Positions 1 through 64,000 of a DNA stretch of 64,000 nt are shown one piece after another (within the stretch, counting starts at the first letter, position 1; every line of letters begins with the position of its first letter). This DNA is from Escherichia phage vB-Eco-KMB40, in the sequence record OR539220.1. The stretch is one strand, 5' to 3'. The position numbers and the translations under genes were made by a program. The notes beneath the pieces are model-generated. The model was not told where the DNA came from. It worked only from the letters and a program-made list of their open reading frames with translations, and did no database searches.

Positions 1-1
1 G

Positions 2-154
2 GGGTTCAAAACTCGTTACGGTATCGGTATCAACCCATTTGCAGAATCCGCTGCTCAGGCTCCGGCTTCTCGCATTCAGAGTGGTATGCCTTCTATCCTG
101 AACAGCCTTGGTAAGAACGCTTACTTCCGCCGTGTATATGTTAAAGGTATCTAA
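2..154 (+). CDS. 23: major capsid protein gp23, C-terminal 51 codons (gene begins upstream of window)
   Basis: Frame ends ...NAYFRRVYVKGI then TAA at 152-154; matches T4 gp23 C-terminus as recalled; terminator and gene 24 late promoter follow. Confidence 0.8.
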   Translation, partial: GFKTRYGIGINPFAESAAQAPASRIQSGMPSILNSLGKNAYFRRVYVKGI

Positions 155-168
155 TCTTTGACGATTTA

Positions 169-188
169 AGGGACCTTCGGGTCCCTTT
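169..188 (+). terminator. stem-loop AGGGACC-TTCG-GGTCCCT with T tail after gene 23
   Basis: 7-bp GC-rich stem with UUCG tetraloop directly after the stop codon. Confidence 0.5.
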
Positions 189-202
189 AGCTGTTTTTAT
201 GG

Positions 203-210
203 TATAAATA
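203..210 (+). promoter_or_regulatory. late promoter TATAAATA for gene 24
   Basis: Exact T4 late-promoter octamer about 28 nt upstream of the gene 24 ATG. Confidence 0.6.
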
Positions 211-237
211 AATCATATAAACTGAAAGGAAAGCGCA

Positions 238-1521
238 ATGGCTAAAATCAACGAACTTCTGCGCGAATCAACCACAACGAATAGCAACTCAATCGGTCGC
301 CCAAATCTCGTTGCTTTGACTCGCGCTACCACTAAATTAATATATTCTGACATTGTAGCAACGCAAAGAACTAATCAACCTGTTGCTGCTTTTTATGGTA
401 TCAAATACCTTAACCCAGACAACGAATTTACATTTAAAACTGGTGCTACTTATGCTGGCGAAGCTGGATATGTAGACCGAGAAAAAATCACAGAATTAAC
501 AGAAGAGTCTAAATTAACTCTCAATAAAGGCGATTTATTCAAATATAATAATATCATTTATAAAGTATTAGAAGATACTCCATTTGCTGATATTGAAGAA
601 AGCGACTTAGAGTTAGCTCTTCAGATTGCAATTGTTCTTTTAAAGGTTCGTCTATTTTCTGACGCAGCGTCAACAAGCAAATTTGAAAGCTCTGATAGTG
701 AAATTGCGGATGCTAGATTCCAGATTAATAAATGGCAAACCGCGGTTAAATCTCGTAAACTTAAAACTGGCATCACAGTTGAATTAGCGCAAGATTTAGA
801 AGCAAATGGATTCGATGCTCCTAATTTCTTAGAAGATTTGCTTGCAACCGAAATGGCAGATGAAATCAATAAAGATATTCTGCAGTCTTTGATTACAGTA
901 TCAAAACGTTATAAAGTTACAGGAATTACTGATACTGGATTCATTGATTTGAGTTATGCATCTGCACCTGAAGCTGGTCGTTCATTATACCGAATGGTAT
1001 GTGAAATGGTTTCACATATCCAAAAAGAATCAACTTATACAGCAACGTTCTGTGTTGCTTCAGCTCGTGCCGCTGCGATTCTTGCTGCATCAGGTTGGTT
1101 AAAACATAAACCAGAAGATGATAAATATCTTTCACAGAATGCCTACGGGTTCTTAGCTAATGGTTTACCGCTTTATTGCGATACTAACAGCCCATTAGAT
1201 TATGTAATCGTTGGCGTAGTAGAAAATATCGGTGAAAAAGAAATTGTTGGATCAATTTTCTATGCTCCGTATACAGAAGGTCTCGACTTAGATGACCCTG
1301 AACATGTAGGTGCATTTAAAGTTGTGGTTGATCCAGAAAGCTTACAACCGTCTATCGGTTTATTAGTTAGATATGCTTTATCTGCAAATCCTTACACCGT
1401 AGCAAAAGATGAAAAAGAAGCAAGAGTAATTGATGGTGGAGACATGGATAAAATGGCGGGTCGTTCAGATTTGTCCGTTTTATTAGGTGTTAAGCTACCA
1501 AAAATTATCATTGATGAATAA
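238..1521 (+). CDS. 24: head vertex protein gp24
   Basis: 427 aa; sequence and length match T4 gp24 as recalled; RBS AAGGAAAG upstream. Confidence 0.95.
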   Translation: MAKINELLRESTTTNSNSIGRPNLVALTRATTKLIYSDIVATQRTNQPVAAFYGIKYLNPDNEFTFKTGATYAGEAGYVDREKITELTEESKLTLNKGDLFKYNNIIYKVLEDTPFADIEESDLELALQIAIVLLKVRLFSDAASTSKFESSDSEIADARFQINKWQTAVKSRKLKTGITVELAQDLEANGFDAPNFLEDLLATEMADEINKDILQSLITVSKRYKVTGITDTGFIDLSYASAPEAGRSLYRMVCEMVSHIQKESTYTATFCVASARAAAILAASGWLKHKPEDDKYLSQNAYGFLANGLPLYCDTNSPLDYVIVGVVENIGEKEIVGSIFYAPYTEGLDLDDPEHVGAFKVVVDPESLQPSIGLLVRYALSANPYTVAKDEKEARVIDGGDMDKMAGRSDLSVLLGVKLPKIIIDE

Positions 1522-1524
1522 AAC

Positions 1525-1549
1525 AAAGGGACCGAAAGGTCCCTTTTTA
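1525..1549. terminator. bidirectional hairpin AAAGGGACC-GAAA-GGTCCCTTT between convergent genes 24 and rnlB
   Basis: 9-bp stem, GAAA loop, T-run on plus strand. Confidence 0.5.
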
Positions 1550-1550
1550 T

Positions 1551-2555
1551 TTAGCTCACCAACTCAATCCAAGCCGGACGAAGTACATCTTGTACCATTT
1601 TAACTAATTCCTTTTTAACCAAAGAAGGATTATCCGCTTGAGTTAGAGTAATACCTTCACGAGAAGTTTCTTCCAAAATATCTTGAACAGTTAGTCCCAT
1701 CACCTTTCCAAAATCTTTTGGACCAATTTCGCCAATTTTAGAAATAACGTTATTTACTCGGTTCAGTGTAACGTAACAAGCTAAAATCCCCACCAATTTG
1801 TTATCAGCTTCTGACAATTCAACTTTAGCTTTAATAGGCTTATCAGACTTTTTCTTTTCACTAAATTTAGAATTCTTGCATTTGATGGCTACACGATTGC
1901 GATTAGGCAGCCAAGAAGGATAACAAGGTTTCAATACATATCCTTCAGCAGTAAATACTTCGCCTTTTGCTTCAGCTTTCCAAACACATTTGTTAGCGTC
2001 AATTAAACCTGCATTATCTACGGTAAAATTATAAGACGGAACAACAGAATCTAAATCATTTGGCAATTTAATAAGCTCTTCAAATTTACCGCGACCTAAA
2101 AGTGGAGCCATTTTAAATTTAAATGTATTACAGAATGATTCCATCATATAATCATCGACATAAGTCACATCACCACTTTCTGTAGTGACAATAATGTCAA
2201 ATACATAAAAATCTTTATCACCATAATCAACATTCTTCTGAATGCCAGGACCAGCGAATTCGCCAAATACCTGATAAGTCACAACAGCTGAAGTTTCCAT
2301 AATATCTTGTACTGCTTTAATGGAATCAGCGTAATTCTTTAGAATAATTTCATACCCAAAGAAATCTTCAGCAGGAAGAATCGGTCCAGTACGTTTAGCG
2401 CAAGTTACTTTATCACGCTCAATAATCAATGAGAAATTTGTGCCGTGAATCTTTTCACGAGCTACCCATTCGCCGCCAGTCAATCCTAAGCTATAAAGTT
2501 TTTCAATAAATTTAGAGTTGTAATGATTTTCAAGACTGCTATACTTTTTAAACAT
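1551..2555 (-). CDS. rnlB: RNA ligase 2
   Basis: 334 aa; near-identical to T4 Rnl2 as recalled; nucleotidyltransferase motif EKIHGTN. Confidence 0.95.
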
Positions 2556-2564
2556 AATTAATCC

Positions 2565-2843
2565 TCAAAATGTAATTTCTAACCAATCACCATCACGCTG
2601 ATCACTATTGACTTTAAAGCTGAATCCTTCTTTTCTCAGCCAATCACCAATTTCTTCAGTAATCAATTTATCACGAGCAGTACAATAATAGCTAAAATAT
2701 GTTTTACCTTGTTCAGCTGCTTTATTAGCAAGTTCCGAAAAATCTTTAATAAAACACTCTAGTTTAAACTGTTTACTTTTTAATGCTTTTTCGCGTAATT
2801 GATTAGCAAAAGATTCATTTTCATAAAGATCATACTGTTCCAT
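2565..2843 (-). CDS. hypothetical protein (position of T4 24.2)
   Basis: 92-aa ORF tightly packed downstream of rnlB gene block. Confidence 0.55.
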   Translation of the reverse strand: MEQYDLYENESFANQLREKALKSKQFKLECFIKDFSELANKAAEQGKTYFSYYCTARDKLITEEIGDWLRKEGFSFKVNSDQRDGDWLEITF

Positions 2844-3045
2844 TTTTCACCTTTTTATTAATATGTCTTTTTCTATAGACAACTTTTTCTCGAGTTTCAA
2901 ATTTATTCTTAGCAGTCATAGCTCGAGCCCATAATACAGCCGCTTCTTTTGCCTGTAAGTTCAATTCACGAGCAATTTCAATGAATGACTTTCCAGACTC
3001 ATGAAGAGTAAACACCACAACCTCAGTTCTCATAATCAATCTCAT
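2830..3045 (-). CDS. hypothetical small basic protein, possible helix-turn-helix (position of T4 24.3)
   Basis: 71-aa ORF; segment SGKSFIEIARELNLQAKEAA resembles an HTH. Confidence 0.45.
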   Translation of the reverse strand: MRLIMRTEVVVFTLHESGKSFIEIARELNLQAKEAAVLWARAMTAKNKFETREKVVYRKRHINKKVKNGTV

Positions 3046-3111
3046 GTTATTGAGTTGGTGCCATTATATACATCGTTTTCTGATTGTGTTTTGTGTGCTT
3101 TCAAAATGAAG

Positions 3112-3131
3112 AAAGGGGCCGAAGCCCCTTT
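3112..3131 (-). terminator. hairpin AAAGGGGC-CGAA-GCCCCTTT (UUCG loop on minus strand) after hoc
   Basis: 8-bp GC stem immediately after hoc stop at 3135. Confidence 0.5.
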
Positions 3132-3134
3132 CGA

Positions 3135-4265
3135 TTATGGATAGGTATAGATGATACCAGTTTCTAAAGCTGTTTTGTGAATGATGTATCCATTACGCGA
3201 TTCTTGGACATCAACTTCTGGATAATCTTTCATCATCTTCTGAAGCGTATAACGATGCAAGTAGTACTTACTATCTGGGTCGTCAGTTTTCCAATCTTTA
3301 CCTTCTTCAGTCATTTTTTGGATTTCATCCATAACCCACCAACCGCACCAGATATAAGCTGAAGTACGGTGCGGAAGAGGATGAACATAAGGCAATTCAC
3401 CTTCTGGTTCTGGAGCAACTTTATCAGTCACTTGAACTTGACCTGTTGTTTTAACTGTTTTGCTATCATAATCAGTTGCTGTAACGACAGCAGTAACTTC
3501 AATAGTTTGACTTCCAACAGATGAGGTATCGACAGTATATACGTTAGTTGACCCTTCTACAGGAGAAGAATCTTTCTTCCACGAGTAAGTAATTTGTGCT
3601 TCTTCTGGAGCATCCGTAACATTAGCCGTAAATGTAGCCGAAGCATCTTGCTGAACATTAATAGAAGGAGGAGTCAATGTAACCTGTGGATTCATTGTCT
3701 TCTTATTAACCGTTAATGATACTTCATTAGAAGTAACTTCCTTTTCATTGTAATTTTCTGCTGTTACTTGGGCTACGCATTTAATTCTTTTTACTCCACT
3801 TGTAGTTGGAGTATAGCTAAATGTAGAGTTAGTTTCTCCACCAACTTGTGAATCATCTACATACCACTGATACGTAGCAGATGCTCCATCAGGTTGAGAA
3901 GCTAAGGCAGCAGTAAATTGAACTGGGGTTCCAATTACTCCAGCTGGAGGACTATTGGGAGTTACGGCTAAGGTAGTCGTCTGAGTTTTGTTTTTGACTG
4001 TGATAGTTGTAGTAGCTTCTGCTGTTTCAACTTCAGATTCTGGAACTGTATTTGTTGCAACAACTTTAATAGTCTTTTGACCAGCAGGACCTTTTAATAC
4101 ATAATCAAAAGTTGCTTCAGACCCATCTTGTGGAGCATTATCTACACTCCAAGCATAAGTAATAGTTCCACCTCCAGTTTCACCACTGGGTGCAGCAGTA
4201 AACTGCTTGGTTTCATCAATAACTCCTGACGGTGTTTTAGGAGTTATATCAACTGTAAAAGCCAT
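3135..4265 (-). CDS. hoc: highly immunogenic outer capsid protein Hoc
   Basis: 376 aa; three tandem Ig-like segments plus C-terminal capsid-binding domain; matches T4 Hoc as recalled. Confidence 0.9.
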   Translation of the reverse strand: MAFTVDITPKTPSGVIDETKQFTAAPSGETGGGTITYAWSVDNAPQDGSEATFDYVLKGPAGQKTIKVVATNTVPESEVETAEATTTITVKNKTQTTTLAVTPNSPPAGVIGTPVQFTAALASQPDGASATYQWYVDDSQVGGETNSTFSYTPTTSGVKRIKCVAQVTAENYNEKEVTSNEVSLTVNKKTMNPQVTLTPPSINVQQDASATFTANVTDAPEEAQITYSWKKDSSPVEGSTNVYTVDTSSVGSQTIEVTAVVTATDYDSKTVKTTGQVQVTDKVAPEPEGELPYVHPLPHRTSAYIWCGWWVMDEIQKMTEEGKDWKTDDPDSKYYLHRYTLQKMMKDYPEVDVQESRNGYIIHKTALETGIIYTYP

Positions 4266-4274
4266 AAGTTATCC

Positions 4275-4955
4275 TTATTTTAATGTTACGAAAGAAGAAT
4301 TGCGTGTTTCACGAATTAAAACTGATCCGTCGCGGTTAATGTAATAAATTAAGCTAAATAAAGTTTGGTGTGCTGACGCATGTTCAAAACTAGTTGGGTG
4401 AGATTTCCAATCCGGAGTTTCAGCAATCCATTGATAAATCCACCAAGGAACAGTACAGAATCCTGGATTTTTTCCAATCAGCTGAAGATTCGGACTAAAG
4501 TTTTCCGGAAGAGTAAATACAGACGGCTTTTCAGATTCAACAATCTCAGCTACAGCCTGTTCGAATTTTTCTTCAACAAAAGGAGTATCTTCAATCAAAA
4601 CTGAGGTATTTTCAGGAATTTTATCCGTTTCTACTACTTCAATTTTAATGTCAGATTTAACCGGAGAATCAATCAGAAGTGCTGCTTCTGGATTGACTTC
4701 TTCATCGTCATATTTTAATCCCTCTGCGGCATCAGCAGCATCAATTAGGTCTTTAATAGATAACCCATCAGTCTCTGGCATAGGTTCACTAGCGAGCTTC
4801 TGGAGGGCTTCTTCAATATCAACAACGATATTATCAAAAGATTTATTCTTTTTGACCTTTATACCAAACTGTTCAGCATATTCAGCTAATTTAGCTTTAG
4901 CTTCTTTGTTATCATCAAGAGCCTTCAGCTCTGCAATATAATCTTTATCTATCAT
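4275..4955 (-). CDS. inh: inhibitor of prohead protease Inh
   Basis: 226 aa, same length and position as T4 inh. Confidence 0.8.
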   Translation of the reverse strand: MIDKDYIAELKALDDNKEAKAKLAEYAEQFGIKVKKNKSFDNIVVDIEEALQKLASEPMPETDGLSIKDLIDAADAAEGLKYDDEEVNPEAALLIDSPVKSDIKIEVVETDKIPENTSVLIEDTPFVEEKFEQAVAEIVESEKPSVFTLPENFSPNLQLIGKNPGFCTVPWWIYQWIAETPDWKSHPTSFEHASAHQTLFSLIYYINRDGSVLIRETRNSSFVTLK

Positions 4956-4968
4956 AATATTTCCTCAG

Positions 4969-4976
4969 TATAAATA
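4969..4976 (+). promoter_or_regulatory. late promoter TATAAATA upstream of segD
   Basis: Exact octamer about 28 nt before the segD ATG. Confidence 0.5.
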
Positions 4977-5004
4977 TAGATATATTTATTACTCGGAAAA
5001 TAGT

Positions 5005-5622
5005 ATGTACCACTTTGTATATGAAACAACAAATCTAATAAACGGTAAAAAGTATATAGGAAAACACTCTACTGATGACTTGAATGATGGTTACCTTGGT
5101 TCCGGTAAGGCAATTCAGCAGGCTATAAAGAAATATGGTGAAAACAATTTCTCTAGAACAATACTAAAAGAGTTTAAAACTTCCGAAGAAGCGTACATGT
5201 ATGAAGAAGAAATTATAACTCCTGAAATAATAAAAAGCAAAAATTATTATAATATGAAACCTGGTGGAATTGGTGGAATTGTTATGACTACAGAGGTTAT
5301 AGCAAAGATGAAAGAATCTTCCGCTAAGAGATTTGAAAACTCACCGGGCACGGTATTAGGTACAACTTGTTACACTAATGGAACTAAAAATATTTTTATT
5401 AAACCTGGAGAACTTGTTCCAGAAGGATTTGTAAAAGGGATGGTTCATCCTAATAGAAAGTCCAGAAAAGGATGTAAAGTCAAACCGACTACCACAGGAA
5501 CTTTTTGGGTCAATAATGGCGCAATAAATAAATTAATACAACCAGACGGTATTATTCCCGACGGATTTATTAAAGGTCGTCTCATGAAAAGAGATTCTAA
5601 AGGCAAATTTAGTAAGGCATAA
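5005..5622 (+). CDS. segD: GIY-YIG homing endonuclease SegD (free-standing)
   Basis: 205 aa; N-terminal GIY-YIG motif (VYETTNLINGKKYIGKH); C-terminal NUMOD-like repeats (GTFWVNNG..., IPDGFIKGR). Confidence 0.85.
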   Translation: MYHFVYETTNLINGKKYIGKHSTDDLNDGYLGSGKAIQQAIKKYGENNFSRTILKEFKTSEEAYMYEEEIITPEIIKSKNYYNMKPGGIGGIVMTTEVIAKMKESSAKRFENSPGTVLGTTCYTNGTKNIFIKPGELVPEGFVKGMVHPNRKSRKGCKVKPTTTGTFWVNNGAINKLIQPDGIIPDGFIKGRLMKRDSKGKFSKA

Positions 5623-5624
5623 TT

Positions 5625-7133
5625 ATGGATATTAAAGTACATTTTCACGACTTCAGTCATGTACGCATCGATTGTGAAGAGAGCACGTTCCACGAATTAA
5701 GAGATTTCTTTTCGTTTGAGGCAGATGGATATAGGTTTAATCCTCGCTTCAGATATGGCAACTGGGATGGACGAATCCGTCTTTTAGATTATAATCGCCT
5801 TCTTCCATTCGGCTTAGTCGGGCAAATTAAAAAGTTCTGTGATAACTTTGGCTATAAAGCCTGGATTGACCCACAAATTAACGAAAAAGAAGAATTATCA
5901 AGAAAAGATTTTGATGAATGGCTTTCTAAATTAGAAATCTATTCGGGAAATAAAAGAATTGAACCACACTGGTATCAAAAAGATGCAGTGTTCGAAGGAT
6001 TAGTTAATCGTCGTAGAATTCTTAATCTTCCAACATCTGCAGGTAAATCTTTAATTCAGGCTCTGCTTGCGCGATATTATTTGGAAAATTATGAAGGTAA
6101 AATTCTTATCATTGTTCCAACAACTGCTCTGACAACTCAGATGGCTGATGACTTTGTTGATTATCGTTTATTCAGTCACGCAATGATAAAGAAAATTGGT
6201 GGCGGAGCATCAAAAGATGATAAATATAAAAATGATGCACCAGTCGTTGTTGGTACATGGCAAACTGTAGTAAAACAACCAAAAGAATGGTTCTCACAGT
6301 TTGGAATGATGATGAATGATGAATGCCATTTAGCAACAGGAAAAAGTATTTCATCTATTATATCAGGTTTAAATAACTGCATGTTCAAATTTGGTCTATC
6401 TGGTTCATTACGTGACGGCAAAGCCAATATCATGCAGTATGTTGGAATGTTTGGCGAAATATTTAAGCCAGTAACGACTTCTAAATTAATGGAAGATGGG
6501 CAAGTAACTGAGCTAAAAATTAATAGTATTTTTCTTCGTTATCCTGATGAGTTCACTACTAAATTAAAGGGAAAAACTTACCAAGAAGAAATAAAAATTA
6601 TTACTGGGCTCAGTAAAAGAAATAAATGGATCGCTAAATTAGCTATTAAGCTTGCGCAAAAAGATGAAAACGCTTTTGTCATGTTTAAACATGTATCGCA
6701 CGGTAAAGCTATTTTCGATTTAATTAAAAATGAATACGATAAAGTTTATTACGTATCAGGGGAAGTTGATACCGAAACACGAAATATAATGAAAACCTTA
6801 GCTGAAAATGGTAAAGGAATAATTATAGTAGCTAGTTATGGTGTATTTTCTACTGGTATTTCAGTTAAAAATCTGCATCACGTTGTTTTAGCACACGGTG
6901 TTAAATCAAAAATCATTGTATTACAAACAATCGGTCGTGTATTACGTAAGCATGGTTCTAAGACAATAGCAACAGTCTGGGACCTCATAGATGACTGTGG
7001 TGTCAAGCCAAAATCTGCTAATACTAAAAAGAAATATGTTCACTTGAACTATCTTTTAAAACATGGCATTGATCGTATTCAGCGCTACGCAGATGAAAAA
7101 TTTAATTACGTAATGAAAACAGTTAATTTATAA
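5625..7133 (+). CDS. uvsW: UvsW helicase
   Basis: 502 aa; Walker A PTSAGKS, DECH box; matches T4 UvsW as recalled. Confidence 0.95.
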   Translation: MDIKVHFHDFSHVRIDCEESTFHELRDFFSFEADGYRFNPRFRYGNWDGRIRLLDYNRLLPFGLVGQIKKFCDNFGYKAWIDPQINEKEELSRKDFDEWLSKLEIYSGNKRIEPHWYQKDAVFEGLVNRRRILNLPTSAGKSLIQALLARYYLENYEGKILIIVPTTALTTQMADDFVDYRLFSHAMIKKIGGGASKDDKYKNDAPVVVGTWQTVVKQPKEWFSQFGMMMNDECHLATGKSISSIISGLNNCMFKFGLSGSLRDGKANIMQYVGMFGEIFKPVTTSKLMEDGQVTELKINSIFLRYPDEFTTKLKGKTYQEEIKIITGLSKRNKWIAKLAIKLAQKDENAFVMFKHVSHGKAIFDLIKNEYDKVYYVSGEVDTETRNIMKTLAENGKGIIIVASYGVFSTGISVKNLHHVVLAHGVKSKIIVLQTIGRVLRKHGSKTIATVWDLIDDCGVKPKSANTKKKYVHLNYLLKHGIDRIQRYADEKFNYVMKTVNL

Positions 7134-7146
7134 GGGCTTCGGCCCT
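7133..7146 (+). terminator. hairpin AGGGC-TTCG-GCCCT at uvsW stop
   Basis: UUCG tetraloop hairpin overlapping the stop codon; weak T tail. Confidence 0.35.
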
Positions 7147-7158
7147 TTGGAGAAAAAG

Positions 7159-7392
7159 ATGTTACTAGAATTTAAACAATTTCTTTATGAAGCTTCTATT
7201 GATGAATTTATGGGTAAAATTGCCTCTTGTCAAACATTAGAAGGTTTAGAAGAACTTGAAGCTTATTATAAGAAAAGAGTTAAAGAAACTGAATTAAAAG
7301 ATACTGATGACATCTCTGTGAGAGATGCTTTGGCAGGAAAAAGAGCTGAATTAGAAGATTCAGACGATGATGAAGTAGAAGAAAGCTTTTAA
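7159..7392 (+). CDS. uvsW.1: UvsW.1 small acidic protein
   Basis: 77 aa from ATG 7159 (supplied ORF begins at TTG 7147); position as in T4. Confidence 0.7.
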   Translation: MLLEFKQFLYEASIDEFMGKIASCQTLEGLEELEAYYKKRVKETELKDTDDISVRDALAGKRAELEDSDDDEVEESF

Positions 7393-7448
7393 ATTAAAAA
7401 AGGCCCAACCAAAAAAGGAAGGGCCAAAACTATAGACTAAAGGTCACA

Positions 7449-7616
7449 CTATAGCAAAAGTTGTGTTTCATTTAATTGTTCTTCCGAACTTTCTGAAACT
7501 GGTAGTTCTTTAATGTAATTATAACAAGGCCCAGGATGTACAGGACCTTTGTCTGTTTCAACAACCAATGCAGAATCGATTGGAGTTTTACAGACAACAC
7601 AAATCTTATCTGACAT
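7449..7616 (-). CDS. small Cys-rich protein (position of T4 uvsY.-2)
   Basis: 55 aa from ATG at 7616 with strong RBS AAGGAG; CxxC...HPGPC; supplied ORF extended upstream through the promoter. Confidence 0.55.
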   Translation of the reverse strand: MSDKICVVCKTPIDSALVVETDKGPVHPGPCYNYIKELPVSESSEEQLNETQLLL

Positions 7617-7641
7617 GATTGTCTCCTTTTGAATATAGTAA

Positions 7642-7649
7642 TATTTATA
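7642..7649 (-). promoter_or_regulatory. late promoter TATAAATA (minus strand)
   Basis: Plus-strand TATTTATA is the reverse complement, 26 nt upstream of ATG 7616. Confidence 0.45.
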
Positions 7650-7739
7650 AACCCATTTTAATCCGCATTTCTTGTACACGGATTAAGCAAGCTTCCATCT
7701 CTGCTAATAGTCGAAATACTTCTTTATAATCTGTCATAT

Positions 7740-7967
7740 TTACCCCATATCTCTCATATGCATATCAATGCCCATATCTTTAGAATAAAAATATTCATCA
7801 AGATATCCGGCAAATTTTTCTTTAATATAAAGGACATCTTCACCACATGGGTGGTCGGCCAGGATACGAATATCCTGACGCTTAAGATTATGCTTTTTCA
7901 TTAAGAATTGAATTTCCGTTTCAAATTCTTCTTCATAATTAAAAGCATCATCAATGCTATATCTCAT
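7740..7967 (-). CDS. hypothetical protein (position of T4 uvsY.-1)
   Basis: 75-aa ORF abutting uvsY. Confidence 0.55.
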   Translation of the reverse strand: MRYSIDDAFNYEEEFETEIQFLMKKHNLKRQDIRILADHPCGEDVLYIKEKFAGYLDEYFYSKDMGIDMHMRDMG

Positions 7968-8380
7968 TATTTTCCAGCCTCAAATGCTCGCATGTCTTGA
8001 ATATGCTTAATAGCAAATCCACGTGATTTAATAGCATCAAGAGCTCCGCTACAGAAATCTAATAAAATCCCCCAATACTGCAACGAGGTATCAACCTTTA
8101 AAACATCCTTATCAGCTGATAGAACTGTTTTCATTTCTGATTTCTCGTAACGATCCATACTAAATTCATCACCATCTCCTCGTCCCGAGTAGTAATCTAA
8201 TTTAGCTTTAAGAGCAACTTTTTTCTGTGCTTCAATTCTAAGCATTTCCTTTTTAATACTTGAATGCTTATTAAGCCATTTACTATATAACATCACATTA
8301 TTAGCTGCTTCATACTGTAATTTAGTCGAATCTATAAACACATCTTTCTTCAATTCTTCTTGAAGATCTTCTAATCTCAT
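7967..8380 (-). CDS. uvsY: recombination mediator UvsY
   Basis: 137 aa; matches T4 UvsY as recalled. Confidence 0.95.
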   Translation of the reverse strand: MRLEDLQEELKKDVFIDSTKLQYEAANNVMLYSKWLNKHSSIKKEMLRIEAQKKVALKAKLDYYSGRGDGDEFSMDRYEKSEMKTVLSADKDVLKVDTSLQYWGILLDFCSGALDAIKSRGFAIKHIQDMRAFEAGK

Positions 8381-8420
8381 ATTGTTCTCTATTCAATTGT
8401 TATTGGATGGACTTAGATTC

Positions 8421-8446
8421 ATTATACCACGTTTTAACGTGAAGCA
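8421..8446 (-). promoter_or_regulatory. MotA-dependent middle promoter for uvsY
   Basis: Minus strand TGCTTCA (MotA box, plus 8440-8446), 13-nt spacer, TATAAT (plus 8421-8426); sits right after gp25 stop. Confidence 0.6.
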
Positions 8447-8845
8447 TTATACCCTATTACTGGAAGCCAGTTGCAGTTTTATCTGCTCAATATCATCAGG
8501 ATTATCGATGACCGAAAAGCGTATTTCTACTATCAGAGTATAATCATCATAAACCGGTATTACATTAACTGCTAATTTATCAATACGTGGCTCATAGTTT
8601 CTTACTGCGCTTTCGATATTACGCTCAACCGTGTCAGCAGTAAGAGGAGTCATATTCTCAAAAAGTTGGTCAGATAAATCACATCCAAATTCAGGGTCAA
8701 ACGGTCTTGAACCTTTTCTTGTTGTAATAATTCCTAAAAGACTATTTTTAATTGACCTTAATCCAAGTGATCTTGAAACGTCTTTGTTCCAATCCATTTT
8801 CATCTCTGGGTCAATATCAGAATAAAGCTTATTAATATTTGCCAT
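8447..8845 (-). CDS. 25: baseplate wedge protein gp25
   Basis: 132 aa; matches T4 gp25. Confidence 0.9.
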   Translation of the reverse strand: MANINKLYSDIDPEMKMDWNKDVSRSLGLRSIKNSLLGIITTRKGSRPFDPEFGCDLSDQLFENMTPLTADTVERNIESAVRNYEPRIDKLAVNVIPVYDDYTLIVEIRFSVIDNPDDIEQIKLQLASSNRV

Positions 8846-9471
8846 TACAATAGCTCAAAGAATTCTTTGAGTCCTCTTATTACATGAGCGTGAGTTTTTC
8901 CACACTCTGGACATTTAATTGGAACAGCCAAATAAACAGTAGGCTTTAAAAGAATATCTTTTATAGCTACAATATCTGACTCTGTGATGATAGAATATAA
9001 ATCTTCCAACTCTTTTTCATTCAAGTCTTCAACTGGAATGCTTTCCCCGTTAGCGTGAATCGTTTCTATACATGATACTATCATGTGGGCTATATTTTTA
9101 TCATCAAAAATTTTAGGGTAATGGAATTTAATTTTAATGTCACCCAGTGTATACCAGAGGTCTTCTGGTGCATCTATTTGTGTATGTAATAGATTTATAT
9201 GGGTTGGTATTTCAGCTCCACAGGTGCACTTCCAGGAGTTTTCGTGATTAACTTCTCCAAGAGAATGCGCCCATAAATGAATTAGTAATAGTTCTGATTC
9301 TTGGCGGTTTAAATCTTTTGCATTTGTACAGTCTTTGATTAGCTTTTTAACAATTACTTCTACGGAACCATTATTTTTGGCAGTAATAAGTTCTAGATAT
9401 TCTTTAAGCGTGAATGCGCGACAATTGATTATTTTAGAACCAACTCTCACATCAAATTTGTATTCATACAT
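8845..9471 (-). CDS. 26: baseplate hub protein gp26
   Basis: 208 aa; matches T4 gp26. Confidence 0.9.
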
Positions 9472-9492
9472 ATTTAGCTCCTTTATTTATCA

Positions 9493-9504
9493 TATTTATA
9501 AATA
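9493..9504. promoter_or_regulatory. overlapping divergent late promoters for genes 26 and 51
   Basis: Palindromic TATTTATAAATA: TATAAATA on plus at 9497-9504 and on minus at 9493-9500. Confidence 0.55.
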
Positions 9505-9521
9505 GAATAAAAGGAGCATCT

Positions 9522-10274
9522 ATGGCAAACATTATTCGTTGTAAATTACCAGATGGTGTTCATCGTTTTAAACCATTTACGGTAGAAGATTATCGAGATT
9601 TTTTGTTAGTTCGAAACGATATAGAACATCGGTCACCACAAGAACAAAAAGAAGTAATTGCTGATTTAATTGCTGATTATTTTGGAGACTATCCAAAGAC
9701 TTGGCAACCATTTATATTTTTGCAGGTATTTGTAGGTTCAATAGGTAAAACTAAAGTACCAGTCACATTTGTATGTCCAAAATGTAAAAAAGAAAAGACA
9801 GTTCCATTTGAAATATATCAAAAAGAATTAAAGGAACCTATTTTTGATGTAGCTAATGTTAAAATTAAATTAAATTTTCCTTCTGAGTTTTATGAAAATA
9901 AAGCAAAGATGATTACTGAAAATATTCATTCTGTTCAAGTAGATGAAATGTGGTATGATTGGAAGGAAATTAGTGAATCGAGTCAAATAGAACTTGTTGA
10001 CGCCATCGAGATAGAAACATTAGAAAAAATTCTCGATGCAATGAATCCTATTAATTTAACATTGCACATGTCGTGTTGTGATAAGTACATTAAAAAATAC
10101 ACTGATATAGTAGATGTGTTTAAGCTATTAGTTAATCCAGATGAGATATTTACTTTTTATCAAATTAATCACACGCTTGTAAAAAGTAATTATAGCTTAA
10201 ATTCAATAATGAAAATGATTCCTGCCGAGCGCGGATTCGTATTAAAACTGATTGAGAAGGATAAACATCAATGA
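9522..10274 (+). CDS. 51: baseplate hub assembly protein gp51
   Basis: 250 aa; matches T4 gp51; RBS AAGGAG. Confidence 0.9.
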
Positions 10275-11443
10275 GTATGTTACAACGTCCTGGATATCCA
10301 AATCTCAGCGTTAAATTATTTGAGAGTTATGACGCTTGGAGTAATAATAGATTTGTTGAATTAGCTGCTACTATTACCACATTAACTATGCGTGACTCTC
10401 TTTATGGTCGAAATGAAGGAATGCTACAATTTTATGATTCTAAAAACATTCATACAAAAATGGATGGAAATGAAATAATTCAGATTTCTGTAGCTAATGC
10501 AAACGATATTAATAATGTTAAAACACGAATTTATGGATGCAAGCATTTTTCCGTGTCAGTAGATTCAAAAGGCGATAACATCATTGCTATTGAATTGGGA
10601 ACTATTCATTCTATAGAAAATCTTAAATTTGGTAGACCATTTTTCCCTGATGCCGGTGAATCTATAAAGGAAATGCTTGGCGTAATTTATCAAGATCGTA
10701 CATTATTAACTCCAGCGATAAATGCTATTAATGCTTATGTTCCTGATATTCCATGGACTAGCACATTTGAAAACTATTTGTCATATGTAAGAGAAGTTGC
10801 TCTAGCGGTAGGAAGCGATAAGTTCGTATTTGTATGGCAAGACATCATGGGAGTTAACATGATGGACTATGATATGATGATAAATCAAGAACCATATCCA
10901 ATGATTGTCGGTGAGCCAACTTTAATAGGTCAATTCGTCCAAGAATTGAAATATCCATTAGCATATGATTTTGTTTGGTTGACTAAATCAAATCCGCATA
11001 AACGTGATCCAATGAAAAATGCTACTATCTATGCTCATTCATTTTTAGATTCTTCATTACCAATGATTACTACAGGAAAGGGTGAAAACTCTATTGTAGT
11101 GTCAAGGTCAGGTGCTTATTCTGAAATGACTTATAGAAATGGATATGAAGAAGCTATTCGTCTTCAGACTATGGCGCAGTATGATGGTTATGCTAAATGT
11201 TCTACTGTCGGTAATTTTAACTTGACTCCTGGCGTTAAAATTATTTTTAATGATAGTAAAAACCAATTTAAAACAGAATTTTACGTTGATGAAGTTATTC
11301 ACGAATTATCAAATAATAATTCCGTAACTCATCTTTATATGTTCACTAATGCAACGAAACTGGAAACAATCGACCCAGTTAAGGTTAAAAATGAATTTAA
11401 AACTGATACTACCACTGAAGAAAGTAGTTCTTCCGATAAGTAA
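10271..11443 (+). CDS. 27: baseplate hub protein gp27
   Basis: 390 aa; matches T4 gp27. Confidence 0.9.
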
Positions 11444-11924
11444 TAAAGAAGTTTCTATTCCTAAGATGGGTCTTAAACATTATAACATTTTAAAAGATGT
11501 TAAAGGTCCTGATGAAAATTTAAAGCTTCTTATTGATTCTATTTGTCCAAATTTATCACCGGCAGAAGTTGATTTCGTTTCTATTCATTTGCTAGAATTT
11601 AATGGAAAGATTAAATCTCGTAAAGAAATAGATGGTTATACTTATGATATTAATGACGTTTATGTATGCCAAAGATTGGAATTTCAATACCAAGGAAATA
11701 CATTTTATTTTAGACCTCCTGGAAAATTTGAACAATTTTTAACTGTAAGCGATATGTTATCCAAATGCTTGCTTAAGGTCAATGATGAAGTTAAAGAAAT
11801 TAATTTTCTTGAGATGCCAGCATTTGTTTTAAAATGGGCAAATGATATTTCTACAACTTTAGCAATTCCTGGCCCTAATGGTCCAATAACCGGAATTGGC
11901 AATATTATTGGATTATTTGAATGA
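11391..11924 (+). CDS. 28: baseplate hub distal protein gp28
   Basis: 177 aa from ATG 11391 (RBS AAGG); supplied ORF starts 14 codons earlier inside gene 27. Confidence 0.75.
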
Positions 11925-13693
11925 AAAAGCCACAAGAAATGCAAACGATGCGTAGAAAAGTTATTTCAGATAATAAACCAACACAGGAAGCGGCTAAATC
12001 CGCTTCTAACACTTTATCTGGACTTAATGACATATCTACGAAATTGGATGATGCTCAAGCTGCCTCTGAATTAATAGCTCAAACTGTCGAAGAAAAATCG
12101 AATGAAATAGTTGGAGCAATTGATAACGTTGAAAGCGCAGTAAGTGATACTACTGCCGGTTCTGAGTTAATTGCTGAAACTGTTGAAATTGGCAACAATA
12201 TTAATAAAGAAATCGGTGAATCGCTCGGAAGCAAATTAGATAAATTAACAAGTTTACTGGAACAAAAAATTCAGACAGCTGGAATTCAGCAAACTGGAAC
12301 GAGTTTAGCAGTAGTCGAAAATGCTATTCCTGTTAAAGTCGTCGAGGATGATACAGCTGAATCTGTGGGTCCTTTATTACCGGCTCCCGAAGCAGTTAAT
12401 AATGATCCTGATGCTGATTTTTTCCCTACTCCTCAGCCAATTGAACCAAAACAAGAGTCTCCAGAAGAGAAGCAAAAAAGAGATGCATTTAACTTAAAAA
12501 TATCTAATGCATTAGATAAATTAACAAAGACAGTTGATTTCGGATTTAAGAAATCTATTTCAATTACTGATAAAATATCTAGCATGCTATTTAAGTATAC
12601 CGTCAGTGCTGCTATTGAAGCTGCTAAAATGGTTGCATTGATAATGGCTGTTGTTATTGGAATAGACCTGCTGATGGTTCATTTTAAATACTGGTCAGAT
12701 AAATTTTCAAAAGCCTGGGATTTATTTGGTACTGATTTTACTAAATTCTCTAGCGAAACCGGAACATGGGGTCCTTTATTACAGAGCATCTTTGATTCTA
12801 TTGATAAAATTAAACAACTTTGGGAAGCTGGAGATTGGGGCGGATTAACAGCAGCTATTGTTGAAGGGCTTGGAAGTGTTCTTTATAATTTAGGAGAGCT
12901 TATTCAATTAGGTATGGCTAAATTATCTGCTGCAATTCTTCGAGTCATTCCTGGCATGAAGGATACTGCTGATGAAGTAGAAGGAAGAGCATTAGAAAAT
13001 TTCCAAAATTCTACTGGAGCATCTCTTAATAAAGAAGACCAAGAAAAAGTAGCAAATTATCAAGATAAACGAATGAATGACGATCTTGGCCCAATAGCAA
13101 AAGGATTAGACAAAATTGCTAATTGGAAAACTCGTGCATCTAACTGGATTCGTGGTGTAGATAATAAAGAAGCATTGACTACTGACGAAGAACGTGCAGC
13201 AGAAGAAGAAAAATTAAAACAACTTTCACCGGAAGAAAGAAAAAATGCTTTAATGAAAGCTAATGAAGCTCGTGCTGCGATGATTCGTTTTGAAAAATAC
13301 GCTGATTCAGCTGATATGAGCAAAGACTCGACAGTTAAATCAATTGAAGCTGCTCATGAAGACATTAAAAAACGAATGAATGATCCGGATTTAAATAATT
13401 CACCAGCGGTTAAAAAAGAACTTGCTTCTAGATTTGCTAAAATTGATGCCACTTATCAAGAGCTCAAGAAAAATCAACCTGAAGCAAAACCTGAAACTTC
13501 TGCTAAATCACCAGAAGCAAAACAGGTCCAGGTGATTGAAAAGAACAAAGCACAACAAGCTCCTGTTCAACAAGCATCTCCTTCAATCAATAATACTAAT
13601 AATGTTATTAAGAAAAATACTGTCGTTCATAACATGACACCTGTCACAAGCACAACTGCTCCTGGTGTATTTGGCGCGACGGGAGTTAATTAA
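11921..13693 (+). CDS. 29: baseplate hub/tail tube initiator gp29
   Basis: 590 aa; matches T4 gp29. Confidence 0.9.
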   Translation: MKKPQEMQTMRRKVISDNKPTQEAAKSASNTLSGLNDISTKLDDAQAASELIAQTVEEKSNEIVGAIDNVESAVSDTTAGSELIAETVEIGNNINKEIGESLGSKLDKLTSLLEQKIQTAGIQQTGTSLAVVENAIPVKVVEDDTAESVGPLLPAPEAVNNDPDADFFPTPQPIEPKQESPEEKQKRDAFNLKISNALDKLTKTVDFGFKKSISITDKISSMLFKYTVSAAIEAAKMVALIMAVVIGIDLLMVHFKYWSDKFSKAWDLFGTDFTKFSSETGTWGPLLQSIFDSIDKIKQLWEAGDWGGLTAAIVEGLGSVLYNLGELIQLGMAKLSAAILRVIPGMKDTADEVEGRALENFQNSTGASLNKEDQEKVANYQDKRMNDDLGPIAKGLDKIANWKTRASNWIRGVDNKEALTTDEERAAEEEKLKQLSPEERKNALMKANEARAAMIRFEKYADSADMSKDSTVKSIEAAHEDIKKRMNDPDLNNSPAVKKELASRFAKIDATYQELKKNQPEAKPETSAKSPEAKQVQVIEKNKAQQAPVQQASPSINNTNNVIKKNTVVHNMTPVTSTTAPGVFGATGVN

Positions 13694-13701
13694 GGAATAA
13701 T

Positions 13702-14796
13702 ATGGCAATTGTTAAAGAAATAACTGCTGATTTAATTAAAAAGTCCGGTGAAACAATTTCAGCCGGACAGAGTACTAAATCAGAAGTAGGAACTAAAACA
13801 TACACAGCCCAGTTTCCAACTGGGCGTGCTAGTGGTAATGACACTACAGGGGACTTCCAGGTAACAGATCTATATAAGAATGGATTATTATTTACTGCAT
13901 ACAATATGTCATCTAGGGATTCTGGAAGTCTTAGAACGATGAGATCTAACTACTCTTCTTCATCTTCGAGTATTTTACGTACAGCCAGAAACACTATCAG
14001 TAATACAGTATCAAAACTATCAAATGGACTAATATCAGATAATAATTCAGGAACAATAAGTAAAGTTCCTGTTGCAAATATTCTTTTACCTAGATCTAAA
14101 TCTGACGTCGATACGTCATCACATAGATTTAATGATGTTCAAGATAGTCTTATTACAAAAGGCGGAGGTACTGCTACTGGTGTGCTAAGCAATATGGCTT
14201 CAACCGCAGTATTTGGAGCGTTGGAAAGTATAACACAAGGTATAATGGCTGATAATAATGAACAGATCTATACAACAGCTAGAAGCATGTACGGCGGTGC
14301 TGAAAATAGAACTAAAGTGTTCACCTGGGATTTAACTCCGCGCTCAACAGAAGATTTAATGGCTATTATTAATATCTATCAGTATTTTAACTATTTTTCT
14401 TACGGTGAAACTGGTAAATCTCAATATGCTGCTGAAATAAAAGGATATTTAGATGAGTGGTATCGTTCTACATTTATTGAACCATTAACGCCAGAAGACG
14501 CGATTAAAAACAAGACGTTATTTGAAAAAATGACATCGAGTTTAACGAACGTTCTTGTAGTTTCAAACCCGACAATTTGGATGGTGAAAAACTTTGGTGC
14601 AACTTCTAAATTTGATGGAAAGACTGAAGTATTCGGTCCATGCCAAATACAGAGTATTAGATTTGATAAAACACCAAATGGTAACTTTAATGGATTAGCT
14701 ATTGCTCCTAACCTTCCAAGTTCTTTTACACTCGAGATTACTATGAGAGAGATTATTACGTTAAACCGTGCTTCTTTATATACGGGGACTTTCTAA
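13702..14796 (+). CDS. 48: baseplate tail-tube junction protein gp48
   Basis: 364 aa; matches T4 gp48. Confidence 0.9.
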   Translation: MAIVKEITADLIKKSGETISAGQSTKSEVGTKTYTAQFPTGRASGNDTTGDFQVTDLYKNGLLFTAYNMSSRDSGSLRTMRSNYSSSSSSILRTARNTISNTVSKLSNGLISDNNSGTISKVPVANILLPRSKSDVDTSSHRFNDVQDSLITKGGGTATGVLSNMASTAVFGALESITQGIMADNNEQIYTTARSMYGGAENRTKVFTWDLTPRSTEDLMAIINIYQYFNYFSYGETGKSQYAAEIKGYLDEWYRSTFIEPLTPEDAIKNKTLFEKMTSSLTNVLVVSNPTIWMVKNFGATSKFDGKTEVFGPCQIQSIRFDKTPNGNFNGLAIAPNLPSSFTLEITMREIITLNRASLYTGTF

Positions 14797-15761
14797 TGTA
14801 TTCTTTAGAGGAATTTAATAATCAAGCAATAAACGCAGACTTCCAACGTAATAATATGTTCAGCTGTGTTTTTGCTACAACTCCATCAACTAAAAGCTCA
14901 TCGTTAATAAGCTCAATTAGTAACTTTGCTTATAATAACTTGGGTCTAAATTCAGATTGGTTGGGATTAACTCAAGGTGATATTAATCAGGGAATTACCA
15001 CGCTAATTACCGCTGGCACACAAAAACTGATAAGAAAATCAGGGGTTAGTAAATATCTTATTGGTGCCATGAGTCAACGTACAGTTCAAAGTTTATTAGG
15101 CTCATTTACAGTTGGTACATATTTAATTGACTTCTTTAACATGGCATATAACTCATCTGGATTGATGATATATTCTGTAAAAATGCCAGAAAATAGATTA
15201 TCCTATGAAACTGACTGGAACTATAATTCTCCTAATATTCGTATAACTGGAAGAGAATTAGACCCTTTGGTTATTTCATTTAGAATGGATTCAGAAGCTT
15301 GTAACTATCGTGCAATGCAAGACTGGGTTAACGCTGTTCAAGACCCAGTAACTGGATTGCGTGCTTTACCGCAAGATGTCGAGGCAGATATTCAGGTCAA
15401 TCTTCATTCTCGCAATGGATTACCACATACTGCGGTGATGTTCACTGGCTGTATTCCAATATCTGTGAGTGCTCCTGAGTTATCATATGATGGAGATAAC
15501 CAAATAACTACATTTGATGTTACTTTCGCTTATAGAGTCATGCAGGCTGGAGCAGTTGATAGACAAGCTGCCCTTGAATGGCTTGAATCTGCTACTATAA
15601 ATGGTATTCAAAGCGTTCTCGGAAATAGTGGAGGTGTTACTGGACTATCTAATTCGCTTTCACGACTTAGTAGATTAGGGGGAACTGCAGGAAGCATTTC
15701 AAATATTAATACTATGACAGGAATTGTCAACTCGCAAAGTAAAATATTAGGAGCAATATAA
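14796..15761 (+). CDS. 54: baseplate tail-tube junction protein gp54
   Basis: 321 aa; matches T4 gp54. Confidence 0.9.
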   Translation: MYSLEEFNNQAINADFQRNNMFSCVFATTPSTKSSSLISSISNFAYNNLGLNSDWLGLTQGDINQGITTLITAGTQKLIRKSGVSKYLIGAMSQRTVQSLLGSFTVGTYLIDFFNMAYNSSGLMIYSVKMPENRLSYETDWNYNSPNIRITGRELDPLVISFRMDSEACNYRAMQDWVNAVQDPVTGLRALPQDVEADIQVNLHSRNGLPHTAVMFTGCIPISVSAPELSYDGDNQITTFDVTFAYRVMQAGAVDRQAALEWLESATINGIQSVLGNSGGVTGLSNSLSRLSRLGGTAGSISNINTMTGIVNSQSKILGAI

Positions 15762-15765
15762 CAAT

Positions 15766-15790
15766 GGGGACCGAAAGGTCCCCATGTTTT
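15766..15790. terminator. hairpin GGGGACC-GAAA-GGTCCCC with T-run after gene 54
   Basis: 7-bp GC stem followed by ATGTTTTTATTT. Confidence 0.5.
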
Positions 15791-16080
15791 TATTTACGGA
15801 ATGAAATAAAAGCAGCAACTGAAGCAACAGAGGTTTCTTCAATATAAACCTCAATTTTTACCGGAGCTTCTGACTCAAATTTACCTGTTACTACACCCTG
15901 AAAAATACTTTCAGTCTGTTCTGGCTTTGAAAAATTTTCAGAAGGAAAAATTCCGAACTTTTTATCTGTTCCAAAAATTTTGATAAATTCATCGTAAACT
16001 GCTTCATTGAAAGCGTTATCAGCGGGAATAACGCCTTCAACGACGAGTTCTTGACCTAAAAAGCGCAAAGAAGATTTCAT
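15790..16080 (-). CDS. hypothetical protein (alt.-3 position)
   Basis: 96-aa ORF; RBS GAGGAA; own early promoter just upstream. Confidence 0.55.
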   Translation of the reverse strand: MKSSLRFLGQELVVEGVIPADNAFNEAVYDEFIKIFGTDKKFGIFPSENFSKPEQTESIFQGVVTGKFESEAPVKIEVYIEETSVASVAAFISFRK

Positions 16081-16111
16081 TTTGTGTTCCTCATGTTATG
16101 TCAGTAAGACT

Positions 16112-16141
16112 ACTATAACACAACATGAGGGACTTGTAAAC
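16112..16141 (-). promoter_or_regulatory. early promoter (GTTTAC -35, TATAGT -10)
   Basis: Minus strand GTTTAC (plus 16136-16141), 18-nt spacer, TATAGT; near-identical copy at 31411-31440. Confidence 0.5.
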
Positions 16142-18198
16142 TACATTTTGAACTTTTTAGACATTCCGTTGATGTTAACCAAAGAAGCTAAGATTTGAGA
16201 AACTTCGTTTTCCTCTTCTTTTGATTCTTCTACAAGGAATTGATTAAATCCAGCCATTGGACGAACTTCGCCAGTTTCCATTAGATGGTCGCCATCATAT
16301 ACTGATTCTTCTAATTGTTCAGAAGGAGGAACGATTGTACCTTCGATTAGATACTTGTTATAAGCAGTTTCTTTCATAAAGTAAGTACTTACTTTATTAA
16401 TCTTCAGTAAAATTCCACGTGGTAGAATAACTTCAGCTTCTGATGGAAATCCTGACAAATGACCTGGAACGATAACTTTAACTCGTTCAGCTCCTTTAAT
16501 TACCATACCCACGCTAGTTTCAGCATCTTCATTAGCATATGTAGAATGACTACCCATATGCATCAAATCTTCTGCATCAACGGAACCTTCTCCTTCACCA
16601 GAAAATACTGCTCCGGAATTATCTAAGGCCATATAATTTTTACCATACTCACCAAAGATATTTGGTTTAAGTGATGTCGATACGAAGTTCTTGAAATAGA
16701 ACATTTTATTTTCAATGTTATGACGCAAAGTTTTAAAAGTAACTTCTTGTCCACGGTAAAGTGTAGTTCCTGGAGGAAGAACTGAACCTTTAGCGAATGC
16801 AGAATCCAGCGTCTCAATATGTTTAATAGCTCGTTCCATATATTCTTCACGTGTAGAATCAGGTTTACCTAAAAGGAATGAGTTCATTTCAACATACGAA
16901 TCTGCGCAATAATCTTCAATTACATCAGACTCAGCCTGAGTCAATCCTTTTGGAGTTACTTCAGTGCTTGCATATTCATATGCCTGAGCAGCAGATTCAT
17001 CAATTAATTTATAAATTCCATTCATTACAAATTGAATAATAGCTGTCTTTTCATCTGGTGTAGCTTTAGAACCTTTAACTAAATCATTGATAATTTTCTT
17101 AATAACATCAAAACTATTAGAAATATTAATATCAGCAAGATCACTTAAAATTTTATCAGTTTTATAATCAAAGAATTCTTTATTCTTTAAATATTCTTGA
17201 GAACCTTGATATGTTATATCGCTCTGCAGCTTGATAGATGGATCGCGTAAACGTGCATGGGCCAATGCAATATGATTTCGGAAGCTTTCGAGTTCATAAT
17301 CACTAGATTTAAAACGAGAAGCACTTCTCATACCACCGATAGCTCCTTTGCTAAAGTTTGAACCAACCTGAATAACGCCAGAGTTCATTGGTCCTTCTGC
17401 TTTATATACCGGAACTTTAGATTCAAACTCTTGATATTTCTTAGCAGCGAAGCTATCACCCTGAAGTGAAGCATCAACAGTAGAATATTGAGCTTGCGCT
17501 GCTAATCGACGACTAATTTTAGTTTTCTGAATAACAGCTTGATCCGTGCGCTTATCATTTTCTAAAGCAATAGAAGCAGCAACAGCAACAGCTTTAGGAA
17601 CAGCATTACCTGTTTTAACGTCTACATAAACATCACCAACCTTTGATTCAACTTTTGTGAATAACTCGGTTGAAATAGGAGGTACACCTGGAATGTCTTC
17701 TAAATTGGCATTTTTACGGTAAACCATAATATATGCGTACTTTTTATCATAATCCCAGATTTCCTTTAAAAGAACATATCGACCTGCTCCTTTAGTACGT
17801 ACTAAACGGTCAGCAATAACTTGCATTTGCCGAGCAGCGCCATTTGTTTTACTTTTTAGTACGCGGAATAAGCATGCATCAATTTTATACTGTTTCATTG
17901 TTTGAAGAGCAGTATCAAAAACAGCATTAATGACGCCAATTGGATTTCCACCCAAGTTTTTAAGCTTAACTAATGATAGTTTCTCATTAACACCTATCAT
18001 TACGATATGCATCATTTTGTCGCCTGGCTTAACGTTTTTATTCGTATCACCGCCAGAGGTGTATGTACAAAATCTAAATCCAGGAAGCACGCTTTCTTCA
18101 CCTGCTTGAATAGCAAAAATTTGAGGTATTTTATGCTTAGGATTTAAGTTAACAACCGGCGCCGAAGCGCCGTCAAATAATTCTGTAATAAGTTCCAT
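16141..18198 (-). CDS. Alt-family mono-ADP-ribosyltransferase paralog (alt.-2 position)
   Basis: 685 aa; N-terminus MELITELFD (capsid-targeting type); R-S-E motifs YRGQ, FVSTSL, EAEVILPRG. Confidence 0.8.
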   Translation of the reverse strand: MELITELFDGASAPVVNLNPKHKIPQIFAIQAGEESVLPGFRFCTYTSGGDTNKNVKPGDKMMHIVMIGVNEKLSLVKLKNLGGNPIGVINAVFDTALQTMKQYKIDACLFRVLKSKTNGAARQMQVIADRLVRTKGAGRYVLLKEIWDYDKKYAYIMVYRKNANLEDIPGVPPISTELFTKVESKVGDVYVDVKTGNAVPKAVAVAASIALENDKRTDQAVIQKTKISRRLAAQAQYSTVDASLQGDSFAAKKYQEFESKVPVYKAEGPMNSGVIQVGSNFSKGAIGGMRSASRFKSSDYELESFRNHIALAHARLRDPSIKLQSDITYQGSQEYLKNKEFFDYKTDKILSDLADINISNSFDVIKKIINDLVKGSKATPDEKTAIIQFVMNGIYKLIDESAAQAYEYASTEVTPKGLTQAESDVIEDYCADSYVEMNSFLLGKPDSTREEYMERAIKHIETLDSAFAKGSVLPPGTTLYRGQEVTFKTLRHNIENKMFYFKNFVSTSLKPNIFGEYGKNYMALDNSGAVFSGEGEGSVDAEDLMHMGSHSTYANEDAETSVGMVIKGAERVKVIVPGHLSGFPSEAEVILPRGILLKINKVSTYFMKETAYNKYLIEGTIVPPSEQLEESVYDGDHLMETGEVRPMAGFNQFLVEESKEEENEVSQILASLVNINGMSKKFKM

Positions 18199-18201
18199 GA
18201 T

Positions 18202-20295
18202 TTATCCTTGAACGAACTTGTAAGGCATGTTTGTAATATCTATGCAAGACGCAATAATTCCAAGAGATGATTCTACTTTCTGTTTAATATTTGATGAAAC
18301 AAATGATGCAAAGTCAACTCTGTCTTCTATTTCAATATCACCTGTCATTGCAACCAATTCACCAGTTTCCATTAAATGGTCTCCATCATAGATTACCGAT
18401 TCGGTGAGCTCTTCCGTGGTCATAACTTCAGCTTGAATGAGTTTTGTATTATTAGATGTTGTTCCGTCATTATTAGAAGCATCGGTTATTTTATTAACTT
18501 TGACCATCAATCCACGCGGTAGAATAACTTCAGCTTCTGTTGCTATTCCGAGACTTCCTGGATATACAACATTAACTTTATGAGCTCCATCAATTGCCCA
18601 TCCTATTTGAACTTTAACATATTCAGGATTTTCTTTATACGCTCTTATTTCGTTTGGATTAATAGTTATTCCTTCTTCATTTTTATCAACTGTTAATTCA
18701 TTGCGAGCTTCTGGTTCTAAAAGACCAATACCAGCATGTGTGATTCCAAAACGTCCAAAAATGATAGGAGTTAAAGAAGTAGATACAAAATTTCTGAAGT
18801 AGAACACTTTATTTTTAACTAACGCTTCATATATAGGAGCAGTCATACTTTGAGCACGATAAACTGTAATGCCTTCTGGTATACGGTCACCATTTTCAAA
18901 AGCTGAATCTAAATTATTTATAGCAGATTCAATTTCTTTTTCACTCATTATATCATATCGTTCTGGATTGTAACGACCTAAAAGAAGATTATTGATGTCT
19001 GTATATCCTGAACCACAATACTCTCTAATGCCGCGCTTTTGTGATGGAGTATATTTAGAACCATCACGGGCAATAGTAATATCAATCATTGGACCTGCAC
19101 AAATTCCGGAAAAGCTATAAATCATTCGTTTGAGGAATTTAGTTTTTGCTGCATTCCAGGCATTTTTAGTTATTTCTCCCCAGACTTCATCTGGCTGCCC
19201 TTTACGAGTTTTATTATGTTTATCAAGCCAATTATCTTTATATTCTTCAAATAATTGATTAACAGCTGCTGCGTATTTCTCTAAACATTTTATTGAAGTA
19301 GTTGGTTCATTTTTAATCGCATTAAGAATTACATCTTTAATTTTTTCTGAAACTTCATCAACCTCACTTTTTGAAAAGAATTTATAGTCATAGTGAAGTT
19401 CATTCGCAGTTCCTTCAGCAATAATTTTTGCTGCCTTTGTTTTAGAAGCTAATGAATTAATTCCAATTTTCATTTCTTCTGCTTCGGGAATTAAAGGTGC
19501 AGTAGCTGGTTTATTAAAATTAGCTGCTGTAGATTCATACTTCTGGAATAATTCACTTTCAAATCTAGAAGATTCCAATGACTGACTTTGTGCAATTGCT
19601 CTACGGGAAATTTTAACTTTAACGATTACAGCTTGATCAGAACGTTTATCATTTTCTTGTGCAATTGATGCTGCAATTGCCTCATTTTTAGTTACTTGAG
19701 CTCCAGTATCTTTATTGATATAAACATCACCGACCTTCGATTCAACTTTAGTAAAAAGCTCGGTACTAATTTCCGGAACTCCTGGAATGTCTTCTAGTGA
19801 TACATTTTTGCGATGTATAAGAATATATGCGTACTTTTTATCATAATCCCAGAGTTCCTTAAGAAGGACGTATCTGCCACCTGAACGACTACGGATAAGT
19901 CTATCAGCAATAACTTGAATTTGTCGAGCTTGACCAGCGGTTTTAGACTTAAGAATACGAAGCATGCAGGCATCAATTTTATACTGACGCATTGTTTGCA
20001 TTGCAACAGTAAAAACTGAATTGATATAATTAATTGGGCTTGGACCAAGACCTTTTAATTTGGCAATTGAACCTTTAGCAGTTAATGTAAAAGGAACAAT
20101 ATGCATCATTTTATCGCCCATCTTTAAATCGCGATTAGTATCACCTCCAGATGTATAGGTACATAAACGAAAGCCTGGTTGTTCAATTGCATCATCAACA
20201 TGAACTGAAAAAATTTGTGGTATTTTCTTCTTTGGATTTAAGTTTGTAATCGGAAGAGTAGTATCTTCGTCAAATAATTCTGTAATAAGTTCCAT
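18202..20295 (-). CDS. alt: ADP-ribosyltransferase Alt (packaged head protein)
   Basis: 697 aa; MELITELFDE N-terminus; motifs YRAQ, FVSTSL, EAEVILPRG; adjacent to ligase gene 30 region as in T4. Confidence 0.85.
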   Translation of the reverse strand: MELITELFDEDTTLPITNLNPKKKIPQIFSVHVDDAIEQPGFRLCTYTSGGDTNRDLKMGDKMMHIVPFTLTAKGSIAKLKGLGPSPINYINSVFTVAMQTMRQYKIDACMLRILKSKTAGQARQIQVIADRLIRSRSGGRYVLLKELWDYDKKYAYILIHRKNVSLEDIPGVPEISTELFTKVESKVGDVYINKDTGAQVTKNEAIAASIAQENDKRSDQAVIVKVKISRRAIAQSQSLESSRFESELFQKYESTAANFNKPATAPLIPEAEEMKIGINSLASKTKAAKIIAEGTANELHYDYKFFSKSEVDEVSEKIKDVILNAIKNEPTTSIKCLEKYAAAVNQLFEEYKDNWLDKHNKTRKGQPDEVWGEITKNAWNAAKTKFLKRMIYSFSGICAGPMIDITIARDGSKYTPSQKRGIREYCGSGYTDINNLLLGRYNPERYDIMSEKEIESAINNLDSAFENGDRIPEGITVYRAQSMTAPIYEALVKNKVFYFRNFVSTSLTPIIFGRFGITHAGIGLLEPEARNELTVDKNEEGITINPNEIRAYKENPEYVKVQIGWAIDGAHKVNVVYPGSLGIATEAEVILPRGLMVKVNKITDASNNDGTTSNNTKLIQAEVMTTEELTESVIYDGDHLMETGELVAMTGDIEIEDRVDFASFVSSNIKQKVESSLGIIASCIDITNMPYKFVQG

Positions 20296-20318
20296 GTTAT
20301 CCTCTCTAGTGTTTATTC

Positions 20319-20326
20319 TATTTATA
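20319..20326 (-). promoter_or_regulatory. late promoter TATAAATA for alt
   Basis: Plus TATTTATA; 24 nt upstream of alt ATG; RBS GAGAGGA. Confidence 0.5.
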
Positions 20327-20331
20327 AAATT

Positions 20332-20349
20332 AAAGGCCCGAAGGCCTTT
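20332..20349 (-). terminator. hairpin AAAGGCC-CGAA-GGCCTTT (UUCG on minus)
   Basis: Immediately after stop of the 61-aa ORF at 20352. Confidence 0.45.
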
Positions 20350-20351
20350 AA

Positions 20352-20537
20352 TTAATAGAGAGCTAAAAGAGTACGATATACTTCAAACTTTGGACCTTTT
20401 TCATAGGCATCAAATGTTTCTGTGAATTTATTATAAGCATATGCATCTATAAATTCAATCATGATTTGTGATACAGAAGTAGAAACATCTCCACCTTCTT
20501 TTTGAGCCACGACAATTGTTTCTAAGTAAGCTTTCAT
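20352..20537 (-). CDS. hypothetical protein
   Basis: 61-aa ORF; start overlaps gene 30 stop by 4 nt. Confidence 0.5.
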   Translation of the reverse strand: MKAYLETIVVAQKEGGDVSTSVSQIMIEFIDAYAYNKFTETFDAYEKGPKFEVYRTLLALY

Positions 20538-21997
20538 AAACCAGTTACCTCATGAAAATCACCAAATACATCTTCGAATGTATTAGCTTTAGTTTTATCT
20601 TCGCGTAAACGAATCGCAATTGGAAGAAATAGCTTAACGTAATCAGTACGTCCATCTAATTTTACCCAGCCGTTGCATTCGCACTCTAGAATTTTTCCAA
20701 TATAATAATTTTGGTTTTCCATAATGCGAGTACGATCAAGTTCATGCGATTTTATACCGGCTTTATCTTTTAAGCCTGAACCAGCATTTACTTTAATTTT
20801 TCCACACTCTGATTCAAGAATGAAACCACCTGCTTTAGTAGGGTCTTTACGGTGAGGATAAATTCCTACAATTTTTAAATCAACATCAATTACTTCTTTA
20901 AATTTATAAAGATTTTTTGAACGAGCATTTTCCCATAATCCATCGATATTTTTAAGAATAATACCTTCAAGACCTTGGTCAATATACTTTTTATAAATTA
21001 CCTTAGCTTCATCTAGGTTATTTACTACTTGGTTTTCAATTAAAATTACTTTATCATAGCCTGATGTCATTTGTTCTAGTTTAGAAAAACGTACATCATA
21101 TTTTAAACGAAATGCTGGAAGACCATATATTTCTACTAATGGAACATAGTCCCAGACCTGAAACTTCATGCATTGTGCTTCTTTTTCAGAAATGGTTCCC
21201 TTTAAAGATTTATTAGCGATTCCATTAGAAGTAGTACGTGATTCAGCTACTTCGGCGAATTCTTTAGCTTTACTAATTTCAGGATAAGCATCAAAAAGAA
21301 AATCTAGGCCTTCTGGTTCCTTTTTAACTTGCTCATGGTATACCAATTCGCCATCAATTAACACACCTTCTGGATGAATCTGGCGAGCTTCTGCAGTCAT
21401 TTTGATTAACTCTTCCTTGAGAAGATCTAATCCTAGATATTCATTACCAGCTCGTGATAAAAGACGAACATCATCTAATTCATCACCTCTGACTTCAGCA
21501 AAACAGCGAGCTCCATCAGCTTTTAGCTGTGCAAAGGCTGGAAATTTGATATTCTTATTAATGCCTTTTTCGTCATAAGAACTTGCTAGCATTTGAGGTT
21601 GTTCAGGAATTAAACCTGGCCAAACTTTGTTTGCAATAGATACTGATGCACCGCATTCAAGGTCTCGCATCATCACCCGACGCAAAACTTCAACATCATC
21701 TTTTTTACCGTCAGTAATATATCCAGTTAATTCCTCAATTGCCGCATTTCCAGTCAATTTCCGAGTAGCTAACGTGAATTCAATGAAGTCAAGCATATCG
21801 GTAAGAGTCAACATTCCAAAACTCTGGGTAGTAATACCCGGTTTAGGCCATTTCTTGATATAATACTGTAACCCACGAGAATAAGTCAGACGATATACTC
21901 GTTTAAGCAATTCATTATCTTTATTCTTTTCAAGAATTGCTTGCTTCTGCTTAGTTGAACCAATAGATGCTATTTCGTTCAGAATTTTAAGAATCAT
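20534..21997 (-). CDS. 30: ATP-dependent DNA ligase gp30
   Basis: 487 aa; adenylation motif KADGARC; matches T4 ligase. Confidence 0.95.
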   Translation of the reverse strand: MILKILNEIASIGSTKQKQAILEKNKDNELLKRVYRLTYSRGLQYYIKKWPKPGITTQSFGMLTLTDMLDFIEFTLATRKLTGNAAIEELTGYITDGKKDDVEVLRRVMMRDLECGASVSIANKVWPGLIPEQPQMLASSYDEKGINKNIKFPAFAQLKADGARCFAEVRGDELDDVRLLSRAGNEYLGLDLLKEELIKMTAEARQIHPEGVLIDGELVYHEQVKKEPEGLDFLFDAYPEISKAKEFAEVAESRTTSNGIANKSLKGTISEKEAQCMKFQVWDYVPLVEIYGLPAFRLKYDVRFSKLEQMTSGYDKVILIENQVVNNLDEAKVIYKKYIDQGLEGIILKNIDGLWENARSKNLYKFKEVIDVDLKIVGIYPHRKDPTKAGGFILESECGKIKVNAGSGLKDKAGIKSHELDRTRIMENQNYYIGKILECECNGWVKLDGRTDYVKLFLPIAIRLREDKTKANTFEDVFGDFHEVTGL

Positions 21998-22263
21998 TGT
22001 TCATCCTTTAGAGTTTGGTTTACAGCTCTATTATAAATCAATTCATCATTAAGCTCAGTCAAAGACCTGTGATACGTGGTTCTAACTTTATTTCCTTGCA
22101 TCCAGTGCTTGACATAAATGAAACCTTGCTCTACACATTTTTTAAAAATTCGTTCGTCTTTTTGAGCTCGGAATTCTGGATTGCATCTAAAAAATTGATT
22201 TACGTGACCGTAATCACGTGTAGTATTACCTTCATTTTCATAAATAGTGTGAACGACAAACAT
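21994..22263 (-). CDS. hypothetical protein (30.1 position)
   Basis: 89-aa ORF; 4-nt overlaps with both neighbours. Confidence 0.55.
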   Translation of the reverse strand: MFVVHTIYENEGNTTRDYGHVNQFFRCNPEFRAQKDERIFKKCVEQGFIYVKHWMQGNKVRTTYHRSLTELNDELIYNRAVNQTLKDEQ

Positions 22264-23099
22264 TAGAATGCTCCTTGGAAAATATTATCACCACTAGTAG
22301 GTCTATTATACAAATACTCTATGCCACCGGGTTTAATATAGTTCCATGTCTGAAACGGATGCGTCTGATATGGATGATATAGATTATAAGGATTAAATCC
22401 AGGAGTTCTCCAGGTAGTGTTCCAAGGAAAAGAATCGTTTTTAATCATCTTTTCAATTACATCTTTTATAGCTTTTTCACTATCAAAACTTTCTTTATTT
22501 TCATTCGATGGAAAAAGCTTATTCTCTACATCATTCCATGTATAAACTCGCTGTGCAGTTTTTGGAATATTGTCACGCTCTCCTCGAGCCATCCAATAAA
22601 CAGGAACATTTAATATTTCACTCGCATGATCGCAGTGGTGAGCGAGATCGTCAATATAACAAATTACGTTATATTTCTCTTTTGCCTTTTTGAACAACTC
22701 TTCTTTTGAAGAATCATGACCACACATCAATACTTCTGAGAAGGCATCAGGAAAAAGAGCATTCAAATTAAATTGACGATTCAGCAGAGCGTCAATAGAA
22801 TCACCCAGTGCTGTAACAGCTACAAAATTATAATCTTCTTTTAATTTGTTAATTACACACAGGGCATCTTTATATGGAGACAAATAGCGAATAAAATCTG
22901 AACGATTATACTTTTCGATTAATTTAACACCAAGTTCTTCATCGCAATTAAAGAGCTTACCAGGAGAAATAAATTTTTCGTCCTGAATCATTTTTAAAAT
23001 ATGTTCCAACGGAAGATTATATTTTTGGGCAAAATAAGGAAGGCCTGATTGCCAGCTTAAACATACACCATCAATATCAGTCAAAATAGTAGGCTTCAT
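22263..23099 (-). CDS. HAD-superfamily hydrolase-like protein (30.2 position)
   Basis: 278 aa; N-terminal motif ILTDIDGV (DxDG[T/V]). Confidence 0.6.
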   Translation of the reverse strand: MKPTILTDIDGVCLSWQSGLPYFAQKYNLPLEHILKMIQDEKFISPGKLFNCDEELGVKLIEKYNRSDFIRYLSPYKDALCVINKLKEDYNFVAVTALGDSIDALLNRQFNLNALFPDAFSEVLMCGHDSSKEELFKKAKEKYNVICYIDDLAHHCDHASEILNVPVYWMARGERDNIPKTAQRVYTWNDVENKLFPSNENKESFDSEKAIKDVIEKMIKNDSFPWNTTWRTPGFNPYNLYHPYQTHPFQTWNYIKPGGIEYLYNRPTSGDNIFQGAF

Positions 23100-23560
23100 A
23101 GAGAGTCTCTTAATAGGTTTAACACATCAATAAATTCAACTTCGGTTAGTATTGTATCATCTTTTGTTAGACCACTAGCCATGCTATGCTTCAAAATTTT
23201 TCCTTTTGAGGCTTGTAAGGCATCACGAAACCCCTTGTTTTGGATCGCTGCTTCAAAATATGCATTTGTATACAATTCTTTCCACGCTGGGGAGTATCTT
23301 GAAAATGGAACTCCGAGCCAGAAGAGGGTCCCACGGTCCGCAGCTCTTGCATAAGACCTTCCAGCTTGTTGGGCGGCAAGCCCGGATAACCCAAATATAC
23401 GTCTTTGCTGCTCAACATTTTTCACCTTGCATCCTTGGAGGAATCCTTCAAGACCTCCGAATTGAATACCATCCATGACGAAAGGCCATTGGGCGAAATT
23501 ACTTAATGCGCATGATGGCCATCTAAAATTGCTTCTAATCTCTAACTCAGACATTTTCAA
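23096..23560 (-). CDS. YbiA/NADAR-family protein (30.3 position)
   Basis: 154 aa; LSNFAQWPFVMDG...LEGFLQGCK aligns by eye with E. coli YbiA FSNFAAWPIKVDG...EHYFQAQK. Confidence 0.6.
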   Translation of the reverse strand: MKMSELEIRSNFRWPSCALSNFAQWPFVMDGIQFGGLEGFLQGCKVKNVEQQRRIFGLSGLAAQQAGRSYARAADRGTLFWLGVPFSRYSPAWKELYTNAYFEAAIQNKGFRDALQASKGKILKHSMASGLTKDDTILTEVEFIDVLNLLRDSL

Positions 23561-23753
23561 TACTTATAATTTCAACATCAGCCCAATGACCATAGCAAGG
23601 AAGACGAAATTCAACTGGCCAGTTAGGGTCCTTTTCTAATATAATAGACTTAACTTGTGGTTCTTCATGTTCATCAGTATATGGATTTTTATCTGTTACT
23701 TTATATGTGACCTTAATGTATTGAATTCCAAAAATCTTATTAATTATATTCAT
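23547..23753 (-). CDS. hypothetical protein
   Basis: 68-aa ORF in early gene run. Confidence 0.45.
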   Translation of the reverse strand: MNIINKIFGIQYIKVTYKVTDKNPYTDEHEEPQVKSIILEKDPNWPVEFRLPCYGHWADVEIISIENV

Positions 23754-23947
23754 ACTAATTCCTTTAATCCGTAAATAGGAGACAATTCATCACCCATACG
23801 AAGGTCTTCATTTCCATCTACCCAGGAAACAATATAAGCCTCTTTTATTTGAACACCACTCCATTTAAATGGAGGTAGAACCTTAGAAATTAATCCAGGT
23901 ATACCAACTCCCTTTAATTCAACAGTTTGACCTAAAAAGAATTTCAT
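23750..23947 (-). CDS. hypothetical protein
   Basis: 65-aa ORF; 4-nt overlap with upstream gene. Confidence 0.45.
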   Translation of the reverse strand: MKFFLGQTVELKGVGIPGLISKVLPPFKWSGVQIKEAYIVSWVDGNEDLRMGDELSPIYGLKELV

Positions 23948-24234
23948 TAGAACCTCATCTGAAAACCATGCGATTTAACATTACCGCCGCCAATATCAGA
24001 AATATTAATTTCACGCGCAATCGAAGGATCGATGTCAATTTCACGATTAAGTTTAGCGATAGCTAAAGTATCACGCCCATTTACAGTACGGAACTCTAAA
24101 GGACAAACCACATCAACGTAATTTTTAATCGATTCACTGGTAGGTTGCAAATGAGCAGGAAGGTCTTTGGGCGCCTTTGAGAAAACCACTTCACAGAAAT
24201 TTTTACGGGTATCAAAATAAGTAGTCATAAACAT
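23947..24234 (-). CDS. hypothetical protein
   Basis: 95-aa ORF. Confidence 0.5.
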   Translation of the reverse strand: MFMTTYFDTRKNFCEVVFSKAPKDLPAHLQPTSESIKNYVDVVCPLEFRTVNGRDTLAIAKLNREIDIDPSIAREINISDIGGGNVKSHGFQMRF

Positions 24235-24250
24235 AGTATTTTCCTCAGTA

Positions 24251-24266
24251 AGGGGCCGAAGCCCCT
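24251..24266. terminator. hairpin AGGGGC-CGAA-GCCCCT in intergenic spacer
   Basis: GC-rich tetraloop hairpin; T-run on plus side only, so may be an RNA stability element rather than a minus-strand terminator. Confidence 0.35.
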
Positions 24267-24275
24267 CATTTTATT

Positions 24276-24641
24276 TTAAATATCAAATTCATTAAGAACT
24301 ACATCAAAGATTGCTTCAAGATGCTCAGGTTTAGCTCTGTTACTCAGAATATGACGAATCCAAGTTTTAACCAAAAGCTTGCGATTATCACCATTCCAGC
24401 AAGGATGAGTCCCTAAATCGCGTTGACGAAAATCATCATCCAGAGCGATTTTAAAGTTGGAACCTTCCATTGTGATTGAAACCGTGATGCCATTTTCAAA
24501 TCGCATATAAACGTAATTAGGAGTCATATACTGTTCAATTTCGCATACTGATCCATTTTGATGTTTCCAAAGGCAAATAGTATCAATAGAACCTGCAATA
24601 CCATTAGAAACATATTTACGTTCAAAGTTGATGTAGTTCAT
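24276..24641 (-). CDS. hypothetical protein
   Basis: 121 aa from ATG 24641 with RBS GGAG (supplied ORF starts at TTG 24653). Confidence 0.5.
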   Translation of the reverse strand: MNYINFERKYVSNGIAGSIDTICLWKHQNGSVCEIEQYMTPNYVYMRFENGITVSITMEGSNFKIALDDDFRQRDLGTHPCWNGDNRKLLVKTWIRHILSNRAKPEHLEAIFDVVLNEFDI

Positions 24642-24677
24642 TTTATTCTCCAAGATGTTTAATTGCGGTACAGGTAT

Positions 24678-24706
24678 ATAATATCATATCCTGTACCAAA
24701 GTAAAC
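24678..24706 (-). promoter_or_regulatory. early promoter
   Basis: Minus GTTTAC, 17 nt, TATTAT; overlaps 8-bp inverted repeat GGTACAGG...CCTGTACC. Confidence 0.45.
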
Positions 24707-24708
24707 AA

Positions 24709-25041
24709 TTATTTTACTACTTTCCAGTGTTGCATGTCAAGTTTACCGACTTTTTTCATCTTCTCAATTAAGCGTTCGGCACGTTGGCGAGCTGTAACAT
24801 AATGCCATTCGCCTAATTCATTTTGTTCAATTTTTCCAACGATTACTGTATTCAATTCATAAATCCAACCAGTAAAGAAATTATGAACTTGAATTGTAAA
24901 GGTGAAATCTGTTCCCATACCTTCTGTTGTTTCTACTTCAATAATATCACCTTCAACTGCCATTAAGAACCACATAGTTTCATCATATTTACCATTGAAG
25001 CATTTAGTTTTAACTGCAGCGTTCAGATTAATCGTTTTCAT
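24709..25041 (-). CDS. hypothetical protein
   Basis: 110-aa ORF with its own early promoter. Confidence 0.55.
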   Translation of the reverse strand: MKTINLNAAVKTKCFNGKYDETMWFLMAVEGDIIEVETTEGMGTDFTFTIQVHNFFTGWIYELNTVIVGKIEQNELGEWHYVTARQRAERLIEKMKKVGKLDMQHWKVVK

Positions 25042-25068
25042 TTTATTCTCCTTTGTTTGTGTAAAATA

Positions 25069-25098
25069 ATACTATCACAAAGGAACCATACTGTAAAC
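25069..25098 (-). promoter_or_regulatory. early promoter
   Basis: Minus GTTTAC (plus 25093-25098), 18 nt, TAGTAT. Confidence 0.45.
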
Positions 25099-25120
25099 AA
25101 CTTTGTGCAATCTTTGGAAA

Positions 25121-25147
25121 ATAAAAAAGGACTCCCGAAGGAGTCCT
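25121..25147 (-). terminator. intrinsic terminator AGGACTCC-UUCG-GGAGUCCU plus U-run
   Basis: 8-bp stem, UUCG loop, UUUUUUAU tail directly after stop at 25152. Confidence 0.6.
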
Positions 25148-25151
25148 CAAC

Positions 25152-25328
25152 TTATGCTTTCTGCTTACCAAAACGAGAAGCATCATCTCGAAGAACCGCA
25201 CGTGCTCGGCGCATGATCTTCTCAACAGTTTGATTGATACGAGAGTTCGACCCACGCTTGTAGCCAGCGCGTTTAGAATCACCAACTTTCTTTTCAACTG
25301 CTTTCTTTGCTTTAACTTGTTTTGCCAT
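25152..25328 (-). CDS. small highly basic protein (about 6.4 kDa)
   Basis: 58 aa from ATG 25328 (MAKQVKAKKAVEKK...); Lys/Arg-rich; strong terminator downstream. Confidence 0.5.
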   Translation of the reverse strand: MAKQVKAKKAVEKKVGDSKRAGYKRGSNSRINQTVEKIMRRARAVLRDDASRFGKQKA

Positions 25329-25573
25329 TATAAATTCTCTTTTAAATGAAAATGCAGGACTTATTGGCATTGCCTGCGCAAGCCCTCAAGGGGAACATAG
25401 GTTTTTGGGTATTTAACGACCAGGATAACCATAAACCCGTCATCATTCACATTCAAGAGGTACACCATAAAACTGCCGGGGTCTTAAAACTATAATGATT
25501 CGCAAATCATTAATCAGACAGTTCGATGGCTCCTCGATTTTAGCTCACACTAAGGCAGTGAATCTCCAATAAA

Positions 25574-25822
25574 TTACTTCAATGTTACCACAAAGTGACG
25601 AACTGCTTTTCGCGCAGCAGAAGCCAGAGGCTTAGCATACTTAAGTTCATCTTTTTCCTGAAGCTCAGCAGCTAATGCAGTTTGAGCAGGATTCAAATGT
25701 TTGAAATAACGCAGGATTTCAAGAGCTTCGGCTTCAACATCAATAGATGCGCCATAGTTTTCGTGACCATTATTCCATGCGTTTCGTTGCAGTTCAAGAG
25801 CGTGTTGCAATTGTTTAATCAT
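25574..25822 (-). CDS. rIII: rIII-like lysis inhibition accessory protein
   Basis: 82 aa, same length and position (between 30.x block and gene 31) as T4 rIII; sequence not independently recalled. Confidence 0.55.
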   Translation of the reverse strand: MIKQLQHALELQRNAWNNGHENYGASIDVEAEALEILRYFKHLNPAQTALAAELQEKDELKYAKPLASAARKAVRHFVVTLK

Positions 25823-25969
25823 TTAAAAATTCTCGTTAGAGATTAAAACTCGGTAGTCACGTTCTTCTGAATTTCATCTTCTTTCGACAGATCTCTCAGT
25901 TGTAGACTACCACGTAGAATTGTTCGGTTAACTTATTATTCCGACACCCAATTCATATTATTATTTATA

Positions 25970-26305
25970 TCACTTATAAAGACACGGAATAGCTTTATAG
26001 TGACAAGTAACGAATTTTTGTTTAATTTCTTTTGACTGCTTAAGACCCAGAGCTACAAAAGGATGCGGAACATTTCGAATTTGACCAACTGGAAGAGAAG
26101 TCAAATCACCGACTTCGCAGAAACCTTCAGGAACATCAGGACCAACAGAGTGAACTACACACAGTTCAGGAACTTCACCTTGGACACGTTTACCAATAAT
26201 AAGTCCTGATTCTGTAACTTCTTCATCACCGGCTTGCGCAGGTTCAGAAACTAAAATAACATATTCACCGACAGCACGAATTGGTAGCTGTTGTACTTCA
26301 GACAT
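25970..26305 (-). CDS. 31: co-chaperonin gp31 (GroES analogue)
   Basis: 111 aa; [18 protein letters not shown]... matches T4 gp31 as recalled; RBS AAGGAAA. Confidence 0.85.
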
Positions 26306-26335
26306 CGTTTTTCCTTTTTGTTAACAGATGAATTA

Positions 26336-26360
26336 ATAATAACAAATAATTCTTAAAGCA
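26336..26360 (-). promoter_or_regulatory. MotA-dependent middle promoter for gene 31
   Basis: Minus strand AATGCTTTA (MotA box), 12-nt spacer, TATTAT; about 24 nt leader to gene 31 ATG. Confidence 0.55.
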
Positions 26361-26361
26361 T

Positions 26362-26670
26362 TTATTTACCAATAAATTGGAGTAAATGCTCAACTTTCAT
26401 ACCATTAACAGAAATCAATTTGTCAATAGAAAAACCTCGCCATGCACCGAGTTCAACATCAAATATCGGAATCATATCAGTAGATTCTTTCCGAGTAGAT
26501 TCAGTCAATTTACCGGTTTGCATAGTTGGCATAAAGTCAGCATCACGAGTGCCTTTCATAGTACGAATAGTACCATCAGACTTTTCAAAAACCACGTTTG
26601 AAATACCCATGGACAATTTAGTTTTCAAAATTTCACGAATTGCTACTTTCTGTTCAGTTGTCAATTTCAT
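26362..26670 (-). CDS. hypothetical protein (31.1 position)
   Basis: 102-aa ORF. Confidence 0.55.
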   Translation of the reverse strand: MKLTTEQKVAIREILKTKLSMGISNVVFEKSDGTIRTMKGTRDADFMPTMQTGKLTESTRKESTDMIPIFDVELGAWRGFSIDKLISVNGMKVEHLLQFIGK

Positions 26671-26907
26671 TTATTTACCTATTACAGTTTTAATATGGGT
26701 TGTTCCACGTTCTTTAAGAGTGGAAAGCAATTTTTGGCATTTTTCTAAATCAGATTTCCAACTATACGGTCTATCAATACAAACCCATTCTGACTTATAA
26801 TACTGCTTCCATTTAGAGAAAAAATATTTCTTATACTCTACAGCAAACGAGATGTTCTCGTTAGAATAAGAACTAATTGCTGTGAGCTTTACCAAACGAA
26901 ATTTCAT
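26671..26907 (-). CDS. hypothetical protein (31.2 position)
   Basis: 78-aa ORF. Confidence 0.5.
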   Translation of the reverse strand: MKFRLVKLTAISSYSNENISFAVEYKKYFFSKWKQYYKSEWVCIDRPYSWKSDLEKCQKLLSTLKERGTTHIKTVIGK

Positions 26908-27488
26908 TATTCACCACAGAATTCGTTGATATTTTCCCAGTTTAACTTATTCAAGTTTTTCTTAGGAACATTAAACACTTCAATACCTGCATTTCGCAGA
27001 ATATCATCCCAGCCAGGTTTATTTTTATCGTATGTTTCGCAATAAACCAGCTTTTTAATACCAGATTGAGCTATCGCTTTTGCACAATCTGGACAAGGAG
27101 AAAGTGTTACATACATAGTAGCACCTTCAATTGAAGAACCATTTCGTGCAGCAAACAAAATTGCATTTAGTTCAGCATGAATTTCATTTTTAGACGACCA
27201 TTCAGAGTGAGCGCTACGGTGTTCTTTCGCCAAGACAAAGCGATCAGTTGAACCAAATGATACGCATTCAGGCTTATGGCCTTGGATAATAGTATGTTTA
27301 GGTTTATTCAGCAACCAACCTTGCTCAGCGGCATAATCACAACAGTTCACACCACCAGCAGGTGAACCATTATATCCGGTAGAAATAATACGTCCATTCT
27401 TTTCAATTACTGCTCCTACCTTCCAGGAGCAACATTTGGATTCTTGTGATACTAAATATGCAATTTGAAGTACTGTACTCGCTTTCAT
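26907..27488 (-). CDS. cd: dCMP deaminase
   Basis: 193 aa; zinc motifs HAELNAI and PCPDCA. Confidence 0.9.
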   Translation of the reverse strand: MKASTVLQIAYLVSQESKCCSWKVGAVIEKNGRIISTGYNGSPAGGVNCCDYAAEQGWLLNKPKHTIIQGHKPECVSFGSTDRFVLAKEHRSAHSEWSSKNEIHAELNAILFAARNGSSIEGATMYVTLSPCPDCAKAIAQSGIKKLVYCETYDKNKPGWDDILRNAGIEVFNVPKKNLNKLNWENINEFCGE

Positions 27489-27823
27489 TTCATAATCACC
27501 AGATAAGCAGATTTAGCAGTTTCAACACGATAAATTTCGTGACGAAGTTTAGTTATACTTTTAATAACAGAACTAATTATATTCTGCCCATCTTTAAAGC
27601 GGTTTTTCTTATCAATAAAAACTGCGCCAACCATCTTTTTGTGAAGCTCAACTGGATACTTCGTCACAATAATAGCATCATACACAGAAGGATGAATACT
27701 ATTCACCAGAGTGTCATTCATTAAAGTTATTCTAATGAACTGAGCTGTTTCAGAATCAAGTGCTCTATGATCGCCAGTATCATTTTCAAGACAATTATCA
27801 ATTATATCAGTTAAATTCATCAT
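27485..27823 (-). CDS. hypothetical protein (cd.1 position)
   Basis: 112-aa ORF; ATGA overlap with cd. Confidence 0.5.
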   Translation of the reverse strand: MMNLTDIIDNCLENDTGDHRALDSETAQFIRITLMNDTLVNSIHPSVYDAIIVTKYPVELHKKMVGAVFIDKKNRFKDGQNIISSVIKSITKLRHEIYRVETAKSAYLVIMK

Positions 27824-28059
27824 AGTACGCCATACACCCTTTGTGCTTCAACTAATCCATCAAAATCTAATTTAAGATGCGATATTTGATCGCCATCACC
27901 TGGATTCACAATTACTAATACTGAACGAGGAGTTTCGGTAATAACACGAACCGATGTTTCAGGAAATCGTTCAGAAACCTTATTTACCAATTCCTGCGCA
28001 AATAGCTTAACTTTTTCTTGGAATTCTTTAACAGTAATCGGTTTTTCACTTAGCAGCAT
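27820..28059 (-). CDS. hypothetical protein
   Basis: 79 aa from ATG 28059; supplied ORF extended through the early promoter. Confidence 0.5.
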   Translation of the reverse strand: MLLSEKPITVKEFQEKVKLFAQELVNKVSERFPETSVRVITETPRSVLVIVNPGDGDQISHLKLDFDGLVEAQRVYGVL

Positions 28060-28088
28060 TTTGTTTTCCTCATTTGTTTGGTAGAGCC

Positions 28089-28118
28089 ATAATATCACAA
28101 CTCTACCGTAAAGTAAAC
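28089..28118 (-). promoter_or_regulatory. early promoter
   Basis: Minus GTTTAC, 18 nt, TATTAT. Confidence 0.45.
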
Positions 28119-28120
28119 TA

Positions 28121-28396
28121 TTAAATTGCTTTGAATTCTGATGTCTGTGATTCAAAACGAATATCGCCTTTGATGACTAGCTCAGCATCAAGACCGAATA
28201 CGACAATGATATGCGCGGAACCTGGATACAACGTAATGGCAATAGAATCCACCTGGTCTGGAAGCAAAGTATTCAATACATGAGTCACTTGAGCATGGAT
28301 TCGAAGTTCAGCTGCGTTATCAAGCTTTTCAAACATATTATTAGCGATAATTTGACTAAACACTACTTCTACGATTTTAGAATAAGTCGGAAACAT
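28121..28396 (-). CDS. hypothetical protein
   Basis: 91 aa from ATG 28396 with RBS GAGGTAAAT. Confidence 0.45.
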   Translation of the reverse strand: MFPTYSKIVEVVFSQIIANNMFEKLDNAAELRIHAQVTHVLNTLLPDQVDSIAITLYPGSAHIIVVFGLDAELVIKGDIRFESQTSEFKAI

Positions 28397-28398
28397 AT

Positions 28399-28599
28399 TT
28401 ACCTCACATAATTTTCTTCGAGCCAATCAATAACATCCAACGCATTATCAAAAGTTGAACCATCTACTTTGTCTTCTGTTTCATAATCAAGAACATCTAG
28501 GCCTACTCTTCCGTCAACAATAGGCCATAGACAAAATAGATATTTCTTTTCTTTTTCAATTTTATCACAAAGACGATAAATCTTTTCTAGGTTATTCAT
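28399..28599 (-). CDS. hypothetical protein
   Basis: 66-aa acidic ORF. Confidence 0.45.
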   Translation of the reverse strand: MNNLEKIYRLCDKIEKEKKYLFCLWPIVDGRVGLDVLDYETEDKVDGSTFDNALDVIDWLEENYVR

Positions 28600-28788
28600 A
28601 AGTTTTCCATGGTAAAGGCAGTTTAGTTTTCTTTACTGTTAGTTCAACATCGGGATTCTTTTCTCTTAATTTAAGACATTCCTCCCAAGCTCTGATTTCA
28701 CTAGTGAATACACAAAATTGCCCATTACTAGTACCGACTAAACCACTATTTACAATAATAATAGCCCAAGTTTCATGATGCCACGCCA

Positions 28789-28789
<1 letters not shown>
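28592..28789 (-). CDS. hypothetical protein
   Basis: 65 aa from ATG at 28789 overlapping pseT stop (TAATG). Confidence 0.45.
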
Positions 28790-30011
<1,222 letters not shown>

Positions 30012-30245
30012 TTATTTTTTCTCAACCAATGATTGAATATAATCATGCAGGTCTTTAGATGCTTTGCCCCATTTATTTTGATATTCATTTTTAAGATTAG
30101 CCCGAGATTGAGCTAATAAAACATCATTAGTTGGAGGTAAAGATTCTAATCGTTGAATCTGTCGTCCATAAATCATTGCAGCCATCTCGGATTCATAAAT
30201 CAATCCTTTGAGATGTTCAAATTGATGCCATGAAATCATTTGCAT
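30012..30245 (-). CDS. hypothetical protein
   Basis: 77-aa ORF. Confidence 0.5.
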   Translation of the reverse strand: MQMISWHQFEHLKGLIYESEMAAMIYGRQIQRLESLPPTNDVLLAQSRANLKNEYQNKWGKASKDLHDYIQSLVEKK

Positions 30246-30535
30246 TTATCCTCTTTTAACTCTCGACGATAATAACATATCATAGTTTTCTGGTCATGTA
30301 CATATCGTTTTACGTCATTAAGCCAAATACGAAATTCCTGAGAATCTTCAAATGGCATACCTACCCAAGCTTTACCATCAATAACTTTAACTTGCCAAGA
30401 TAGTTTAGCTTCGTCATATGACTTTATTTGTACAGGCCAATTAGGATGAACTGTTTCTTTCTTTACTTCTAGAGGCTTTGTCGAACAACCAACTAGAAGA
30501 CCAATAGATAATATTACTGCTGATAGTTTAATCAT
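30236..30535 (-). CDS. predicted lipoprotein
   Basis: 99 aa; signal peptide with lipobox LLVGC. Confidence 0.55.
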   Translation of the reverse strand: MIKLSAVILSIGLLVGCSTKPLEVKKETVHPNWPVQIKSYDEAKLSWQVKVIDGKAWVGMPFEDSQEFRIWLNDVKRYVHDQKTMICYYRRELKEDKCK

Positions 30536-30885
30536 TTAGAAAGGTCCTGGATGTCTTCTGCGAACTTGTTGAAGGAGTTGTTGATTTGTTTTTCAACCAA
30601 TCCTGGCTTATGAGCCACCACATCCGCCTTCTTTGCATCTTTGCGCAGTTTTTCATTTTCACGCTCAATAGCAGCAATTGCCTCACGATTTTTATTATTC
30701 ATCGCATCAATATAATTATACTGAATTCGCAAATTATTTAATGCTAAAGCGTTTTCATTGGCTGTTTTTGTAATTTCAGTAACTGATGTTTCTAATCTTT
30801 CTACCTTATTTTTTAAAATAATAGATGTTCCGCCTAATGCTATTACAATTAATAGCAAACCTGCTGTCGTATTACTTAATTGCAT
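30532..30885 (-). CDS. predicted membrane-anchored coiled-coil protein
   Basis: 117 aa; N-terminal hydrophobic helix then charged helical region. Confidence 0.5.
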   Translation of the reverse strand: MQLSNTTAGLLLIVIALGGTSIILKNKVERLETSVTEITKTANENALALNNLRIQYNYIDAMNNKNREAIAAIERENEKLRKDAKKADVVAHKPGLVEKQINNSFNKFAEDIQDLSK

Positions 30886-31382
30886 AAAGTTTTAATAACC
30901 TCTATAATATCGTCTTGAGAAAGACCGTTAATTAAAATATGATGTTCAGCCGGAGATTTAGAAATTTTAAAGCATGCCTCAACATCTTCTGCCATATCCG
31001 ATGCGCTACGATTTGGATTACTAATTCCAAGGCGGTGTTTTCCCGTCAAAGGATTAACAATAATGTAGCATTTACAGCTATTGATATGAACATTAGGCTG
31101 AGTCTGATTAATGAACACTTCACAATCATACTTAGCGAGTTGATTTTCTAAAAAGACTTTCATTTCCTCAACCGCATCAGGAAGCATATCACGGGCTTGC
31201 TCAAGACGACGATTTCGATATTCTTTAATGGTCGTTTTCCGCTTGACTTGCTTTGCTAAATCTTTCTTAAGATCGGTGATATATCCAACTCGACGATTTC
31301 CTTTGAATACAGAAATCCCATCTGTAGTATCACCGTATGCTTCAACGACCATTTCAGTAGTAATAAGTTGTAAATCCATCAT
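30876..31382 (-). CDS. alc: Alc, host transcription elongation inhibitor
   Basis: 168 aa; size and position as T4 alc; early promoter upstream. Confidence 0.75.
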   Translation of the reverse strand: MMDLQLITTEMVVEAYGDTTDGISVFKGNRRVGYITDLKKDLAKQVKRKTTIKEYRNRRLEQARDMLPDAVEEMKVFLENQLAKYDCEVFINQTQPNVHINSCKCYIIVNPLTGKHRLGISNPNRSASDMAEDVEACFKISKSPAEHHILINGLSQDDIIEVIKTLCN

Positions 31383-31410
31383 AAAGTCCTCATGTTATGT
31401 CAGTAAGATT

Positions 31411-31440
31411 ATTATAACACAACACGAGGGACTTGTAAAC
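31411..31440 (-). promoter_or_regulatory. early promoter for alc
   Basis: Minus GTTTAC (plus 31435-31440), 18 nt, TATAAT. Confidence 0.55.
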
Positions 31441-31443
31441 AGC

Positions 31444-33031
<1,588 letters not shown>

Positions 33032-33039
33032 AATAAAAT

Positions 33040-33053
33040 GGGCCTTGCGGCCC
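33040..33053 (-). promoter_or_regulatory. hairpin GGGCC-TTGC-GGCCC between nrdB stop and denA start
   Basis: 5-bp GC stem 9 nt upstream of denA ATG; followed by AUUUUAUUAUG. Confidence 0.35.
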
Positions 33054-33058
33054 ACTCC

Positions 33059-34228
33059 TTAAAAGTATTTTTTAAAACTCATCATAACTTTATCATCAAC
33101 ATCATTATCAATCTGTGCAACAAGGTAAGATGACAGTTCTACTTCTTGTGGCGCGGATTGAACATTATCAGAATTAAGATATTCACGAATCCAAGGATAT
33201 GGATGTTTAACCGGAGCATCGGTAATTGGGCATGGAAGACCACACTGTTTCATACGAGATACAGTTAAGTAATCAATAAAGCTCCACATGCTATTTGTAT
33301 TTAATCCAGGAACATCGCCATCTTTAAATAAATGAACTGCCCAATCTTTTTCTTGGCGGTTAACTTCCATGAAAATATCAACTGCTTCTTGTTCACACTC
33401 TTTAGCAATTTTAACCCATTCATCGCCGTCTGTTCCAAGCTGAAGTTGACGAATAATATATTGGGTGCCCTTGAGGTGGAGCTGTTCATCACGAGCAATG
33501 AACTTCATAATCTTGGCATTACCTTCCATGATTTCCATATTCTTGTGGAAGTTAAAGGTACATGCAAAAGATACATAAAAACGAATAGCTTCCAATGCAT
33601 TGATTACATGGAGGCAAAGATAAAGAGATTTCATCAGCTCTCGTTTGGCGTATTCAACGACTTTACCAAGTTCATCTTTGCGCCAACCTTCAGACAAAAT
33701 TCCTTCGTATTCTTCTTTAGCGTTTTCCCATTCACGGGTTTTAATCAGAACATCATCATAATAGCGACCGATAGATTCAGCACGTTTCATAATAGCTTCA
33801 TCTAATACAATCTCATCAAATACCTTCGATGGATCAGTATAAAGATTTCGCATGATATGAGTATATGAACGACTGTGAATAGTTTCACTAAAAGTCCATG
33901 TAGCAACCCATGTATCAAGACTTGGGTCTGAAATTAATGACATAAGTACAGCAGACGGCGCACGACCCTGAATGCTATCCAAAAGTGATTGATACTTCAA
34001 GTTGTTAGTAAAAATATTCTGCTGATACTGAGGAAGCTTATTAAACTGTGCAGCATCCATCATTAAGTTTACTTCTTCGGGACGCCAGAAAAATGATAAG
34101 GACTTCTCTGTAAGTTCTTCAAATACTCGATGCCGTTGAATATCATAACGCGCAATACCAAGACCTGAACCAAAAAACATAGGTTCTTTTAAAACATCAA
34201 CTGGATTTGTATTAAAAACTGTGCTCAT
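33059..34228 (-). CDS. nrdB: ribonucleotide reductase small subunit, contiguous (no intron)
   Basis: 389-aa uninterrupted ORF. Confidence 0.95.
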   Translation of the reverse strand: MSTVFNTNPVDVLKEPMFFGSGLGIARYDIQRHRVFEELTEKSLSFFWRPEEVNLMMDAAQFNKLPQYQQNIFTNNLKYQSLLDSIQGRAPSAVLMSLISDPSLDTWVATWTFSETIHSRSYTHIMRNLYTDPSKVFDEIVLDEAIMKRAESIGRYYDDVLIKTREWENAKEEYEGILSEGWRKDELGKVVEYAKRELMKSLYLCLHVINALEAIRFYVSFACTFNFHKNMEIMEGNAKIMKFIARDEQLHLKGTQYIIRQLQLGTDGDEWVKIAKECEQEAVDIFMEVNRQEKDWAVHLFKDGDVPGLNTNSMWSFIDYLTVSRMKQCGLPCPITDAPVKHPYPWIREYLNSDNVQSAPQEVELSSYLVAQIDNDVDDKVMMSFKKYF

Positions 34229-34279
34229 AAATTTTCCACTTAGTTAATAGATAGTGACTCGTCCATGAGTCAAATTATA

Positions 34280-36544
34280 TCATAATTTACAGGATGAACA
34301 ATCTTCAGCTTTTGGAGTTTCTATTTCATAATCATCAGTACCAGAACCATCACGGGTATTATGATAATAGAAATTTTTTCCGCCAAAATACCAGAAATAC
34401 AAAAGGTCATCAATCATTATTGACATTGGAACCTTTCCTTTTGGAAAAATCTGCGGGTCATAGTATGTATTTGCTGAAGCTGATTGACATACCCATTTCA
34501 GCATAATAGCTACCTGCGTAAGATAAGGTTTATTACCTTTCTTAGCTAATTTCCACGTATAATCATATAGGTCTATGTTATGCTCAATATTGGGCACGAC
34601 TTGATTAAAGGAGCCCTCTTTTGATTCTTTAACAGAGACTGGTCCACGTGGAGGCTCGATACCGTTTGTACTGTTAGAAACTTGGGAAGATGACTCACAT
34701 GGCATAAGTGCTGATAATGTGCTATTACGGATGCCAAAGAGCTTAAGGTCTTCCCGCAGCGCCGACCAGTCACAAACGTATTTTGGAGCTGCGATTTGGT
34801 CAATCTTTTTATTGTACCAGTCGATAGGTAATTCGCCTCGAGACCAACGAGTGTCTGAATAATATTCGCAAGGTCCTTTTTCTTTGGCGAGCTTAATGGA
34901 TGCTTTAATGAGTCCATACTGTAATCTCTCAAATAGTTCATGTGTTAAATCGTTAGCATCTTCATAAGAAGCAAAGTTACTTGCCAGCCAAGCTGCATAG
35001 TTGGTAACACCTACACCGAGGTTACGACGCTTTTTAGCTTTTTCTGCTTCAGGAACTGGATATCCTTGGTAATCCAAAAGATTATCAAGAGCACGAACTT
35101 GAACTTCTGCCAATTCATTAATTTTATCTTGGTCTTGCCAATCGAAGTTATCCAACACAAATGCAGATAACGTGCACAAGCCAATTTCAGCATCAGGACT
35201 ATTCACATCATTTGTTGGAATAGCAATTTCACAACACAAGTTACTCTGACGAATAGGTGCCTTTTCACGAATAAACGGAGTATAGTTATTCGTATTATCA
35301 ATGAACTGTACATAAATCCTTGCTGTTCCTGAACGTTCAGTCATGAGCAATTCAAATAGTTCACGGGCTTTAATACGCTTTTTACGAATATTAGGGTCCT
35401 TTTCTGCTGCTTCGTATAATTCACGGAAACGGTCTTGGTCTTTAAAATAAGAATAATAAAGCTCTCCACCCATTTCATGCGGACTGAACAAAGTAATGTA
35501 ATCGTTCTTTCCGAATCGTTCCATCATCAAATCATTCAGTTGAACACCATAATCCATATGACGAATGCGGTTTTCTTCTACGCCTTTGTTATTTTTCAAA
35601 ACGAGAAGATTTTCAACTTCCAAATGCCAAATAGGATAATAAGCAGTAGCAGCGCCGCCACGAATTCCACCCTGTGAGCATGATTTAACAGCAGTCTGAA
35701 AATGTTTCCAAAAAGGAATAACCCCAGTATGGCGTACTTCACCCATGCCAATCTTAGAACCTTCGGCACGAATCATACCAACGTTAATACCAATTCCAGC
35801 GCGTTTAGAGATATATTCAACAATTGAAGCAGAAGCCTTATTGATAGACTTCAGCGAATCACCTGCCTCAATAACAACACATGAACTAAACTGTCGAGTC
35901 GGAGTACGGCAACCAGCCATAATAGGAGTTGGCAATGAAATCTGTCGAGTAGATACTGCTTCATAAAAACGGATAACATGTTTTAATCTATCAACAGGTT
36001 CATCTTGATGTAATGCCATTCCAATAGTCATAAATGCAAACTGTGGAGTTTCATAAATTTGACCAGTGGTTTTATCTTTAACTAAATATTTTTCTTTTAA
36101 TTGCATCGCCCCGGAATAAGTAAATTCCATATCCCGCTCGTGCTTAATTTTTGATTCTAAAAATGTAATTTCTTCTGCTGAATATTTTGACAATAATTCA
36201 GGGTCATATTTACCTTCATTTACACAGTAAGAAATATGGTCAATAAATGAACGTGGTTCATACTGCCCATAAACATGCTTACGAAGAGCAAACATTAAAC
36301 AGCGTGCAGCTACATATTGATAATCGGGCTCTTCAACCGAAATAGAATTCGCAGCGGCCTTAATGACAATAGTCTGAATATCATCAGTTGTCATTCCATC
36401 ACGGAGATAAGATTTAATATTTTCATATAATTCATAAGGATCTACTGATGTTCCCTCAGCTGCCCAAGATAAAACTTTAATAATTTTTTGTGGGTCAAAG
36501 CTCTGAGAAACACCACTACTTTTGATAACATTAATTAATTGCAT
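34280..36544 (-). CDS. nrdA: ribonucleotide reductase large subunit
   Basis: 754 aa; matches T4 NrdA. Confidence 0.95.
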   Translation of the reverse strand: MQLINVIKSSGVSQSFDPQKIIKVLSWAAEGTSVDPYELYENIKSYLRDGMTTDDIQTIVIKAAANSISVEEPDYQYVAARCLMFALRKHVYGQYEPRSFIDHISYCVNEGKYDPELLSKYSAEEITFLESKIKHERDMEFTYSGAMQLKEKYLVKDKTTGQIYETPQFAFMTIGMALHQDEPVDRLKHVIRFYEAVSTRQISLPTPIMAGCRTPTRQFSSCVVIEAGDSLKSINKASASIVEYISKRAGIGINVGMIRAEGSKIGMGEVRHTGVIPFWKHFQTAVKSCSQGGIRGGAATAYYPIWHLEVENLLVLKNNKGVEENRIRHMDYGVQLNDLMMERFGKNDYITLFSPHEMGGELYYSYFKDQDRFRELYEAAEKDPNIRKKRIKARELFELLMTERSGTARIYVQFIDNTNNYTPFIREKAPIRQSNLCCEIAIPTNDVNSPDAEIGLCTLSAFVLDNFDWQDQDKINELAEVQVRALDNLLDYQGYPVPEAEKAKKRRNLGVGVTNYAAWLASNFASYEDANDLTHELFERLQYGLIKASIKLAKEKGPCEYYSDTRWSRGELPIDWYNKKIDQIAAPKYVCDWSALREDLKLFGIRNSTLSALMPCESSSQVSNSTNGIEPPRGPVSVKESKEGSFNQVVPNIEHNIDLYDYTWKLAKKGNKPYLTQVAIMLKWVCQSASANTYYDPQIFPKGKVPMSIMIDDLLYFWYFGGKNFYYHNTRDGSGTDDYEIETPKAEDCSSCKL

Positions 36545-36861
36545 AAGTCCTCAACTTGAAAATCGTCTTTAAACAATCGGTTAACTATATGAGCTATTAT
36601 ATCACCATGACACGGCTTTGGTTTACATGTGCATCCTAGCCTCATTCCACGTAAAGGCTCTAAATGTGCTTTAGTTATTTCTCCGGATTTAATTCGACGT
36701 ATAAAATCTTTTTTAAATAATTCAATGGCAGCCTCCCGGCTGCCAGCATCTTTACCGACGTAATTTCCCCAAAATGTACCGCGGTGAATATTAACATCAA
36801 AGTCGGATTTATATTTATTCACTACCCGGCATAGACGGCCCGCGCGGTGATAATTCAGCAT
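36535..36861 (-). CDS. small protein with RGTFWGN and [11 protein letters not shown] motifs (nrdA.1 position)
   Basis: 108 aa; motifs resemble DUF4326-type small proteins as I recall them. Confidence 0.5.
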
Positions 36862-37090
36862 ATTGTTTTTCCGTCAAAACAGTAATATCGTAGTAACAGT
36901 CAGAAGAAGTTTTAACTGTGGAAATTTTATTATCAAAATACTCACGGGTCATTTTATGAGTATAATATTTTTTACCATAAATGATAATAGGCTGATTTGG
37001 TCCTGGAACTTCTAACTCACTTGGGTTAGGAAGTGTAAAAAGAACGGCACCAGAAGTATCTTTAAATCGTAAAATCATATATCCTCTCAA
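36815..37090 (-). CDS. hypothetical protein (nrdA.2 position)
   Basis: 91-aa ORF; 47-nt out-of-frame overlap with downstream ORF. Confidence 0.45.
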
Positions 37091-37101
37091 TTAAATTAAA
37101 A

Positions 37102-37962
37102 TTATACCGCCATCTTTCCTTTAATTGGCGGGTGAGATACATAGTTGTTAAGAACGAAATCTTTAGGTCTAAGTTTAAGAACATATTTTAATTGTTCTTT
37201 AGTAGAAAGATATCGGAATTTATAAGGTAGACCACTTATTACCAGCTCACAAAGCTCTTTAGGTTCACGCCTCAATATTTCTTTACACTGTTCTACGTGA
37301 TTCATATAGATATGAGTATTACCACCAGAAAATATCAAATCTCCTGGAATAAGATTACACATCTTAGCTACAATATGAACTAACGTAGCATATGATGCAA
37401 TATTAAATGGAAGACCGAGAAAAACATCTACCGAACGTTGATACCACTGCAAATCCAAATAGCCATTACGCACATTAAACTGATAGAACATATGACAAGG
37501 CGGTAATGCCATATATTTAAGTTCAGCTGGATTCCATGCTGAAACAATTTGACGCCTATCATTTGGCAGTTTTTTAATACGATCAACAACTTCTATAATT
37601 TGGTCTACACCACCAAAATCACGCCACTGTTTTCCATAAATTGGACCAAGTTCACCGCTATGGTATCCTAAATCTTTTGCTTGATTTTCGTAATTTTCAT
37701 CCCAGACTGTTTTGCCTTGAATTAATGAATCATGCTGAATTAATCGTAAATCATTGACATTTGTGCTTCCTGATAAAAACCAAAGCAGCTCAGCAATGCA
37801 AGCTTTCCAAGCGAGCTTTTTAGTTGTTACTGCAGGAAAACCTTTGGTTAAATCCCAACGCAATTTAGTACCGAACAAAGCAATTGTTCCTGTGCCTGTT
37901 CGGTCATCGGTTTCATAACCATTTTCAAAAATGTCTTTAATTAAATCTTGGTATTGTTTCAT
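37102..37962 (-). CDS. td: thymidylate synthase, contiguous (no intron)
   Basis: 286-aa uninterrupted ORF; MKQYQDLIKDIFENGYETDDRTGTGT... Confidence 0.95.
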   Translation of the reverse strand: MKQYQDLIKDIFENGYETDDRTGTGTIALFGTKLRWDLTKGFPAVTTKKLAWKACIAELLWFLSGSTNVNDLRLIQHDSLIQGKTVWDENYENQAKDLGYHSGELGPIYGKQWRDFGGVDQIIEVVDRIKKLPNDRRQIVSAWNPAELKYMALPPCHMFYQFNVRNGYLDLQWYQRSVDVFLGLPFNIASYATLVHIVAKMCNLIPGDLIFSGGNTHIYMNHVEQCKEILRREPKELCELVISGLPYKFRYLSTKEQLKYVLKLRPKDFVLNNYVSHPPIKGKMAV

Positions 37963-37965
37963 TTA

Positions 37966-38372
37966 GTACCTTATATAAATTATAATACATTTTATGAAGC
38001 TAATAATTAATATGGTTTAGCATCAAATTTTCTTTCGATTTCAGGAGTGAAATATAATTCTTTACCGCGTTTAGAAAAGCGACCAATAATATGATAATTA
38101 TTCTCATCAAACGTAATATTGCCAATATCCATGGCTTTCAACCAAATATCGATATTTCTATCCAGTTTTATATCAAAATTCCAATACGGAGAACTATTAC
38201 CGAAAATACTGCAAGCGGATTCAGTGAAACAACTACTATAAATCTTGTCTTTAGGAACTACTAATTGATAGACGCCTTTAATAAACTGAGGACCCTGCCA
38301 TTTTGGTTGTTTTGCGTCTTTTTCTAATAGAATAGGGTAATAATTAAAGTTCATATTTTCCGCCACGCGTTA
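37966..38372. other. 407-bp inserted cassette at frd/td junction flanked by 9-bp direct repeats
   Basis: TTTCATTTA at 37957-37965 and 38373-38381; frd stop overlaps a remnant ATGAAATAA; contains 115-aa ORF. Confidence 0.5.
38007..38354 (-). CDS. hypothetical protein (ORFan inside frd/td insertion)
   Basis: 115 aa from ATG 38354 (supplied ORF uses GTG 38366); no motif recognised. Confidence 0.5.
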   Translation of the reverse strand: MNFNYYPILLEKDAKQPKWQGPQFIKGVYQLVVPKDKIYSSCFTESACSIFGNSSPYWNFDIKLDRNIDIWLKAMDIGNITFDENNYHIIGRFSKRGKELYFTPEIERKFDAKPY

Positions 38373-38374
38373 TT

Positions 38375-39293
<919 letters not shown>

Positions 39294-39385
39294 TATATTT
39301 TCCTCAAATTCATTTAAATCAAGACTATGCAATTTTTAAAGCATTGCATAATAGAATTCATCATTCATAAACTCAAATACAAAAA

Positions 39386-39745
39386 TTATATTATCTCCCA
39401 TCGAAAAGGGTCAGGAGCATATCCGATAGAGTTAATCATTTTAACTAAAGTTACCATTCCTTTGTTAACTGCTTGTGCGATTTCATCAAAAACTTCATCG
39501 CTATCATCATAAAGGTCATTAAAAAGTTCTAACACGTTCTTCTGAACTTTTAATTTATGACCAACAATCTCGCCTACAGTAAATTCGTTTCCGCCGATTC
39601 CAGTGTAAAACGTAATTACACCAGTTAACAGACTTTCGCGAGAATCTAGGTCATGTGATAAATTAATATAAGCCATCCCGGGTGCAGTTTTAAGTTGGCA
39701 ACGAATTCTTACTTGGGTAATTCCGGTTACATGAATGTCGGACAT
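39386..39745 (-). CDS. hypothetical protein
   Basis: 119-aa ORF. Confidence 0.5.
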   Translation of the reverse strand: MSDIHVTGITQVRIRCQLKTAPGMAYINLSHDLDSRESLLTGVITFYTGIGGNEFTVGEIVGHKLKVQKNVLELFNDLYDDSDEVFDEIAQAVNKGMVTLVKMINSIGYAPDPFRWEII

Positions 39746-39755
39746 ATTATTTTCC

Positions 39756-39998
39756 TCAAATAGACTTTTTCACAATTTTCCAATCAGCTTTAAACTGATC
39801 AACGTCAGAATGGTAAATCCAGAATCCTGCGCTTTCTCCGTCTTCATAAAGAGGACATCCATCGCATTCATCTTCCCATCCCATATCACGTAAAAGATGT
39901 TCAGCTTTTTCAATGAGTTCAGAATCTTTACCGATGATATTAAAATACCATTTACCTCTAACTTCTGAATCTTTGATGCTCTGGCGTTGTAATCTCAT
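39756..39998 (-). CDS. hypothetical protein
   Basis: 80 aa from ATG 39998 with RBS GAGGAG; supplied ORF extended through the promoter. Confidence 0.5.
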   Translation of the reverse strand: MRLQRQSIKDSEVRGKWYFNIIGKDSELIEKAEHLLRDMGWEDECDGCPLYEDGESAGFWIYHSDVDQFKADWKIVKKSI

Positions 39999-40024
39999 TT
40001 TATTCTCCTCAAGTTGATAGGGTA

Positions 40025-40054
40025 ATAGTATCACACTACTACCCTGTTGTAAAC
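40025..40054 (-). promoter_or_regulatory. early promoter
   Basis: Minus GTTTAC (plus 40049-40054), 18 nt, TACTAT, then leader CCCTATCAAC. Confidence 0.5.
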
Positions 40055-40056
40055 AA

Positions 40057-40359
40057 TTATTTTTGAATTTTATCGAGCCACTTACCAAGCTTAATCATTT
40101 CTTTAATAGCCTTTTCCATACTTCTGAACTTAACCAATAGAGGATAGGTATCGACACCCATAACTAAACTGGTTACAAGACTGTGTTCACCCACAAGCCA
40201 TAACGAATACGTTTGAATATCGAGTCCGTAATTTCTGTCTTTATGGACCCGTACACCCATCACTTCAAATTTCTCACTAGCTTTTTCTACCGCATCCAGG
40301 AAATCATCTTTAGTCATATTAGGCCTTAAAAGTTTTTTGCAAAAGTTCAATGATTTCAT
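40057..40359 (-). CDS. hypothetical protein
   Basis: 100-aa ORF; alternative ATG at 40317. Confidence 0.45.
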   Translation of the reverse strand: MKSLNFCKKLLRPNMTKDDFLDAVEKASEKFEVMGVRVHKDRNYGLDIQTYSLWLVGEHSLVTSLVMGVDTYPLLVKFRSMEKAIKEMIKLGKWLDKIQK

Positions 40360-40684
40360 CTACATTGTTTTCATCAACAATGCAGTGAATTTTTGTTACG
40401 CCAGAAACCTTGTCTTTAACTTCATCCTCTTCAGAAGTCGGTTCTTTATATTCGCGGAAACAATGAAATTCGTCTTCACAAACGTTAAAGTAAAAATGCT
40501 TTCCATTTGCGCATTCAATGTGTTTTATTACTCTAAATCCATCAACAAAGAAAGCTTCTTTAACTTCAAACCATCCGCCGTTTTCTTGAATAATTTTAAC
40601 TATTGATGAATTAGAACGTGGGCGATAATTAATAAATGTATCAATAAGTCTTGGAACAAGCTCATACTTTTTGCCGATATACAT
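40319..40684 (-). CDS. hypothetical protein
   Basis: 121 aa from ATG 40684 with RBS GAGGAAA. Confidence 0.5.
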   Translation of the reverse strand: MYIGKKYELVPRLIDTFINYRPRSNSSIVKIIQENGGWFEVKEAFFVDGFRVIKHIECANGKHFYFNVCEDEFHCFREYKEPTSEEDEVKDKVSGVTKIHCIVDENNVDEIIELLQKTFKA

Positions 40685-40699
40685 TACGGTTTCCTCATT

Positions 40700-40739
40700 T
40701 TGATAGGGGCTTGATAGGGGCTTGATAGCCCCTTGATAA
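40700..40739. repeat. 11-bp tandem repeat (about 3.6 copies) with perfect palindrome GGGGCTTGATAGCCCC
   Basis: TTGATAGGGGC, TTGATAGGGGC, TTGATAGCCCC, TTGATAA; fills the spacer between two minus-strand ORFs. Confidence 0.7.
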
Positions 40740-40970
40740 TTATTGTTCAATCAGTCCCATGTAAAATTCTGCGTCTTCAGAATCCATGCCATCACAATAT
40801 TCATTAGCCATAAAGCGGGTGAGGTCTTCAAGAGGACCTTCAATGACAATAGAAAAATTGCAATAATTGGGATCATCGTGAATACTTGTGATACTAAGTT
40901 CAGGATAACGATTACGAATAATTTCTTCAATATATTCAAAATCAACGATGTCAATATCAACTTTAGCCAT
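40740..40970 (-). CDS. hypothetical acidic protein
   Basis: 76 aa from ATG 40970 with RBS GAGGAAAAT; supplied ORF extended through the promoter. Confidence 0.5.
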
Positions 40971-41013
40971 ATTATTTTCCTCTTTAATTATCAGCAGTAT
41001 TGCCGATAGTTGT

Positions 41014-41043
41014 ATAGTACCATGGAAGGACAAGGATGTAAAC
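41014..41043 (-). promoter_or_regulatory. early promoter
   Basis: Minus GTTTAC (plus 41038-41043), 18 nt, TACTAT; AT-rich UP-like tract. Confidence 0.5.
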
Positions 41044-41061
41044 AGTTTTGTGAAAAATTTT

Positions 41062-41092
41062 TAAAATAAAAAAGGGGACCCTAGAGGTCCCC
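41062..41092 (-). terminator. gene 32 terminator GGGGACC-loop-GGTCCCC plus U-run
   Basis: 7-bp GC stem 22 nt after gene 32 stop; UUUUUUAUUUUA tail on minus strand. Confidence 0.55.
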
Positions 41093-41114
41093 AATTAATT
41101 AGTAATATAATCTA

Positions 41115-42020
41115 TTAAAGGTCATTCAAAAGGTCATCCAGGTCCGTGTCATCAGCACTAGATGAACTGCCAGAGCTTGAGCTCATAAAATCATCTTCAG
41201 TTTTTGTATTGAAGTCATCAACATTGAATGCATCCAAATCATCAGCAACTTTATCAGCTTTCTTAGCAGCAGTTGCAGCGGCACCGCCCATCACAGCAGT
41301 TCCCATAACTTGACCGAATTTAGTGCTCAGTTCTTCAAATGATTTGAATTTATCTTTAGAAGTCATTTCAGAAAGGTCAACCATTTGTTCGAACAGTTCT
41401 TTCTGGAAAGATTCATCATCAATGTTTGGAATCGCAGATTGATTCAGGAATTTAGATTCATCGTAGTTACTAAATCCAGAAACCTGTTTAACTTTCAGTA
41501 CAAAGTTAGCACCTTCCCACGGACAAGTTACATCAACCGGAGTTTCACCCATTTCAACATCAACTGCAATCATTGCATTGATTTTATCCCAGATTTTCTT
41601 ACCGAAACGGTATTTAAATACTTTACCTTCATTTTCTGGAGCAGCTGGGTCTTTTACAACAAGAATATTAGCCCAGTAAGAAGTTTTACGTTTAACAAGA
41701 CCGTACTCTTTATTGTCAGTGTTGTACAGATCATTTTTACTGATGTATTGACATACTGGGCAAGAATCGTAATCACCGTGGGTAGATGAACATGTTTCAA
41801 TATACCATTTACCATTTTTCTTGAAACCGTGATTTACAAGAATTGCGAATGGTGCTTGTTCATCATTTTTAGACGGAAGAAAACGAATTACTGCTTGACC
41901 GTTACCCGCATTATCGAGTTTCAGTTTCCACTCGCCTTTATCTTCAGAAGAAAAACCTTTATTGCCATTCAGTTTAGCCATTTGTGCAGCAAGTTCAGCA
42001 GTAGATTTACGTTTAAACAT
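41115..42020 (-). CDS. 32: single-stranded DNA-binding protein gp32
   Basis: 301 aa; [23 protein letters not shown]... matches T4 gp32. Confidence 0.95.
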
Positions 42021-42090
42021 TTTATTTCCTTTTTAATTTAATTTAATTAACAGTTGGTGCTATGACACTTTACCTCATAGCTGGCATAAT
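42021..42090 (-). promoter_or_regulatory. gene 32 translational operator (pseudoknot plus UUAAA repeats)
   Basis: Minus-strand leader GCUAUGAGGUAAAGUGUCAUAGCACCAACUGUUAAUUAAAUUAAAUUAAAAAGGAAAUAAAAUG matches the T4 autoregulatory leader as recalled. Confidence 0.65.
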
Positions 42091-42707
42091 TCGCAATACT
42101 CTGGGTCTTCGAGAGGTATCCAACCTGAGTTGAAATACTTTACCATCGATTTAGCAGTTGTATCAGTTATATTTATATTACCTTTAACTCTTCGCCATCC
42201 AGGAGTTTTACCGTACAGATTAGAGGATAATAATAACACATAATTCTCGTAAGCAATATGAGATAATTTCCAAGACTCTATATTAGCTCGTGATGTTTTC
42301 CAAGGTCTAAAATCGTCACGGTTCATATAATTAGCCAATCTCATATGCTCTCTAACTTCCGGGTCTTTAGCTGGATGAGTTTCACCACTCACACCAAATC
42401 CACCACCAGCATATACCAGATTAAAATAGTCTGGATTATCTCTGGCATTTACTTCAAGTTGGTATTTTCGTTCTGCTTCAATAACATCCAAGTCATCATC
42501 AATTTGAATTATTTTAACGCTCGGTTTTTGAAGCATTACCGCATTCAAAAATCTTTTTTGTTTACATGAGCTCCAGTATTCCTTTCCGGAAGAGTCATAT
42601 ATTATTCCGTTCTCAAATGAGCAATTTAATTTACTACCGATATAGTAGTATGGCGGAGTCTTATTTTTGACACGGTCTTCAAATGTAAACCAATATACTA
42701 TATTCAT
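42075..42707 (-). CDS. segG: GIY-YIG homing endonuclease SegG (free-standing)
   Basis: 210 aa; N-terminal IVYWFTFEDRVKNKTPPYYYIGSK; between genes 59 and 32; stop codon lies inside gene 32 operator. Confidence 0.8.
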   Translation of the reverse strand: MNIVYWFTFEDRVKNKTPPYYYIGSKLNCSFENGIIYDSSGKEYWSSCKQKRFLNAVMLQKPSVKIIQIDDDLDVIEAERKYQLEVNARDNPDYFNLVYAGGGFGVSGETHPAKDPEVREHMRLANYMNRDDFRPWKTSRANIESWKLSHIAYENYVLLLSSNLYGKTPGWRRVKGNINITDTTAKSMVKYFNSGWIPLEDPEYCELCQL

Positions 42708-42708
42708 A

Positions 42709-43362
42709 TCAATACTTGCAAGATTTCACAGTTTCAATGAAAACATTTTTAGCTTTCTGTGAATCAATATTTAAAATTTTTCTATAAGCCTTTAACTTTA
42801 TAGAATAATTATTCCAGACTAAATTATCAGTCTGTTCATCGTGTTTATCAATTATATTTAAAAACGAATCAAGCAAGATAAACGTCTCAAACGAAATTAT
42901 GTTCGATTGCAGAAGTTTAAAAATATAACTTGACTGAACCTTTGGATTATATTCAAAGATTTCTTTAAAAGCAGAAACTTCAACTTTTTTACTAAAATAG
43001 TAAATATTGCGAATATCTTCTTCAAACTTAAACTTAATTTGCTTTAAGCGTCCGATATATTCACGATAAAACACAAGTGCATCAGCGTCAGAGATGTCGC
43101 CAATCCAAGCATCTTGGTTAGCAACCAAATTACTTATAAAGATTAAAGCGAGTTCCTTTAATTTATATTTTTCTGATAACTTCTGGAAAAAATACTTATC
43201 CCTTCGCTTTTGATAAGCGGCATCAGACACCCGCATGCACCAATTATACTTAATAACATCATACTTTCCATTCATATGTTGTTTTATCATTAAGTATAAT
43301 TTATAAACTGATTTACCATCAATGTATCTTTCACCACCAGCAGGCATGCGGAGTTTAATCAT
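42709..43362 (-). CDS. 59: helicase loader gp59
   Basis: 217 aa; matches T4 gp59. Confidence 0.9.
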   Translation of the reverse strand: MIKLRMPAGGERYIDGKSVYKLYLMIKQHMNGKYDVIKYNWCMRVSDAAYQKRRDKYFFQKLSEKYKLKELALIFISNLVANQDAWIGDISDADALVFYREYIGRLKQIKFKFEEDIRNIYYFSKKVEVSAFKEIFEYNPKVQSSYIFKLLQSNIISFETFILLDSFLNIIDKHDEQTDNLVWNNYSIKLKAYRKILNIDSQKAKNVFIETVKSCKY

Positions 43363-43697
43363 AGCAGAAAATCTAATGTATTAGTTTTTTCACAACGAAC
43401 AACAGAAGGACGTAAAAGATTTTCGTCAATAGCTTCTGACTGGATTTTTTCAATTATCCCCGAAGGAATAAATTTAGCAAATTGAGTTTCAGGAATAGAG
43501 TTTTCTTCCAAGAATGCTGTCGTAGCTTCAAGATAACTCATTCCAAACTCTTCTACCATTTTTTCAATGATAAATCCATTTTCTTGTCGATCAAGAAGCT
43601 TTGCGATTTCATCTTTTTCCTTTTTAAGGGAAAGTTCTTTTTCTGAAAGCCCGGCCTCATCGACCGGACGAATATCATTTAGAGAAAACTGTGTCAT
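43359..43697 (-). CDS. 33: late transcription co-activator gp33
   Basis: 112 aa from ATG 43697 (MTQFSLNDIRPVDE...). Confidence 0.85.
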   Translation of the reverse strand: MTQFSLNDIRPVDEAGLSEKELSLKKEKDEIAKLLDRQENGFIIEKMVEEFGMSYLEATTAFLEENSIPETQFAKFIPSGIIEKIQSEAIDENLLRPSVVRCEKTNTLDFLL

Positions 43698-43944
43698 AAA
43701 GTTCAACTACCTCTTCAGTTTCAGCTTCAAACACATCACGGTTATCTTTATGATATAGAGCCAAAAGACGATTAAACATCTTGCCATCAACACCAAGTTC
43801 ATCTTTGGCACGAATTCGAATATCTTTAATCAATTCATTATAACCGGAAATTTTCAGTTTATGATCAGATGCTTCTTTAATAAATTTAGCCAAGTCTTCG
43901 CCGTGGATAGCTTCATCAAATTCAACCATTTCTTTTTTAGCCAT
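43675..43944 (-). CDS. dsbA: double-stranded DNA-binding protein DsbA
   Basis: 89 aa; size and position as T4 dsbA. Confidence 0.75.
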   Translation of the reverse strand: MAKKEMVEFDEAIHGEDLAKFIKEASDHKLKISGYNELIKDIRIRAKDELGVDGKMFNRLLALYHKDNRDVFEAETEEVVELYDTVFSK

Positions 43945-43952
43945 TATTCACC

Positions 43953-44870
43953 TCAAAATTCATTAATGCTATTAGTTAATTTAGAAAGACCAGCTTTTAC
44001 AAAATATGAATAAATTTTGCCACGCGGTGGTAATTTATATGAATTATAGTAATTCACAATGTTTGAAGCAATATTATCAGGAATATAATCAAAATCAATT
44101 AGAACTAAATTTTCTTTATACCGATTATATTCAGATTCTGTGAGAAGCACCTTAGCTTGCTCACGGTCATTAGCAATAGCTTCAACGATTGAAGTTTTCA
44201 TTGAAGGAGTTCGTTCACCTTCAACTTTGGTAAACCAAAAGTCAGATCGTACTTTAACTGAAGCAACGTTATCCTTTTTATCGCCTTTAAGGATTTTAGT
44301 CATACAGTCAATTTCAGCAGAACCGCTTTTAATTTTAACCCATTTCTTATGCATCGGTGACCATTGCTTAACATTTGGATATTTGTGAAGTTGAGTAAAG
44401 TCACCATCAGATGAAATGATTAAAATCTTATGTCCTTCTAAAGAGAACTTTTTAACAAGAACAGCAATGTGGTCATCCGCTTCATACTTATCAATATCCA
44501 TAACAATGTATGGCATATAAGCTTTCAATTCATCTATAACTTTATGGCTGGATTCAAAATAACCTTCCCAGTCCCAAGTCGATTCTTCTCGTGCTTTTCC
44601 ACGGTTTTTCTTATAATAATAAGCGAAATCACGACGCCAGTATCCAGATTTCGCGTTATCAATACACAGTACAATTTTAGTGTATCCAAGAGTTTTTGCT
44701 TTTTTGACATTAAACTTAATTGAGTTCAATATCAAATGACGAACCATTGATAAATTAATTTTTTCTTTATCTGGGAAGTTTACTAAAGCAGTTGAAAGCG
44801 CAATTTGACTAAAGTCAATAAAGCAAATTCCTTCTTTGTAATCTTCATCCAGCATCATTTCTAAATCCAT
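43953..44870 (-). CDS. rnh: RNase H (5'-3' exonuclease)
   Basis: 305 aa from ATG 44870 (MDLEMMLDEDYKEG...); matches T4 RNase H. Confidence 0.9.
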   Translation of the reverse strand: MDLEMMLDEDYKEGICFIDFSQIALSTALVNFPDKEKINLSMVRHLILNSIKFNVKKAKTLGYTKIVLCIDNAKSGYWRRDFAYYYKKNRGKAREESTWDWEGYFESSHKVIDELKAYMPYIVMDIDKYEADDHIAVLVKKFSLEGHKILIISSDGDFTQLHKYPNVKQWSPMHKKWVKIKSGSAEIDCMTKILKGDKKDNVASVKVRSDFWFTKVEGERTPSMKTSIVEAIANDREQAKVLLTESEYNRYKENLVLIDFDYIPDNIASNIVNYYNSYKLPPRGKIYSYFVKAGLSKLTNSINEF

Positions 44871-44899
44871 ATGAACCTCGTTCAATTAGTGAGATTTCT

Positions 44900-44929
44900 A
44901 TTATATACCATCCAAATCTTAAAGTAAAC
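44900..44929 (-). promoter_or_regulatory. early promoter for rnh
   Basis: Minus GTTTAC (plus 44924-44929), 18 nt, TATAAT. Confidence 0.45.
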
Positions 44930-44932
44930 AAG

Positions 44933-44940
44933 TATAAATA
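44933..44940 (+). promoter_or_regulatory. late promoter TATAAATA for gene 34
   Basis: Exact octamer 35 nt upstream of gene 34 ATG; RBS AGGAG. Confidence 0.55.
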
Positions 44941-44974
44941 CTTATTATTGAAAACACAATAGGAGCCCGGGAGA

Positions 44975-47900
44975 ATGGCCGAGATTAAAAGAAAGTTCAG
45001 AGCAGAAGACGGTCTGGACGCAGGTGGCGATAAAATAATCAACGTAGCTTTAGCTGATCGTACCGTAGGAACTGACGGTGTTAACGTTGATTACTTAATT
45101 CAAGAAAACACAGTTCAACAATATGATCCAACTCGTGGATATTTAAAAGATTTTGTAATCATTTATGATAACCGCTTTTGGGCTGCTATAAATGATATTC
45201 CAAAACCAGCAGGAGCTTTTAATAGCGTACGATGGAGAGCGTTACGTACTGATGCAAACTGGACAACTGTTTCGTCAGGACCTTATCAATTAAAATCAGG
45301 CGAATCGATTTCAGTTAACACTGCAGCGGGTAATGACATTACATTTACTTTGCCATCTTCTCCGATTGATGGTGATACTATCGTTCTCCAAGATATTGGA
45401 GGAAAACCTGGAGTTAACCAGGTTTTAATTACAGCTCCGGTACAAAGCATTGTAAACTTTAGAGGTCAACAAGTACGCTCAGTACTAATGACTCATCCAA
45501 AATCACAGATAGTTTTAATTTTTAGTAATCGTCTGTGGCAAATGTATGTTGCTGATTATAGCAGAGAAGCGGCAGTTGTAACGCCAGCGAGTCTTTATCA
45601 AGCGCAATCAAACGATTTTATCGTGCGTAGATTTACTTCTGCTTCAGCAATTAATATTAAACTTCCTAGATTTGCTAATCATGGGGATATTATTAATTTT
45701 GTTGATTTAGATAAATTAAATCCGTTATATCATACTATCGTTACTACATACGATGAAACGACTTCAGTACAAGAAGTTGGAACTCATTCCATTGAAGGCC
45801 GTACATCTATTGATGGTTTCTTAATGTTTGATGATAATGAGAAATTGTGGAGATTATTTGACGGGGATAGTAAAGCACGTTTACGCATTATAACAACTAA
45901 TTCAAACATCCGTCCAAATGAAGAAGTCATGGTATTTGGCGCGAATAATGGAACAACTCAAACAATTGAACTTCAGCTTCCGACTGATATTTCTGTTGGT
46001 GATACTGTCAAAATTTCCATGAATTACATGAGAAAAGGACAAACAGTTAAAATCAAAGCTGCCGGTGAAGATAAAATTGCTTCTTCAGTTCAATTGTTGC
46101 AATTTCCAAAACGTTCAGAATACCCACCTGAAACTAAATGGGTGACTGTTCAAGAATTAGTTTTTAATGGCGAAACCAATTATGTTCCAGTTTTACAGCT
46201 TGCTTATATCGAAGATTCCGATGGAAAATATTGGGTTGTACAGCAAAACGTTCCAACTGTAGAAAGAGTAGACTCTTTAAATAATTCTACTAGAGCAAGA
46301 TTAGGTGTAATTGCATTAGCTACACAGGCTCAAGCTAATGCAGATTTAGAAAATTCTCCACAAAAAGAATTGGCAATTACTCCAGAAACGTTAGCTAATC
46401 GTACTGCTACAGAAACTCGTAGAGGTATTGCAAGAATAGCAACAACTGCGCAAGTAAACCAGGATACCACATTCTCTTTTGCAGATGACCTTATCATTAC
46501 TCCTAAAAAGCTGAATGAAAGAACTGCTACAGAAACTCGCAGAGGTGTCGCAGAAATTGCTACGCAGCAGGAAACTAATACAGGTACTGATGATACTACA
46601 ATCATCACTCCTAAAAAGCTTCAAGCTCGACAAGGTTCTGAATCATTATCTGGTATTGTAACCTTTGTATCTACCGCAGGAGCTACTCCAGCTTCTAGTC
46701 GTGAATTAAATGGTACAAATGTTTACAATAAAAACACTAATAATTTAGTTGTTTCGCCTAAAGCTTTAGATCAATATAAAGCTACTCCAACGCAACAAGG
46801 TGCAGTAATTTTAGCAGTTGAAAGTGAAGTAATTGCTGGACAGAGTCAAGAAGGATGGGCAAATGCGGTTGTAACGCCAGAAACGTTACATAAAAAGACA
46901 TCAACTGATGGAAGAATTGGTTTAATTGAAATTGCTACGCAAAGTGAAGTTAATACAGGAACTGATTATACTCGCGCAGTCACTCCTAAAACTTTAAATG
47001 ACCGTAGAGCAACTGAAAGTTTAAGTGGTATAGCTGAAATTGCTACGCAAGTTGAATTCGACGCAGGCGTCGACGATACTCGTATCTCTACACCATTAAA
47101 AATTAAAACTAGATTTAATAGTACTGATCGTACTTCTGTTGTTGCTCTATCTGGATTAGTTGAATCAGGAACTCTCTGGGACCATTATACCCTTAATATT
47201 CTTGAAGCAAATGAGACACAACGTGGTACACTTCGTGTGGCTACACAAGTTGAAGCTGCTGCCGGAAAATTAGATAATGTTTTAATAACTCCTAAAAAGC
47301 TTTTAGGTACTAAATCTACCGAATCGCAAGAAGGTGTTATTAAAGTTGCAACTCAGTCTGAAACTGTGGCTGGAACGTCAGCGAACACTGCTGTATCTCC
47401 AAAAAATTTAAAATGGATTGTGCAGAGTGAACCTACCTGGGCAGCTACTACTGCAGTAAGAGGTTTTGTTAAAACTTCATCTGGTTCAATTACATTTGTC
47501 GGTAATGATACAGTCGGTTCTACCCAAGATTTAGAACTGTATGAGAAAAATAGCTATGCAGTATCACCATACGAATTAAACCGTGTATTAGCAAATTATT
47601 TACCGTTAAAAGCAAAAGCTGCTGATAGTAATTTATTGGATGGTCTAGATTCATCTCAGTTCATTCGTAGGGACATTGCGCAGACGGTTAATGGTTCACT
47701 AACCTTAACCCAACAAACGAATCTGAGTGCCCCTCTTGTATCATCTAGTACTGCTACGTTTGGTGGTTCAGTTTCGGCAAATAGTGTACTAACTATTTCT
47801 AATACTGGAACAGAAACTCATCTGATTTTTGAGAAAGGACCTCAAACTGGAACTAACCAAGCACAGACGGTGACTATTAGAGTGTGGGGTAATCAATTTA

Positions 47901-48844
47901 GTGGTGAATCAGATGCAACGCGTTCTACTGTATTTGAAGTTAGTGATGAAACATCTTATCACTTTTATTCTCAACGCGATAAAGATGGTAATATAGCATT
48001 TAGCATTAATGGTACTGTAATGCCAATAAATGTGAATGCTTTAGGTTCTTTGAACGCGAACGGCGCTGCAACATTCGGCAGTTCAGTTACTGCTAATGGC
48101 GAATTTATCAGTAAATCGTCGAATGCTTTTAGAGCAATAAACGGTGATTATGGATTCTTTATTCGTAATGATGCTGCTAACACCTATTTTATGCTTACTG
48201 CATCAGGTGATCAGACTGGTGGATTTAATGGATTACGTCCTTTAGCTATTAATAATGCATCTGGCCAAGTAACGATTGGCGAAAGCTTAATCATTGCCAA
48301 AGGTGCTACTATAAATTCAGGTGGTTTGACTGTTAACTCGAGAATTCGTTCTCAGGGTACTAAAACATCTGATTTATACACCCGCGCGCCAACATCTGAT
48401 ACAGTAGGATTCTGGTCAATCGATATTAACGATTCAGCCACTTATAACCAGTTCCCTGGTTATTTTAAAATGGTTGAAAAAACTAATGAAGTGACTGGAC
48501 TTCCATACTTAGAACGTGGCGAAGAAGTTAAATCTCCTGGTACACTGACTCAGTTTGGTAACACACTTGATTCGCTTTACCAAGATTGGATTACTTATCC
48601 AACAACACCAGAAGCACGTACCACTCGTTGGACACGCACATGGCAGAAAACCAAAAACTCTTGGTCAAGTTTTGTTCAGGTATTTGATGGGGGTAACCCT
48701 CCTCAGCCATCTGATATTGGTGCTTTACCATCTGATAATGCTATAATGGGGAATCTTACTATTCGTGATTTCTTACGAATTGGTAATGTTCGCATTGTTC
48801 CTGACCCAGTGAATAAAACGGTTAAATTTGAATGGGTTGAATAA
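44975..48844 (+). CDS. 34: long tail fibre proximal subunit gp34
   Basis: 1289 aa; matches T4 gp34 in length and sequence as recalled. Confidence 0.95.
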   Translation: MAEIKRKFRAEDGLDAGGDKIINVALADRTVGTDGVNVDYLIQENTVQQYDPTRGYLKDFVIIYDNRFWAAINDIPKPAGAFNSVRWRALRTDANWTTVSSGPYQLKSGESISVNTAAGNDITFTLPSSPIDGDTIVLQDIGGKPGVNQVLITAPVQSIVNFRGQQVRSVLMTHPKSQIVLIFSNRLWQMYVADYSREAAVVTPASLYQAQSNDFIVRRFTSASAINIKLPRFANHGDIINFVDLDKLNPLYHTIVTTYDETTSVQEVGTHSIEGRTSIDGFLMFDDNEKLWRLFDGDSKARLRIITTNSNIRPNEEVMVFGANNGTTQTIELQLPTDISVGDTVKISMNYMRKGQTVKIKAAGEDKIASSVQLLQFPKRSEYPPETKWVTVQELVFNGETNYVPVLQLAYIEDSDGKYWVVQQNVPTVERVDSLNNSTRARLGVIALATQAQANADLENSPQKELAITPETLANRTATETRRGIARIATTAQVNQDTTFSFADDLIITPKKLNERTATETRRGVAEIATQQETNTGTDDTTIITPKKLQARQGSESLSGIVTFVSTAGATPASSRELNGTNVYNKNTNNLVVSPKALDQYKATPTQQGAVILAVESEVIAGQSQEGWANAVVTPETLHKKTSTDGRIGLIEIATQSEVNTGTDYTRAVTPKTLNDRRATESLSGIAEIATQVEFDAGVDDTRISTPLKIKTRFNSTDRTSVVALSGLVESGTLWDHYTLNILEANETQRGTLRVATQVEAAAGKLDNVLITPKKLLGTKSTESQEGVIKVATQSETVAGTSANTAVSPKNLKWIVQSEPTWAATTAVRGFVKTSSGSITFVGNDTVGSTQDLELYEKNSYAVSPYELNRVLANYLPLKAKAADSNLLDGLDSSQFIRRDIAQTVNGSLTLTQQTNLSAPLVSSSTATFGGSVSANSVLTISNTGTETHLIFEKGPQTGTNQAQTVTIRVWGNQFSGESDATRSTVFEVSDETSYHFYSQRDKDGNIAFSINGTVMPINVNALGSLNANGAATFGSSVTANGEFISKSSNAFRAINGDYGFFIRNDAANTYFMLTASGDQTGGFNGLRPLAINNASGQVTIGESLIIAKGATINSGGLTVNSRIRSQGTKTSDLYTRAPTSDTVGFWSIDINDSATYNQFPGYFKMVEKTNEVTGLPYLERGEEVKSPGTLTQFGNTLDSLYQDWITYPTTPEARTTRWTRTWQKTKNSWSSFVQVFDGGNPPQPSDIGALPSDNAIMGNLTIRDFLRIGNVRIVPDPVNKTVKFEWVE
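46380..47370 (+). repeat. periodic roughly 40-residue fibre repeats within gene 34
   Basis: Six or more copies of T-(A)TE-(S/T)-x-x-G-(I/V)-x-x-(I/V)-AT-Q motif, e.g. TATETRRGIARIATTAQ, TATETRRGVAEIATQQE, STESQEGVIKVATQSE. Confidence 0.45.
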
Positions 48845-48852
48845 GAGGTATT

Positions 48853-49968
48853 ATGGAAAAATTTATGGCAGAGTTTGGACAAGGATACGTCCAAACGCCA
48901 TTTTTATCGGAAAGCAATTCAGTAAGATACAAAATAAGTATAGCGGGTTCTTGCCCGCTTTCTACCGCAGGACCATATGTTAAATTTCAGGATAATCCTG
49001 TAGGAAATCAAACATTTAGCACAGGTCTTCATTTAAGAGTTTTTGATCCTTCTACAGGAGCATTAGTTGATAGTAAGTCATATGCTTTTTCTACTTCAAA
49101 TGATACTACATCAACTGCTTTTGTTAGTTTCATGAATTCTTTGACGAATAATAGAATTGTTGCTATATTAACTAGCGGAAAGGTTAATTTTCCTCCTGAA
49201 GTAGTATCTTGGTTAAGAACAGCAGGAACGTCTGCTTTTCCATCTGACTCTGTACTGTCAAGATTTGATGTATCATATGCTGCTTTTTACACTTCTTCTA
49301 AAAGAGCTATCGCATTAGAGCATGTTAAACTGAGTAACAGAAAAAGCACAGATGATTATCAAACTATTTTAGATGTTGTATTTGACAGTTTAGAAGACGT
49401 TGGAGCTACCGGGTTTCCAAGAAGAACATATGAAAGCGTTGAGCAGTTTATGTCAGAGGTTGGTGGAACTAATAACGAAATTGCGCGTCTACCAACTTCA
49501 GCTGCTATAAGTAAATTATCTGATTATAATTTAATTCCAGGCGATGTTCTTTATCTTAAAGCACAACTATATGCTGATGCCGATTTACTTGCTCTTGGAA
49601 CTACGAATATATCCATTAGATTTTATAATGAATCGGATGGATATATTTCTTCAACATATGCTGAGTTTACTGGTCAAGCTGGGTCATGGGAATTAAAGGA
49701 AGACTATGTAGTTGTTCCTGAAAATGCGGTAGGATTTACGATATATGCACAAAGAACTGCCCAAGCAGGTCAAGGAGGCATGAGAAATTTAAGCTTTTCT
49801 GAAGTATCAAGAAATGGCGGCATTTCAAAACCTGCTGAATTTGGCGTCAACGGTATTCGCGTTAATTATGTCTGTGAATCCGCTTCGCCTCCAGATATAA
49901 TGGTACTTCCTACACAAGCATCGTCTAAAACTGGTAAAGTGTTTGGACAAGAATTTAGAGAAGTTTAA
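48853..49968 (+). CDS. 35: long tail fibre hinge protein gp35
   Basis: 371 aa; position and size as T4 gp35. Confidence 0.85.
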   Translation: MEKFMAEFGQGYVQTPFLSESNSVRYKISIAGSCPLSTAGPYVKFQDNPVGNQTFSTGLHLRVFDPSTGALVDSKSYAFSTSNDTTSTAFVSFMNSLTNNRIVAILTSGKVNFPPEVVSWLRTAGTSAFPSDSVLSRFDVSYAAFYTSSKRAIALEHVKLSNRKSTDDYQTILDVVFDSLEDVGATGFPRRTYESVEQFMSEVGGTNNEIARLPTSAAISKLSDYNLIPGDVLYLKAQLYADADLLALGTTNISIRFYNESDGYISSTYAEFTGQAGSWELKEDYVVVPENAVGFTIYAQRTAQAGQGGMRNLSFSEVSRNGGISKPAEFGVNGIRVNYVCESASPPDIMVLPTQASSKTGKVFGQEFREV

Positions 49969-49973
49969 ATTGA

Positions 49974-49999
49974 GGGAGCCTTCGGGTTCCCTTTTTCTT
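49974..49999 (+). terminator. hairpin GGGAGCC-UUCG-GGUUCCC plus U-run after gene 35
   Basis: 7-bp stem (one G-U pair), UUCG loop, TTTTTCTTT tail. Confidence 0.5.
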
Positions 50000-50007
50000 T
50001 ATAAATA
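50000..50007 (+). promoter_or_regulatory. late promoter TATAAATA for genes 36-37-38
   Basis: Exact octamer 24 nt upstream of gene 36 ATG. Confidence 0.55.
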
Positions 50008-50030
50008 CTATTAAAATAAAGGGGCATACA

Positions 50031-50687
50031 ATGGCTGATTTAAAAGTAGGTTCAACAACCGGAGGCTCTGTCATTTGGCATCAAGGAAATTTTCCATTGA
50101 ATCCAGCTGGTGACGATGTACTCTATAAATCATTTAAAATATATTCAGAATATAATAAACCACAAGCTGCTGATAACGATTTCGTTTCTAAAGCTAATGG
50201 TGGTACTTATTTAAATAAAGTAATTTTTAATAAAGGAATGACTGTTCCTGGCGCAGGGTCAGGTGATAATGGTATTTTTGCTGGTCCTGGTGATAGTGCC
50301 ACGTATGATACTACAAATATGGATATTGTTTCGTGGTATGGTATTGGTTTTAAATCATCACAAGGAACAGCAGGTAGAACTGTAGTAATTAACACGCGAA
50401 ATGGAGATATTAGCTCAAAGGGTGTAATTGAAGCATCACAAATCCGTGTAACTTCGTTATCACCGGTAAATAATTATGACCTTACGCGGAAAGATTATGT
50501 TGATGGAGCAATAAATATTGTTACAGCAAACGCAAACTCTAGGGTATTACGCTCTGGAGACACTATGACAGGAAATTTAACTGCGCCAAACCTTTTTTCA
50601 CAGAATCCTGCGTCTCAACCCTCGCATGTTCCACGATTTGATCAAATTGTTATTAAGGATTCTGTTCAAGATTTCGGCTATTATTAA
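50031..50687 (+). CDS. 36: long tail fibre distal connector gp36
   Basis: 218 aa; position and size as T4 gp36. Confidence 0.85.
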   Translation: MADLKVGSTTGGSVIWHQGNFPLNPAGDDVLYKSFKIYSEYNKPQAADNDFVSKANGGTYLNKVIFNKGMTVPGAGSGDNGIFAGPGDSATYDTTNMDIVSWYGIGFKSSQGTAGRTVVINTRNGDISSKGVIEASQIRVTSLSPVNNYDLTRKDYVDGAINIVTANANSRVLRSGDTMTGNLTAPNLFSQNPASQPSHVPRFDQIVIKDSVQDFGYY

Positions 50688-50695
50688 GAGGACTT

Positions 50696-53600
50696 ATGGC
50701 TACTTTAAAACAAATACAATTTAAAAGAAGCAAAACTGCAGGAGCACGTCCTGCCGCTTCAGTATTAGCCGAAGGCGAATTGGCTATAAACTTAAAAGAC
50801 CGTGTACTTTTTACTAAAGATGACCAAGGAAATATTATTGATCTGGGTTTTGCTAAAGGCGGTAGTATTGACGGGAATGTTATTCATACAGGCAATTATA
50901 ACCAAACTGGCGATTATACTTTAGATGGCACCTTCACTCAGACTGGTAATTTTAATTTAACTGGTATTGCTCGAGTAACTCGCGATATTATTGCCGCTGG
51001 GCAGATTATGACTGAAGGCGGAGAACTTATTACAAAAAGTTCAGGTACAGCGCATGTTCGTTTTTTCGATGGCAATAGTCGCGAACGTGGAATCATTTAT
51101 TCCCCGGCTAATGATGGTTTAACTACACAAGTACTTAATATCAGGGTTCAAGACTACGCCGCTGGTAGCGAAAGCACTTATGCATTTTCAGGCAGTGGCC
51201 TATTTACTTCACCTGAAGTATCAGCATGGAAATCTATTTCGTCTCCACAAATTCTGACCGACAAAGTTATTACAAACGGGAAGAAGGCAGGAGATTATGA
51301 TATCTATTCATTAGCAAATAACACCCCATTATCTGAAAGCACTACTGCTATTAATCATCTTCGTGTCATGCGTAATGCCGTAGGTGCAGGTATTTTTCAT
51401 GAGGTTAAAGACAATGATGGGATAACTTGGTATACAGGTGATGGACTTGACGCTTATCTTTGGTCGTTTACATGGTCCGGTGGATTGAAAGCGGGTCATT
51501 CTATTTCTATAGGCACCCCAGGCGGCCCTAAAGGATATTCTGAATTAGGAACGTCCTCAATTGCTTTAGGAGATAATGATACTGGGTTTAAATGGCATCA
51601 AGACGGATATTATTTTAGCGTTAATAATGGAACGAAAACATTTTTATTTAGTCCTAGCGAAACAACTAGCCTAAGAAAATTTGTAGCTGGATATTCTACC
51701 AACGGAACCGATTTAACTACTCCTCCAACTGAAAACTATGCTCTTGCTACTGTAGTGACATACCACGATAATAACGCGTTTGGAGATGGTCAGACTCTTT
51801 TAGGATATTATCAAGGCGGTAATTATCATCACTATTTCCGTGGTAAGGGTACTACAAACATTAATACTCATGGCGGTTTGTTAGTTACTCCTGGTAATAT
51901 TGACGTTATTGGTGGTTCTGTTAATATCGATGGTATAAATAATGCTTCTACACTGTTGTTTAGAGGTAACACAACTGGTAGTAGTTCAGTTGATAATATG
52001 ACAATTTCTGTTTGGGGTAATACGTTTACTAATCCTAGTGTAGGTAATCGTAAAAATGTCATGGAAATTTCTGATCCAACTAGTTGGATGAGCTATATTC
52101 AAAGACTTACAACAGGTGAAGTAGAAATGAACGTTAACGGTTCATTTGAATCATCTGGTGTTACTGCTGGAAATAGGGGAGTTCACACAACAGGCGAAAT
52201 TTCATCTGGAGCAGTGAATGCTCTTCGCATTTGGAATGCAGATTATGGAGCTATTTTTAGACGTTCAGAAGGAAGTCTTCATATTATTCCAACTGCTTAT
52301 GGTGAAGGTAAAAATGGTGATATCGGTCCACTTCGCCCGTTTAGTATGGCTTTAGATACTGGTAAAGTTACTATTCCAGATTTACAATCAAGTTACAATA
52401 CGTTCGCAGCAAACGGCTATATTAAATTTACTGGTCATGGCGCAGGCGCTGGTGGTTATGATATTCAATATGTTCAAGCGGCTCCTATTTTCCAGGAAAT
52501 CGATGATGATGCTGTAAGCAAATATTATCCTATTGTTAAACAGAAGTTTTTAAACGGTAAAGCCGTTTGGTCTTTAGGTACTGAAATTAATTCGGGTACA
52601 TTCGTTATTCATCATCTGAAAGAAGATGGATCACAAGGCCATACGTCTCGTTTTAATCAAGACGGTACTGTTAACTTCCCTGATAACGTTCAGGTCGGCG
52701 GCGGTGAAGCTACTATTGCTCGTAATGGTAATATTTTCTCGGATATTTGGAAATCGTTTACTTCTGCAGGAGACACTACAAATATTCGCGATGCTATTGC
52801 GACTCGTGTTTCGAAAGAAGGCGACACGATGACAGGTCGCTTAACTCTTAATGCAAACTCTGATGCCATCGTTATTAATAGCACGGCAACCGAATCTGGC
52901 TATTTGAAAGGACAAAAAGCAGGCGTTGATAACTGGTATGTAGGTAATGGTGGTGCTGATAATGCCATATCGTTTTATAGTTTCCAAAATAGATCAGGCA
53001 TATATGTTAATAATGGTGGTGATATTGCTTTAAACCCGGAAGGGTCTGCCACTTTTAATTTTAATAGGGACCGAATTTATATAAATGGGTCAGTCTGGAC
53101 CGCACACCAGGCTGGTGACTGGGGTAACCAATGGCGTCAAGAAGCTCCTATATTTGTGGATTTTGGTAGTGTCGGTAATGATAGTTATTATCCTATTATT
53201 AAAGGAAAATCTGTTATTACGAATGAAGGATACATATCTGGTGTTGATTTCGGTATGCGACGCATTCCTAATAACTGGGCTCAGGCTATTATCCGTGTTG
53301 GTAACCAGGAAAATGCTAGCGATCCGCAAGCTATCTTCGAATTCCACTATAATGGAAACATGTACGTTCCTGACATGGTTAAAGCTGGAGTAAGAATATC
53401 AGCTGGTGGAGGTGACCCTGTATGGACAGGCGCATGTGTTGTTATTGGTGATAATGACACCGGATTAGTTCATGGTGGTGACGGCCGAATCAATATGGTT
53501 GCCAATGGTATACATATTGCAAACTGGGGAGCAGGCTATCAATCTCATCCTGGGCTTTGGGATTCAACCGGTGCTTTTTGGACAGAAGTTGGAAGAGCTA

Positions 53601-54007
53601 TCGTTTCTCATGGGCATCTCGTTCAGGCAAATGATAGTTATTCAACGTTTGTCCGTGATGTTTATGTCCGTTCTGATATTCGTGTTAAAAAAGACCTCGT
53701 TAAATTTGAAAATGCTTCTCAGAAGCTTTCTAAAATTAACGGTTACACTTATATGCAGAAACGTGGAACGGACGAAGAAGGCAATCAGAAATGGGAACCT
53801 AACGCCGGTTTGATAGCCCAAGAAGTTCAAGCTATTTTACCAGAATTAGTTGAAGGTGACCCTGATGGCGAAGCTTTACTTCGTTTGAACTATAACGGTG
53901 TAATTGGTTTAAATACAGCTGCAATAAATGAACATACTACAGAAATTGCGGAACTTAAATCAGAAATTGAAGAACTTAAAGCATTAGTTAAATCATTGTT
54001 AAAATAA
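50696..54007 (+). CDS. 37: long tail fibre distal subunit gp37 with C-terminal intramolecular chaperone domain
   Basis: 1103 aa; C-terminal roughly 110 aa (SDIRVKKD...) resemble the autoproteolytic chaperone domain of T2-type gp37. Confidence 0.85.
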
Positions 54008-54011
54008 TAAG

Positions 54012-54027
54012 AGGGGCTTCTGCCCCT
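54012..54027 (+). promoter_or_regulatory. hairpin AGGGGC-TTCT-GCCCCT between genes 37 and 38
   Basis: 6-bp GC stem directly upstream of gene 38 RBS GGAGG. Confidence 0.35.
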
Positions 54028-54038
54028 TGGAGGTTTAT

Positions 54039-54815
54039 ATGGCAGTAACAGGACCGTGGGTAGGATCGTCTGCAGTAGTTAATACAGGACAAAATTGGAT
54101 GGGTGGCGCGGCCCAACGATTAAGAATGGGCATTCCGTTCTGGATGAGTAATATGATAGGCCGATCTGTTGAAATAATTCACACGCTTGGAGCAGACCAT
54201 AACTTCAATGGTCAATGGTTCCGAGATAGATGTTTTGAGGCAGGTAGTGCACCTATAGTGTTTAATATCACTGGAGATTTAGTATCATATTCTAAAGATG
54301 TTCCTTTATTCTTCATGTACGGGGATACACCAAATGAATATGTTCAGTTGAATATACATGGCGTAACGATGTATGGTCGTGGCGGGAACGGCGGTAGCAA
54401 TAGTCCTGGCTCAGCTGGGGGTCATTGTATTCAAAATGATATTGGTGGGAGACTAAGAATTAATAATGGCGGAGCTATTGCAGGTGGCGGTGGCGGCGGC
54501 GGTGGCGGTTATTATTCTCCTTTTTCACAAATGAGATTAACCTTTGGCGGTGGCGGTGGGCGTCCGTTTGGTGCACCTGGCGGATCTATTGATATGCAAT
54601 CAGGCGCAACTGCTGGTACTATTTCTGCGCCTGGAGCAGGGTCTGTGAACGGTATCTATAATGGCGGGAATGGTGGTGAAGTTGGCTCCGCAGGAGGTAG
54701 ATGTAATATTCGTGGTCAAGGATATGAATACGATGGCGGAGCTGCTGGTTATGCCGTCATAGGGTCTACGCCGACATGGCAAAACGTTGGAGCAATATAT
54801 GGTCCAAGAGTATAA
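54039..54815 (+). CDS. 38: T2-type receptor-binding adhesin gp38 with glycine-rich motifs
   Basis: 258 aa from ATG 54039 (supplied ORF starts at TTG 54027); poly-Gly runs; unlike the T4-type gp38 chaperone. Confidence 0.85.
54483..54509 (+). repeat. run of nine glycine codons (GGY) in gene 38
   Basis: GGT GGC GGT GGC GGC GGC GGT GGC GGT; a second shorter run at 54545-54560. Confidence 0.6.
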
Positions 54816-54845
54816 TTTGAATAAATATCCTTAAAAGGAGGGTCT

Positions 54846-55502
54846 ATGGCAGCACCTAGAATATCATTTTCGCCCTCTGATATTCTGTTGGGTGTTCTAG
54901 ATCGCTTGTTCAAAGATAACGCTACCGGGAAAGTTCTTGCTTCCCGGGTAGCTGTCGTAATTCTTTTATTTATGATGGCGATTGTTTGGTATAGGGGAGA
55001 TAGTTTCTTTGAGTACTATAAGCAATCAAAGTATGAAACATACAGTGAAATTATTGAAAAGGAAAGAAATGCACGCTTTGAATCTGTCGCCCTGGAACAA
55101 CTCCAGATAGTTCATATATCATCTGAGGCAGACTTTAGTGCGGTGTATTCTTTCCGCCCTAAAAACTTAAACTATTTTGTTGATATTATAGCATATGAAG
55201 GAAAATTACCTTCAACAATAAGTGAAAAATCACTTGGAGGATATCCTGTTGATAAAACTATGGATGAATATACAGTTCATTTAAATGGACGTCATTATTA
55301 TTCCAACTCAAAATTTGCTTTTTTACCAACTAAAAAGCCTACTCCCGAGATAAACTACATGTACAGTTGTCCATATTTTAATTTGGATAATATCTATGCT
55401 GGAACGATAACCATGTACTGGTATAGAAATGATCATATAAGTAATGACCGCCTTGAATCAATATGTGCTCAGGCGGCCAGAATATTAGGAAGGGCTAAAT
55501 AA
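54846..55502 (+). CDS. t: holin T
   Basis: 218 aa; single N-terminal TM segment, large C-terminal domain; matches T4 holin. Confidence 0.9.
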   Translation: MAAPRISFSPSDILLGVLDRLFKDNATGKVLASRVAVVILLFMMAIVWYRGDSFFEYYKQSKYETYSEIIEKERNARFESVALEQLQIVHISSEADFSAVYSFRPKNLNYFVDIIAYEGKLPSTISEKSLGGYPVDKTMDEYTVHLNGRHYYSNSKFAFLPTKKPTPEINYMYSCPYFNLDNIYAGTITMYWYRNDHISNDRLESICAQAARILGRAK

Positions 55503-55775
55503 TTATTTGTTTGTATACATCTCTAGATATCGATATACACCCTCAAAACCCTCGTTGAATTCGTCGATGAGGGTTTTCTTATCTTCTTGAGTTAATTCAG
55601 AAACAATTTTACGGAATGAATTCTGATTTAATTTTCTACCTTCATGCGTTACTCCAATCTCATTTAGAAATGCAATAAAATTAGCACGATTCTCAACAAT
55701 ATCTTCTCTGGAAAATTTAATCAAAATAGACGCAACAGTAATAATTTCACGAACTGTATCAATGTTTTTATTCAT
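55503..55775 (-). CDS. asiA: anti-sigma70 factor AsiA
   Basis: 90 aa; MNKNIDTVREIITVASILIKFSRED... matches T4 AsiA. Confidence 0.9.
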   Translation of the reverse strand: MNKNIDTVREIITVASILIKFSREDIVENRANFIAFLNEIGVTHEGRKLNQNSFRKIVSELTQEDKKTLIDEFNEGFEGVYRYLEMYTNK

Positions 55776-55787
55776 TAACTATACCAC

Positions 55788-55940
55788 TCAATTAGTTGAC
55801 TTTGTTATAATATCATCAGACGCTTGATTTGTAAACTGGTCTGTGTTATTTTCTTCAAAAATTTTTTCTACGAATTCCTTGAACGACTCGCGTTCCTGAG
55901 CTGCATTATGCTCGATTACCTTTTCAAGATTATGACTCAT
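55788..55940 (-). CDS. possible small ORF (50 aa)
   Basis: ATG overlaps arn stop (ATGA); overlaps asiA early promoter; not in supplied ORF track. Confidence 0.3.
   Translation of the reverse strand: MSHNLEKVIEHNAAQERESFKEFVEKIFEENNTDQFTNQASDDIITKSTN
55807..55836 (-). promoter_or_regulatory. early promoter for asiA
   Basis: Minus GTTTAC (plus 55831-55836), 18 nt, TATTAT. Confidence 0.5.
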
Positions 55941-56215
55941 TCGAAATAATCTTCAATTTCATAATCATGGACATAAATCATTATAGTTTTTAATACATCA
56001 TCAATACTTTTTCCTGGAGCTGGAATTACATAAAAATATCCTGCTTTTGAGAGGTCTTTATAAGTTCCAATCAAGAAATCATTATTCTCAAGATGCAGTT
56101 CTTCAACTAATTCATTAACAATTGAATGGTATAGGTTTGGTAGAAACTTATATAGCTTTTCTAGAATATCAATTTTGATTGTGTATTGAACCACAGACTG
56201 AGAATCAATAATCAT
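55937..56215 (-). CDS. arn: anti-restriction nuclease Arn
   Basis: 92 aa; acidic; same size and position as T4 arn. Confidence 0.8.
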   Translation of the reverse strand: MIIDSQSVVQYTIKIDILEKLYKFLPNLYHSIVNELVEELHLENNDFLIGTYKDLSKAGYFYVIPAPGKSIDDVLKTIMIYVHDYEIEDYFE

Positions 56216-56501
56216 AGACCTTCCCCTTATGTTTCTGTTTGCGATTAGATTCTTTAAACGCTTTCTTCTTATCCTTATGAACAGAAGCTTTATTAAAATT
56301 ATGTTTTGCGACTAAATTGTTCATAGTGCTGAATTACCTCTCTCAAACATTTGCATGTGAATGAAAACTTTTTAGCTACACCACATTCAAATATATGTTC
56401 TCTTAAATCGCGTGTATCGGTATATCCCATCTCAACAATAAAATGCCGTATTAGATTTTTATCTTTATCATTGAGAGAATTAAAAATAATCAGATTTTGA
56501 A

Positions 56502-56798
56502 TTAATTTCCCTGGCCAAATTGAATCACCTTCAGTTGACGTTTTAGTTCTTTTATCATCTCTTCGTTCATTGCAATATAAAGATCGCGTAGAGCAGGTTT
56601 TAGCATTCCATTTACTGGAGAACTAAATGGGCATACATAATCTTTTCCTACGAGCTTTTTAGTGAATTCCATATCACAGAACTGAAATGCCGGTTCATTG
56701 GCATAAATTCCCCAATTAGTTGACATCATTTTATTGGCATATTCTAGTGCCTGGATTTGATTCATAATTCCATCAATTTGAAACTTTTTAATATTCAT
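56502..56798 (-). CDS. hypothetical protein (arn.x position)
   Basis: 98-aa ORF. Confidence 0.5.
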   Translation of the reverse strand: MNIKKFQIDGIMNQIQALEYANKMMSTNWGIYANEPAFQFCDMEFTKKLVGKDYVCPFSSPVNGMLKPALRDLYIAMNEEMIKELKRQLKVIQFGQGN

Positions 56799-57259
56799 TA
56801 GTAAAGGTCCTCAGAGTAAAGTTCTTTTTCACTACCGCCGCGTTCAATACGTACTTGTCCAGCGTAAGTTGCAATAATCATTGCTTCTTCACGTGTCCAA
56901 TAATTACTATATTGGTCAATAAACCCTTGGTCATCATCACAAACTTGCTGAGTAACTAATTGAGGTTTAACTACATCTAAAACTTCTGCCATATCTTTAG
57001 AATAATGACGAGCACCTGGAATAATAAGAGTTCGTCCATCTTTTAATTTAAAGCGATTTGCTGCGCAAACAATTCGTCGTTGATACTTTTGATTTTCATC
57101 CCAGTACGCAGTCTGCCAACAGATTTCAGGAACTTCTTTCAGAATATCTTCTTCTGTGCATTTATAACCATGCGCTTTAAATTTTTGAACAAGACTCTCC
57201 GGAGTCTCACGAGATAAAGGAACATTCAGCATTTTTAAACGATTGATAAATGGGTTCAT
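56798..57259 (-). CDS. hypothetical protein (arn.x position)
   Basis: 153-aa ORF. Confidence 0.5.
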
Positions 57260-57585
57260 TTAAACCATCCTTTAATACGCTGCCACAAAGTTTTCTGTTG
57301 AGCTTTGTTAACACCAATTGAACGAATAACTGGTTGAGATTCCTGGAATTCTTTATAATCAGCAAGGTAAATTTCGTAAGCTGCATCCGTAAATGAACTT
57401 ATCGCTGCCATAAAATTATTGCGAATACCTACTGGAGCATCTTTACTTTCACGAATAATCATGTATTTACCAGTCTTAATCTTTACGATAGTTCCAAGAT
57501 AAGCTCCATGGTACCAGATGTCCCACCCCTCTTGAGTGGGTTCTGCGCAACGACGAAGTTCATTAACAATTTCTAACTTGTTCAT
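57256..57585 (-). CDS. hypothetical protein (arn.x position)
   Basis: 109-aa ORF; ATGA overlap. Confidence 0.5.
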
Positions 57586-57595
57586 TATTTATTCC

Positions 57596-58231
57596 TCACA
57601 GTTCAGATGCTACAGTGATTACAGCTTCAATGTTTTCTGCCGAGCGTTTAATGTCAAGATACACATTACCGTTTTTAGCGATTTTACATGACATTCCGAT
57701 GTCAGTAAATTTCTGAATATGATGTTCCATCATTTTGTATCCAAAAATTCGCATATTTCCATTGTTGTTAATTTCAAAATTACGAATTCCGTGAGTGCGT
57801 TTTTCTAAAATAGCGAGATAGTTACTGCGATAAGTTTCAACCTTTTTAAGAACAAATCCATTTTCATCTAAAAGTTTTAACATGAAGTCTTTATCTTCTT
57901 CCATATCGGAAGTAATTTCGCGAGCTTTACGAGTTGCTCGTTTTTTCAGCAGTTCCGGAGCATTTTCTTGTGCGTATAAAGTTGCTGCATTTGAAATAAT
58001 ATCCTGAGCTTCGCCTGTAATGATTAATCCATCACCAGATTTCTCCACCAGGCCTTTTTTAATCAATACCCCAATATTACTATTAACTACTGCGTTACCT
58101 AAATCTGGATGAACCTCACGAACTTCTGCAGCTGTAATGAAATCTTTCTTAGCAATGGTAATTAAAATCGCAGCAGTTTTTTCGTTCAGAATATCGTTAG
58201 AAGCTTTGATGATGTAAGTTACTTTAGACAT
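57596..58231 (-). CDS. motA: middle transcription activator MotA
   Basis: 211 aa; size and position as T4 motA; early promoter upstream. Confidence 0.85.
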   Translation of the reverse strand: MSKVTYIIKASNDILNEKTAAILITIAKKDFITAAEVREVHPDLGNAVVNSNIGVLIKKGLVEKSGDGLIITGEAQDIISNAATLYAQENAPELLKKRATRKAREITSDMEEDKDFMLKLLDENGFVLKKVETYRSNYLAILEKRTHGIRNFEINNNGNMRIFGYKMMEHHIQKFTDIGMSCKIAKNGNVYLDIKRSAENIEAVITVASEL

Positions 58232-58272
58232 TTTCTAATCTCCGTAATTCTGTATCAGTAGTTGATAGTTGT

Positions 58273-58302
58273 ATAGTACCACAGTATGCTTTGGTTGTAA
58301 AC
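58273..58302 (-). promoter_or_regulatory. early promoter for motA
   Basis: Minus GTTTAC (plus 58297-58302), 18 nt, TACTAT; A/T-rich UP-like tract. Confidence 0.5.
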
Positions 58303-58320
58303 CGTTTTGTGAAAAAAATT

Positions 58321-58353
58321 TTAAAATAAAAAAGGGAGAGCCGAGGCTCTCCC
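58321..58353 (-). terminator. intrinsic terminator GGGAGAGC-CUCG-GCUCUCCC plus U-run
   Basis: 8-bp stem 5 nt after stop of the 49-aa ORF; UUUUUUAUUUUAA tail. Confidence 0.55.
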
Positions 58354-58358
58354 TAAAA

Positions 58359-58508
58359 TTACTGCATGACTGTGATAACTATCATGATAACACGTTGAAT
58401 TCCGAACGCAAGAAGACCTCCTGCTACGGCAGGAACAACACCTAAACCCGCCAGTAAAATGCCACCAGATACTAATGCAGCGCTTGTAATACCTATGAAT
58501 GGACTCAT
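58359..58508 (-). CDS. small hydrophobic membrane peptide (motA.1 position)
   Basis: 49 aa (MSPFIGITSAALVSGGILLAGLGVVPAVAGG...); ATG overlaps gene 52 stop (ATGA); terminator follows. Confidence 0.45.
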   Translation of the reverse strand: MSPFIGITSAALVSGGILLAGLGVVPAVAGGLLAFGIQRVIMIVITVMQ

Positions 58509-59833
58509 TTGATTTCCTCTAAATCTTTAGTGTATTCGGTAACTACATCAGTAGTTTTCCAATATTCGTTTTCTTCTTTCTTAGCTTTAGCTTCTTCAGC
58601 AAGTTTCTTTGCTTCGTCGGAAGTCATATGAAAAATATTCATTCCGACTAGTTTATCAACATAAGAAGAATACATCTCAATTTTAGAAAGTTCTTCAGTC
58701 AGTTCTTTACGAGTTTTACCCTGTACAACAATTTCACCTGAAATTACTTTCTTAATGAAATGTGCCTTGGCAAAGGCTAAACGAAATGCTGATTCAGTTT
58801 CTTTAATTTTGTTATCAATTCGTTTTTGGACATAAGTTTTACGAACTTCAACAAAGTCTTTAATTAAATCAACTACGTTATCGTAAACTTGTAGCTTTCC
58901 TTTCTCATTAATGACTGTAATATTTTGGGAACGACGCTCAATCAACCCGAAGTCTTTCATAATTTTTGCATGGCGTTCTTCTTCGTTATCGCTCAAAGAG
59001 TATTCTTTGCGGAATTTAACTTTGAAGCCAAAGCCATGCTCACCACAAGCATCATCCCATGTAATGAAGCCTTTATCTTCAAGCGGGTCTAAGATTTTAC
59101 TCACATAAGTTTCACGATCATACTTATACGGAATCTCAGTGATATGCATTTGAGTTCGTGAAGTAAACTTGTACGTTCCACGAATTTCATATTGCCCATC
59201 AATCTCAACGACTTCACCACGAAATTCTGGGAATTCTACCTTCGGTTTAGTTACTTTCTTTCCTTGAAGAGCTTGCAGTACAGCTTTCTTGACAGAAGAA
59301 ACACTATGAGGAAGAATGTAAGTTGCATAACCAGTTGCAATACCGGAAACGCCATTAAGAAGAACAGTAGGAATAATAGGCAAATAGAAAGCAGGCGGAA
59401 TGTGTTCTTTATCTTGATGTACCGGAGCATATTCAGTATCTTTATATACGTTATAGAAATTTTTACTTACACGAGCAAAAATATAACGACTTGCTGCTGC
59501 CTTTTGGACAGTACGAGAACCAAAGTTTCCTTGACCGTCTAACAGAGGAAAGTTATTATTCCAAGTATTAGCCATCAAAGCACCTGCGTCTTGCGCAGAG
59601 TTTTCACCATGATGATATCCAAGGTCCGCTACACCGCCTGCGATAGAAGCGAGTTTGTGAAACTTATCTTTATTTCCTCGCGCCAAATCAAGAGCTCGAG
59701 CAATAACAAATCGTTGAACTGGCTTAAATCCATCAATCATATTTGGAATGGCACGATTTTCAACCGTGTACATAGCATAAGCCAATGCTTCATTATCAAT
59801 GATACTTTTTAAATCGCGATTATTCAGTTGCAT
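58505..59833 (-). CDS. 52: DNA topoisomerase II medium subunit gp52
   Basis: 442 aa; matches T4 gp52. Confidence 0.95.
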   Translation of the reverse strand: MQLNNRDLKSIIDNEALAYAMYTVENRAIPNMIDGFKPVQRFVIARALDLARGNKDKFHKLASIAGGVADLGYHHGENSAQDAGALMANTWNNNFPLLDGQGNFGSRTVQKAAASRYIFARVSKNFYNVYKDTEYAPVHQDKEHIPPAFYLPIIPTVLLNGVSGIATGYATYILPHSVSSVKKAVLQALQGKKVTKPKVEFPEFRGEVVEIDGQYEIRGTYKFTSRTQMHITEIPYKYDRETYVSKILDPLEDKGFITWDDACGEHGFGFKVKFRKEYSLSDNEEERHAKIMKDFGLIERRSQNITVINEKGKLQVYDNVVDLIKDFVEVRKTYVQKRIDNKIKETESAFRLAFAKAHFIKKVISGEIVVQGKTRKELTEELSKIEMYSSYVDKLVGMNIFHMTSDEAKKLAEEAKAKKEENEYWKTTDVVTEYTKDLEEIK

Positions 59834-59837
59834 AAAT

Positions 59838-59978
59838 TTACCATACTAGTGAATGTAGTGCCATAATAACATCAGAAATGAAAAGCACGACTTGAATTAA
59901 TCCGAAAATTACTCCGTAATATAGTGCTACCAATAAAGCAGCAAGGGCTAATGAATAGCCCAAGATTTTCTTAATCAT
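59838..59978 (-). CDS. small membrane peptide (52.1 position)
   Basis: 46 aa; ATG overlaps ac stop region (ATGATTAA). Confidence 0.4.
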   Translation of the reverse strand: MIKKILGYSLALAALLVALYYGVIFGLIQVVLFISDVIMALHSLVW

Positions 59979-60129
59979 TAGTAGATAACAACACAAATGT
60001 TAAATATGCACACATACCCTGGGCTAAAGCTTGTGAAAACACACTGCTAGCATCGATACAGATAGTTAAAACACATGCTACTATCCAACAAATAAATGAA
60101 ATAACTCCTAATAATTTTGCAATATTCAT
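59971..60129 (-). CDS. ac: acriflavine-sensitivity membrane protein Ac
   Basis: 52-aa hydrophobic ORF between 52 and stp, as in T4. Confidence 0.55.
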   Translation of the reverse strand: MNIAKLLGVISFICWIVACVLTICIDASSVFSQALAQGMCAYLTFVLLSTND

Positions 60130-60136
60130 ATTTTCC

Positions 60137-60217
60137 TCACTGGCGTCCGAAGACGCCTTTAGTTTTAAGATTATTACGATAGAACTGCATCACGTGTTCG
60201 TTGTGGAAATTACTCAT
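60137..60217 (-). CDS. stp: Stp peptide (activator of PrrC anticodon nuclease)
   Basis: 26 aa [26 protein letters not shown], identical to T4 Stp as recalled; ATG overlaps ndd stop (TAATG). Confidence 0.85.
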
Positions 60218-60675
60218 TAATATGCCTGCAAAACGAATTTAAAATTATCAGCCAACATACGGTTCATTTCTTCAAGTGTTTGATACTCAGAATGATGATT
60301 ACGAGTAAACGCCAAAGCTAACTGTCCTTTTCCAAATCCCGTCGTCAAAGGTTTCATCTTAGAAGCAGGCAGATAAAATACTGTGTATGGAACATTGTTA
60401 TTTGCAATAGTACGTGCAAGTTGAGACCGTCGTTGACGAATATGACTTAGAACTGCACTGAATCCTTGCTTAGAACGCTGATTACCTACATAAAATCGTG
60501 CAGACACACATGGATTACTAAATGGACGACCATCTAATTTACTTACTAAAAAATAAAATCCAGGTTTAGATAAAATATCTTTATGCGGAGTTCCCAAAAA
60601 CCACTCACCACCCTTGATTGTACCAATAACAGTAGCGCCTGCATTGCTCAGATCAGTAACAGTCATGTATTTCAT
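60217..60675 (-). CDS. ndd: nucleoid disruption protein Ndd
   Basis: 152 aa from ATG 60675 (MKYMTVTDL...); supplied ORF extended 16 codons upstream. Confidence 0.9.
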
Positions 60676-60735
60676 ATTAATTTCCTCTAAATTATTTTCT
60701 ACTCCAAGGCCGCATGAATACACACGGCCATTAAA

Positions 60736-60951
60736 TTAATCGTCGCAGTCGACGCTCAATTCCCAAAACTCTTCTACGGTATAAGTTTCAGTATCATTTT
60801 CAATACAGAAACGTTCATTACTGTTATTTGCTAAAGTAGCGTTAACTGTCGGTTTCTCGCTAGTGCTCTTAAGAGGTGAAATACGAATTAACTGATCACT
60901 GTTATCTAAACAGAAAATTTCACCAACTTTTACATCTTTAAAAATTTTCAT
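60736..60951 (-). CDS. hypothetical protein (ndd.x position)
   Basis: 71-aa ORF. Confidence 0.45.
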   Translation of the reverse strand: MKIFKDVKVGEIFCLDNSDQLIRISPLKSTSEKPTVNATLANNSNERFCIENDTETYTVEEFWELSVDCDD

Positions 60952-61066
60952 AATTCACCTCAAGGAGTATAAAATCCGAATGCAGTTGTTGACCATCCCA
61001 TCCAATATGGAAAATTTGCACCAATGTAAAACATAAGAATATAAAACCAACCGCTCAGCAAATTCA

Positions 61067-61264
61067 TCATTTTACACCATTCCAAATTGTTTCAACCACA
61101 GATTTTAAACCATTTTGATGAATATCAATTCCGACTACTGTCATCAAATAGATTCCAACTACAACTGAACCTAAGGCAAAAATCAGCATGAAAATGAATA
61201 AAGCCGGAAAAATATTATCGAAAAACCATTCAATAAATGTAAAAGCACTGCGTTTACGCTTCAT
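61067..61264 (-). CDS. small membrane protein
   Basis: 65 aa from ATG 61264 with RBS GAGGAAAAT; one hydrophobic helix. Confidence 0.5.
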   Translation of the reverse strand: MKRKRSAFTFIEWFFDNIFPALFIFMLIFALGSVVVGIYLMTVVGIDIHQNGLKSVVETIWNGVK

Positions 61265-61271
61265 ATTTTCC

Positions 61272-61385
61272 TCACATAAATCCAAAGTAAACGTTTAATA
61301 CATCAATCATTAAAACGATTGGGAATATACTCAAAACTATTAGTATTATAACTACATTCCATATAGCTTTAACAATCTTTTTCAT
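61272..61385 (-). CDS. small membrane peptide
   Basis: 37 aa (MKKIVKAIWNVVIILIVLSIFPIVLMIDVLNVYFGFM) from ATG 61385 with RBS GGAGG. Confidence 0.45.
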   Translation of the reverse strand: MKKIVKAIWNVVIILIVLSIFPIVLMIDVLNVYFGFM

Positions 61386-61413
61386 TTTCTGTTCCTCCGT
61401 AGTTGATAGGGTA

Positions 61414-61443
61414 ATAGTACCACGGAAGAACAGTCTTGTAAAC
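61414..61443 (-). promoter_or_regulatory. early promoter
   Basis: Minus GTTTAC (plus 61438-61443), 18 nt, TACTAT, leader CCCTATCAAC. Confidence 0.45.
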
Positions 61444-61449
61444 AACTTT

Positions 61450-61548
61450 TTAAAAATATTCGTAATAAATGTGAATACCAACTACTACCGCTGAAACCTG
61501 TGCAACCCACCACGCACAAGCAATAAGTACAGAATTCAAAATTTTCAT
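61450..61548 (-). CDS. small membrane peptide (32 aa)
   Basis: MKILNSVLIACAWWVAQVSAVVVGIHIYYEYF; RBS GAGG; ATG overlaps upstream stop (ATGA). Confidence 0.4.
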   Translation of the reverse strand: MKILNSVLIACAWWVAQVSAVVVGIHIYYEYF

Positions 61549-61631
61549 AATAACCTCATCACAAAAGTAAATGTTAAACAAATTACTGGAATACTAATTA
61601 ACCAAACAAAACACCACCATAATGAACTCAT
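61545..61631 (-). CDS. small membrane peptide (28 aa)
   Basis: MSSLWWCFVWLISIPVICLTFTFVMRLL; ATGA overlaps at both ends. Confidence 0.35.
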   Translation of the reverse strand: MSSLWWCFVWLISIPVICLTFTFVMRLL

Positions 61632-61891
61632 AGCTCAATCTCAGCGATTTTCATTTCATTACTATTAATAGCCTCTTTAAGACTATCTGAAAGAATTACA
61701 TCCCAGTGGTCATTCATATGACCATTAACTAAGCGTGTAATTTCTTCAGGAGTTGAAAAATAAGGCTGATCAGACTCCCAATGCGATAGTCCTAAGCGAG
61801 TATAAATCATGCCTTCATCATCGCTAGAATATTCAACTGACACAAACTCATCAGTTATTTTATGCTTAGCATAATAAAATTTAAATTTCAT
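61628..61891 (-). CDS. hypothetical protein
   Basis: 88 aa from ATG 61891 with RBS GGAG; supplied ORF extended through the promoter. Confidence 0.5.
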   Translation of the reverse strand: MKFKFYYAKHKITDEFVSVEYSSDDEGMIYTRLGLSHWESDQPYFSTPEEITRLVNGHMNDHWDVILSDSLKEAINSNEMKIAEIEL

Positions 61892-61925
61892 TTTACTCTC
61901 CAAATCCGTATCAGTTGATAGTTGT

Positions 61926-61955
61926 ATAGTACCACGGTCCTTGTGGTATGTAAAC
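61926..61955 (-). promoter_or_regulatory. early promoter
   Basis: Minus GTTTAC (plus 61950-61955), 18 nt, TACTAT. Confidence 0.5.
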
Positions 61956-61971
61956 CGTTTTGTGAAAATTT

Positions 61972-62529
61972 TTAAATGGAAAGATACCATCCGTTGTAGT
62001 TGCTTTTTCTTACAACCTTACGAAGGTCTTCTCTGTCACCGATGAACTTCGGAGTGTACTGGATGACACCTGGATGAATTTCTTTAGTGTTGAATATAAT
62101 TATACAGTCGGCGACTTGATGATTTAGAATGGGCCCTAGATTTATTCCAGAACCATATGGATACTCTCCGCTGCATCCTGTTGTTACCGAAATCCAACGT
62201 GAGTCAGTTTGATGTGTCTTAACTTCTACACGAAGCCCACAGTATTTTGGATGCGCCAATACATCCCATGCGTATGTATACGGGTCATTAACATCCTCTT
62301 GGCCTTTATTAACATACCCGCTTAGCCAATCTGCTACAAAAAATTCTGCGTACACAGCGATACGGCATCTTTCGATAACTTCTGCCTTATCCTGATTCGG
62401 ATTTTGTTTTAAAGAGTATCTTGCTGTATCAGCAATTTTGACCTTCATTTCACTAGTCAAGTCACCGTTCGATAGGGTAAATGTCGGAATCTGAAATAGT
62501 CTCTGTAAACCCGGATTCGTTTTCTGCAT
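61972..62529 (-). CDS. denB: endonuclease IV
   Basis: 185 aa; size and position as T4 denB. Confidence 0.8.
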   Translation of the reverse strand: MQKTNPGLQRLFQIPTFTLSNGDLTSEMKVKIADTARYSLKQNPNQDKAEVIERCRIAVYAEFFVADWLSGYVNKGQEDVNDPYTYAWDVLAHPKYCGLRVEVKTHQTDSRWISVTTGCSGEYPYGSGINLGPILNHQVADCIIIFNTKEIHPGVIQYTPKFIGDREDLRKVVRKSNYNGWYLSI

Positions 62530-62791
62530 TTAGACTTTCCTTTTTACCACTGAGATAAGCGTTATATACTTTAAGAGTGCCGTAATAAATTCGGTCATTT
62601 TCATCTAAAGACTCGCGGTCAAGTTCATCGAGCTCCTTTTTATCCATGACTATAACATCATTACAGTAAAGAAACCCAAGTTTTTCGTGACCAAACTCAA
62701 ATTTATTACAGTACACAATATTAGCGTGATGATTTCCGTGCAGTTTAATCTCTTTTATGTCGGAATCACCGATATTCATACAATAAATCAT
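62462..62791 (-). CDS. hypothetical protein
   Basis: 109-aa ORF; RBS AAGGAAA; 3' end overlaps denB start out of frame. Confidence 0.45.
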   Translation of the reverse strand: MIYCMNIGDSDIKEIKLHGNHHANIVYCNKFEFGHEKLGFLYCNDVIVMDKKELDELDRESLDENDRIYYGTLKVYNAYLSGKKESLNAENESGFTETISDSDIYPIER

Positions 62792-62800
62792 AATTTTTCC

Positions 62801-62825
62801 TTAAAACAAAAGGGCCGAAGCCCTT
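62801..62825 (-). terminator. hairpin AAGGGC-UUCG-GCCCUU plus U-rich tail
   Basis: Directly after stop of ORF 62830-63024. Confidence 0.45.
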
Positions 62826-62829
62826 TATT

Positions 62830-63024
62830 TTACTTGAATTGTGCAATTCTTTTCTCTAGACATTCAGCATAAGATTTCATTGAGATGAACTGCGAAAGTA
62901 GCAGTTCTTGCTCAACTGCGTTAACTGTTAGAAACTTTGCGCTTTCTAAAAATTTACTCAGTGCATTAATTTTGAGCATTAATTGATCGTATTCTTCTTT
63001 TACTCGTGCTTGATAACCTAACAT
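62830..63024 (-). CDS. hypothetical protein
   Basis: 64-aa ORF just downstream of rIIB. Confidence 0.5.
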   Translation of the reverse strand: MLGYQARVKEEYDQLMLKINALSKFLESAKFLTVNAVEQELLLSQFISMKSYAECLEKRIAQFK

Positions 63025-63056
63025 AATTTTCCTTAATGTGATAAGGGCCGAAGCCC

Positions 63057-63995
63057 TTATTTAAATTGTTCAGTAACGTCTTCAACTACTTCGTATTGGC
63101 AGGTACGCATTTTAGCATCGTTGTAATCAATCGGAATTGATACTACATCGCGAGGATGAACTTTAACTTTTACAACTCGGCTGGTTGAACTGCCAAAATG
63201 ACGAATATAAGATTTAGAACACACATGCAGACCACGAGAACAAGTTTGTGTATCATCGTCATTCACACGAGTACGTGGCATTTTAACTACTTTACCCGGA
63301 CTGTTATCAAAGGTGTTTGAGTGACAGTCAAAGTAGTTGTCACGAACTACTTTCCAAGCATAGAAGTAGCCATCTTCTGTAATTTCAATATCGTTTGCTA
63401 CCAAGAAATCAAAGAGTCGAGATACCGCTTTTTGGCTTGGGTTTTCCAGCAGATTTTCCAAGAACGGAAAATAAAATTCAAAGTTTTCGCCTTTTTCCAT
63501 CGAGTCAAGAATACGATCAACCAAACCAGACCGCAATTCGATATTTTGATAGAACAAGCTTCCACCTTCAATTCGAACATCGCCGGAAATATATTTTTCA
63601 ACAGCGCGACGAACATTAATTTTTTGTGCCGCTTCTTCCAACTTATCTGCTACGAGCAGATTAAGAATTTCCTGGAAGTTTGAATGAGTATTAGGAGTTG
63701 CGTTATAAGTTACGCCATCAACAGTAATTGAAATGAATTTTTTAGATGCATTCCAAATAATGTCAGATTTAGCAACTGGAGCAATAACTGCATCGCTATT
63801 AACTTTAACTGTAATATCACCGCTAATAGTAACTTTAGGGTGTTTAGCTTCTTCAGCATTTTTCAAAACACGACGGATTGTGTCAACCGATACATCCTTC
63901 CAATAAGCTAATTCCTGCTGAGTGTAATTACCACTTGAATACAGTTTAACAATTTCAGCTTGTTCGTTTTTGGTCAGGCATTTAATATTGTACAT
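63057..63995 (-). CDS. rIIB: rIIB protein
   Basis: 312 aa; same length as T4 rIIB and located at the expected end of the ndd-denB block. Confidence 0.85.
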   Translation of the reverse strand: MYNIKCLTKNEQAEIVKLYSSGNYTQQELAYWKDVSVDTIRRVLKNAEEAKHPKVTISGDITVKVNSDAVIAPVAKSDIIWNASKKFISITVDGVTYNATPNTHSNFQEILNLLVADKLEEAAQKINVRRAVEKYISGDVRIEGGSLFYQNIELRSGLVDRILDSMEKGENFEFYFPFLENLLENPSQKAVSRLFDFLVANDIEITEDGYFYAWKVVRDNYFDCHSNTFDNSPGKVVKMPRTRVNDDDTQTCSRGLHVCSKSYIRHFGSSTSRVVKVKVHPRDVVSIPIDYNDAKMRTCQYEVVEDVTEQFK

Positions 63996-64000
63996 AATTT

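Follow-up and report, generated by a model that had tools for sequence, protein, structure and literature searches.

The tandem alt and alt2 genes of Escherichia phage vB-Eco-KMB40: Alt-family paralogs with similar ends and divergent centres

In this study, two adjacent Alt-family genes were analyzed in a window of 64,000 nucleotides (the whole stretch of DNA considered) from Escherichia phage vB-Eco-KMB40 (OR539220.1). The explanation we favour, with a probability of roughly 60%, is that they encode two arginine-specific mono-ADP-ribosyltransferases, Alt and Alt2, which arose by an ancient tandem duplication, would be expressed late, packaged into the head and injected, and would act on different targets. 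The gene pair is already known and annotated as Alt/Alt2 in public records: both the RefSeq annotation of T4 and Nolan et al. 2006 (PMC1524935) mention the duplication, and the second protein is named Alt2 in GenBank, so the novelty implied by the first-pass annotation of this DNA did not hold.

In the literature, Alt2 was found only as an annotation and in one supplementary table, with no published function, and for Alt2-carrying phages neither a virion proteomics report nor an Alt2 enzyme assay was found. What is known about injected phage ADP-ribosyltransferases comes nearly entirely from T4, which is the exception in having lost Alt2, while most T4 relatives, including T2 and many therapy and biocontrol phages, encode two different enzymes and possibly inject both. 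Also, T4 relatives often carry an Alt allele other than that on which the T4 work was done. Should Alt2 act on a separate host target, only half of host takeover and counter-defence by T-even phages would have been described.

Gene order, orthology and expression signals

Both ORFs were located on the minus strand (Table 1) exactly as first annotated, with lengths of 697 and 685 aa and a gap of 3 nt (18199-18201), and the pair is positioned between gp54/alt.-3 and alt.1/DNA ligase. The pairwise alignment proposed at first pass gave 41% identity with 478 bits and an E-value of 9e-165 (BLASTP), which is far beyond chance and confirmed paralogy. PF03496 was matched by the 697-aa protein with 129.1 bits (E 1.8e-37) and by the 685-aa protein with 71.7 bits (E 6.8e-20), the cut-off being 23.4, and phrog_802 was matched end to end by both (E 1e-256 for the 685-aa protein).

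Table 1. Features of the alt/alt2 locus (positions in the window).
Feature	Position	Strand	Remarks
Hairpin AAAGGCC-TTCG-GGCCTTT then T-run, directly 3' of alt.1 stop codon	20332..20349	-	read from sequence
T4-type late promoter box TATAAATA, perfect, 23 nt 5' of the 697-aa gene ATG	20319..20326	-	sequence scan
Shine-Dalgarno GAGAGG of the 697-aa gene	20301-20306	-	
alt ortholog, 697 aa	18202..20295	-	ORF; RB51/T2-type Alt allele
Alt N-terminal domain (aa 1-233, PF26846 Tevenvirinae_ADPRT), including 6-aa propeptide MELITE with gp21 motif ITE-6	19597..20295	-	
Alt central all-helical region (aa 234-412), allele-specific	19060..19596	-	predicted helices 242-408
Alt ART domain (aa 413-632), R480, S505, E587/E589, ending at LTE-632 cleavage motif	18400..19059	-	
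Second perfect TATAAATA, inside the alt reading frame (codons A-I-N-N), 717 nt 5' of the start of the 685-aa gene	18915..18922	-	
Alt C-terminal propeptide-like tail (aa 633-697) and stop codon	18202..18399	-	
alt2, 685 aa, second Alt paralog	16141..18198	-	ORF; PF03496, phrog_802 matches
Alt2 N-terminal domain (aa 1-232, PF26846), identical propeptide MELITE	17503..18198	-	
Alt2 central all-helical region (aa 233-415)	16954..17502	-	predicted helices 250-414
Alt2 ART domain (aa 416-631), R482, S507, E587/E589, F584 at -3 of ExE, ending at LEE-631 cleavage-type motif	16306..16953	-	
Alt2 C-terminal tail (aa 632-685) and stop codon	16141..16305	-	low model confidence

The upstream gene had been taken for the uncharacterised paralog, and this assignment has to be reversed: both synteny and sequence identify the 697-aa gene as the ortholog of T4 alt, present as a divergent allele. 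It is flanked like T4 alt, between alt.1/ligase and gp54, and the orthology test, which combined best reciprocal cargo-domain similarity with adjacency to alt.1, assigned it to T4 alt. The encoded protein is 70% identical to T4 Alt overall, with an N-domain ~100% identical to T4 Alt aa 1-246, a tail of 95% identity, and the late promoter box, the R-S-ExE residues and both gp21 motifs in common. In contrast, identity falls to ~34% in the centre and to 66% in the ART domain, because of which we regard it as a different allele; thereby, the claim that one of the pair is the characterised Alt stands for orthology and fails for the allele. The protein shares 97.6-98.7% identity with the T2 gene product and with the annotated 'Alt' proteins of Bas38, Bas39 and Bas44, and its centre was found with at least 90% identity in 292 phage records and with less than 60% in 440.

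The downstream 685-aa gene is, judged from sequence, the extra paralog and the intact form of the T4 remnants alt.-1/alt.-2. As a candidate for the T4 alt ortholog it was rejected, with 41% identity to T4 Alt overall, 35% in the ART domain and 11% in the centre. T4 alt.-1/alt.-2 map to the first ~116 alt2 codons and T4 is devoid of window positions ~16160-17851; a disrupted reading frame and the loss of ~1.7 kb have destroyed the T4 gene, while the gene described here is intact. The PHROGs of alt.-1 and alt.-2 were matched with E 2e-40 and 3e-38 by the 685-aa protein versus 1e-21 and 2e-19 by Alt. In RB51 the gene is annotated alt.-2 and in BASEL phages 'Alt2'; the identity to 'ADP-ribosyltransferase Alt2' of Bas35, Bas38, Bas39 and Bas44 and to the T2 gene product is 98.4-99.1%. 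By this identity, and in position and length, it is the same protein as Alt2 of these phages and of Bas37, RB51/RB14 alt.-2, and the second alt of T2 and JS98. Its centre occurs with at least 90% identity in 401 phage records including T2, and is ~43% identical in Dhakavirus.

Among the expression signals, the hairpin with T-run looks like a terminator ahead of the alt operon; it was not called by a consensus terminator scan, and a terminator upstream of alt was described as conserved among T4-like genomes (Nolan 2006, PMC1524935). The late promoter box ahead of the 697-aa gene is also present upstream of T4 alt (L001 7532-7539) and RB51 alt, and co-transcription of both genes from it, as first suggested, is plausible. 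The claim that a late promoter is visible only upstream of the distal gene is limited to intergenic DNA, because a second perfect TATAAATA lies within the upstream gene. This box, which is present in RB51 and absent in T4, may act as a late promoter of alt2 from within alt; the alt2 ATG is preceded by a Shine-Dalgarno-like AAGGA.

Ends, centres and catalytic domains

The first 28 nt of both genes are identical, close to the about 30 nt initially reported, and both proteins begin with MELITELFD. The N-terminal domains (aa 1-232) are 68% identical, in agreement with the described conservation over some 230 aa, and the equally expected divergence further on was found in the centres (aa 233-415; 11% identity) and in the C-terminal tails (42%). 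For the centres, profile-profile comparison (hhalign) gave a probability of 1%, that is, no detectable similarity, and the ART domains are 35% identical. Recent gene conversion of the N-domains was ruled out as the source of their likeness, because just 62% of codons are identical where the residues are identical.

In T4 Alt, the gp21 protease cleaves at ITE-6 and LTE-619, and the 63 residues past LTE-619 are removed (PMC5694885). At motif level, gp21-type sites were found at ITE-6 and LTE-632 of the 697-aa protein and at ITE-6 and LEE-631 of the 685-aa protein. The pattern [LI]-x-E followed by S-V-(I)-Y-D-G-D was kept in all seven Alt/Alt2 proteins compared, and the pairs of JS98 and L004 have likewise retained both motifs. 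The PF26846 assignment was precomputed for the 98%-identical cluster representatives P0001 and P0121 and for both L004 genes. Both proteins retain the N-terminal propeptide and a packaging-type N-domain, in line with the capsid-targeting N-terminus proposed before, and the Alt2 tail is probably a propeptide as well.

These ends also bear on the alternative that Alt2 is made late and acts on proteins of the phage or the host within the cell that makes it, instead of being injected into the next host. The late promoter or promoters driving Alt2 would agree with such a role, packaging of Alt2 being deduced from its sequence. We consider it improbable, since the parts that are processed in packaged T4 Alt, namely the propeptide (identical here), the N-domain and the L-x-E site near the C-terminus, are all retained by Alt2, and since the two N-domains of a given genome co-vary, as would be expected of proteins fitting the same head core.

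The catalytic motifs are YRAQ479, FVSTS503 and EAEVILPRG587 in the 697-aa protein and YRGQ481, FVSTS505 and EAEVILPRG587 in the 685-aa protein. R, S and both E were invariant in alignments of 46 and 41 homologs, which together with the PF03496 matches upheld the assignment of both genes to the Alt family by the R-S-E signature. Structure prediction, also suggested at first pass with regard to the NAD-binding cleft, gave a C3/Vis-like ART fold with such a cleft for both proteins; the models are of moderate confidence, with pLDDT <50 in the PN-loop insert and the tails. The ART domains differ in the ARTT loop and the PN-loop insert. In Alt2, an aromatic residue is located three positions before ExE (F584-P-S-E587-A-E589), as in the downstream proteins of JS98 and L004 (both Y), and this aromatic is absent in the upstream lineage, which has I (697-aa protein), P (T4), H (JS98) or Q (L004). 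For the role of the aromatic residue in Alt2 we assume what applies to C3 and iota toxins. The ExE motif is typical of arginine-specific ARTs, and by analogy the aromatic would correspond to that of protein-arginine ARTs.

Spread, selection and transposon phenotypes

The tandem was found in at least 347 phage records including T2, RB51 and BASEL phages. Dhakavirus JS98 also carries the pair, because of which the Alt/Alt2 duplication is, on sequence grounds, older than the split of Tequatrovirus and Dhakavirus. Across genera, ART domain identity was 59-73% among downstream and 55-66% among upstream proteins, versus 33-39% between upstream and downstream ones; by this measure, the ART domains group by gene position as two separate lineages.

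Published phenotypes are available for Bas37, in which Alt and Alt2 were identified from gene lengths and annotation; on the same grounds, Bas37 Alt would be the same allele as the 697-aa gene. In a transposon library, Alt2 was classified as 'Intermediate' (116 of 164 TA sites hit, 44.5 reads per site) and Alt as 'Non-essential' (203.6 reads per site) (10.1101/2025.11.20.689424, supplementary table 7). Under Mokosh type I, Alt insertions dropped from 213 to 0 (log2FC -7.74), making Alt essential there, and Alt2 insertions were enriched from 41.6 to 105.3 (log2FC +1.32, q 0) (10.1101/2025.11.20.689424). According to the same preprint, Bas37 Alt differs notably from T4 Alt and could not replace it against Mokosh type I. 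Thus, alt mutants are not rescued by an intact alt2, and loss of Alt2 is beneficial; in these published data, Alt and Alt2 are not redundant. The benefit of losing Alt2 fits competition for shared packaging sites, and the enrichment may have other readings, e.g. that Alt2 activity helps to trigger the defence. The lower number of alt2 insertions could reflect harmful truncated products instead of lost function, and the phenotypes may also depend on the polarity of the transposon. The opposite phenotypes under Mokosh type I provide a concrete starting point for further work.

It is improbable that Alt2 is a redundant back-up or dosage copy with the same host targets as Alt, e.g. the RNA polymerase alpha subunit. 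In favour of this reading, both proteins come from one operon and have their family, catalytic motif and delivery parts in common, and promiscuity of T4 Alt in vitro is known (Depping 2005, cited in PMC5512222). Against this stand the low identity of the ART domains, the unrelated centres, two lineages kept apart since before the genus split, and, under Mokosh, the complete loss of alt insertions despite intact alt2 together with the enrichment of alt2 insertions.

Alt2 is under strong purifying selection, with dN/dS values of 0.03-0.06 for the whole gene and 0.00-0.04 for its ART domain (window, RB51, T2, FL33). Also, T4 grows well without intact Alt2, because of which alt2 is dispensable at least in laboratory hosts. 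Alt2 might then be mainly a structural or filler part of the prohead core, or a gene being lost, its enzymatic activity being immaterial: T4 reduced alt2 to two small ORFs at no obvious cost, an intact Alt2 centre was present in 401 of 544 Tequatrovirus records, leaving about a quarter without it, and the 'Intermediate' class could stem from assembly defects caused by truncated protein. This is hardly likely given the invariant R, S and both E, a dN/dS in the ART domain as low as that of the N-domain, and an uninterrupted, full-length alt2 reading frame in the window, T2, RB51, FL33, four BASEL phages (Bas35, Bas38, Bas39, Bas44), JS98 and L004.

Related ADP-ribosyltransferases and proposed mechanism

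T4 Alt is an NAD-arginine ADP-ribosyltransferase, of which ~40 copies per head are injected with the DNA. The C3-like and binary-toxin ARTs Vis, C3bot, iota/CDTa/CPILE-a, VIP2 and Certhrax resemble Alt and Alt2 in their ART fold and in an active site composed of R / S-T-S / ExE, and they share with Alt2 the ARTT-loop aromatic at -3 of ExE. Unlike these toxins, Alt proteins have an insert of ~50-70 residues with low model confidence at the expected PN-loop site, an N-domain specific to phages and a helical centre; as shown for T4 Alt and proposed for Alt2, their ends are trimmed by a protease and they are delivered by the phage head instead of being secreted. T4 ModA and ModB belong to the same R-S-E clade of host-reprogramming phage ARTs (PMC5512222); they differ in that they are small, are synthesised early in the infected cell, lack an N-domain and do not enter the phage head.

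Least probable is that Alt2 modifies a target other than protein arginine (nucleic acid, small molecule) or attaches NAD-capped RNA. For this reading, the related R-S-E ART ModB of T4 links RNA chains to proteins (10.1101/2021.06.04.446905), and the crystals of Vis, which matches best in structure, contained agmatine, a small molecule with a guanidino group. Against it, ExE and the canonical ARTT aromatic indicate the protein-arginine type, and no sequence feature pointing to nucleic-acid binding was found.

For the favoured pair of differently targeted injected enzymes, we propose that after the duplication the common delivery parts, i.e. the 6-residue propeptide, the ~230-aa N-domain (PF26846) and the L-x-E site with the C-terminal tail, would bring both proteins into the prohead core, where gp21 would trim both ends of Alt and Alt2 as shown for T4 Alt. 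The cargo would differ in its unrelated helical middle and in an ART domain with another ARTT loop and PN-loop insert. After injection, Alt and Alt2 would ADP-ribosylate different host proteins; different targets are expected because the cargo differs, and the corresponding suggestion of the first-pass annotation is plausible. Packaging, injection and catalysis of Alt2, a target differing from that of Alt, and packaging sites shared or contested with Alt are what we infer.

Going further, we tentatively propose as a possible but doubtful extension that alt is a delivery locus with exchangeable cargo, in which the conserved N-domain (possibly of GNAT-like fold) and the protease-removed tail would serve as head-packaging handles for different effector modules placed between them, Alt and Alt2 would compete for the ~40 slots in the prohead core, and Alt2 would hit its own host target. 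If so, the injected enzyme mix, and hence the outcome against Mokosh-type defences, would be set by the paralogs and alleles carried, and the Alt2 target would have been overlooked because T4 lacks the gene. The modules to be considered here are at least three Alt centre/ART alleles and Alt2, plus a few N-domain proteins without a recognisable ART domain.

Gene identity and organization of the locus

The phage is T4-like (genus Tequatrovirus), and the 4.9 kb around the tandem share approximately 97% nucleotide identity with RB51, RB68, wV7, FriedrichMiescher, and numerous other phages. Following the transcription of the tandem, DNA ligase (gp30), alt.1, alt, alt2, and alt.-3 come first, and the baseplate genes 54, 48, and 29 then converge on them. 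This neighborhood is that of the alt locus of T4. The two tandem genes are encoded on the same strand with a gap of 3 nt.

Features of the alt-alt2 locus in the window
Feature	Position	Strand	Description
alt.1	20352-20537		61-aa ORF between ligase gene and alt; Pfam PF24647 'Phage blade protein', full length, E 1.2e-28
alt	18202..20295	-	697-aa ORF
alt, N-domain	19597-20295		
alt, centre	19060-19596		
Internal TATAAATA	18915-18922	-	Within alt, codons A-I-N-N; 717 nt before the alt2 ATG
alt2	16141..18198	-	685-aa ORF
alt2, N-domain	17503-18198		
Region with equivalent missing from T4	~16160-17851		
Early-type promoter	within 16081-16140	-	Straight after the alt2 stop, upstream of alt.-3
alt.-3	15790-16080	-	DUF5498
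GC-rich hairpin	15764-15785		Between converging gene 54 and alt.-3; T-runs on both strands; putative bidirectional terminator

The first-pass annotation had described the pair correctly with respect to coordinates, shared start, ADP-ribosyltransferase (ART) signature, and uneven divergence, but it had taken the upstream gene for an uncharacterized paralog. These roles have to be swapped, since T4 Alt shares 70% identity with the 697-aa upstream protein, whose gene adjoins alt.1 as T4 alt does, but 41% with the 685-aa downstream protein (Alt2). Where the downstream gene would lie, T4 has the small ORFs alt.-1 and alt.-2. In alignment they correspond to its first ~116 codons, and the T4 RefSeq note describes them as an old duplication of the alt start. 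The full-length downstream gene is annotated as alt.-2 in RB51 and RB14 and as 'ADP-ribosyltransferase Alt2' in the BASEL collection phages Bas35, Bas38, Bas39, and Bas44, the proteins of which are 98.4-99.1% identical to that of the window. Duplications of alt in T4-like genomes were also listed by Nolan et al. 2006 (PMC1524935). The second paralog is thus already known and named, but not studied. Its novelty had been overestimated, as both the annotation of T4 and the literature document the duplication and GenBank entries use the name Alt2.

Nor does the upstream gene correspond to the alt of the textbooks. Compared with T4 Alt, residues 1-246 of its product are ~100% and the last ~60 residues ~95% identical, while identity drops to 10-40% (sliding windows) in the middle and to 66% in the ART domain. 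Judged from these comparisons, alt is a mosaic with N-domain and tail close to T4 and a strongly diverged centre and ART domain. In the phage collection, the middle region of the 697-aa type was found with at least 90% identity in 292 records and with less than 60% in 440, and the identities of the Alt centre fell into classes of ≥90%, 60-80%, ~49%, and ~30%. T4-type Alt occurs together with Alt2 in Bas35 and SHFML-26, and 697-type Alt together with Alt2 in T2, RB51, and the window. The Alt alleles assort independently of Alt2 and are found freely combined in phages with and without it.

A perfect late-promoter box TATAAATA is located 23 nt 5′ of the alt ATG, directly past a hairpin and T-run 3′ of alt.1, and an identical box is found at the equal position in T4 and RB51. 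This is the late promoter that had been noted before as the only one; however, the coding sequence of alt contains a further perfect TATAAATA, which is conserved in RB51 and absent from T4. This internal box is a candidate source of a separate late transcript of alt2. Such a transcript would fit transposon data of phage Bas37 (see below), where insertions in alt do not show the low counts of those in alt2.

Downstream of alt2, an early-type T4 promoter was observed (GTTTACA, 17 nt, TATAGT, with TG). It is followed 3′ by a strong hairpin (-23.4 kcal/mol, z -4.0), the 3′ arm of which holds GAGG, the ribosome binding site of alt.-3. In RNA reading through from alt and alt2 this GAGG would be masked, and RNA from the early promoter would be without the 5′ arm. 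The arrangement resembles the usual T4 coupling of translation to one class of transcripts.

Comparison of the two proteins and signals for packaging

Alt and Alt2 align over the full length with 41% identity (E 9e-165). Both start with MELITELFD, the first 28 nt of the genes being identical, and the identity varies by region, with 68% in the N-domain (aa 1-232), 11% in the next ~180 residues, 35% in the ART domain, and 42% in the tail. Homology of the two centres recognizable by sequence was considered and dropped, as profile-profile comparison with hhalign gave a probability of 1%.

Both proteins score above the threshold of Pfam PF03496 and match end to end the PHROG 'Alt-like RNA polymerase ADP-ribosyltransferase'. 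In the 697-aa protein, the catalytic residues (R, S-T-S, and E-x-E) are R480/S505/E587/E589, and in the 685-aa protein R482/S507/E587/E589; alignments of 41 and 46 homologs show no variation at these residues. NCBIfam gave no match for either protein, Pfam with the E cut-off relaxed to 10 returned no convincing match to the N-domains or the centres, and a search of PDB sequences yielded no structure of Alt or Alt2 and weak CDTa/iota matches for the 697-aa protein only. A predicted structure lacking an NAD-binding cleft would have refuted the proposal of the first-pass annotation. This is not the case, as the AlphaFold model of Alt2, of moderate confidence (pLDDT 74.5), shows an ART domain, together with an alpha/beta N-domain, an all-helical middle, and a low-confidence insert (516-539) and tail. 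At position -3 of E-x-E in the ARTT loop, the two lineages are consistently distinct, the downstream one having an aromatic residue (F, Y, Y) and the upstream one I, P, H, or Q. Toxins of the C3 and iota types contact their protein substrate through this aromatic residue of the ARTT loop. Length and sequence of the long insert that replaces the PN loop likewise vary between the proteins.

T4 Alt is a protein of the prohead core present in ~40 copies and is trimmed by the head protease gp21 after ITE-6 and LTE-619 (PMC9026906, PMC5694885). Alt2 retains ITE-6, as its first nine residues are identical to those of Alt, and has LEE-631 in the context [LI]-x-E|S-V-(I)-Y-D-G-D, which is common to 7/7 Alt and Alt2 proteins compared. 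The sequence signals for packaging are therefore present in Alt2; virion proteomics or biochemistry for Alt2 was not found in the literature searched. A profile search with the N-domain returned 73 clusters in 1.84 billion representative proteins, nearly all of 600-712 aa and with an ART domain. A few proteins carry the N-domain without a recognizable ART domain (P0253, P0256, P0260, and P0255); the 1142-aa protein P0255 is encoded directly after a DNA ligase gene, like alt (L011 552-3980), and its ART match is weak and partial (16 bits). Such proteins may combine the same delivery domain with other cargo.

Age, distribution, and selection

At least 347 phage records span 80% or more of the 4.9-kb tandem, and the middle specific for Alt2 was found with at least 90% identity in 401 records, T2 included. 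The same tandem in the same order is present in Dhakavirus JS98 and in an uncultured relative. Across these two genomes and the window, middle, ART domain, and tail cluster by gene position, with ART identities of 59-73% between downstream genes, 55-66% between upstream genes, and 33-39% between upstream and downstream genes. As this grouping holds across genera, the duplication predates the split of Tequatrovirus and Dhakavirus.

The N-domains, in contrast, group by genome, with 65% identity between the upstream and downstream genes of JS98, 68% within the pair of the window, and 42-46% between genera. This suggests concerted evolution, such as old gene conversion, or else that both N-domains follow a common partner in the head core of their own phage. 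Recent gene conversion was rejected as the cause, because identical residues of the pair have identical codons in only 62% of cases and the two longest stretches in common measure 32 and 28 nt. alt2 was intact in every genome examined, and its dN/dS (window, RB51, T2, FL33) was 0.03-0.06 overall, 0.00-0.04 in the ART domain, and ~0.06-0.12 in the middle. The tandem is thus a genuine and old pair of genes that is widely distributed and subject to selection.

Opposite transposon phenotypes of alt and alt2

In a 2025 preprint, gene essentiality in T4 and Bas37 was determined by transposon sequencing (10.1101/2025.11.20.689424). The Bas37 locus comprises bas37_0031 (alt.-3), bas37_0032 ('Alt2', 2058 nt), and bas37_0033 ('Alt', 2097 nt), the latter two being matched to the genes of the window by gene lengths and annotation only. 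In the same study, T4 Alt was reported to aid evasion of the bacterial defence Mokosh type I, and Bas37 Alt, notably unlike T4 Alt in sequence, did not substitute for it; according to the supplementary discussion, evasion by Bas37 requires alt, modA, and a glucosyltransferase. Alt2 appears in the supplementary tables and is absent from the main-text discussion; the main text of the BASEL paper does not mention it either.

In the reference library, Alt2 was classified as 'Intermediate' (116/164 TA sites hit, 44.5 reads per site) and Alt as 'Non-essential' (164/179 sites, 203.6 reads per site). Under Mokosh type I, insertions in Alt2 rose from 41.6 to 105.3 (log2FC +1.32, q 0) and those in Alt fell from 213.1 to 0 (log2FC -7.74, q 0). 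With the hosts CFT073, CFE299, and CFE303, Alt2 was unchanged (log2FC 0.11, 0.19, and 0.00) and Alt not significant (10.1101/2025.11.20.689424). Given these opposite phenotypes, the two paralogs are not interchangeable. Alt and Alt2 would compete for the same packaging sites, and loss of Alt2 would raise the injected dose of Alt. We infer this competition as one simple reading of the opposite signs. As a caveat on the transposon data, a truncated Alt2 could by itself do harm, and the insertions may have polar effects.

The pair most probably encodes two arginine ADP-ribosyltransferases that are delivered by the phage head and act on different targets in the host. For the neighboring gene, insertions in bas37_0031 were depleted in CFT073 (log2FC -2.70, q 0.02; 10.1101/2025.11.20.689424). 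T4 mutants with a C-terminal extension of Alt.-3 escape CmdTAC, wild-type Alt.-3 being without known role (PMC11618068); a function as immunity factor for the neighboring ARTs was considered and dropped, as the published data concern only these gain-of-function mutants on CmdTAC.

The published inactive T4 Alt mutant is named E577A (PMC11404850). Counted in the RefSeq protein of T4 alt (T4 locus L001, 5455-7503), the glutamates of E-x-E are residues 574 and 576, in agreement with the numbering of ITE-6 and LTE-619; the difference is probably an off-by-one in the numbering of the construct.

What the first reader, a model, noticed from the sequence alone, without database searches (positions are those of the whole stretch)
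22263..23560. YbiA/NADAR-like protein next to a HAD-like hydrolase in the early gene 30 region
The 154-aa ORF (23096..23560) carries LSNFAQWPFVMDG...LEGFLQGCK, which aligns by eye with E. coli YbiA. That family is linked to N-glycosidase and ADP-ribosyl-hydrolase chemistry and, as I recall, to reversal of guanine ADP-ribosylation by DarT-type toxins. It is translationally coupled (4-nt overlap) to a 278-aa protein with a HAD motif I (ILTDIDGV). Together they could form a nucleotide or ADP-ribose processing unit, possibly an anti-defence module, in a phage that also injects ADP-ribosyltransferases.
Basis: partly seen in the sequence, partly recalled or inferred. Interest (0 to 1): 0.5.

Follow-up and report, generated by a model that had tools for sequence, protein, structure and literature searches.

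The report
Known phage anti-DarT enzyme plus neighbouring phosphatase
The smaller gene is the T4-type AdfN enzyme, already shown by experiment to strip ADP-ribose off phage DNA and defeat the bacterial DarTG1 defence. Its neighbour is a separate nucleotidase-like phosphatase that published data show is not needed for that job, so the finding is correct but largely already known.

Summary
The window is a T4-like phage (Tequatrovirus), and both ORFs are real, on the minus strand.

**Gene 30.3.** It starts at the ATG at 23554 and encodes 152 aa, not 154. It is 148/152 identical to T4 gp30.3, now called AdfN. It matches Pfam Phage_30_3 (2.5e-68). Its AlphaFold model (pLDDT 93) hits only the three solved NADAR structures. 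The catalytic residues E36, K43 and H123 and the C-terminal helix are intact. Published work already shows that T4 AdfN is a guanine-specific DNA ADP-ribosylglycohydrolase, necessary and sufficient against DarTG1.

**The proposed two-gene module is not supported:**
- All seven gene junctions from 30.6 to alt.1 overlap, so the ATGA overlap is not specific to this pair.
- 30.2 sits next to DNA ligase in 64/79 related loci, but next to the NADAR gene in only 32/79.
- The NADAR gene lies elsewhere in other T4-like lineages.
- In a published T4 transposon screen on DarTG1, 30.3 insertions are lost (log2FC -7.25) while 30.2 insertions are unaffected (-0.12, adjusted p = 1).

**Verdict:** Only the substrate of gp30.2 remains open.

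The parts
23096..23554 (-). Gene 30.3 = adfN (152 aa plus stop): NADAR-family DNA ADP-ribosylglycohydrolase, the anti-DarTG1 factor
   Evidence: Pfam PF08010 Phage_30_3, 2.5e-68. 148/152 identical to T4 gp30.3. AF2 pLDDT 93. Foldseek top three hits are YbiA 2b3w, PnNADAR 8bau and G. lovleyi NADAR 8bat. Function shown for the T4 orthologue in PMC11825919.
23555..23560 (-).
   Evidence: T4 annotation starts at the ATG. The E36/K43 numbering in the paper fits only the ATG start.
23426..23449 (-). Catalytic stretch of AdfN: E36 (23447-23449) to K43 (23426-23428), within the EGFLQGCK motif
   Evidence: E36 is invariant and K43 is conserved in at least 90% of 44 homologues. E36A and K43A impair counter-defence and E36A abolishes DNA de-ADP-ribosylation in T4 AdfN. 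Codons verified.
23186..23188 (-). H123 of AdfN: the histidine in the last strand that marks the phage (gp30.3) NADAR subfamily
   Evidence: Invariant in alignment A2. Subfamily definition from PMC11125620. Codon verified.
23096..23099 (-). ATGA overlap: 30.3 stop (TGA) and 30.2 start (ATG)
   Evidence: It is one of seven consecutive overlapping junctions, so it is not specific to this pair.
22263..23099 (-). Gene 30.2 (278 aa plus stop): HAD-superfamily phosphatase with a helical C1-type cap, a divergent NT5C-like family; substrate unknown
22515..23099 (-). HAD catalytic core plus cap of gp30.2 (residues 1-195). Motif I D8/D10 (23070-23078), cap W16 (23052-23054), motif II T96 (22812-22814), motif III K132 (22704-22706), motif IV D150-D151 (22647-22652), C-terminal W188 (22536-22538)
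   Evidence: These residues are invariant across 30 homologues down to 41% identity. Codons verified. This is the only part conserved in all homologues.
22266..22514 (-). C-terminal tail of gp30.2 (residues 196-278): variable, rich in Pro and aromatic residues. Low-confidence (probably disordered) from about residue 225; residues 199-221 are modelled as a helix. It ends in a GGIEYLYNRPT motif
   Evidence: pLDDT below 50 for residues 225-278. The tail is short or absent (under 35 residues) in 19 of 75 homologues, and a strict pattern found the GIEYL..QPT motif in 13 of 75.
23191..23418 (-). 30.3' : an alternative-frame ORF inside 30.3, annotated in T4; probably not a real gene
   Evidence: Annotated in NC_000866. 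Only 60/75 identical to T4, while the overlapping 30.3 frame is 148/152 identical.
20534..21997 (-). Gene 30, ATP-dependent DNA ligase: the conserved downstream neighbour of 30.2, with 30.1 (DUF3045, 21994-22263) in between
   Evidence: A ligase homologue lies within 4 kb downstream of the 30.2 homologue in 64/79 viral loci.

Best explanation
Two adjacent but functionally independent early genes of a T4-like phage.

**Gene 30.3 (adfN).** It encodes a small single-domain NADAR enzyme. When the host DarT1 toxin ADP-ribosylates guanine bases in replicating phage DNA, AdfN hydrolyses the bond between guanine and ribose. This releases ADP-ribose and restores normal DNA, so replication continues. 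Catalysis uses E36, K43 and the phage-subfamily histidine H123, and needs the C-terminal helix. The mechanism is shown for the 97%-identical T4 protein. For this window it is inferred from identity, conserved residues and fold.

**Gene 30.2.** It encodes a HAD phosphatase with a helical cap domain and an Asp-x-Asp nucleophile/acid pair. It is a divergent branch of the NT5C 5'(3')-deoxyribonucleotidase family. It most likely dephosphorylates a small nucleotide-type phosphomonoester in a Mg2+-dependent reaction. The fold and motifs are shown here; the substrate class is inferred; the biological role is unknown. It is an ancestral neighbour of DNA ligase in T4-like phages (family Straboviridae) and is dispensable in the laboratory, including on DarTG1 hosts.

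The 4-nt overlap reflects the compact packing of this early gene string, not a dedicated two-gene module.
For: **AdfN**
- Pfam Phage_30_3, 2.5e-68.
- 148/152 identical to T4 gp30.3; none of the four differences falls on a catalytic residue.
- E36 and H123 are invariant and K43 is conserved in at least 90% of 44 homologues.
- The family profile hits YbiA with E = 0.004.
- AF2 pLDDT 93, and Foldseek finds YbiA, PnNADAR and G. lovleyi NADAR as the top three.
- Literature: deleting adfN sensitises T4 and T2 to DarTG1. Ectopic adfN rescues RB69, whose own copy is truncated. Purified protein removes ADP-ribose from DNA, and E36A is inactive. It acts on guanosine-ADPr, not thymidine-ADPr, in vitro. 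The truncated RB69 30.3 was confirmed here.

**gp30.2**
- D8, D10, T96, K132, D150 and D151 are invariant.
- The top PDB profile hits are NT5C-type enzymes in two separate searches, though not significant (E = 0.7 and 0.14).
- A 37%-identical relative (L157) scores 37 bits against Pfam NT5C, cutoff 24.8, full length. Further relatives carry PF06941.

**Independence of the two genes**
- Linkage counts: ligase beside 30.2 in 64/79 loci, NADAR upstream of 30.2 in 32/79, a 30.2-type HAD within 4 kb of a NADAR in 19/80.
- The NADAR gene is relocated in KP185 and KVP40 while 30.2 stays beside ligase.
- HIDEN-SEQ on DarTG1: 30.3 log2FC -7.25 against 30.2 -0.12.
- 30.2 has insertions at 72/72 TA sites and shows no LB-versus-M9 effect.
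Against: - The window protein was not assayed, and four substitutions (positions 72, 120, 125, 139) separate it from T4 AdfN.
- Where the two genes are linked, the order NADAR then HAD on one strand is always kept, even in lineages only 40-48% identical. One divergent arrangement (L039) puts a HAD-like gene two genes upstream of a NADAR. A loose functional relation is therefore not excluded.
- AdfN works fully only during T-even infection, and the authors suggest another T-even protein may be needed. The transposon data argue against 30.2 being that protein, but they come from one screen in one host.
Confidence: 0.85

Rival explanations
1. One reading: 30.3 and 30.2 form a coupled two-enzyme anti-defence module. 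The NADAR enzyme releases ADP-ribose from DNA, and the HAD phosphatase processes the released ADP-ribose or a related nucleotide. Alternatively, 30.2 is the missing T-even cofactor that AdfN needs in vivo.
For: - ATGA overlap.
- The order NADAR then HAD is conserved on one strand in 32/79 loci, including lineages only 40-48% identical.
- Both genes occur in about 1,440-1,510 phage records with almost identical genus distributions.
- AdfN is fully active only in T-even infections, and RB69, where ectopic AdfN works, has an intact 30.2.
Against: - T4 transposon insertions in 30.2 show no fitness cost on DarTG1 (log2FC -0.12, adjusted p = 1), while 30.3 insertions are lost.
- AdfN alone de-ADP-ribosylates DNA in vitro.
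- The genes are about 55-60 kb apart in many T4-like genomes.
- NADAR genes in unrelated phages have no HAD neighbour.
- Every junction in this gene string overlaps.
- Genome-level co-occurrence is what two ancestral genes of T4-like phages (Straboviridae) would show anyway.
Confidence: 0.05
2. gp30.2 is a DNA-end 3'-phosphatase (like PNKP or the T4 PseT phosphatase domain) that cleans nicks for the adjacent DNA ligase.
For: - 30.2 lies immediately upstream of ligase in 64/79 loci, often abutting or overlapping it.
- In one distant phage it lies just upstream of UvsX.
- Weak PHROG hit to a polynucleotide kinase family, E = 1.7e-3.
Against: - gp30.2 has a roughly 80-residue helical cap inserted after motif I. 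From general knowledge of HAD enzymes, such caps close over small substrates, whereas DNA 3'-phosphatases lack a cap.
- Relatives match NT5C, not PNK.
- T4-like phages already encode PseT.
- Adjacency to ligase may be plain synteny.
Confidence: 0.08
3. gp30.2 is a HAD phosphatase for a non-nucleotide metabolite, for example a sugar phosphate, or a YigB-like FMN or riboflavin-intermediate phosphatase. The latter would echo the role of E. coli YbiA in riboflavin-intermediate clean-up.
For: - JGI labels several homologues 'FMN phosphatase YigB (HAD superfamily)'.
- Weak NCBIfam hits to HAD-IA and type II models.
Against: - These labels are automatic and below family thresholds.
- The only model passed at its curated cutoff by any relative is NT5C.
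- Phage AdfN acts on DNA, not on riboflavin intermediates.
Confidence: 0.1

Closest known systems
T4 gp30.3 = AdfN (anti-DarT factor NADAR), Johannesman et al., Nat Commun 2025 (PMC11825919)
   Same: Orthologue: 148/152 identical, same length, same position between 30.4 and 30.2. E36, K43, H123 and the C-terminal helix are all present.
   Different: Four substitutions (A72Q, I120V, M125I, V139A, window versus T4). The window phage is a different Tequatrovirus isolate, 95.7% nucleotide identity to T4 over 30..30.6.
E. coli YbiA (PDB 2b3w) and the DarT1-linked NADAR antitoxins (G. lovleyi 8bat, P. nicotianae 8bau)
   Same: Same fold: TM 0.68 (normalised to the query) to 2b3w. The N-terminal SNFA...E..Q..K catalytic motif is shared.
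   Different: Only 15-17% identity. The last-strand catalytic residue is His in the phage subfamily, Glu in YbiA and Asp in DarT-linked NADARs. AdfN has no partner toxin gene and cannot replace DarG1 in uninfected cells.
RB69 gp30.3 (naturally truncated AdfN)
   Same: Same locus and neighbours, including an intact 30.2.
   Different: A frameshift leaves 137 aa lacking the C-terminal helix. RB69 is DarTG1-sensitive. The window copy is full length.
NT5C family 5'(3')-deoxyribonucleotidases (Pfam PF06941; human/mouse cdN 2i7d/2jao, mdN 6g2m, S. epidermidis 3bwv)
   Same: HAD core with a helical C1-type cap, the DxDGV motif I, and an aromatic residue eight positions after the nucleophile Asp (W16, aligned to Phe in 2jao). 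A conserved C-terminal Trp is also shared. Target TM 0.60-0.67. Distant 30.2 relatives pass the NT5C cutoff.
   Different: The window protein does not reach the NT5C threshold. It carries an extra variable C-terminal tail of about 80 residues, low-confidence from about residue 225. No activity has been measured.
T4 Tk.4 = AdfM (macrodomain anti-DarTG2 factor), HIDEN-SEQ preprint 10.1101/2025.11.20.689424
   Same: The same strategy: a phage-encoded orphan antitoxin-like ADP-ribosylglycohydrolase that reverses DNA ADP-ribosylation.
   Different: Unrelated fold (macrodomain). It counters DarTG2, whose DarT2 modifies thymidine, and is encoded elsewhere in the genome.

Membership tests
NADAR superfamily, phage gp30.3/AdfN subfamily | Sequence-profile membership (Pfam PF08010 Phage_30_3; link to PF08719 NADAR) | tested here: met
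   PF08010: 228.6 bits against a cutoff of 36, E = 2.5e-68. PF08719 is not hit directly by the window protein. However, the family profile hits YbiA with E = 0.004, and a 38%-identical homologue (P0139) carries both PF08010 and PF08719.
NADAR superfamily, phage gp30.3/AdfN subfamily | [quoted passage not shown] | tested here: met
   AF2 pLDDT 93, pTM 0.88. The Foldseek PDB top three are 2b3w (E = 7.8e-5, query TM 0.68), 8bau and 8bat. The next hit has E above 2.
NADAR superfamily, phage gp30.3/AdfN subfamily | Catalytic Glu and Lys (E36, K43) and the subfamily-specific last-strand His (H123) | tested here: met
   E36 and H123 are invariant and K43 is at least 90% conserved in 44 sequences. Codons verified.
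NADAR superfamily, phage gp30.3/AdfN subfamily | Intact C-terminal helix, which is lost in the inactive RB69 allele | tested here: met
   Full 152 aa, with a helix at residues 138-151 in the model. RB69 has 137 aa.
NADAR superfamily, phage gp30.3/AdfN subfamily | Hydrolysis of guanine-linked ADP-ribose on DNA; protection against DarTG1 | not testable with these tools
   Shown for the 97%-identical T4 protein: dot blot and plaque assays, in vitro specificity, and a transposon screen with log2FC -7.25.
HAD (haloacid dehalogenase-like) superfamily phosphatases | Four catalytic motifs: I DxD, II S/T, III K/R, IV DD/ED | tested here: met
   D8, D10, T96, K132, D150 and D151 are invariant in 30 homologues. 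The Asp at +2 points to a phosphatase or mutase rather than a dehalogenase (general knowledge of the superfamily).
HAD (haloacid dehalogenase-like) superfamily phosphatases | Rossmann-like HAD core fold with a cap | tested here: met
HAD (haloacid dehalogenase-like) superfamily phosphatases | Direct hit to a curated HAD profile (Pfam or NCBIfam) | tested here: not met
   The window protein has no Pfam family at E <= 1 and no NCBIfam family at E <= 10. Homologues give only sub-threshold hits to PF00702 and PF13419.
NT5C 5'(3')-deoxyribonucleotidase family (PF06941) | Profile membership at the gathering threshold | tested here: inconclusive
   Not met by the window protein. It is met by a 37%-identical relative from L157 (37.0 bits against 24.8, model positions 2-174 of 180), which matches the 30.2 family HMM at 7e-28. 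4/30 and 6/15 family members give weak NT5C hits. Some relatives carry precomputed PF06941.
NT5C 5'(3')-deoxyribonucleotidase family (PF06941) | Nucleoside monophosphate phosphohydrolase activity | not testable with these tools
   No assay of gp30.2 was found in two literature searches.
   NADAR upstream of 30.2 in 32/79 loci. A 30.2-type HAD within 4 kb of a NADAR in 19/80 loci. The genes are unlinked in KP185 and in KVP40-like phages (NADAR locus in KVP40, 30.2 locus in Va3), and the large-phage NADAR loci lack a HAD neighbour.
   Published T4 HIDEN-SEQ table read here: 30.3 log2FC -7.25 (adjusted p = 0); 30.2 -0.12 (p = 0.61, adjusted p = 1).

The most novel reading that the evidence does not exclude
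gp30.2 is not a housekeeping enzyme. It would be a conserved nucleotide-directed phosphatase of T4-like phages (Straboviridae) with a conditional role that laboratory hosts do not reveal. One possibility is destroying a nucleotide-type immune signal or toxic nucleotide made by a defence system absent from E. coli K-12. Another is trimming the AMP or dNMP pool around ligase and replication. Its fast-evolving C-terminal tail, rich in aromatic and proline residues, would dock it to a lineage-specific partner. The evidence here does not exclude this: the gene occurs in about 1,440 of 50,697 phage records, has an intact active site, and is fully dispensable in LB, in M9 and on DarTG1.
Probability: 0.12. 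Interest if true: 0.5.

Novelty: already known. Interest (0 to 1): 0.15.

Why it matters
The main finding is settled. It identifies this phage's copy of AdfN, an experimentally characterised counter-defence enzyme, and predicts from its intact sequence that the phage resists DarTG1.

For annotation, many database records still call both genes 'hypothetical protein'. The window therefore shows how far public annotation lags behind the literature.

The one open item is gp30.2. It is a near-universal T4-family phosphatase with an intact active site and no known substrate or phenotype. Placing it with the NT5C nucleotidases, and showing that it follows ligase rather than AdfN, narrows the experiments worth doing. 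This is an incremental gain.

Tried and rejected
1. **Direct sequence search of both proteins against PDB.** Only chance-level hits. Profiles and structure models were needed.
2. **Gene fusion in KVP40-like phages.** The shared label 'putative 32.4 kDa protein' in tblastn rows suggested a NADAR-HAD fusion. Inspection showed two separate loci: NADAR beside genes 47/46, HAD beside ligase and alt. The name is merely inherited from T4 30.2.
3. **Neighbours of distant NADAR homologues in large phages (L001, L004).** The translated neighbours have no DxDG motif and no HAD-HMM hit.
4. **Context of the most distant 30.2 homologues.** One lies upstream of UvsX; the others have no informative Pfam neighbours.
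5. **Promoter and terminator scan of 20000-26500.** Counts are no higher than in shuffled sequence (25 against 25.4; 4 against 3.4), so no transcription-unit claim is made.
6. **Exhaustive representative-protein search with the 30.2 profile.** It failed three times because the remote machine did not answer. It was replaced by a profile search of the indexed database.
7. **One literature search timed out.** Searches for gp30.2 found no functional study.
8. **Label correction.** My gene labels are shifted by one relative to the T4 annotation (g30.3p = 30.4, g30.4 = 30.5, and so on). This was corrected after and does not affect the 30.2, 30.3 or ligase counts.
Full report
**1. What is there**

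The window is a T4-like phage. The 1.8-kb region around the finding is 99.9% identical to Escherichia phage ph0021 and matches 720 phage records, mostly Escherichia and Shigella T-even phages. All genes in the region lie on the minus strand.

Alignment with the annotated T4 genome gives the following map:

| Gene | Window coordinates | Note |
|---|---|---|
| alt | 18202-20295 | |
| alt.1 | 20352-20537 | |
| 30 (DNA ligase) | 20534-21997 | |
| 30.1 | 21994-22263 | DUF3045 |
| 30.2 | 22263-23099 | 278 aa |
| 30.3 | 23096-23554 | 152 aa |
| 30.4 | 23547-23753 | |
| 30.5 | 23750-23947 | |
| 30.6 | 23947-24234 | |

The ATG at 23554 is the T4 start, and only this start places the published catalytic residues at E36 and K43. 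The quoted peptide strings and the ATGA overlap at 23096-23099 are real. The window proteins are 148/152 (30.3) and 270/278 (30.2) identical to those of T4.

**2. Gene 30.3 is AdfN**

The protein matches Pfam PF08010 (Phage_30_3) at 2.5e-68, but does not match PF08719 (NADAR) directly. I tested the by-eye YbiA likeness in two ways.

- *Profile search.* A profile of 44 homologues (down to 35% identity) finds E. coli YbiA (2b3w) as the only significant PDB sequence. The E-value is 0.004, over the SNFA...EGFLQ...K segment.
- *Structure.* An AlphaFold model (pLDDT 93, pTM 0.88) has YbiA, the Phytophthora NADAR and the Geobacter lovleyi DarT-linked NADAR as its top three PDB matches. Nothing else scores below E = 2.

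E36 and H123 are invariant and K43 is nearly invariant. H123 is the histidine that defines the phage gp30.3 branch of the superfamily.

The function is already established for T4 gp30.3, renamed AdfN:
- Deleting it makes T4 and T2 unable to plaque on DarTG1.
- Supplying it rescues RB69, whose own copy is frameshifted.
- E36A and K43A impair it.
- The purified protein removes ADP-ribose from DarT1-modified DNA.
- It acts on guanosine-ADPr, not thymidine-ADPr.
- An independent transposon screen found 30.3 insertions completely lost on DarTG1.

I confirmed that RB69 30.3 is 137 aa and that its 30.2 is intact. The window copy is full length with all key residues, so it is predicted to be active.

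**3. Gene 30.2 is a capped HAD phosphatase of NT5C type**

The window protein hits no Pfam or NCBIfam model. It matches only PHROG 420, which has no assigned function.

Homologues come from contigs of about 160-180 kb or from named T4-like phages. Their alignment shows invariant D8, D10 (DxDG), T96, K132 and D150-D151, which are the four HAD motifs. It also shows an invariant W16-Q-S cap segment and W188.

The AlphaFold model is confident for about the first 220 residues (mostly pLDDT 88-98, with dips near residues 11-20 and 191-210) and low-confidence for 225-278.
- Foldseek gives 85 PDB hits at or below 1e-3. All 50 shown are HAD-type folds, with the 5'(3')-deoxyribonucleotidases at the best target-normalised TM scores of 0.60-0.67.

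Two separate family profiles put an NT5C-type enzyme at the top of the PDB sequence hits, although not significantly (2jao, E = 0.7; 3bwv, E = 0.14).

The link becomes significant through more distant relatives. Marine homologues are found with the 30.2 HMM at 1e-24 to 1e-28. One of them, 37% identical, scores 37 bits against Pfam NT5C, above the cutoff of 24.8, over the full length. Others carry precomputed PF06941.

From this I infer a Mg2+-dependent phosphomonoesterase acting on a small nucleotide-like substrate. The actual substrate is unknown.

The C-terminal tail is rich in Pro, Trp and Tyr and highly variable. It is short or absent (under 35 residues) in 19 of 75 homologues, and a subset carries a GIEYL..QPT motif.

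**4. Are the two genes a unit?**

Four lines of evidence say no.

- *Overlap is generic.* Seven consecutive junctions from 30.6 to alt.1 overlap by 1-8 nt.
- *Synteny follows ligase, not the NADAR gene.*
  - Among 79 viral loci seeded with the 30.2 family, a ligase homologue lies within 4 kb downstream in 64.
  - A NADAR gene lies upstream in only 32.
  - Among 80 loci seeded with the NADAR family, only 19 have a 30.2-type HAD within 4 kb.
  - Contigs present in both lists show the two genes about 55-60 kb apart in many T4-like genomes.
  - In Klebsiella phage KP185 the NADAR gene sits inside the tRNA cluster, while 30.2 stays between rIII/31 and ligase/alt.
  - In KVP40-like phages the NADAR gene sits beside genes 47/46 (KVP40) and the HAD gene beside ligase (Va3).
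  - In two unrelated large phages the NADAR neighbours are not HADs.
  - Both genes occur in about 1,440-1,510 of 50,697 phage records with matching genus distributions. That is what two ancestral genes of T4-like phages would show regardless of function.
- *Biochemistry.* AdfN alone works on DNA in vitro.
- *Genetics.*

| T4 HIDEN-SEQ comparison | Gene | log2FC | Significance |
|---|---|---|---|
| Control vs DarTG1 | 30.3 | -7.25 | adjusted p = 0 |
| Control vs DarTG1 | 30.4 | -1.79 | adjusted p = 0.014 |
| Control vs DarTG1 | 30.2 | -0.12 | p = 0.61, adjusted p = 1 |
| Control vs DarTG1 | 30.1 | -0.01 | not significant |
| LB vs M9 | 30.2 | -0.10 | p = 0.61 |

  The 30.4 effect is plausibly polar on 30.3, or due to the 8-nt overlap. 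30.2 also carries insertions at 72/72 TA sites, so it is non-essential.

There is residual evidence for some relation. Where the genes are linked, the order is always NADAR then HAD. One divergent phage (L039) has a HAD-like gene two genes upstream of a NADAR. The authors of the AdfN paper also suspect an unidentified T-even cofactor. I put the module idea at about 5%.

**5. Comparison with known systems and novelty**

AdfN in this window is an orthologue of a characterised protein, so the central finding is already known. An earlier comparative paper had also noted that NADAR genes in T4-like phages are early genes near ADP-ribosyltransferase genes.

For gp30.2, the HAD assignment already appears in some database records. 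The NT5C placement and the ligase synteny are modest refinements. I found no published function for gp30.2.

**6. Verdict**

- Interest is low (0.15) because the main point is already published. The only open question is the substrate and role of gp30.2.

Noticed in passing
window 23191-23418 (-): The ORF annotated in T4 as 30.3' (internal, alternative frame within 30.3) is only 60/75 identical to T4, while the overlapping 30.3 frame is 148/152 identical. It evolves like an unconstrained frame and is probably not a real gene.
   Followed up: partly
L169 (Klebsiella phage KP185, OM337877.1 63951-70388), NADAR gene at locus 3001-3450: In this Jiaodavirus the gp30.3-type NADAR gene lies inside the phage tRNA gene cluster, with tRNAs on both sides and 59 kb from 30.2. 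This might hint at a different (RNA?) target for that NADAR branch, which is about 42% identical to AdfN.
   Followed up: no
window 22266-22514 (-) and homologues P0001-P0075: gp30.2 carries a fast-evolving C-terminal tail rich in Pro, Trp and Tyr, low-confidence from about residue 225. Lineages have alternative short terminal motifs (GIEYL..QPT in some, ..LRAYY in others). The tail is short or absent (under 35 residues) in 19 of 75 homologues. It looks like a docking tail for an unknown partner.
   Followed up: partly
proteins P0082, P0088, P0091, P0092, P0120; L098 3636-4001; RB69 L171 8268-8681: Many natural T4-like phages carry truncated or fused 30.3 genes (86-126 aa, or fused to neighbouring families), as RB69 does. 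In the cases I looked at (UGJNEcP4, L098, RB69) 30.2 remains intact. AdfN therefore seems to be lost repeatedly.
   Followed up: partly
L001 8115-8879 and 9308-10294 (308-kb phage contig): In a jumbo-phage contig the gp30.3-type NADAR gene lies about 3 kb from a NUDIX hydrolase gene and a Thg1-like gene. This is a different NAD/ADP-ribose or RNA-repair context from that in T4.
   Followed up: no
published T4 data for gene 30.4 (window 23547-23753): In the HIDEN-SEQ DarTG1 screen, 30.4, the gene just upstream of adfN that overlaps it by 8 nt, is the only other significant hit (log2FC -1.79, adjusted p = 0.014). This is probably a polar effect on adfN, but a genuine contribution of gp30.4 is not excluded.
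   Followed up: no
L039 2736-4456 (166-kb T4-like viral contig): A divergent NT5C-like HAD gene, a 155-aa protein with an HExxH motif, an 81-aa ORF and a gp30.3-type NADAR gene form a tightly overlapping four-gene string. This is a second arrangement, in a different order, that brings a HAD and a NADAR close together.
   Followed up: partly
window 24711-24740 (-) and 25127-25148 (-): The best sigma-70-like match on the coding strand (TTGACA, 18 nt, TAAAAT; 11/12) lies just upstream of 30.7. A strong hairpin followed by a T-run lies at 25127-25148. Site counts in the region are no higher than in shuffled sequence, so I draw no conclusion.
   Followed up: no

Follow-up and report, generated by a model that had tools for sequence, protein, structure and literature searches.

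The 11-nt tandem repeat in the frd.3–frd.2 spacer of a T4-like phage: probably an ordinary intercistronic hairpin with a strain-specific duplication

The frd.3–frd.2 spacer and its hairpin

The window analysed here is a 64,000-nucleotide stretch of Escherichia phage vB-Eco-KMB40 (record OR539220.1), a T4-like phage (Tequatrovirus). It shares about 96% DNA identity with many Tequatrovirus genomes and matches none of them exactly. On the minus strand the early genes frd.3 and frd.2 are separated by an intercistronic spacer that carries a tandem repeat with an 11-nt period; from 40739 to 40700 the mRNA strand reads UUAUCAA-GGGGC-UAUCAA-GCCCC-UAUCAA-GCCCC-UAUCAA. The gene order around the spacer (gp32, segG, frd.3, frd.2) is the same in T4, and the SegG-like GIY-YIG protein is likewise encoded on the minus strand close to the spacer. 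The features of the locus are as follows:

41115–42020, minus strand: gp32 of T4 type
41092–41074, minus strand: gene 32 terminator (terminator scan)
41014–41042, minus strand: early promoter TTTACA-N17-TACTAT, upstream of frd.3
40740–40970, minus strand: frd.3, 76 amino acids, Pfam Phage_FRD3; stop codon TAA at 40742–40740
40739–40733, minus strand: UUAUCAA, start of the 11-nt array
40732–40728, minus strand: GGGGC
40727–40722, minus strand: UAUCAA
40721–40717, minus strand: GCCCC
40716–40711, minus strand: UAUCAA
40710–40706, minus strand: GCCCC
40705–40700, minus strand: UAUCAA, end of the array
40716–40733, minus strand: RNA hairpin A-GGGGCU-AUCA-AGCCCC-U, 7 bp with a 4-nt loop (predicted by folding)
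40700–40721, minus strand: two identical GCCCCUAUCAA units, one of which is a lineage-specific 11-nt duplication (the new copy is indistinguishable from the old)
40690–40696, minus strand: Shine–Dalgarno sequence GAGGAAA of frd.2
40319–40684, minus strand: frd.2, 121 amino acids, Pfam FRD2, an early protein with a predicted LSm-like fold (PMC12152347); start codon ATG at 40684–40682
40711–40740, plus strand: antisense sigma-70-like match TTGATA-N18-GATAAT, 10/12

As mRNA the whole spacer reads UAA-UUAUCAA-GGGGC-UAUCAA-GCCCC-UAUCAA-GCCCC-UAUCAA-AAUGAGGAAACCGUA-AUG. A reading made from the sequence alone had described an 11-bp tandem repeat at 40700–40739 that almost fills a 57-nt spacer and is directly followed by the ribosome-binding site GAGGAAA. 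The repeat is real, it does nearly fill the spacer and the ribosome-binding site (40696–40690) does follow it, but the distance from stop codon to ATG is 55 nt (40739–40685). Tandem Repeats Finder reports an array at 40700–40728 (period 11, 2.6 copies, 100% match) and a second, overlapping array (83%) that reaches 40738. Two further observations concern the neighbourhood: frd.2 occurs as two allelic types, and an extra ORF at 40060–40317 has no counterpart in T4.

The inverted repeat GGGGCT/AGCCCC occupies 40717–40732, and a flanking A-U pair makes the stem 7 bp long, with a predicted energy of about −13 kcal/mol. It had been called a perfect palindrome; an inverted repeat of the hairpin type is indeed present, but the 16-mer is not self-complementary, its centre being TGAT. 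The local hairpin stands out from shuffled sequences (z about −2 to −3), whereas the 121-nt region as a whole folds no better than shuffles (z = −0.14). Structure prediction, one of the checks proposed earlier, returns the hairpin with a pairing probability of 0.999 for the proximal arms. An alternative fold between the 5′ arm and the distal GCCCC was rejected (probability 0.001), and the spare unit is predicted to stay single-stranded. The predicted probability that the Shine–Dalgarno sequence is unpaired is 0.69 in the window, 0.79 in the window minus one unit, 0.75 in T4 and 0.83 in RPN226, a relative that has no hairpin. Since the proximal arms pair almost fully, the spare GCCCC remains free and Shine–Dalgarno accessibility is similar across alleles, the duplication looks functionally silent in these models, with the hairpin and the ribosome-binding site essentially unchanged.

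These predictions also bear on the suggestion that the repeat might be a translational operator for frd.2; an operator that works by structure is unlikely. Unlike operators of the RegA, gp32 or gp43 type, the hairpin neither overlaps nor sequesters the ribosome-binding site: it ends at 40716, 19 nt upstream of the Shine–Dalgarno sequence, and folding predicts the latter to be largely unpaired in all alleles (0.69–0.83). The UAAC/CAAC loop of the gp43 operator (PMC3014915) was also compared with AUCA/UAUCAA, and does not match.

A G/C-rich hairpin right after a stop codon resembles an intrinsic terminator, and in one GenBank record (SA20RB) the orthologous hairpin is labelled a rho-independent terminator on the basis of a WebGeSTer prediction. 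The spacer differs in that the stem is followed by UAUCAAG or UAUUAAAAU in place of a U-tract, and in that the downstream gene is early in T4. The sequence after the stem in the window is AUCAAGCCCC, which holds no U-tract, and the terminator scan reports the gene 32 terminator only; the earlier judgement that this is not a classical terminator is borne out. An Rfam scan of 40300–41200 at E<=1 gave no match at the spacer, and the T4 GenBank records NC_000866 and AF158101 carry no regulatory annotation there.

Alleles of the spacer in related phages

We surveyed about 30 alleles of the spacer from GenBank phages, IMG/VR and JGI metagenomes. Their forms include the following:

T4: TTATCAA-GGGGC-TATCAA-GCCCC-TATTAA-AATGAGG
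T2, TB37 and SP1: GGGGCT-ATTAC-AGCCCC-GTTAAAATGAGG, without TATCAA and without CCCTATCAA
T2-type alleles: GGGGCTATTACAGCCCCGTTAAAATGAGG, a sequence without any CCCTATCAA
CM8: loop ATTACA
ACG-C40 and RB32: loop TATTAA
Maryam and PhiZZ6: loop TCTATCAA
JLBYU31: GGGGCTA-TTTGA-TAGCCCC
UFV11: GGGGGC-TATAAT-AGCCCC
L103: GGGGC-TATTAT-AGCCCC
L102: GGGGT-TATAAA-GCCCC
L073: 3′ arm AGTCCC
AR1: an extra 5′ arm, GGGGT-TATCAA-GGGGC-TATCAA-GCCCC
RPN226: 5′ arm lost and no hairpin, TAA-CTATCAA-GCCCC-TATTAA

The part that is conserved across these alleles is the stem GGGGC(U)/(A)GCCCC only. The loop and the 3′ flank vary (TATCAA, TATTAA, TATTAC, TATAAT, TATTAT), and as RNA the relatives' loops include AUUAC, UAA, UUUGA and others. 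Some alleles extend the stem to 7–8 bp. Both in-stem changes, the AGUCCC arm of L073 and the GGGGU arm of L102, keep pairing as G.U in the sense RNA only. In most alleles the stem consists of invariant G-C pairs and true compensatory changes within the spacer hairpin are lacking; its conservation could partly reflect a short divergence time. RPN226 exists without the hairpin, which is therefore dispensable.

Compared with the window, T4 and nearly all relatives are one 11-nt unit short; the one-unit carriers include T4, a T4-like contig from IMG/VR, Shfl2, ECO78 and B1.1. Among 454 GenBank matches, IMG/VR and the JGI metagenomes, no further T4-like sequence showed the form with two GCCCCTATCAA units. 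For GenBank this rests on the full-length matches, which span 149–152 nt of the 161-nt query and none of which keeps all 161; the IMG/VR and metagenome collection was scanned by exact pattern for the two-unit form. The closest alleles (Maryam, PhiZZ6 and L104) share the same downstream TATCAAAATGAGGAAACCGTAATG. Copy number shifts by exactly 11 nt in both directions, with a 3′ arm gained in the window, a 5′ arm gained in AR1 and a 5′ arm lost in RPN226.

The spacer also coincides with a change in similarity to T4 and T2. Identity to T4 is 100% at 40720–40840 and falls to 36–82% in the 5′ half of frd.2, T2-type phages show the reverse pattern, and in 183 of the 454 GenBank matches similarity ends inside the repeat. 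Relative to T4 and T2 the spacer is a mosaic junction, in agreement with cassette-mediated exchange; where a divergent gene begins, however, similarity would be expected to break off in the spacer anyway.

The allele survey speaks against the idea that a recognition motif has been triplicated here. T4, T2 and about 30 other alleles carry a single hairpin and, among the sequences searched, the two-unit form is confined to the window phage; at the comparable position in related genomes it is the stem that recurs, and the motif does not. It also bears on a role at the DNA level, in which a protein would bind the 11-bp-phased GGGGC/GCCCC pentamers as iterons or as an operator, or in which an antisense promoter on the plus strand would arise from the extra unit. 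Origin iterons are found inside phage replication-initiator genes of the lambda O and SPP1 G38P type. Unrelated phage contigs (L039, L033 and the L004 family) do contain arrays of GGGGC/GCCCC units with the same 11-bp period, some identical to the unit of the window, and these lie inside a replisome-organizer gene adjoining a DnaB helicase, as is typical of origin iterons. However, the T4-like site has no replisome-organizer homologue nearby, its neighbours being frd.3, frd.2 and gene 32, and the relatives carry one inverted repeat and no array, with neither repeat number nor the TATCAA word conserved. The similarity is probably coincidental, with about 28 chance 16-mer matches expected by a rough estimate for a collection of about 60 Gb. 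As T-even DNA contains glucosylated hydroxymethyl-cytosine, operator sites rich in G and C are unlikely. The plus-strand match TTGATA-N18-GATAAT scores 10/12, but this geometry exists in the window allele only, where the extra repeat unit creates it, and it faces no gene; it is probably incidental. Altogether we regard a DNA-level role as extremely unlikely.

Three other resemblances were considered and set aside. The identical 11-mers of the unrelated contigs lie inside replisome-organizer genes or before an unrelated promoter; shared ancestry with them was rejected, and we put the match down to chance, made easier by a unit of such low complexity. By eye, GGGGCTTGATA contains the GCTT of a MotA-box middle promoter, but it lacks the TGCTT context, has the wrong −10 spacing and faces away from the genes. 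The IHF-like WATCAANNNNTTR, also checked by eye, was dropped as TATCAAGCCCCTA fails in the TTR part.

The repeated word at early promoters and the ancestry of the spacer

It had been noticed earlier that the core of the repeat recurs at the leaders of early promoters, and this is correct. TTGATAGGG occurs four times in the 64-kb window against 0.45 expected, a count reached in 0 of 100 shuffles. Each of the two copies outside the spacer (40014–40022 and 61403–61411) comes directly downstream of the −10 of a T4-type early promoter. The 7-mer CTATCAA is weakly enriched (19 against 13.1 expected; 4 of 100 shuffles reach 19). The enrichment of the motif is one argument for a reading in which CCCUAUCAA is a protein or RNA recognition motif, for a processing or stability factor or for a translational repressor of frd.2 (possibly Frd.2 itself), multiplied in the window to strengthen binding. 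Such a reading also draws on the short distance to the frd.2 ribosome-binding site and on the predicted LSm-like fold of Frd.2, a fold often tied to RNA functions (PMC12152347). What, then, is the word at the promoters?

The minus strand of the window has 10 T4-type early promoters. In four of them CTATCAAC follows the −10 in the same register, with near matches in others, and dozens of promoters in relatives share this arrangement. The following were used for comparison:

40013–40053, minus strand: frd.1 early promoter TTTACA-N17-TACTAT-TACCCT-ATCAAC, which holds the core at 40022–40014
40045–40040 and 40024–40019, minus strand: stem bracketing the −10 of the frd.1 promoter, 5′ arm AGGGTA and 3′ arm TACCCT
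61403–61442, minus strand: second early promoter with TACTATTACCCTATCAACT and no matching 5′ arm

The promoters at 61442 and 40053 share TACTATTACCCTATCAACT, 19 identical nucleotides, but the former is without the 5′ arm, and this pattern suggests exchange between cassettes. The three or four bases that precede the start region vary from promoter to promoter, and each variant has its exact complement in the promoter spacer. The arms are mutually complementary and different per promoter: AGGGTA/TACCCT, AGGCTAT/ATAGCCT, GGGTTAT/ATAACCC, AGGTCTAT/ATAGACCT, GGTAGAG/CTCTACC, GTACAGG/CCTGTAC and AGATTT/AAATCT, with the spacer arm given first. A stem search in each sequence showed that in 11 of 18 promoters the −10 is bracketed by a perfect stem of 6 bp or more, against 2.4% in cross-paired controls. 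RNAalifold gave no consensus structure for 14 promoter sequences, because the stems sit in slightly different registers.

On this evidence CCCTATCAA at promoters is a composite of a variable stem arm (CCCT) and a conserved start-site region (ATCAAC). Sigma-70 transcription usually starts 7 nt from the −10, a count that would place the start at the A of ATCAAC. The frd.3 RNA is reported to be NAD-capped and NAD-capping needs a +1A (NAD-cap/dRNA-seq preprint), which fits this start. The CCCT arm covaries with its 5′ partner while ATCAAC is conserved, and CCCTATCAA is therefore no fixed recognition word; in relatives the CCC part is replaced by GCCT, ACCC or GACC. Together with its absence from the spacer in T2-type alleles, its single copy in most relatives, the loss of the hairpin in RPN226, the unchanged predicted accessibility of the Shine–Dalgarno sequence whatever the copy number and the lack of an Rfam match at the spacer, this makes a multiplied recognition motif very unlikely.

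Stems that bracket a −10 have been described in T4-type phages as PeSLs (promoter-early stem-loops), polyG/polyC stem-loops that overlap promoters and for which a lacZ reporter revealed terminator activity (Arbiol et al. 2010, PMC2839356). PeSLs that are ‘degraded’ but keep their stem-loop intact are also known and have been attributed to recombinational slippage (Comeau et al. 2014, PMC4122927). The spacer shares several traits with these cassettes. Its neighbours are small early ORFs, the region is variable (hyperplastic), and it has a stable polyG/polyC stem-loop followed by the Shine–Dalgarno sequence GAGGAAA and ATG. The stem is placed where the arms of intact cassettes bracket the −10, with the same (T)ATCAAC after the 3′ arm, and the spacer sits at a mosaic junction with slippage-type indels as in ‘degraded’ PeSLs. 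It differs in that a strong sigma-70-like early promoter (TTTACW-N17-TAYWAT, T4/PST group) is missing, which is why we file it as a degraded PeSL, and in that the loop is just 4–6 nt and the attenuator activity of the hairpin is putative.

Probable traces of a promoter can be read from the sequence:

40715–40750, minus strand: vestigial promoter geometry, with TTGAAC at 40750–40745, 17 nt ending in GGGGC, TATCAA at 40727–40722, GCCCCT, and A 40715 of ATCAA

This is the register of the frd.1 promoter (TTTACA, 17 nt, TACTAT, TACCCT, ATCAAC). In two distant relatives (L078 and L079) the orthologous spacer holds an 8-bp hairpin, GGGAACAT-GATAAT-ATGTTCCC, inside TATACA-N17-TAATAT, followed by TCAACAAAAATGAGGAAA. 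Homologues of frd.2 elsewhere have a full early promoter upstream and a leader AGGCCCTATCAACTACATGAGGAAA (L087) that is close to the AGCCCCTATCAAAATGAGGAAA of the window. MAFFT aligns the hairpin loop with the −10 of promoter-bearing relatives, these being very short sequences. Several alleles have the arms GGGGCTAT/ATAGCCCC, of the same form as cassette arms, and loops that are perfect −10 hexamers, TATAAT (UFV11) or TATTAT (L103). Promoter-like matches are abundant in AT-rich DNA (15 found against 9.4 expected), and the TTGAAC-N17-TATCAA geometry could be partly coincidental.

Could the spacer still be a working, weak frd.2 promoter? Its −35 would be TTGAAC or TTTACA (40765–40760) in the end of frd.3, its −10 would lie in or near the loop and its start would be the A of AUCAA. 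TTGAAC-N17-TATCAA-GCCCCT-A does stand in the register of bona fide early promoters, a scan also lists TTTACA-N18-AATTAT, alleles with TATAAT or TATTAT loops exist and frd.2 is expressed early in T4. However, the −10-like loop of the window, T4 and T2 alleles lacks the essential, near-invariant final T, there is no TGn, the −35 TTGAAC is weak (4/6 matches), and the early-promoter pattern search does not pick up TTGAAC-N17-TATCAA in the spacer. T4 early promoters are exceptionally strong matches to the consensus (PMC2988021). The TTTACA and TTGAAC hexamers fall within conserved codons (EFYMGLIEQ), so their conservation is uninformative on promoter function, and early frd.2 expression is explained by read-through from the frd.3 promoter. 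We consider a working promoter decidedly unlikely.

The feature is probably an ordinary T4-type intercistronic hairpin, of the degraded PeSL kind, with a strain-specific 11-nt duplication, and not a triplicated recognition site. The fuller reading to which we give somewhat better than even weight is a decayed PeSL which gained 11 nt by slippage in this strain; its hairpin would still form when the spacer is transcribed by read-through, and would serve as an attenuator or 3′-end stabiliser. PeSL ancestry and slippage are what we infer from the comparisons above, and the course of events may be pictured as follows. In intact cassettes the −10 hexamer lies between the two arms, and downstream of the 3′ arm come the conserved (T)ATCAAC of the start site, the Shine–Dalgarno sequence and ATG. 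Here the promoter would have decayed in place, with the stem-loop surviving and the −10 eroding. Transcripts from the promoter upstream of frd.3 would include both arms, allowing the hairpin to form. The 11-bp tandem repeat is visible because TATCAA is common to the 5′ flank, the loop and the 3′ flank, and TATCAA-GCCCC-TATCAA is a textbook substrate for slipped-strand mispairing or unequal crossing-over, by which one GCCCCTATCAA unit would have been gained.

The eye-catching repeat would then have arisen once, by slippage, on an intercistronic hairpin of a type that is common in T4. As such it would illustrate how a promoter/terminator cassette decays in place and then turns, at a mosaic junction, into a hot spot for 11-nt indels, in agreement with the PeSL model, in which T4-type genomes are shuffled by modules.

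Present role of the hairpin

In T4, frd.2 and frd.3 are both early at the RNA and protein level (Wolfram-Schauerte 2022 supplement, PMC9697503). Given that frd.2 is early and the spacer offers no good promoter, frd.2 is therefore read through from the frd.3 promoter; the promoter at 41014–41042 is the likely source of a transcript that runs through the hairpin into frd.2. It follows from read-through that the hairpin is no full stop and at most attenuates. The T4 transcript literature covered here gives temporal classes only, with no start-site or 3′-end coordinates for the spacer.

The earlier suggestion of an RNA processing or stability site holds up in part: an RNA hairpin that acts on stability or read-through is the most plausible present role. 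It would be a partial attenuator and/or a barrier against exonucleases that stabilises the 3′ end of frd.3, with frd.2 still expressed. We infer this best-supported role from the PeSL reporter data and from the many similar hairpins in T4. Terminator or attenuator activity has been shown for an RB49 PeSL only, and in a reporter a PeSL stem-loop cut downstream lacZ as strongly as rrnB T1 (PMC2839356).

A more adventurous proposal is that the G/C pentamers spaced by TATCAA form a ligand site, e.g. an autoregulatory RNA target of the LSm-like Frd.2, or a hairpin-gated weak promoter with its −10 in the loop. This is a long shot; if true, the alleles that differ by plus or minus 11 nt (window, AR1 and RPN226) would offer a natural means of tuning the expression of frd.2. 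The alleles in any case form a natural series, in which the hairpin is absent, single, or joined by an additional 5′ or 3′ arm, and in which the loop ranges from TATCAA to TATAAT. These are ready constructs on the effect of hairpins without a U-tract on read-through and mRNA stability in T4 early operons.

Alternatively, the hairpin and repeat may be a pure relic, the neutral leftovers of a dead promoter cassette with no present function. RPN226 is a viable isolate without the hairpin, the locus tolerates insertions as well as deletions, and T4 can do without frd.2 (PMC12152347). Against this, the stem is kept in many alleles despite diverged loops and flanks, and is in some extended to 7–8 bp, the two in-stem changes keep G.U pairing on the sense strand, and many intercistronic sites of the window carry hairpins of this class. 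We think a pure relic unlikely, and favour the decayed cassette whose hairpin still acts on the mRNA.

The T4 intercistronic C(UUCG)G hairpins, reportedly described by Tuerk et al. in 1988, provide a further point of comparison. These have long been known (summarised in PMC4371310), and the spacer resembles them as a short G/C-rich hairpin between a stop codon and the next Shine–Dalgarno sequence in a T4 early operon. It differs in its loop, which is AUCA/UAUCAA closed by U-A and not the extra-stable UUCG closed by C-G. The window itself contains several hairpins of the same class, placed directly before a Shine–Dalgarno sequence, between it and the preceding stop codon, and without a U-tract:

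24266–24251: hairpin with an identical stem, AGGGGC-UUCG-GCCCCU, then UACUGAGGAA
60157, 62826 and 63060: other hairpins of the same class

The variable region around frd.2

Sequence comparison places a recombination junction at the frd.3-frd.2 spacer. When window 40480-40700 is set against T4 (L001), the 5′ half of frd.2 falls into two allelic types. That of the window is T2-like, with 95-100% identity, and is only 36-82% identical to T4; the 3′ end of frd.3 and the hairpin are 100% T4-like. Two small ORFs are found in this region:

40060-40317, minus strand: additional 86-aa ORF, in the interval from frd.2 to the frd.1 promoter
40684-40698, minus strand: mini-ORF, AUG AGG AAA CCG UAA

The 86-aa ORF matches PHROG 4423, a family without assigned function, but no Pfam entry. 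T4 lacks this ORF, while TB37, AR1, Maryam and others carry it, and it thus marks an indel in the variable region. The mini-ORF contains the frd.2 Shine-Dalgarno (SD) sequence and terminates at a stop codon overlapping the start codon of frd.2 (UAAUG). In T4, translation from the equivalent AUG would continue in frame into frd.2 (MRKIKMEIGKK...). This upstream AUG is not preceded by an SD sequence of its own.

Hairpins and promoter stems in the window

The AGGGGC/GCCCCU stem of the frd.3-frd.2 spacer hairpin recurs in two of five G/C-rich intercistronic hairpins, which lie downstream of a stop codon and ahead of the following SD sequence, lack a U-tract and mostly carry a UUCG loop:

24251-24266, minus strand
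54012-54027, minus strand
60142-60157, minus strand
62809-62826, minus strand
63041-63060, minus strand

Inverted repeats also bracket the -10 element of several early promoters, both at promoters in other sequences compared (L014 and L073-L088) and at the following sites in the window:

40013-40053, minus strand
28080-28117, minus strand
24670-24705, minus strand
44890-44928, minus strand

The arms covary from promoter to promoter. With its 5′ arm upstream of the transcription start, the hairpin can form only in RNA reading through from upstream, and not in the promoter's own transcript. The early promoters at 61403-61442 and 40013-40053 have 19 identical bases in common (TACTATTACCCTATCAACT). 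The complementary 5′ arm AGGGTA is confined to the 40053 promoter and absent from that at 61403-61442, which suggests a past exchange between these promoter-stem-loop cassettes downstream of -10.

Similar repeats in other contigs

L094 3640-3720, also L095 (GC-rich contigs, 100-113 kb): TTGATAGGGGC-TTGATAGGGGC-TTGACA-N15-TATAAT-AGAGGCATG
L039 2190-2270, also L033 (IMG/VR contigs, 42-44 kb): arrays of 11-bp-phased GGGGC/GCCCC pentamers
L007 5880-5950 and about 20 sibling contigs (sample 3300045988): arrays of the same kind

In L094 and L095 the 11-mer TTGATAGGGGC is reiterated as -35-like hexamers upstream of a near-consensus promoter, after which the leader is very short. The pentamer arrays, e.g. 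GGGGC-TATCAA-(GCCCC-TATCAA)x3-GGGGA-TACCAA, lie within an ORF matching the PHROG families DnaD-like helicase loader and replisome organizer, with a DnaB-type helicase gene directly downstream. By their arrangement these arrays look like origin iterons within an initiator gene. In L039 the array is followed by (GAACAG)n(GAACAT)n, coding for EQEQ..EHEH.

Follow-up and report, generated by a model that had tools for sequence, protein, structure and literature searches.

Which kind of receptor-recognition tip does Escherichia phage vB-Eco-KMB40 build at the end of its long tail fiber, which host protein would that tip bind, and how did the genes encoding it come together? We addressed these questions for genes 37 and 38, which lie at positions 50,696 to 54,815 of a 64,000-nucleotide stretch of the phage genome record OR539220.1 (the whole analyzed stretch is called the window here). 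An initial sequence-only reading of this DNA had proposed a T2-type module, in which gp37 ends in an intramolecular chaperone domain and gp38 is a glycine-rich adhesin, and had explained it by exchange of a host-range cassette into a T4-like backbone. The gp37-gp38 module is not dissected in the paper that describes vB-Eco-KMB40 (PMC11162368). Our analysis leaves little doubt that the module is the canonical long-tail-fiber receptor-recognition tip of a Tequatrovirus, while it points to an evolutionary history other than cassette exchange.

The distal fiber subunit and its C-terminal domain

Gene 37, encoding the precursor of the distal half-fiber subunit, occupies 50696..54007 on the plus strand as an open reading frame of 1103 aa plus stop, precisely the start and length first read from the letters, and its product is identical in sequence to WPJ71691.1 (“long tail fiber, distal subunit”; vB-Eco-KMB40, genome OR539220), with vB-Eco-KMB40 the only phage on record to have this gp37 sequence. 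The conserved N-terminal ~56 aa (50696..50863, plus strand), which represent the gp36 junction, are the last stretch to align with T4 DNA; near-identity to T4 and T2 extends over the first 60 aa, and blastn homology at the start of the gene ends at 50862 for T4, 50850 for T6, and 50923 for T2. Across aa 1-640/680, gp37 shares 35% identity with T4 and T2 gp37, a distant relationship of the shaft that for T4 spans 640 aa, with no alignment to T4 gp37 past aa ~640. Within the shaft, aa 450-550 (52043..52345, plus strand) form a Gp34_trimer-like domain (Pfam PF21446, E 2.4e-7), which matches the solved C-terminal region of T4 gp34 (4UXE/5NXF, E ~3e-12).

The far end of gp37 is of a different type from that of T4, whose gp37 terminates with Collar and Phage_fiber repeats and lacks an S74 domain. 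Pfam searches found neither Collar (PF07484) nor Phage_fiber (PF03335) in the window gp37, and its C-terminus shows no T4-type needle tip with Collar and His-x-His repeats. Its last 111 residues (SDIRVKK...KSLLK; aa 993-1103; 53672..54004, plus strand) match Peptidase_S74 (PF13884; E 2e-12, with 47.7 bits where the cut-off is 22), with profile positions 1-57 of 58 covering aa 993-1052 and the match beginning precisely at Ser993 (nt 53672). This domain starts with S993-D-I-R-V-K998, contains a GLIAQE motif, and closes with a coiled-coil-like helix, such that both the S-D-x-R-x-K and the downstream G-x-I-A-Q-E/D motifs that mark Peptidase_S74/CIMCD domains are present. The chaperone domain of roughly 110 aa proposed at the outset is thus borne out; judged by its sequence, it is an endosialidase CIMCD-type Peptidase_S74 domain at the extreme C-terminus of gp37. 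The same arrangement recurs around adhesin-type gene 38, as a chaperone domain with the strict S-D/E-x-R-x-K pattern lies 5′ of it in 14 of 18 loci, and another three of the 18 have a clearly homologous gp37 tail in this position.

Salmonella phage S16 (PDB 6F45; Dunne et al. 2018) provides the structural template for the module, including Trp prongs, a polyglycine-II sandwich, and removal of the final 113 aa of gp37 by autocleavage, and aligns both with the gp37 tip plus chaperone domain and with gp38 over its full length. The mature gp37 tip (aa 912-992; 53429..53671, plus strand), whose last residues are DVYVR, is predicted to be a trimeric beta-prism platform for gp38, a docking role that is drawn from the S16 structure (PMC6851490, PMC7917993). 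Tip and chaperone domain together (aa 912-1103) matched S16 6F45_A with an E-value of 2.9e-43; the chaperone domain alone did so at 2.7e-34, with weak matches to the MYRF ICA domain (7DC3) and a tail fiber (8JOV). In the alignment with 6F45_A, the site DLNVS^SDRRIKK, where S16 gp37 is cleaved by experiment (PMC7917993), falls onto DVYVR^SDIRVKK, the residue preceding the cleavage site being Ser in S16 and Arg in the window gp37. Comparable endings occur in T6, whose gp37 is also of the S74 type (DVYIR^SDSRLK, 113 aa), and in T2 (Drexler, Riede and Henning 1986), where the motif is VYIR^SDIRLK with 99 aa from the Ser to the end, and a passage of PMC3157838 that cites Drexler 1986 describes T2 and T6 gp37 as proteolytically processed. 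We predict autocleavage between Arg992 and Ser993 by a putative Ser993/Lys998 dyad, which we assign from the alignment. For endoNF, Schulz and colleagues in 2010 reportedly assigned a catalytic role to the Ser/Lys dyad.

The gp38 adhesin and its predicted receptor

Gene 38, for the tail-fiber tip adhesin, runs from an ATG at 54039 to 54815 on the plus strand (54039..54815; 258 aa plus stop), in agreement with the length and end originally given, and its product is WPJ71692.1 of vB-Eco-KMB40 in exact sequence. This ATG lies 31 nt beyond the gene 37 stop and is preceded, at 6 nt, by GGAGG; if read instead from the TTG in frame at 54027, gp38 would have 262 aa, but this codon overlaps the ribosome-binding site and is therefore an unlikely start. 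Between the gene 37 stop and the ribosome-binding site sits a GC-rich hairpin, GAGGGGC-TTCT-GCCCCTT (54011..54028, plus strand; folding energy -17.9 kcal/mol, z -2.3), and a hairpin was found at this site in all 19 of the 19 loci examined, T4, T2, and T6 among them, with differing stem sequences. As the plus strand lacks a T-tract there, this element is not a classical terminator. Further upstream, the T4-type late-promoter motif TATAAATA occurs as an exact match at 50000..50007 (plus strand), 24 nt 5′ of gene 36, and a second copy at 44933 precedes gene 34. Knowledge of T4 late promoters suggests that the copy at 50000 is the likely start of a late transcript of genes 36, 37, and 38, with the motif present 13 times in the window against a chance mean of 9, which is not significantly higher.

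Profile searches assigned gp38 to PF21721 (E 1.4e-21; aa 1-40, profile 1-40 of 40) and PF05268 (E 1.5e-71; aa 45-258, profile 1-218 of 218), and matched it to the adhesins of PP01 (9V85_A, E 7.9e-81) and S16 (6F45_D, E 2.1e-52 over aa 1-255). When an AF2 model of gp38 (pLDDT 88.5) was compared with the PDB by Foldseek, the sole significant matches were these same two gp38 structures, 9V85 (E 3e-26, TM 0.76/0.88) and 6F45_D (E 2e-23, TM 0.73/0.75), and the modeled fold, comprising a helical bundle, a beta-helix, and a polyglycine-II sandwich, agrees with the solved adhesins. No similarity to T4 gp38 was found by BLASTP (E 1.9, best segment 12 residues), so the alignment with the T4-type chaperone that the first reading had named as evidence against itself did not materialize. 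By family membership and predicted fold, gp38 is of the adhesin type (Gp38_N + GP38; T2/T6/S16 type), as had been proposed, whereas the label “T2-type” fits only loosely: gp38 is 50% identical to that of T2 and 86% to that of T6. T2 likewise has a glycine-rich gp38 adhesin directly 3′ of its gene 37, but its gp37 is 1341 aa long and 28-35% identical.

Three parts of gp38 can be distinguished. The N-terminal attachment domain (Gp38_N, PF21721; aa 1-40; 54039..54158, plus strand) is predicted to be a three-helix bundle, its helices spanning aa 8-16, 21-27, and 36-39 according to the AF2 model, and carries Trp7, Trp20, and Trp35; Trp7 is invariant and Trp20 nearly invariant across 110 homologues, and all three are invariant in a five-sequence alignment (A2: window, 121/2022-2B, FL23, T6, and T2). 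Docking of gp38 into the gp37 trimer by such Trp prongs has been described (PMC6851490). The central beta-helix core (aa 45-118; 54171..54392, plus strand), modeled as strands, shows the highest conservation within gp38, with a mean column entropy of 0.76 bits vs 1.13 bits in the C-terminal part (110 homologues), and retains 99-100% identity even with OmpA-type adhesins, e.g., FL18 and M1. Toward the C-terminus glycine accumulates, accounting for 24% of gp38 and 31% of residues 120-258.

A map of column entropy (alignment A3, 110 homologues) resolved this C-terminal part into conserved glycine runs (91-100%) that alternate with four high-entropy segments. The nine-residue run GGGGGGGGG (aa 149-157; 54483..54509, plus strand), located exactly where it had first been placed, is 91% conserved, corresponds to “151-GGGGGGGG-158” of S16 (PMC6851490), and would be the polyglycine-II helix at the center of the sandwich domain, while a second run, GGGGG (aa 170-174; 54546..54560, plus strand), followed by a conserved RPFG, is 100% conserved. 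The hypervariable segments (HVSs), all on the plus strand, comprise HVS1 (aa 119-126, GSNSPGSA; 54393..54416), HVS2 (aa 158-169; 54510..54545; high entropy from aa 157), which has the highest entropy (mean 2.0 bits), HVS3 (aa 179-208; 54573..54662; high entropy from aa 180), consisting of two loops that flank a conserved SG..A..PG core, and HVS4 (aa 219-233; 54693..54737). Variable segments between glycine islands had been expected from the first inspection, as had their role in setting receptor specificity, the latter shown by published genetics (PMC3157838; PMC12032242; bioRxiv 10.64898/2026.04.02.716166).

Over its full length, the DNA of the module is matched best by phages FL23 and FL44 (Lutz et al. 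2025, PMC12032242; 95.3% over 4120 nt); their gp38 is 95% identical overall, and in gp37 they share the type of tip and chaperone domain (96-99%). They differ, from window to FL residues, by A192G, A200S, Y229S, D232N, T244A, and Q248I in the receptor-binding domain, by several substitutions in the N-terminal domain of gp38, where identity is 83-87%, and in the 3′ third of gene 37, which is only 85-92% identical. T6 has the same architecture and essentially the same four HVSs, but belongs to another subtype in the gp37 tip and chaperone domain (24-27% identical), and its gp37, at 994 aa, lacks the S16-like tip segment present in the window gp37. The gp38 of S16, in turn, is ~46% identical, with unrelated hypervariable loops and Salmonella OmpC as its target.

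Identity across the gp38 receptor-binding domain amounts to 96% with FL23 and 94% with T6, vs 72% with FL18, 68% with M1, and 55% with FL08 and AV119 among OmpA adhesins, and 49% with T2, whose receptors are FadL and OmpF (PMC3157838). HVS1 and HVS2 are the same as in FL23, with HVS2 one residue off T6; HVS3 is two residues off FL23 (A192, A200), and HVS4 differs from FL23 at Y229 and D232. The T6-like set of four HVSs that distinguishes the Tsx-specific gp38 subgroup is present. FL23 and FL44 are Tsx-dependent by experiment (PMC12032242); Tsx is also the receptor of T6 and the one associated with T6-like HVS sets (PMC3157838). Given this identity to two Tsx-dependent adhesins, we predict that this gp38 allele most probably targets the E. 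coli nucleoside channel Tsx, which is probable rather than certain because residues A192, A200, Y229, D232, T244, and Q248 are not those of FL23.

The same architecture might serve a different receptor, or a second one in addition, with OmpA, OmpF, OmpC, FadL, and OmpW as candidates via few substitutions in HVS3 or HVS4, a possibility that we consider unlikely though worth weighing. Relatives switch or broaden specificity by one or few HVS changes: the single HVS3 substitution Q206L moves RB68 from OmpF to OmpW (bioRxiv 10.64898/2026.04.02.716166), and PST, a few HVS2/HVS3 residues off T6, gains recognition of OmpA and Yersinia (PMC3157838). In addition, OmpA “type 1” adhesins are phylogenetically near Tsx adhesins (PMC12032242), Y229, A192, and A200 occur in neither FL23 nor T6, and uropathogenic E. 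coli served as the isolation host of the phage, in a study that states that receptors were not identified (Arch Virol 2024, PMC11162368). However, HVS1 and HVS2 are identical to those of Tsx-dependent FL23, the receptor-binding domain shares 94-96% identity with Tsx users vs <=72% with the compared OmpA/OmpC/FadL adhesins, and in essence the same four HVSs are common to nearly all Tsx adhesins (PMC3157838), all of which argues for Tsx.

Mosaic ancestry of genes 37 and 38

Exchange of a host-range cassette into a T4 backbone, as first envisaged, takes T4 as the starting state. T4 has the same gene order (34-35-36-37-38-t), but its gp38 is unrelated in sequence, being a lambda Tfa-like assembly chaperone (RefSeq note), and the literature describes the 3′ end of T4 gene 37 together with gene 38 as replaced by lambda-like sequence (Trojet 2011; CASP13 text). 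Adhesin-type gp38 was found in 879 phage records vs 297 for the T4 type. The adhesin form is thus the majority among T-even phages and T4 the exception, which reverses the proposed direction of exchange.

The DNA itself is a patchwork: within genes 37 and 38, one closest donor gives way to another at intervals of a few hundred bases. Over 50201-52600, identity to FL23 is 96-100%, for the most part 99-100%, and it falls beyond, and 121/2022-2B is the best DNA match at 53401-53600 and 54601-54815. In the proteins, the N-terminal domain of gp38, the gp37 tip, and the gp37 chaperone domain co-vary in type, whereas the gp38 receptor-binding domain assorts independently of all three, and the two gp38 domains have different nearest relatives. 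The idea that gp37 and gp38 were exchanged as one block fails on both counts. The locus is a fine-scale mosaic from the recombination typical of T-even tail-fiber genes, with shuffling finer than a cassette.

Recent import of a T2/T6-type cassette, with genes 37 and 38 as one block, into a T4 genome is therefore a scenario to which we give a very small chance, even though several features of the window are consistent with it. T4 DNA homology ends at 50862 and restarts at 54821, bracketing gene 37 (past codon 56) and gene 38 between flanks that are ~93-98% identical with T4. The window also carries segE (5005-5619, 98.5% to T4 SegE) and segG (42078-42707, minus strand, 99.5%), both present in T4 and missing at the segG site from T2 and T6; segD, which had been reported alongside segG, is absent from the 64-kb window, the gene in question being segE. 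However, T2 yields brackets of the same kind (50923 to 54732), as largely does T6, and hence all classical T-evens differ at genes 37 and 38. The backbone, 95.5% identical to T4, is no nearer to it than to many adhesin-bearing Tequatroviruses (95.5-95.9%), and the greater number of adhesin-type gene 38 records, the published replacement in T4, and the shifting donors and differing relatives of the gp38 domains weigh further against import and in favor of the fine-scale mosaic.

Assembly and function of the tip

By analogy with the homologues discussed above, genes 36, 37, and 38 would be expressed late, and three gp37 chains would form the trimeric distal half-fiber, with their 111-aa C-terminal Peptidase_S74 domains nucleating folding of the beta-helical tip. 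Each chain would self-cleave at Arg992/Ser993 via the Ser993/Lys998 dyad, the chaperone domain would depart, and a flat triangular gp37 tip ending in DVYVR would be exposed. A single gp38 monomer, at a 3:1 stoichiometry of gp37 to gp38, would dock on this surface by its N-terminal three-helix bundle, with Trp7, Trp20, and Trp35 entering three symmetry-related pockets. The C-terminal half of gp38 would form the polyglycine-II sandwich from its conserved glycine runs, such that the distally pointing hypervariable loops engage a beta-barrel protein of the outer membrane, most probably Tsx for this allele. A single, receptor-binding copy of gp38 at the virion fiber tip is what S16 (6F45), PP01 (9V85), and gp38 swap experiments suggest. 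That gp38 is instead a T4-like, non-virion assembly chaperone, with the gp37 C-terminal domain staying on the fiber to bind the receptor, is next to impossible: the gene does sit where T4 gene 38 does, and homologues are labeled “distal long tail fiber assembly catalyst” in some database records, but gp38 lacks T4 gp38 similarity (E 1.9), matches over its full length and in fold adhesins crystallized on the fiber tip or with the receptor-binding domain mapped, and follows a gp37 whose S74 domain has the cleavage motif, and in relatives a gp38 swap results in a receptor swap (bioRxiv 10.64898/2026.04.02.716166).

The architecture first read from the sequence is therefore right and is one already known: genes 37 and 38 of vB-Eco-KMB40 encode an ordinary, well-studied host-recognition tip of T-even phages.

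Organization and provenance of the distal fibre module

The window carries g34 (44975-48844), g35 (48853-49968), g36 (50031-50687; gp36 confirmed by Pfam), gene 37 encoding the distal fibre subunit (50696-54007, plus strand, an open reading frame of 1103 aa), gene 38 encoding the tip adhesin (54039-54815, plus strand, 258 aa, its ATG start lying six bases past GGAGG), and the holin gene t (54846-55502; confirmed by Pfam), which is the usual T-even arrangement. Both open reading frames of the gene 37-gene 38 module lie exactly where a sequence-only reading had placed them. The fibre hinge protein gp35 (48853-49968) matches Pfam ILEI (PF15711, E 1e-8, aa 58-127), whose family name, "Interleukin-like EMT inducer," is an unexpected label for a phage hinge protein.

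The window gp37 and gp38 are identical at every residue to WPJ71691.1 and WPJ71692.1 (NCBI, vB-Eco-KMB40), and this gp37 sequence is on record from vB-Eco-KMB40 only. This Tequatrovirus (vKMB40, OR539220), which infects uropathogenic E. coli (UPEC), has been published, and its authors remarked that gp36, gp37, and gp38 vary, with receptors not determined there (PMC11162368). The best DNA match to the module in our phage collection was just 95.3% because OR539220 is not among its records. The module is already known and is nothing new in kind, its alleles being public and adequately annotated.

Sigma-70 promoters and terminators between 50000 and 55600 occurred at shuffled-sequence level, and the count of TATAAATA in the window was not above chance, so that position is the sole basis of a late-promoter assignment. 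Downstream of the g37 stop, and ahead of the g38 ribosome-binding site, is a GC-rich hairpin (GAGGGGC-TTCT-GCCCCTT, 54011-54028, -17.9 kcal/mol). A hairpin at this junction is kept in 19 of 19 loci examined, T4, T2, and T6 included, with differing stem sequences and mostly UUCG-type loops, irrespective of the kind of g38 downstream, and its role may be to stabilise the mRNA or to adjust how strongly gp38 is translated relative to gp37.

Domain architecture of gp37 and gp38

The earlier reading of the module as a gp37 with an intramolecular chaperone domain plus a glycine-rich gp38 adhesin is borne out by profile matches to PF13884, Gp38_N, and GP38. It drew on the C-terminal stretch of gp37, SDIRVKK...KSLLK, which spans 111 aa from position 993. 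Peptidase_S74 (PF13884) matches aa 993-1052 of this chaperone domain at E 2e-12, far over the curated threshold, with Ser993 exactly at the first profile position. The S16 gp37 tip construct 6F45_A aligns with window gp37 aa 912-1103 (E 2.9e-43), an alignment that brings the predicted cleavage region onto S16 DLNVS/SDRRIKK, and the window protein carries Ser993/Lys998 and GLIAQE, counterparts of features in cleaved homologues. Used as a query, the last 121 residues gave weak matches to the MYRF ICA domain (7DC3), which is homologous to phage intramolecular chaperone domains, and to a phage fibre (8JOV). The S16 gp37 chain ends in a 113-residue intramolecular chaperone, whose auto-cleavage after trimerisation exposes the gp38 docking surface (PMC7917993), and proteolytic processing of gp37 in T2 and T6 is described in passages of PMC3157838 that cite Drexler et al. 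1986. By analogy with S16, T2, and T6, from which the steps of the mechanism are borrowed, the predicted cut would fall at Arg992/Ser993 and leave a mature gp37 of 992 aa. T4 gp37, in contrast, has Collar and Phage_fiber repeats without an S74 domain; the first 60 residues of the T4 and window proteins are near-identical, their shafts are 35% identical to about aa 640, and nothing is shared beyond.

For gp38, the Gp38_N (aa 1-40) and GP38 adhesin (aa 45-258, E 1.5e-71) profiles are both covered end to end. The protein also matches the PP01 receptor-binding domain 9V85 (identified in PMC12892980; E 7.9e-81) and full-length S16 gp38 (6F45_D; E 2.1e-52). An AlphaFold2 model built from 109 sequences (pLDDT 88.5) resembles solely 9V85 (TM up to 0.88) and 6F45_D (TM 0.73-0.75) in the PDB, where no other structure matched below E = 1. 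The model has three N-terminal helices, and W7, W20, and W35 are present; S16 gp38 docks as one monomer through three conserved tryptophans of its N-terminal helices (PMC6851490).

A per-column entropy map of the window gp38 and 109 homologues (108 from a collection of 5.8 billion proteins, plus T2 gp38) revealed high-entropy segments at aa 119-126, 157-169 (the most variable, 2.0 bits), 180-208, and 219-233, together with glycine runs conserved at 91-100%. The poly-Gly run singled out by the sequence-only reading is a G9 at exactly nt 54483-54509, followed downstream by a G5 (54546-54560); the counterpart of G9 in S16 gp38 is the central polyglycine-II helix (PMC6851490). This pattern across 110 sequences reproduces the published scheme of four hypervariable segments (HVS) and five glycine-rich motifs (Trojet et al. 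2011, PMC3157838; Lutz et al. 2025, PMC12032242), so the proposal that variable segments lie between glycine islands, and the structural reading built on it, are correct. Identity with the T4-type chaperone, which that reading had also denied, is ruled out, as BLASTP against T4 gp38 gave E 1.9 and nothing shared; the RefSeq note on T4 g38 describes gp38 of the T2 subfamily as an unrelated adhesin.

Two observations concern homologues outside the window. One 303-aa protein from an assembly labelled E. coli (P0074) joins PF13884 and gp38 domains; it resembles a gp37 chaperone tail fused to gp38 and is probably a gene-calling or frameshift artefact. Several gp38 homologues carry bacterial labels (E. 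coli, Salmonella enterica, and even Bacillus cereus), suggesting that bacterial assemblies contain phage DNA.

Mosaic history of the locus

DNA homology to T4 stops at 50862 and restarts at 54821, T2 shows the same gap (50923 to 54732), and T6 largely so; hence, the locus differs among all classical T-evens. Backbone identity to T4 is 95.5% over 36.9 kb, and many adhesin-bearing Tequatroviruses reach 95.5-95.9%, T4 being no closer. Adhesin-type gp38 is the commoner form in phage records (879 vs 297 of the T4 type), and T4 is the published exception, in which the 3' end of g37 and g38 were replaced by lambda-like sequence (Trojet et al., PMC3157838; Dunne and Leiman, PMC6851490). The observation itself is thus confirmed and its architectural interpretation correct, but the evolutionary inference of a cassette exchanged into a T4-like backbone needs correcting, its implied direction being reversed.

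Within the module, the best donor shifts along a 200-nt identity profile. FL23 is 96-100% identical (mostly 99-100%) over 50201-52600 and then 85-92% for most of 52601-53600; the relative 121/2022-2B is just 65-91% identical across much of g37, yet 99-100% at 53401-53600 and 54601-54815. An IMG/VR scan with gp38 yielded 13 loci, sufficient for a test of linkage and co-variation and too few for statistics. Among the compared loci, the gp38 N-terminal domain, the gp37 tip (aa 912-992), and the chaperone domain (aa 993-1103) co-vary as an attachment unit, which the receptor-binding domain (gp38 aa 119-258) does not follow; with the 5' part of g37, shuffling thus involves three units. Three loci (L009, L011, and L013) have a window-type attachment unit (77-96%) with receptor-binding domains merely 46-59% identical, and T6, L007, and L008 have another attachment unit (57% and 27-32%) with receptor-binding domains 87-94% identical. 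Likewise, a cluster representative of 155 member sequences (P0002) combines the window receptor-binding domain (99%) with a T6-like N-terminus (60% identical), and the OmpA adhesin of FL08 combines the window N-terminus (100%) with a receptor-binding domain 55% identical. The shared T2/T6 breakpoints, the mosaic profile, and the independently assorting gp38 domains make transfer of a single-block cassette into T4 very unlikely.

A search of the module for DNA repeats as recombination substrate returned only short Gly-codon and YYPI(V/I)K repeats, explained by protein motifs. The shaft motif APIF..(D/S)..YYPI(V/I)K occurs twice in window gp37 (about aa 597-616 and 817-836; 52523-52540 and 53186-53203) and again in gp37 of T2 and T4; this conserved motif could act as an anchor for recombination. 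Beyond the module, two patches, in g34 (47801-48200) and g36 (50201-50600), share just 63-85% identity with T4 and T2, and the g36 patch reaches 99-100% with FL23 and 121/2022-2B. Tail-fibre shuffling thus extends upstream of the module, to g36 and the 3' portion of g34.

Other comparisons with T4 concern regions elsewhere in the window. The sequence-only reading had listed segD and segG: segG is present (42078-42707, minus strand, 99.5%), and its "segD" is a misnaming of segE (5005-5619, plus strand, 98.5% to T4 SegE), which T4 SegD merely cross-matches at 46%. The T4 segD site falls at, or just past, the left end of the window. Absent from the window are mobE, the nrdB intron with I-TevIII, and the td intron with I-TevI, for which tblastn gave no matches; the T4 alignment gaps there are window ~33561-34284 and 37407-37421 against T4 138457-140420 and 143540-144571. 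Stretches at 16160-17851, 18531-19489, 38957-39742, and 40009-40711 have no megablast alignment to T4, sit around the alt region and the frd/gene 32 region, and are probably variable accessory ORFs.

Receptor prediction and significance

Identity to the window receptor-binding domain is highest for the Tsx users FL23 (96%) and T6 (94%), followed by the OmpA users FL18 (72%), M1 (68%), and FL08 and AV119 (55% each), and by T2 (FadL and OmpF; 49%). Deletion of tsx abolishes infectivity of FL23 and FL44 (PMC12032242), Tsx is the T6 receptor, and one HVS set is common to Tsx adhesins (PMC3157838). Given the 94-96% identity to Tsx users and this shared HVS set, Tsx is, on sequence comparison, the likely receptor of vKMB40.

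The Tsx prediction carries a genuine reservation. Window gp38 differs from FL23 at A192, A200, Y229, D232, T244, and Q248. A single HVS3 substitution flips receptor use of RB51/RB68 between OmpF and OmpW (bioRxiv 10.64898/2026.04.02.716166), and a few HVS2/HVS3 changes broadened PST specificity (PMC3157838). That A192, A200, Y229, and D232, which distinguish this allele from Tsx adhesins typed by experiment, alter or broaden receptor use, e.g., toward UPEC Tsx loop variants or a second porin, appears rather unlikely; if they did, vKMB40 would be a natural few-residue specificity variant like PST or RB68.

The module has little discovery value. That it determines host range in most T-even phages is textbook knowledge; crystal structures, genetics, and models for receptor prediction already exist for it, and these exact proteins are deposited. 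The practical gain is modest, namely a Tsx prediction for a therapeutic-candidate UPEC phage and a residue map for retargeting. In cocktails whose phages all bind Tsx, one tsx mutation could confer cross-resistance to all.
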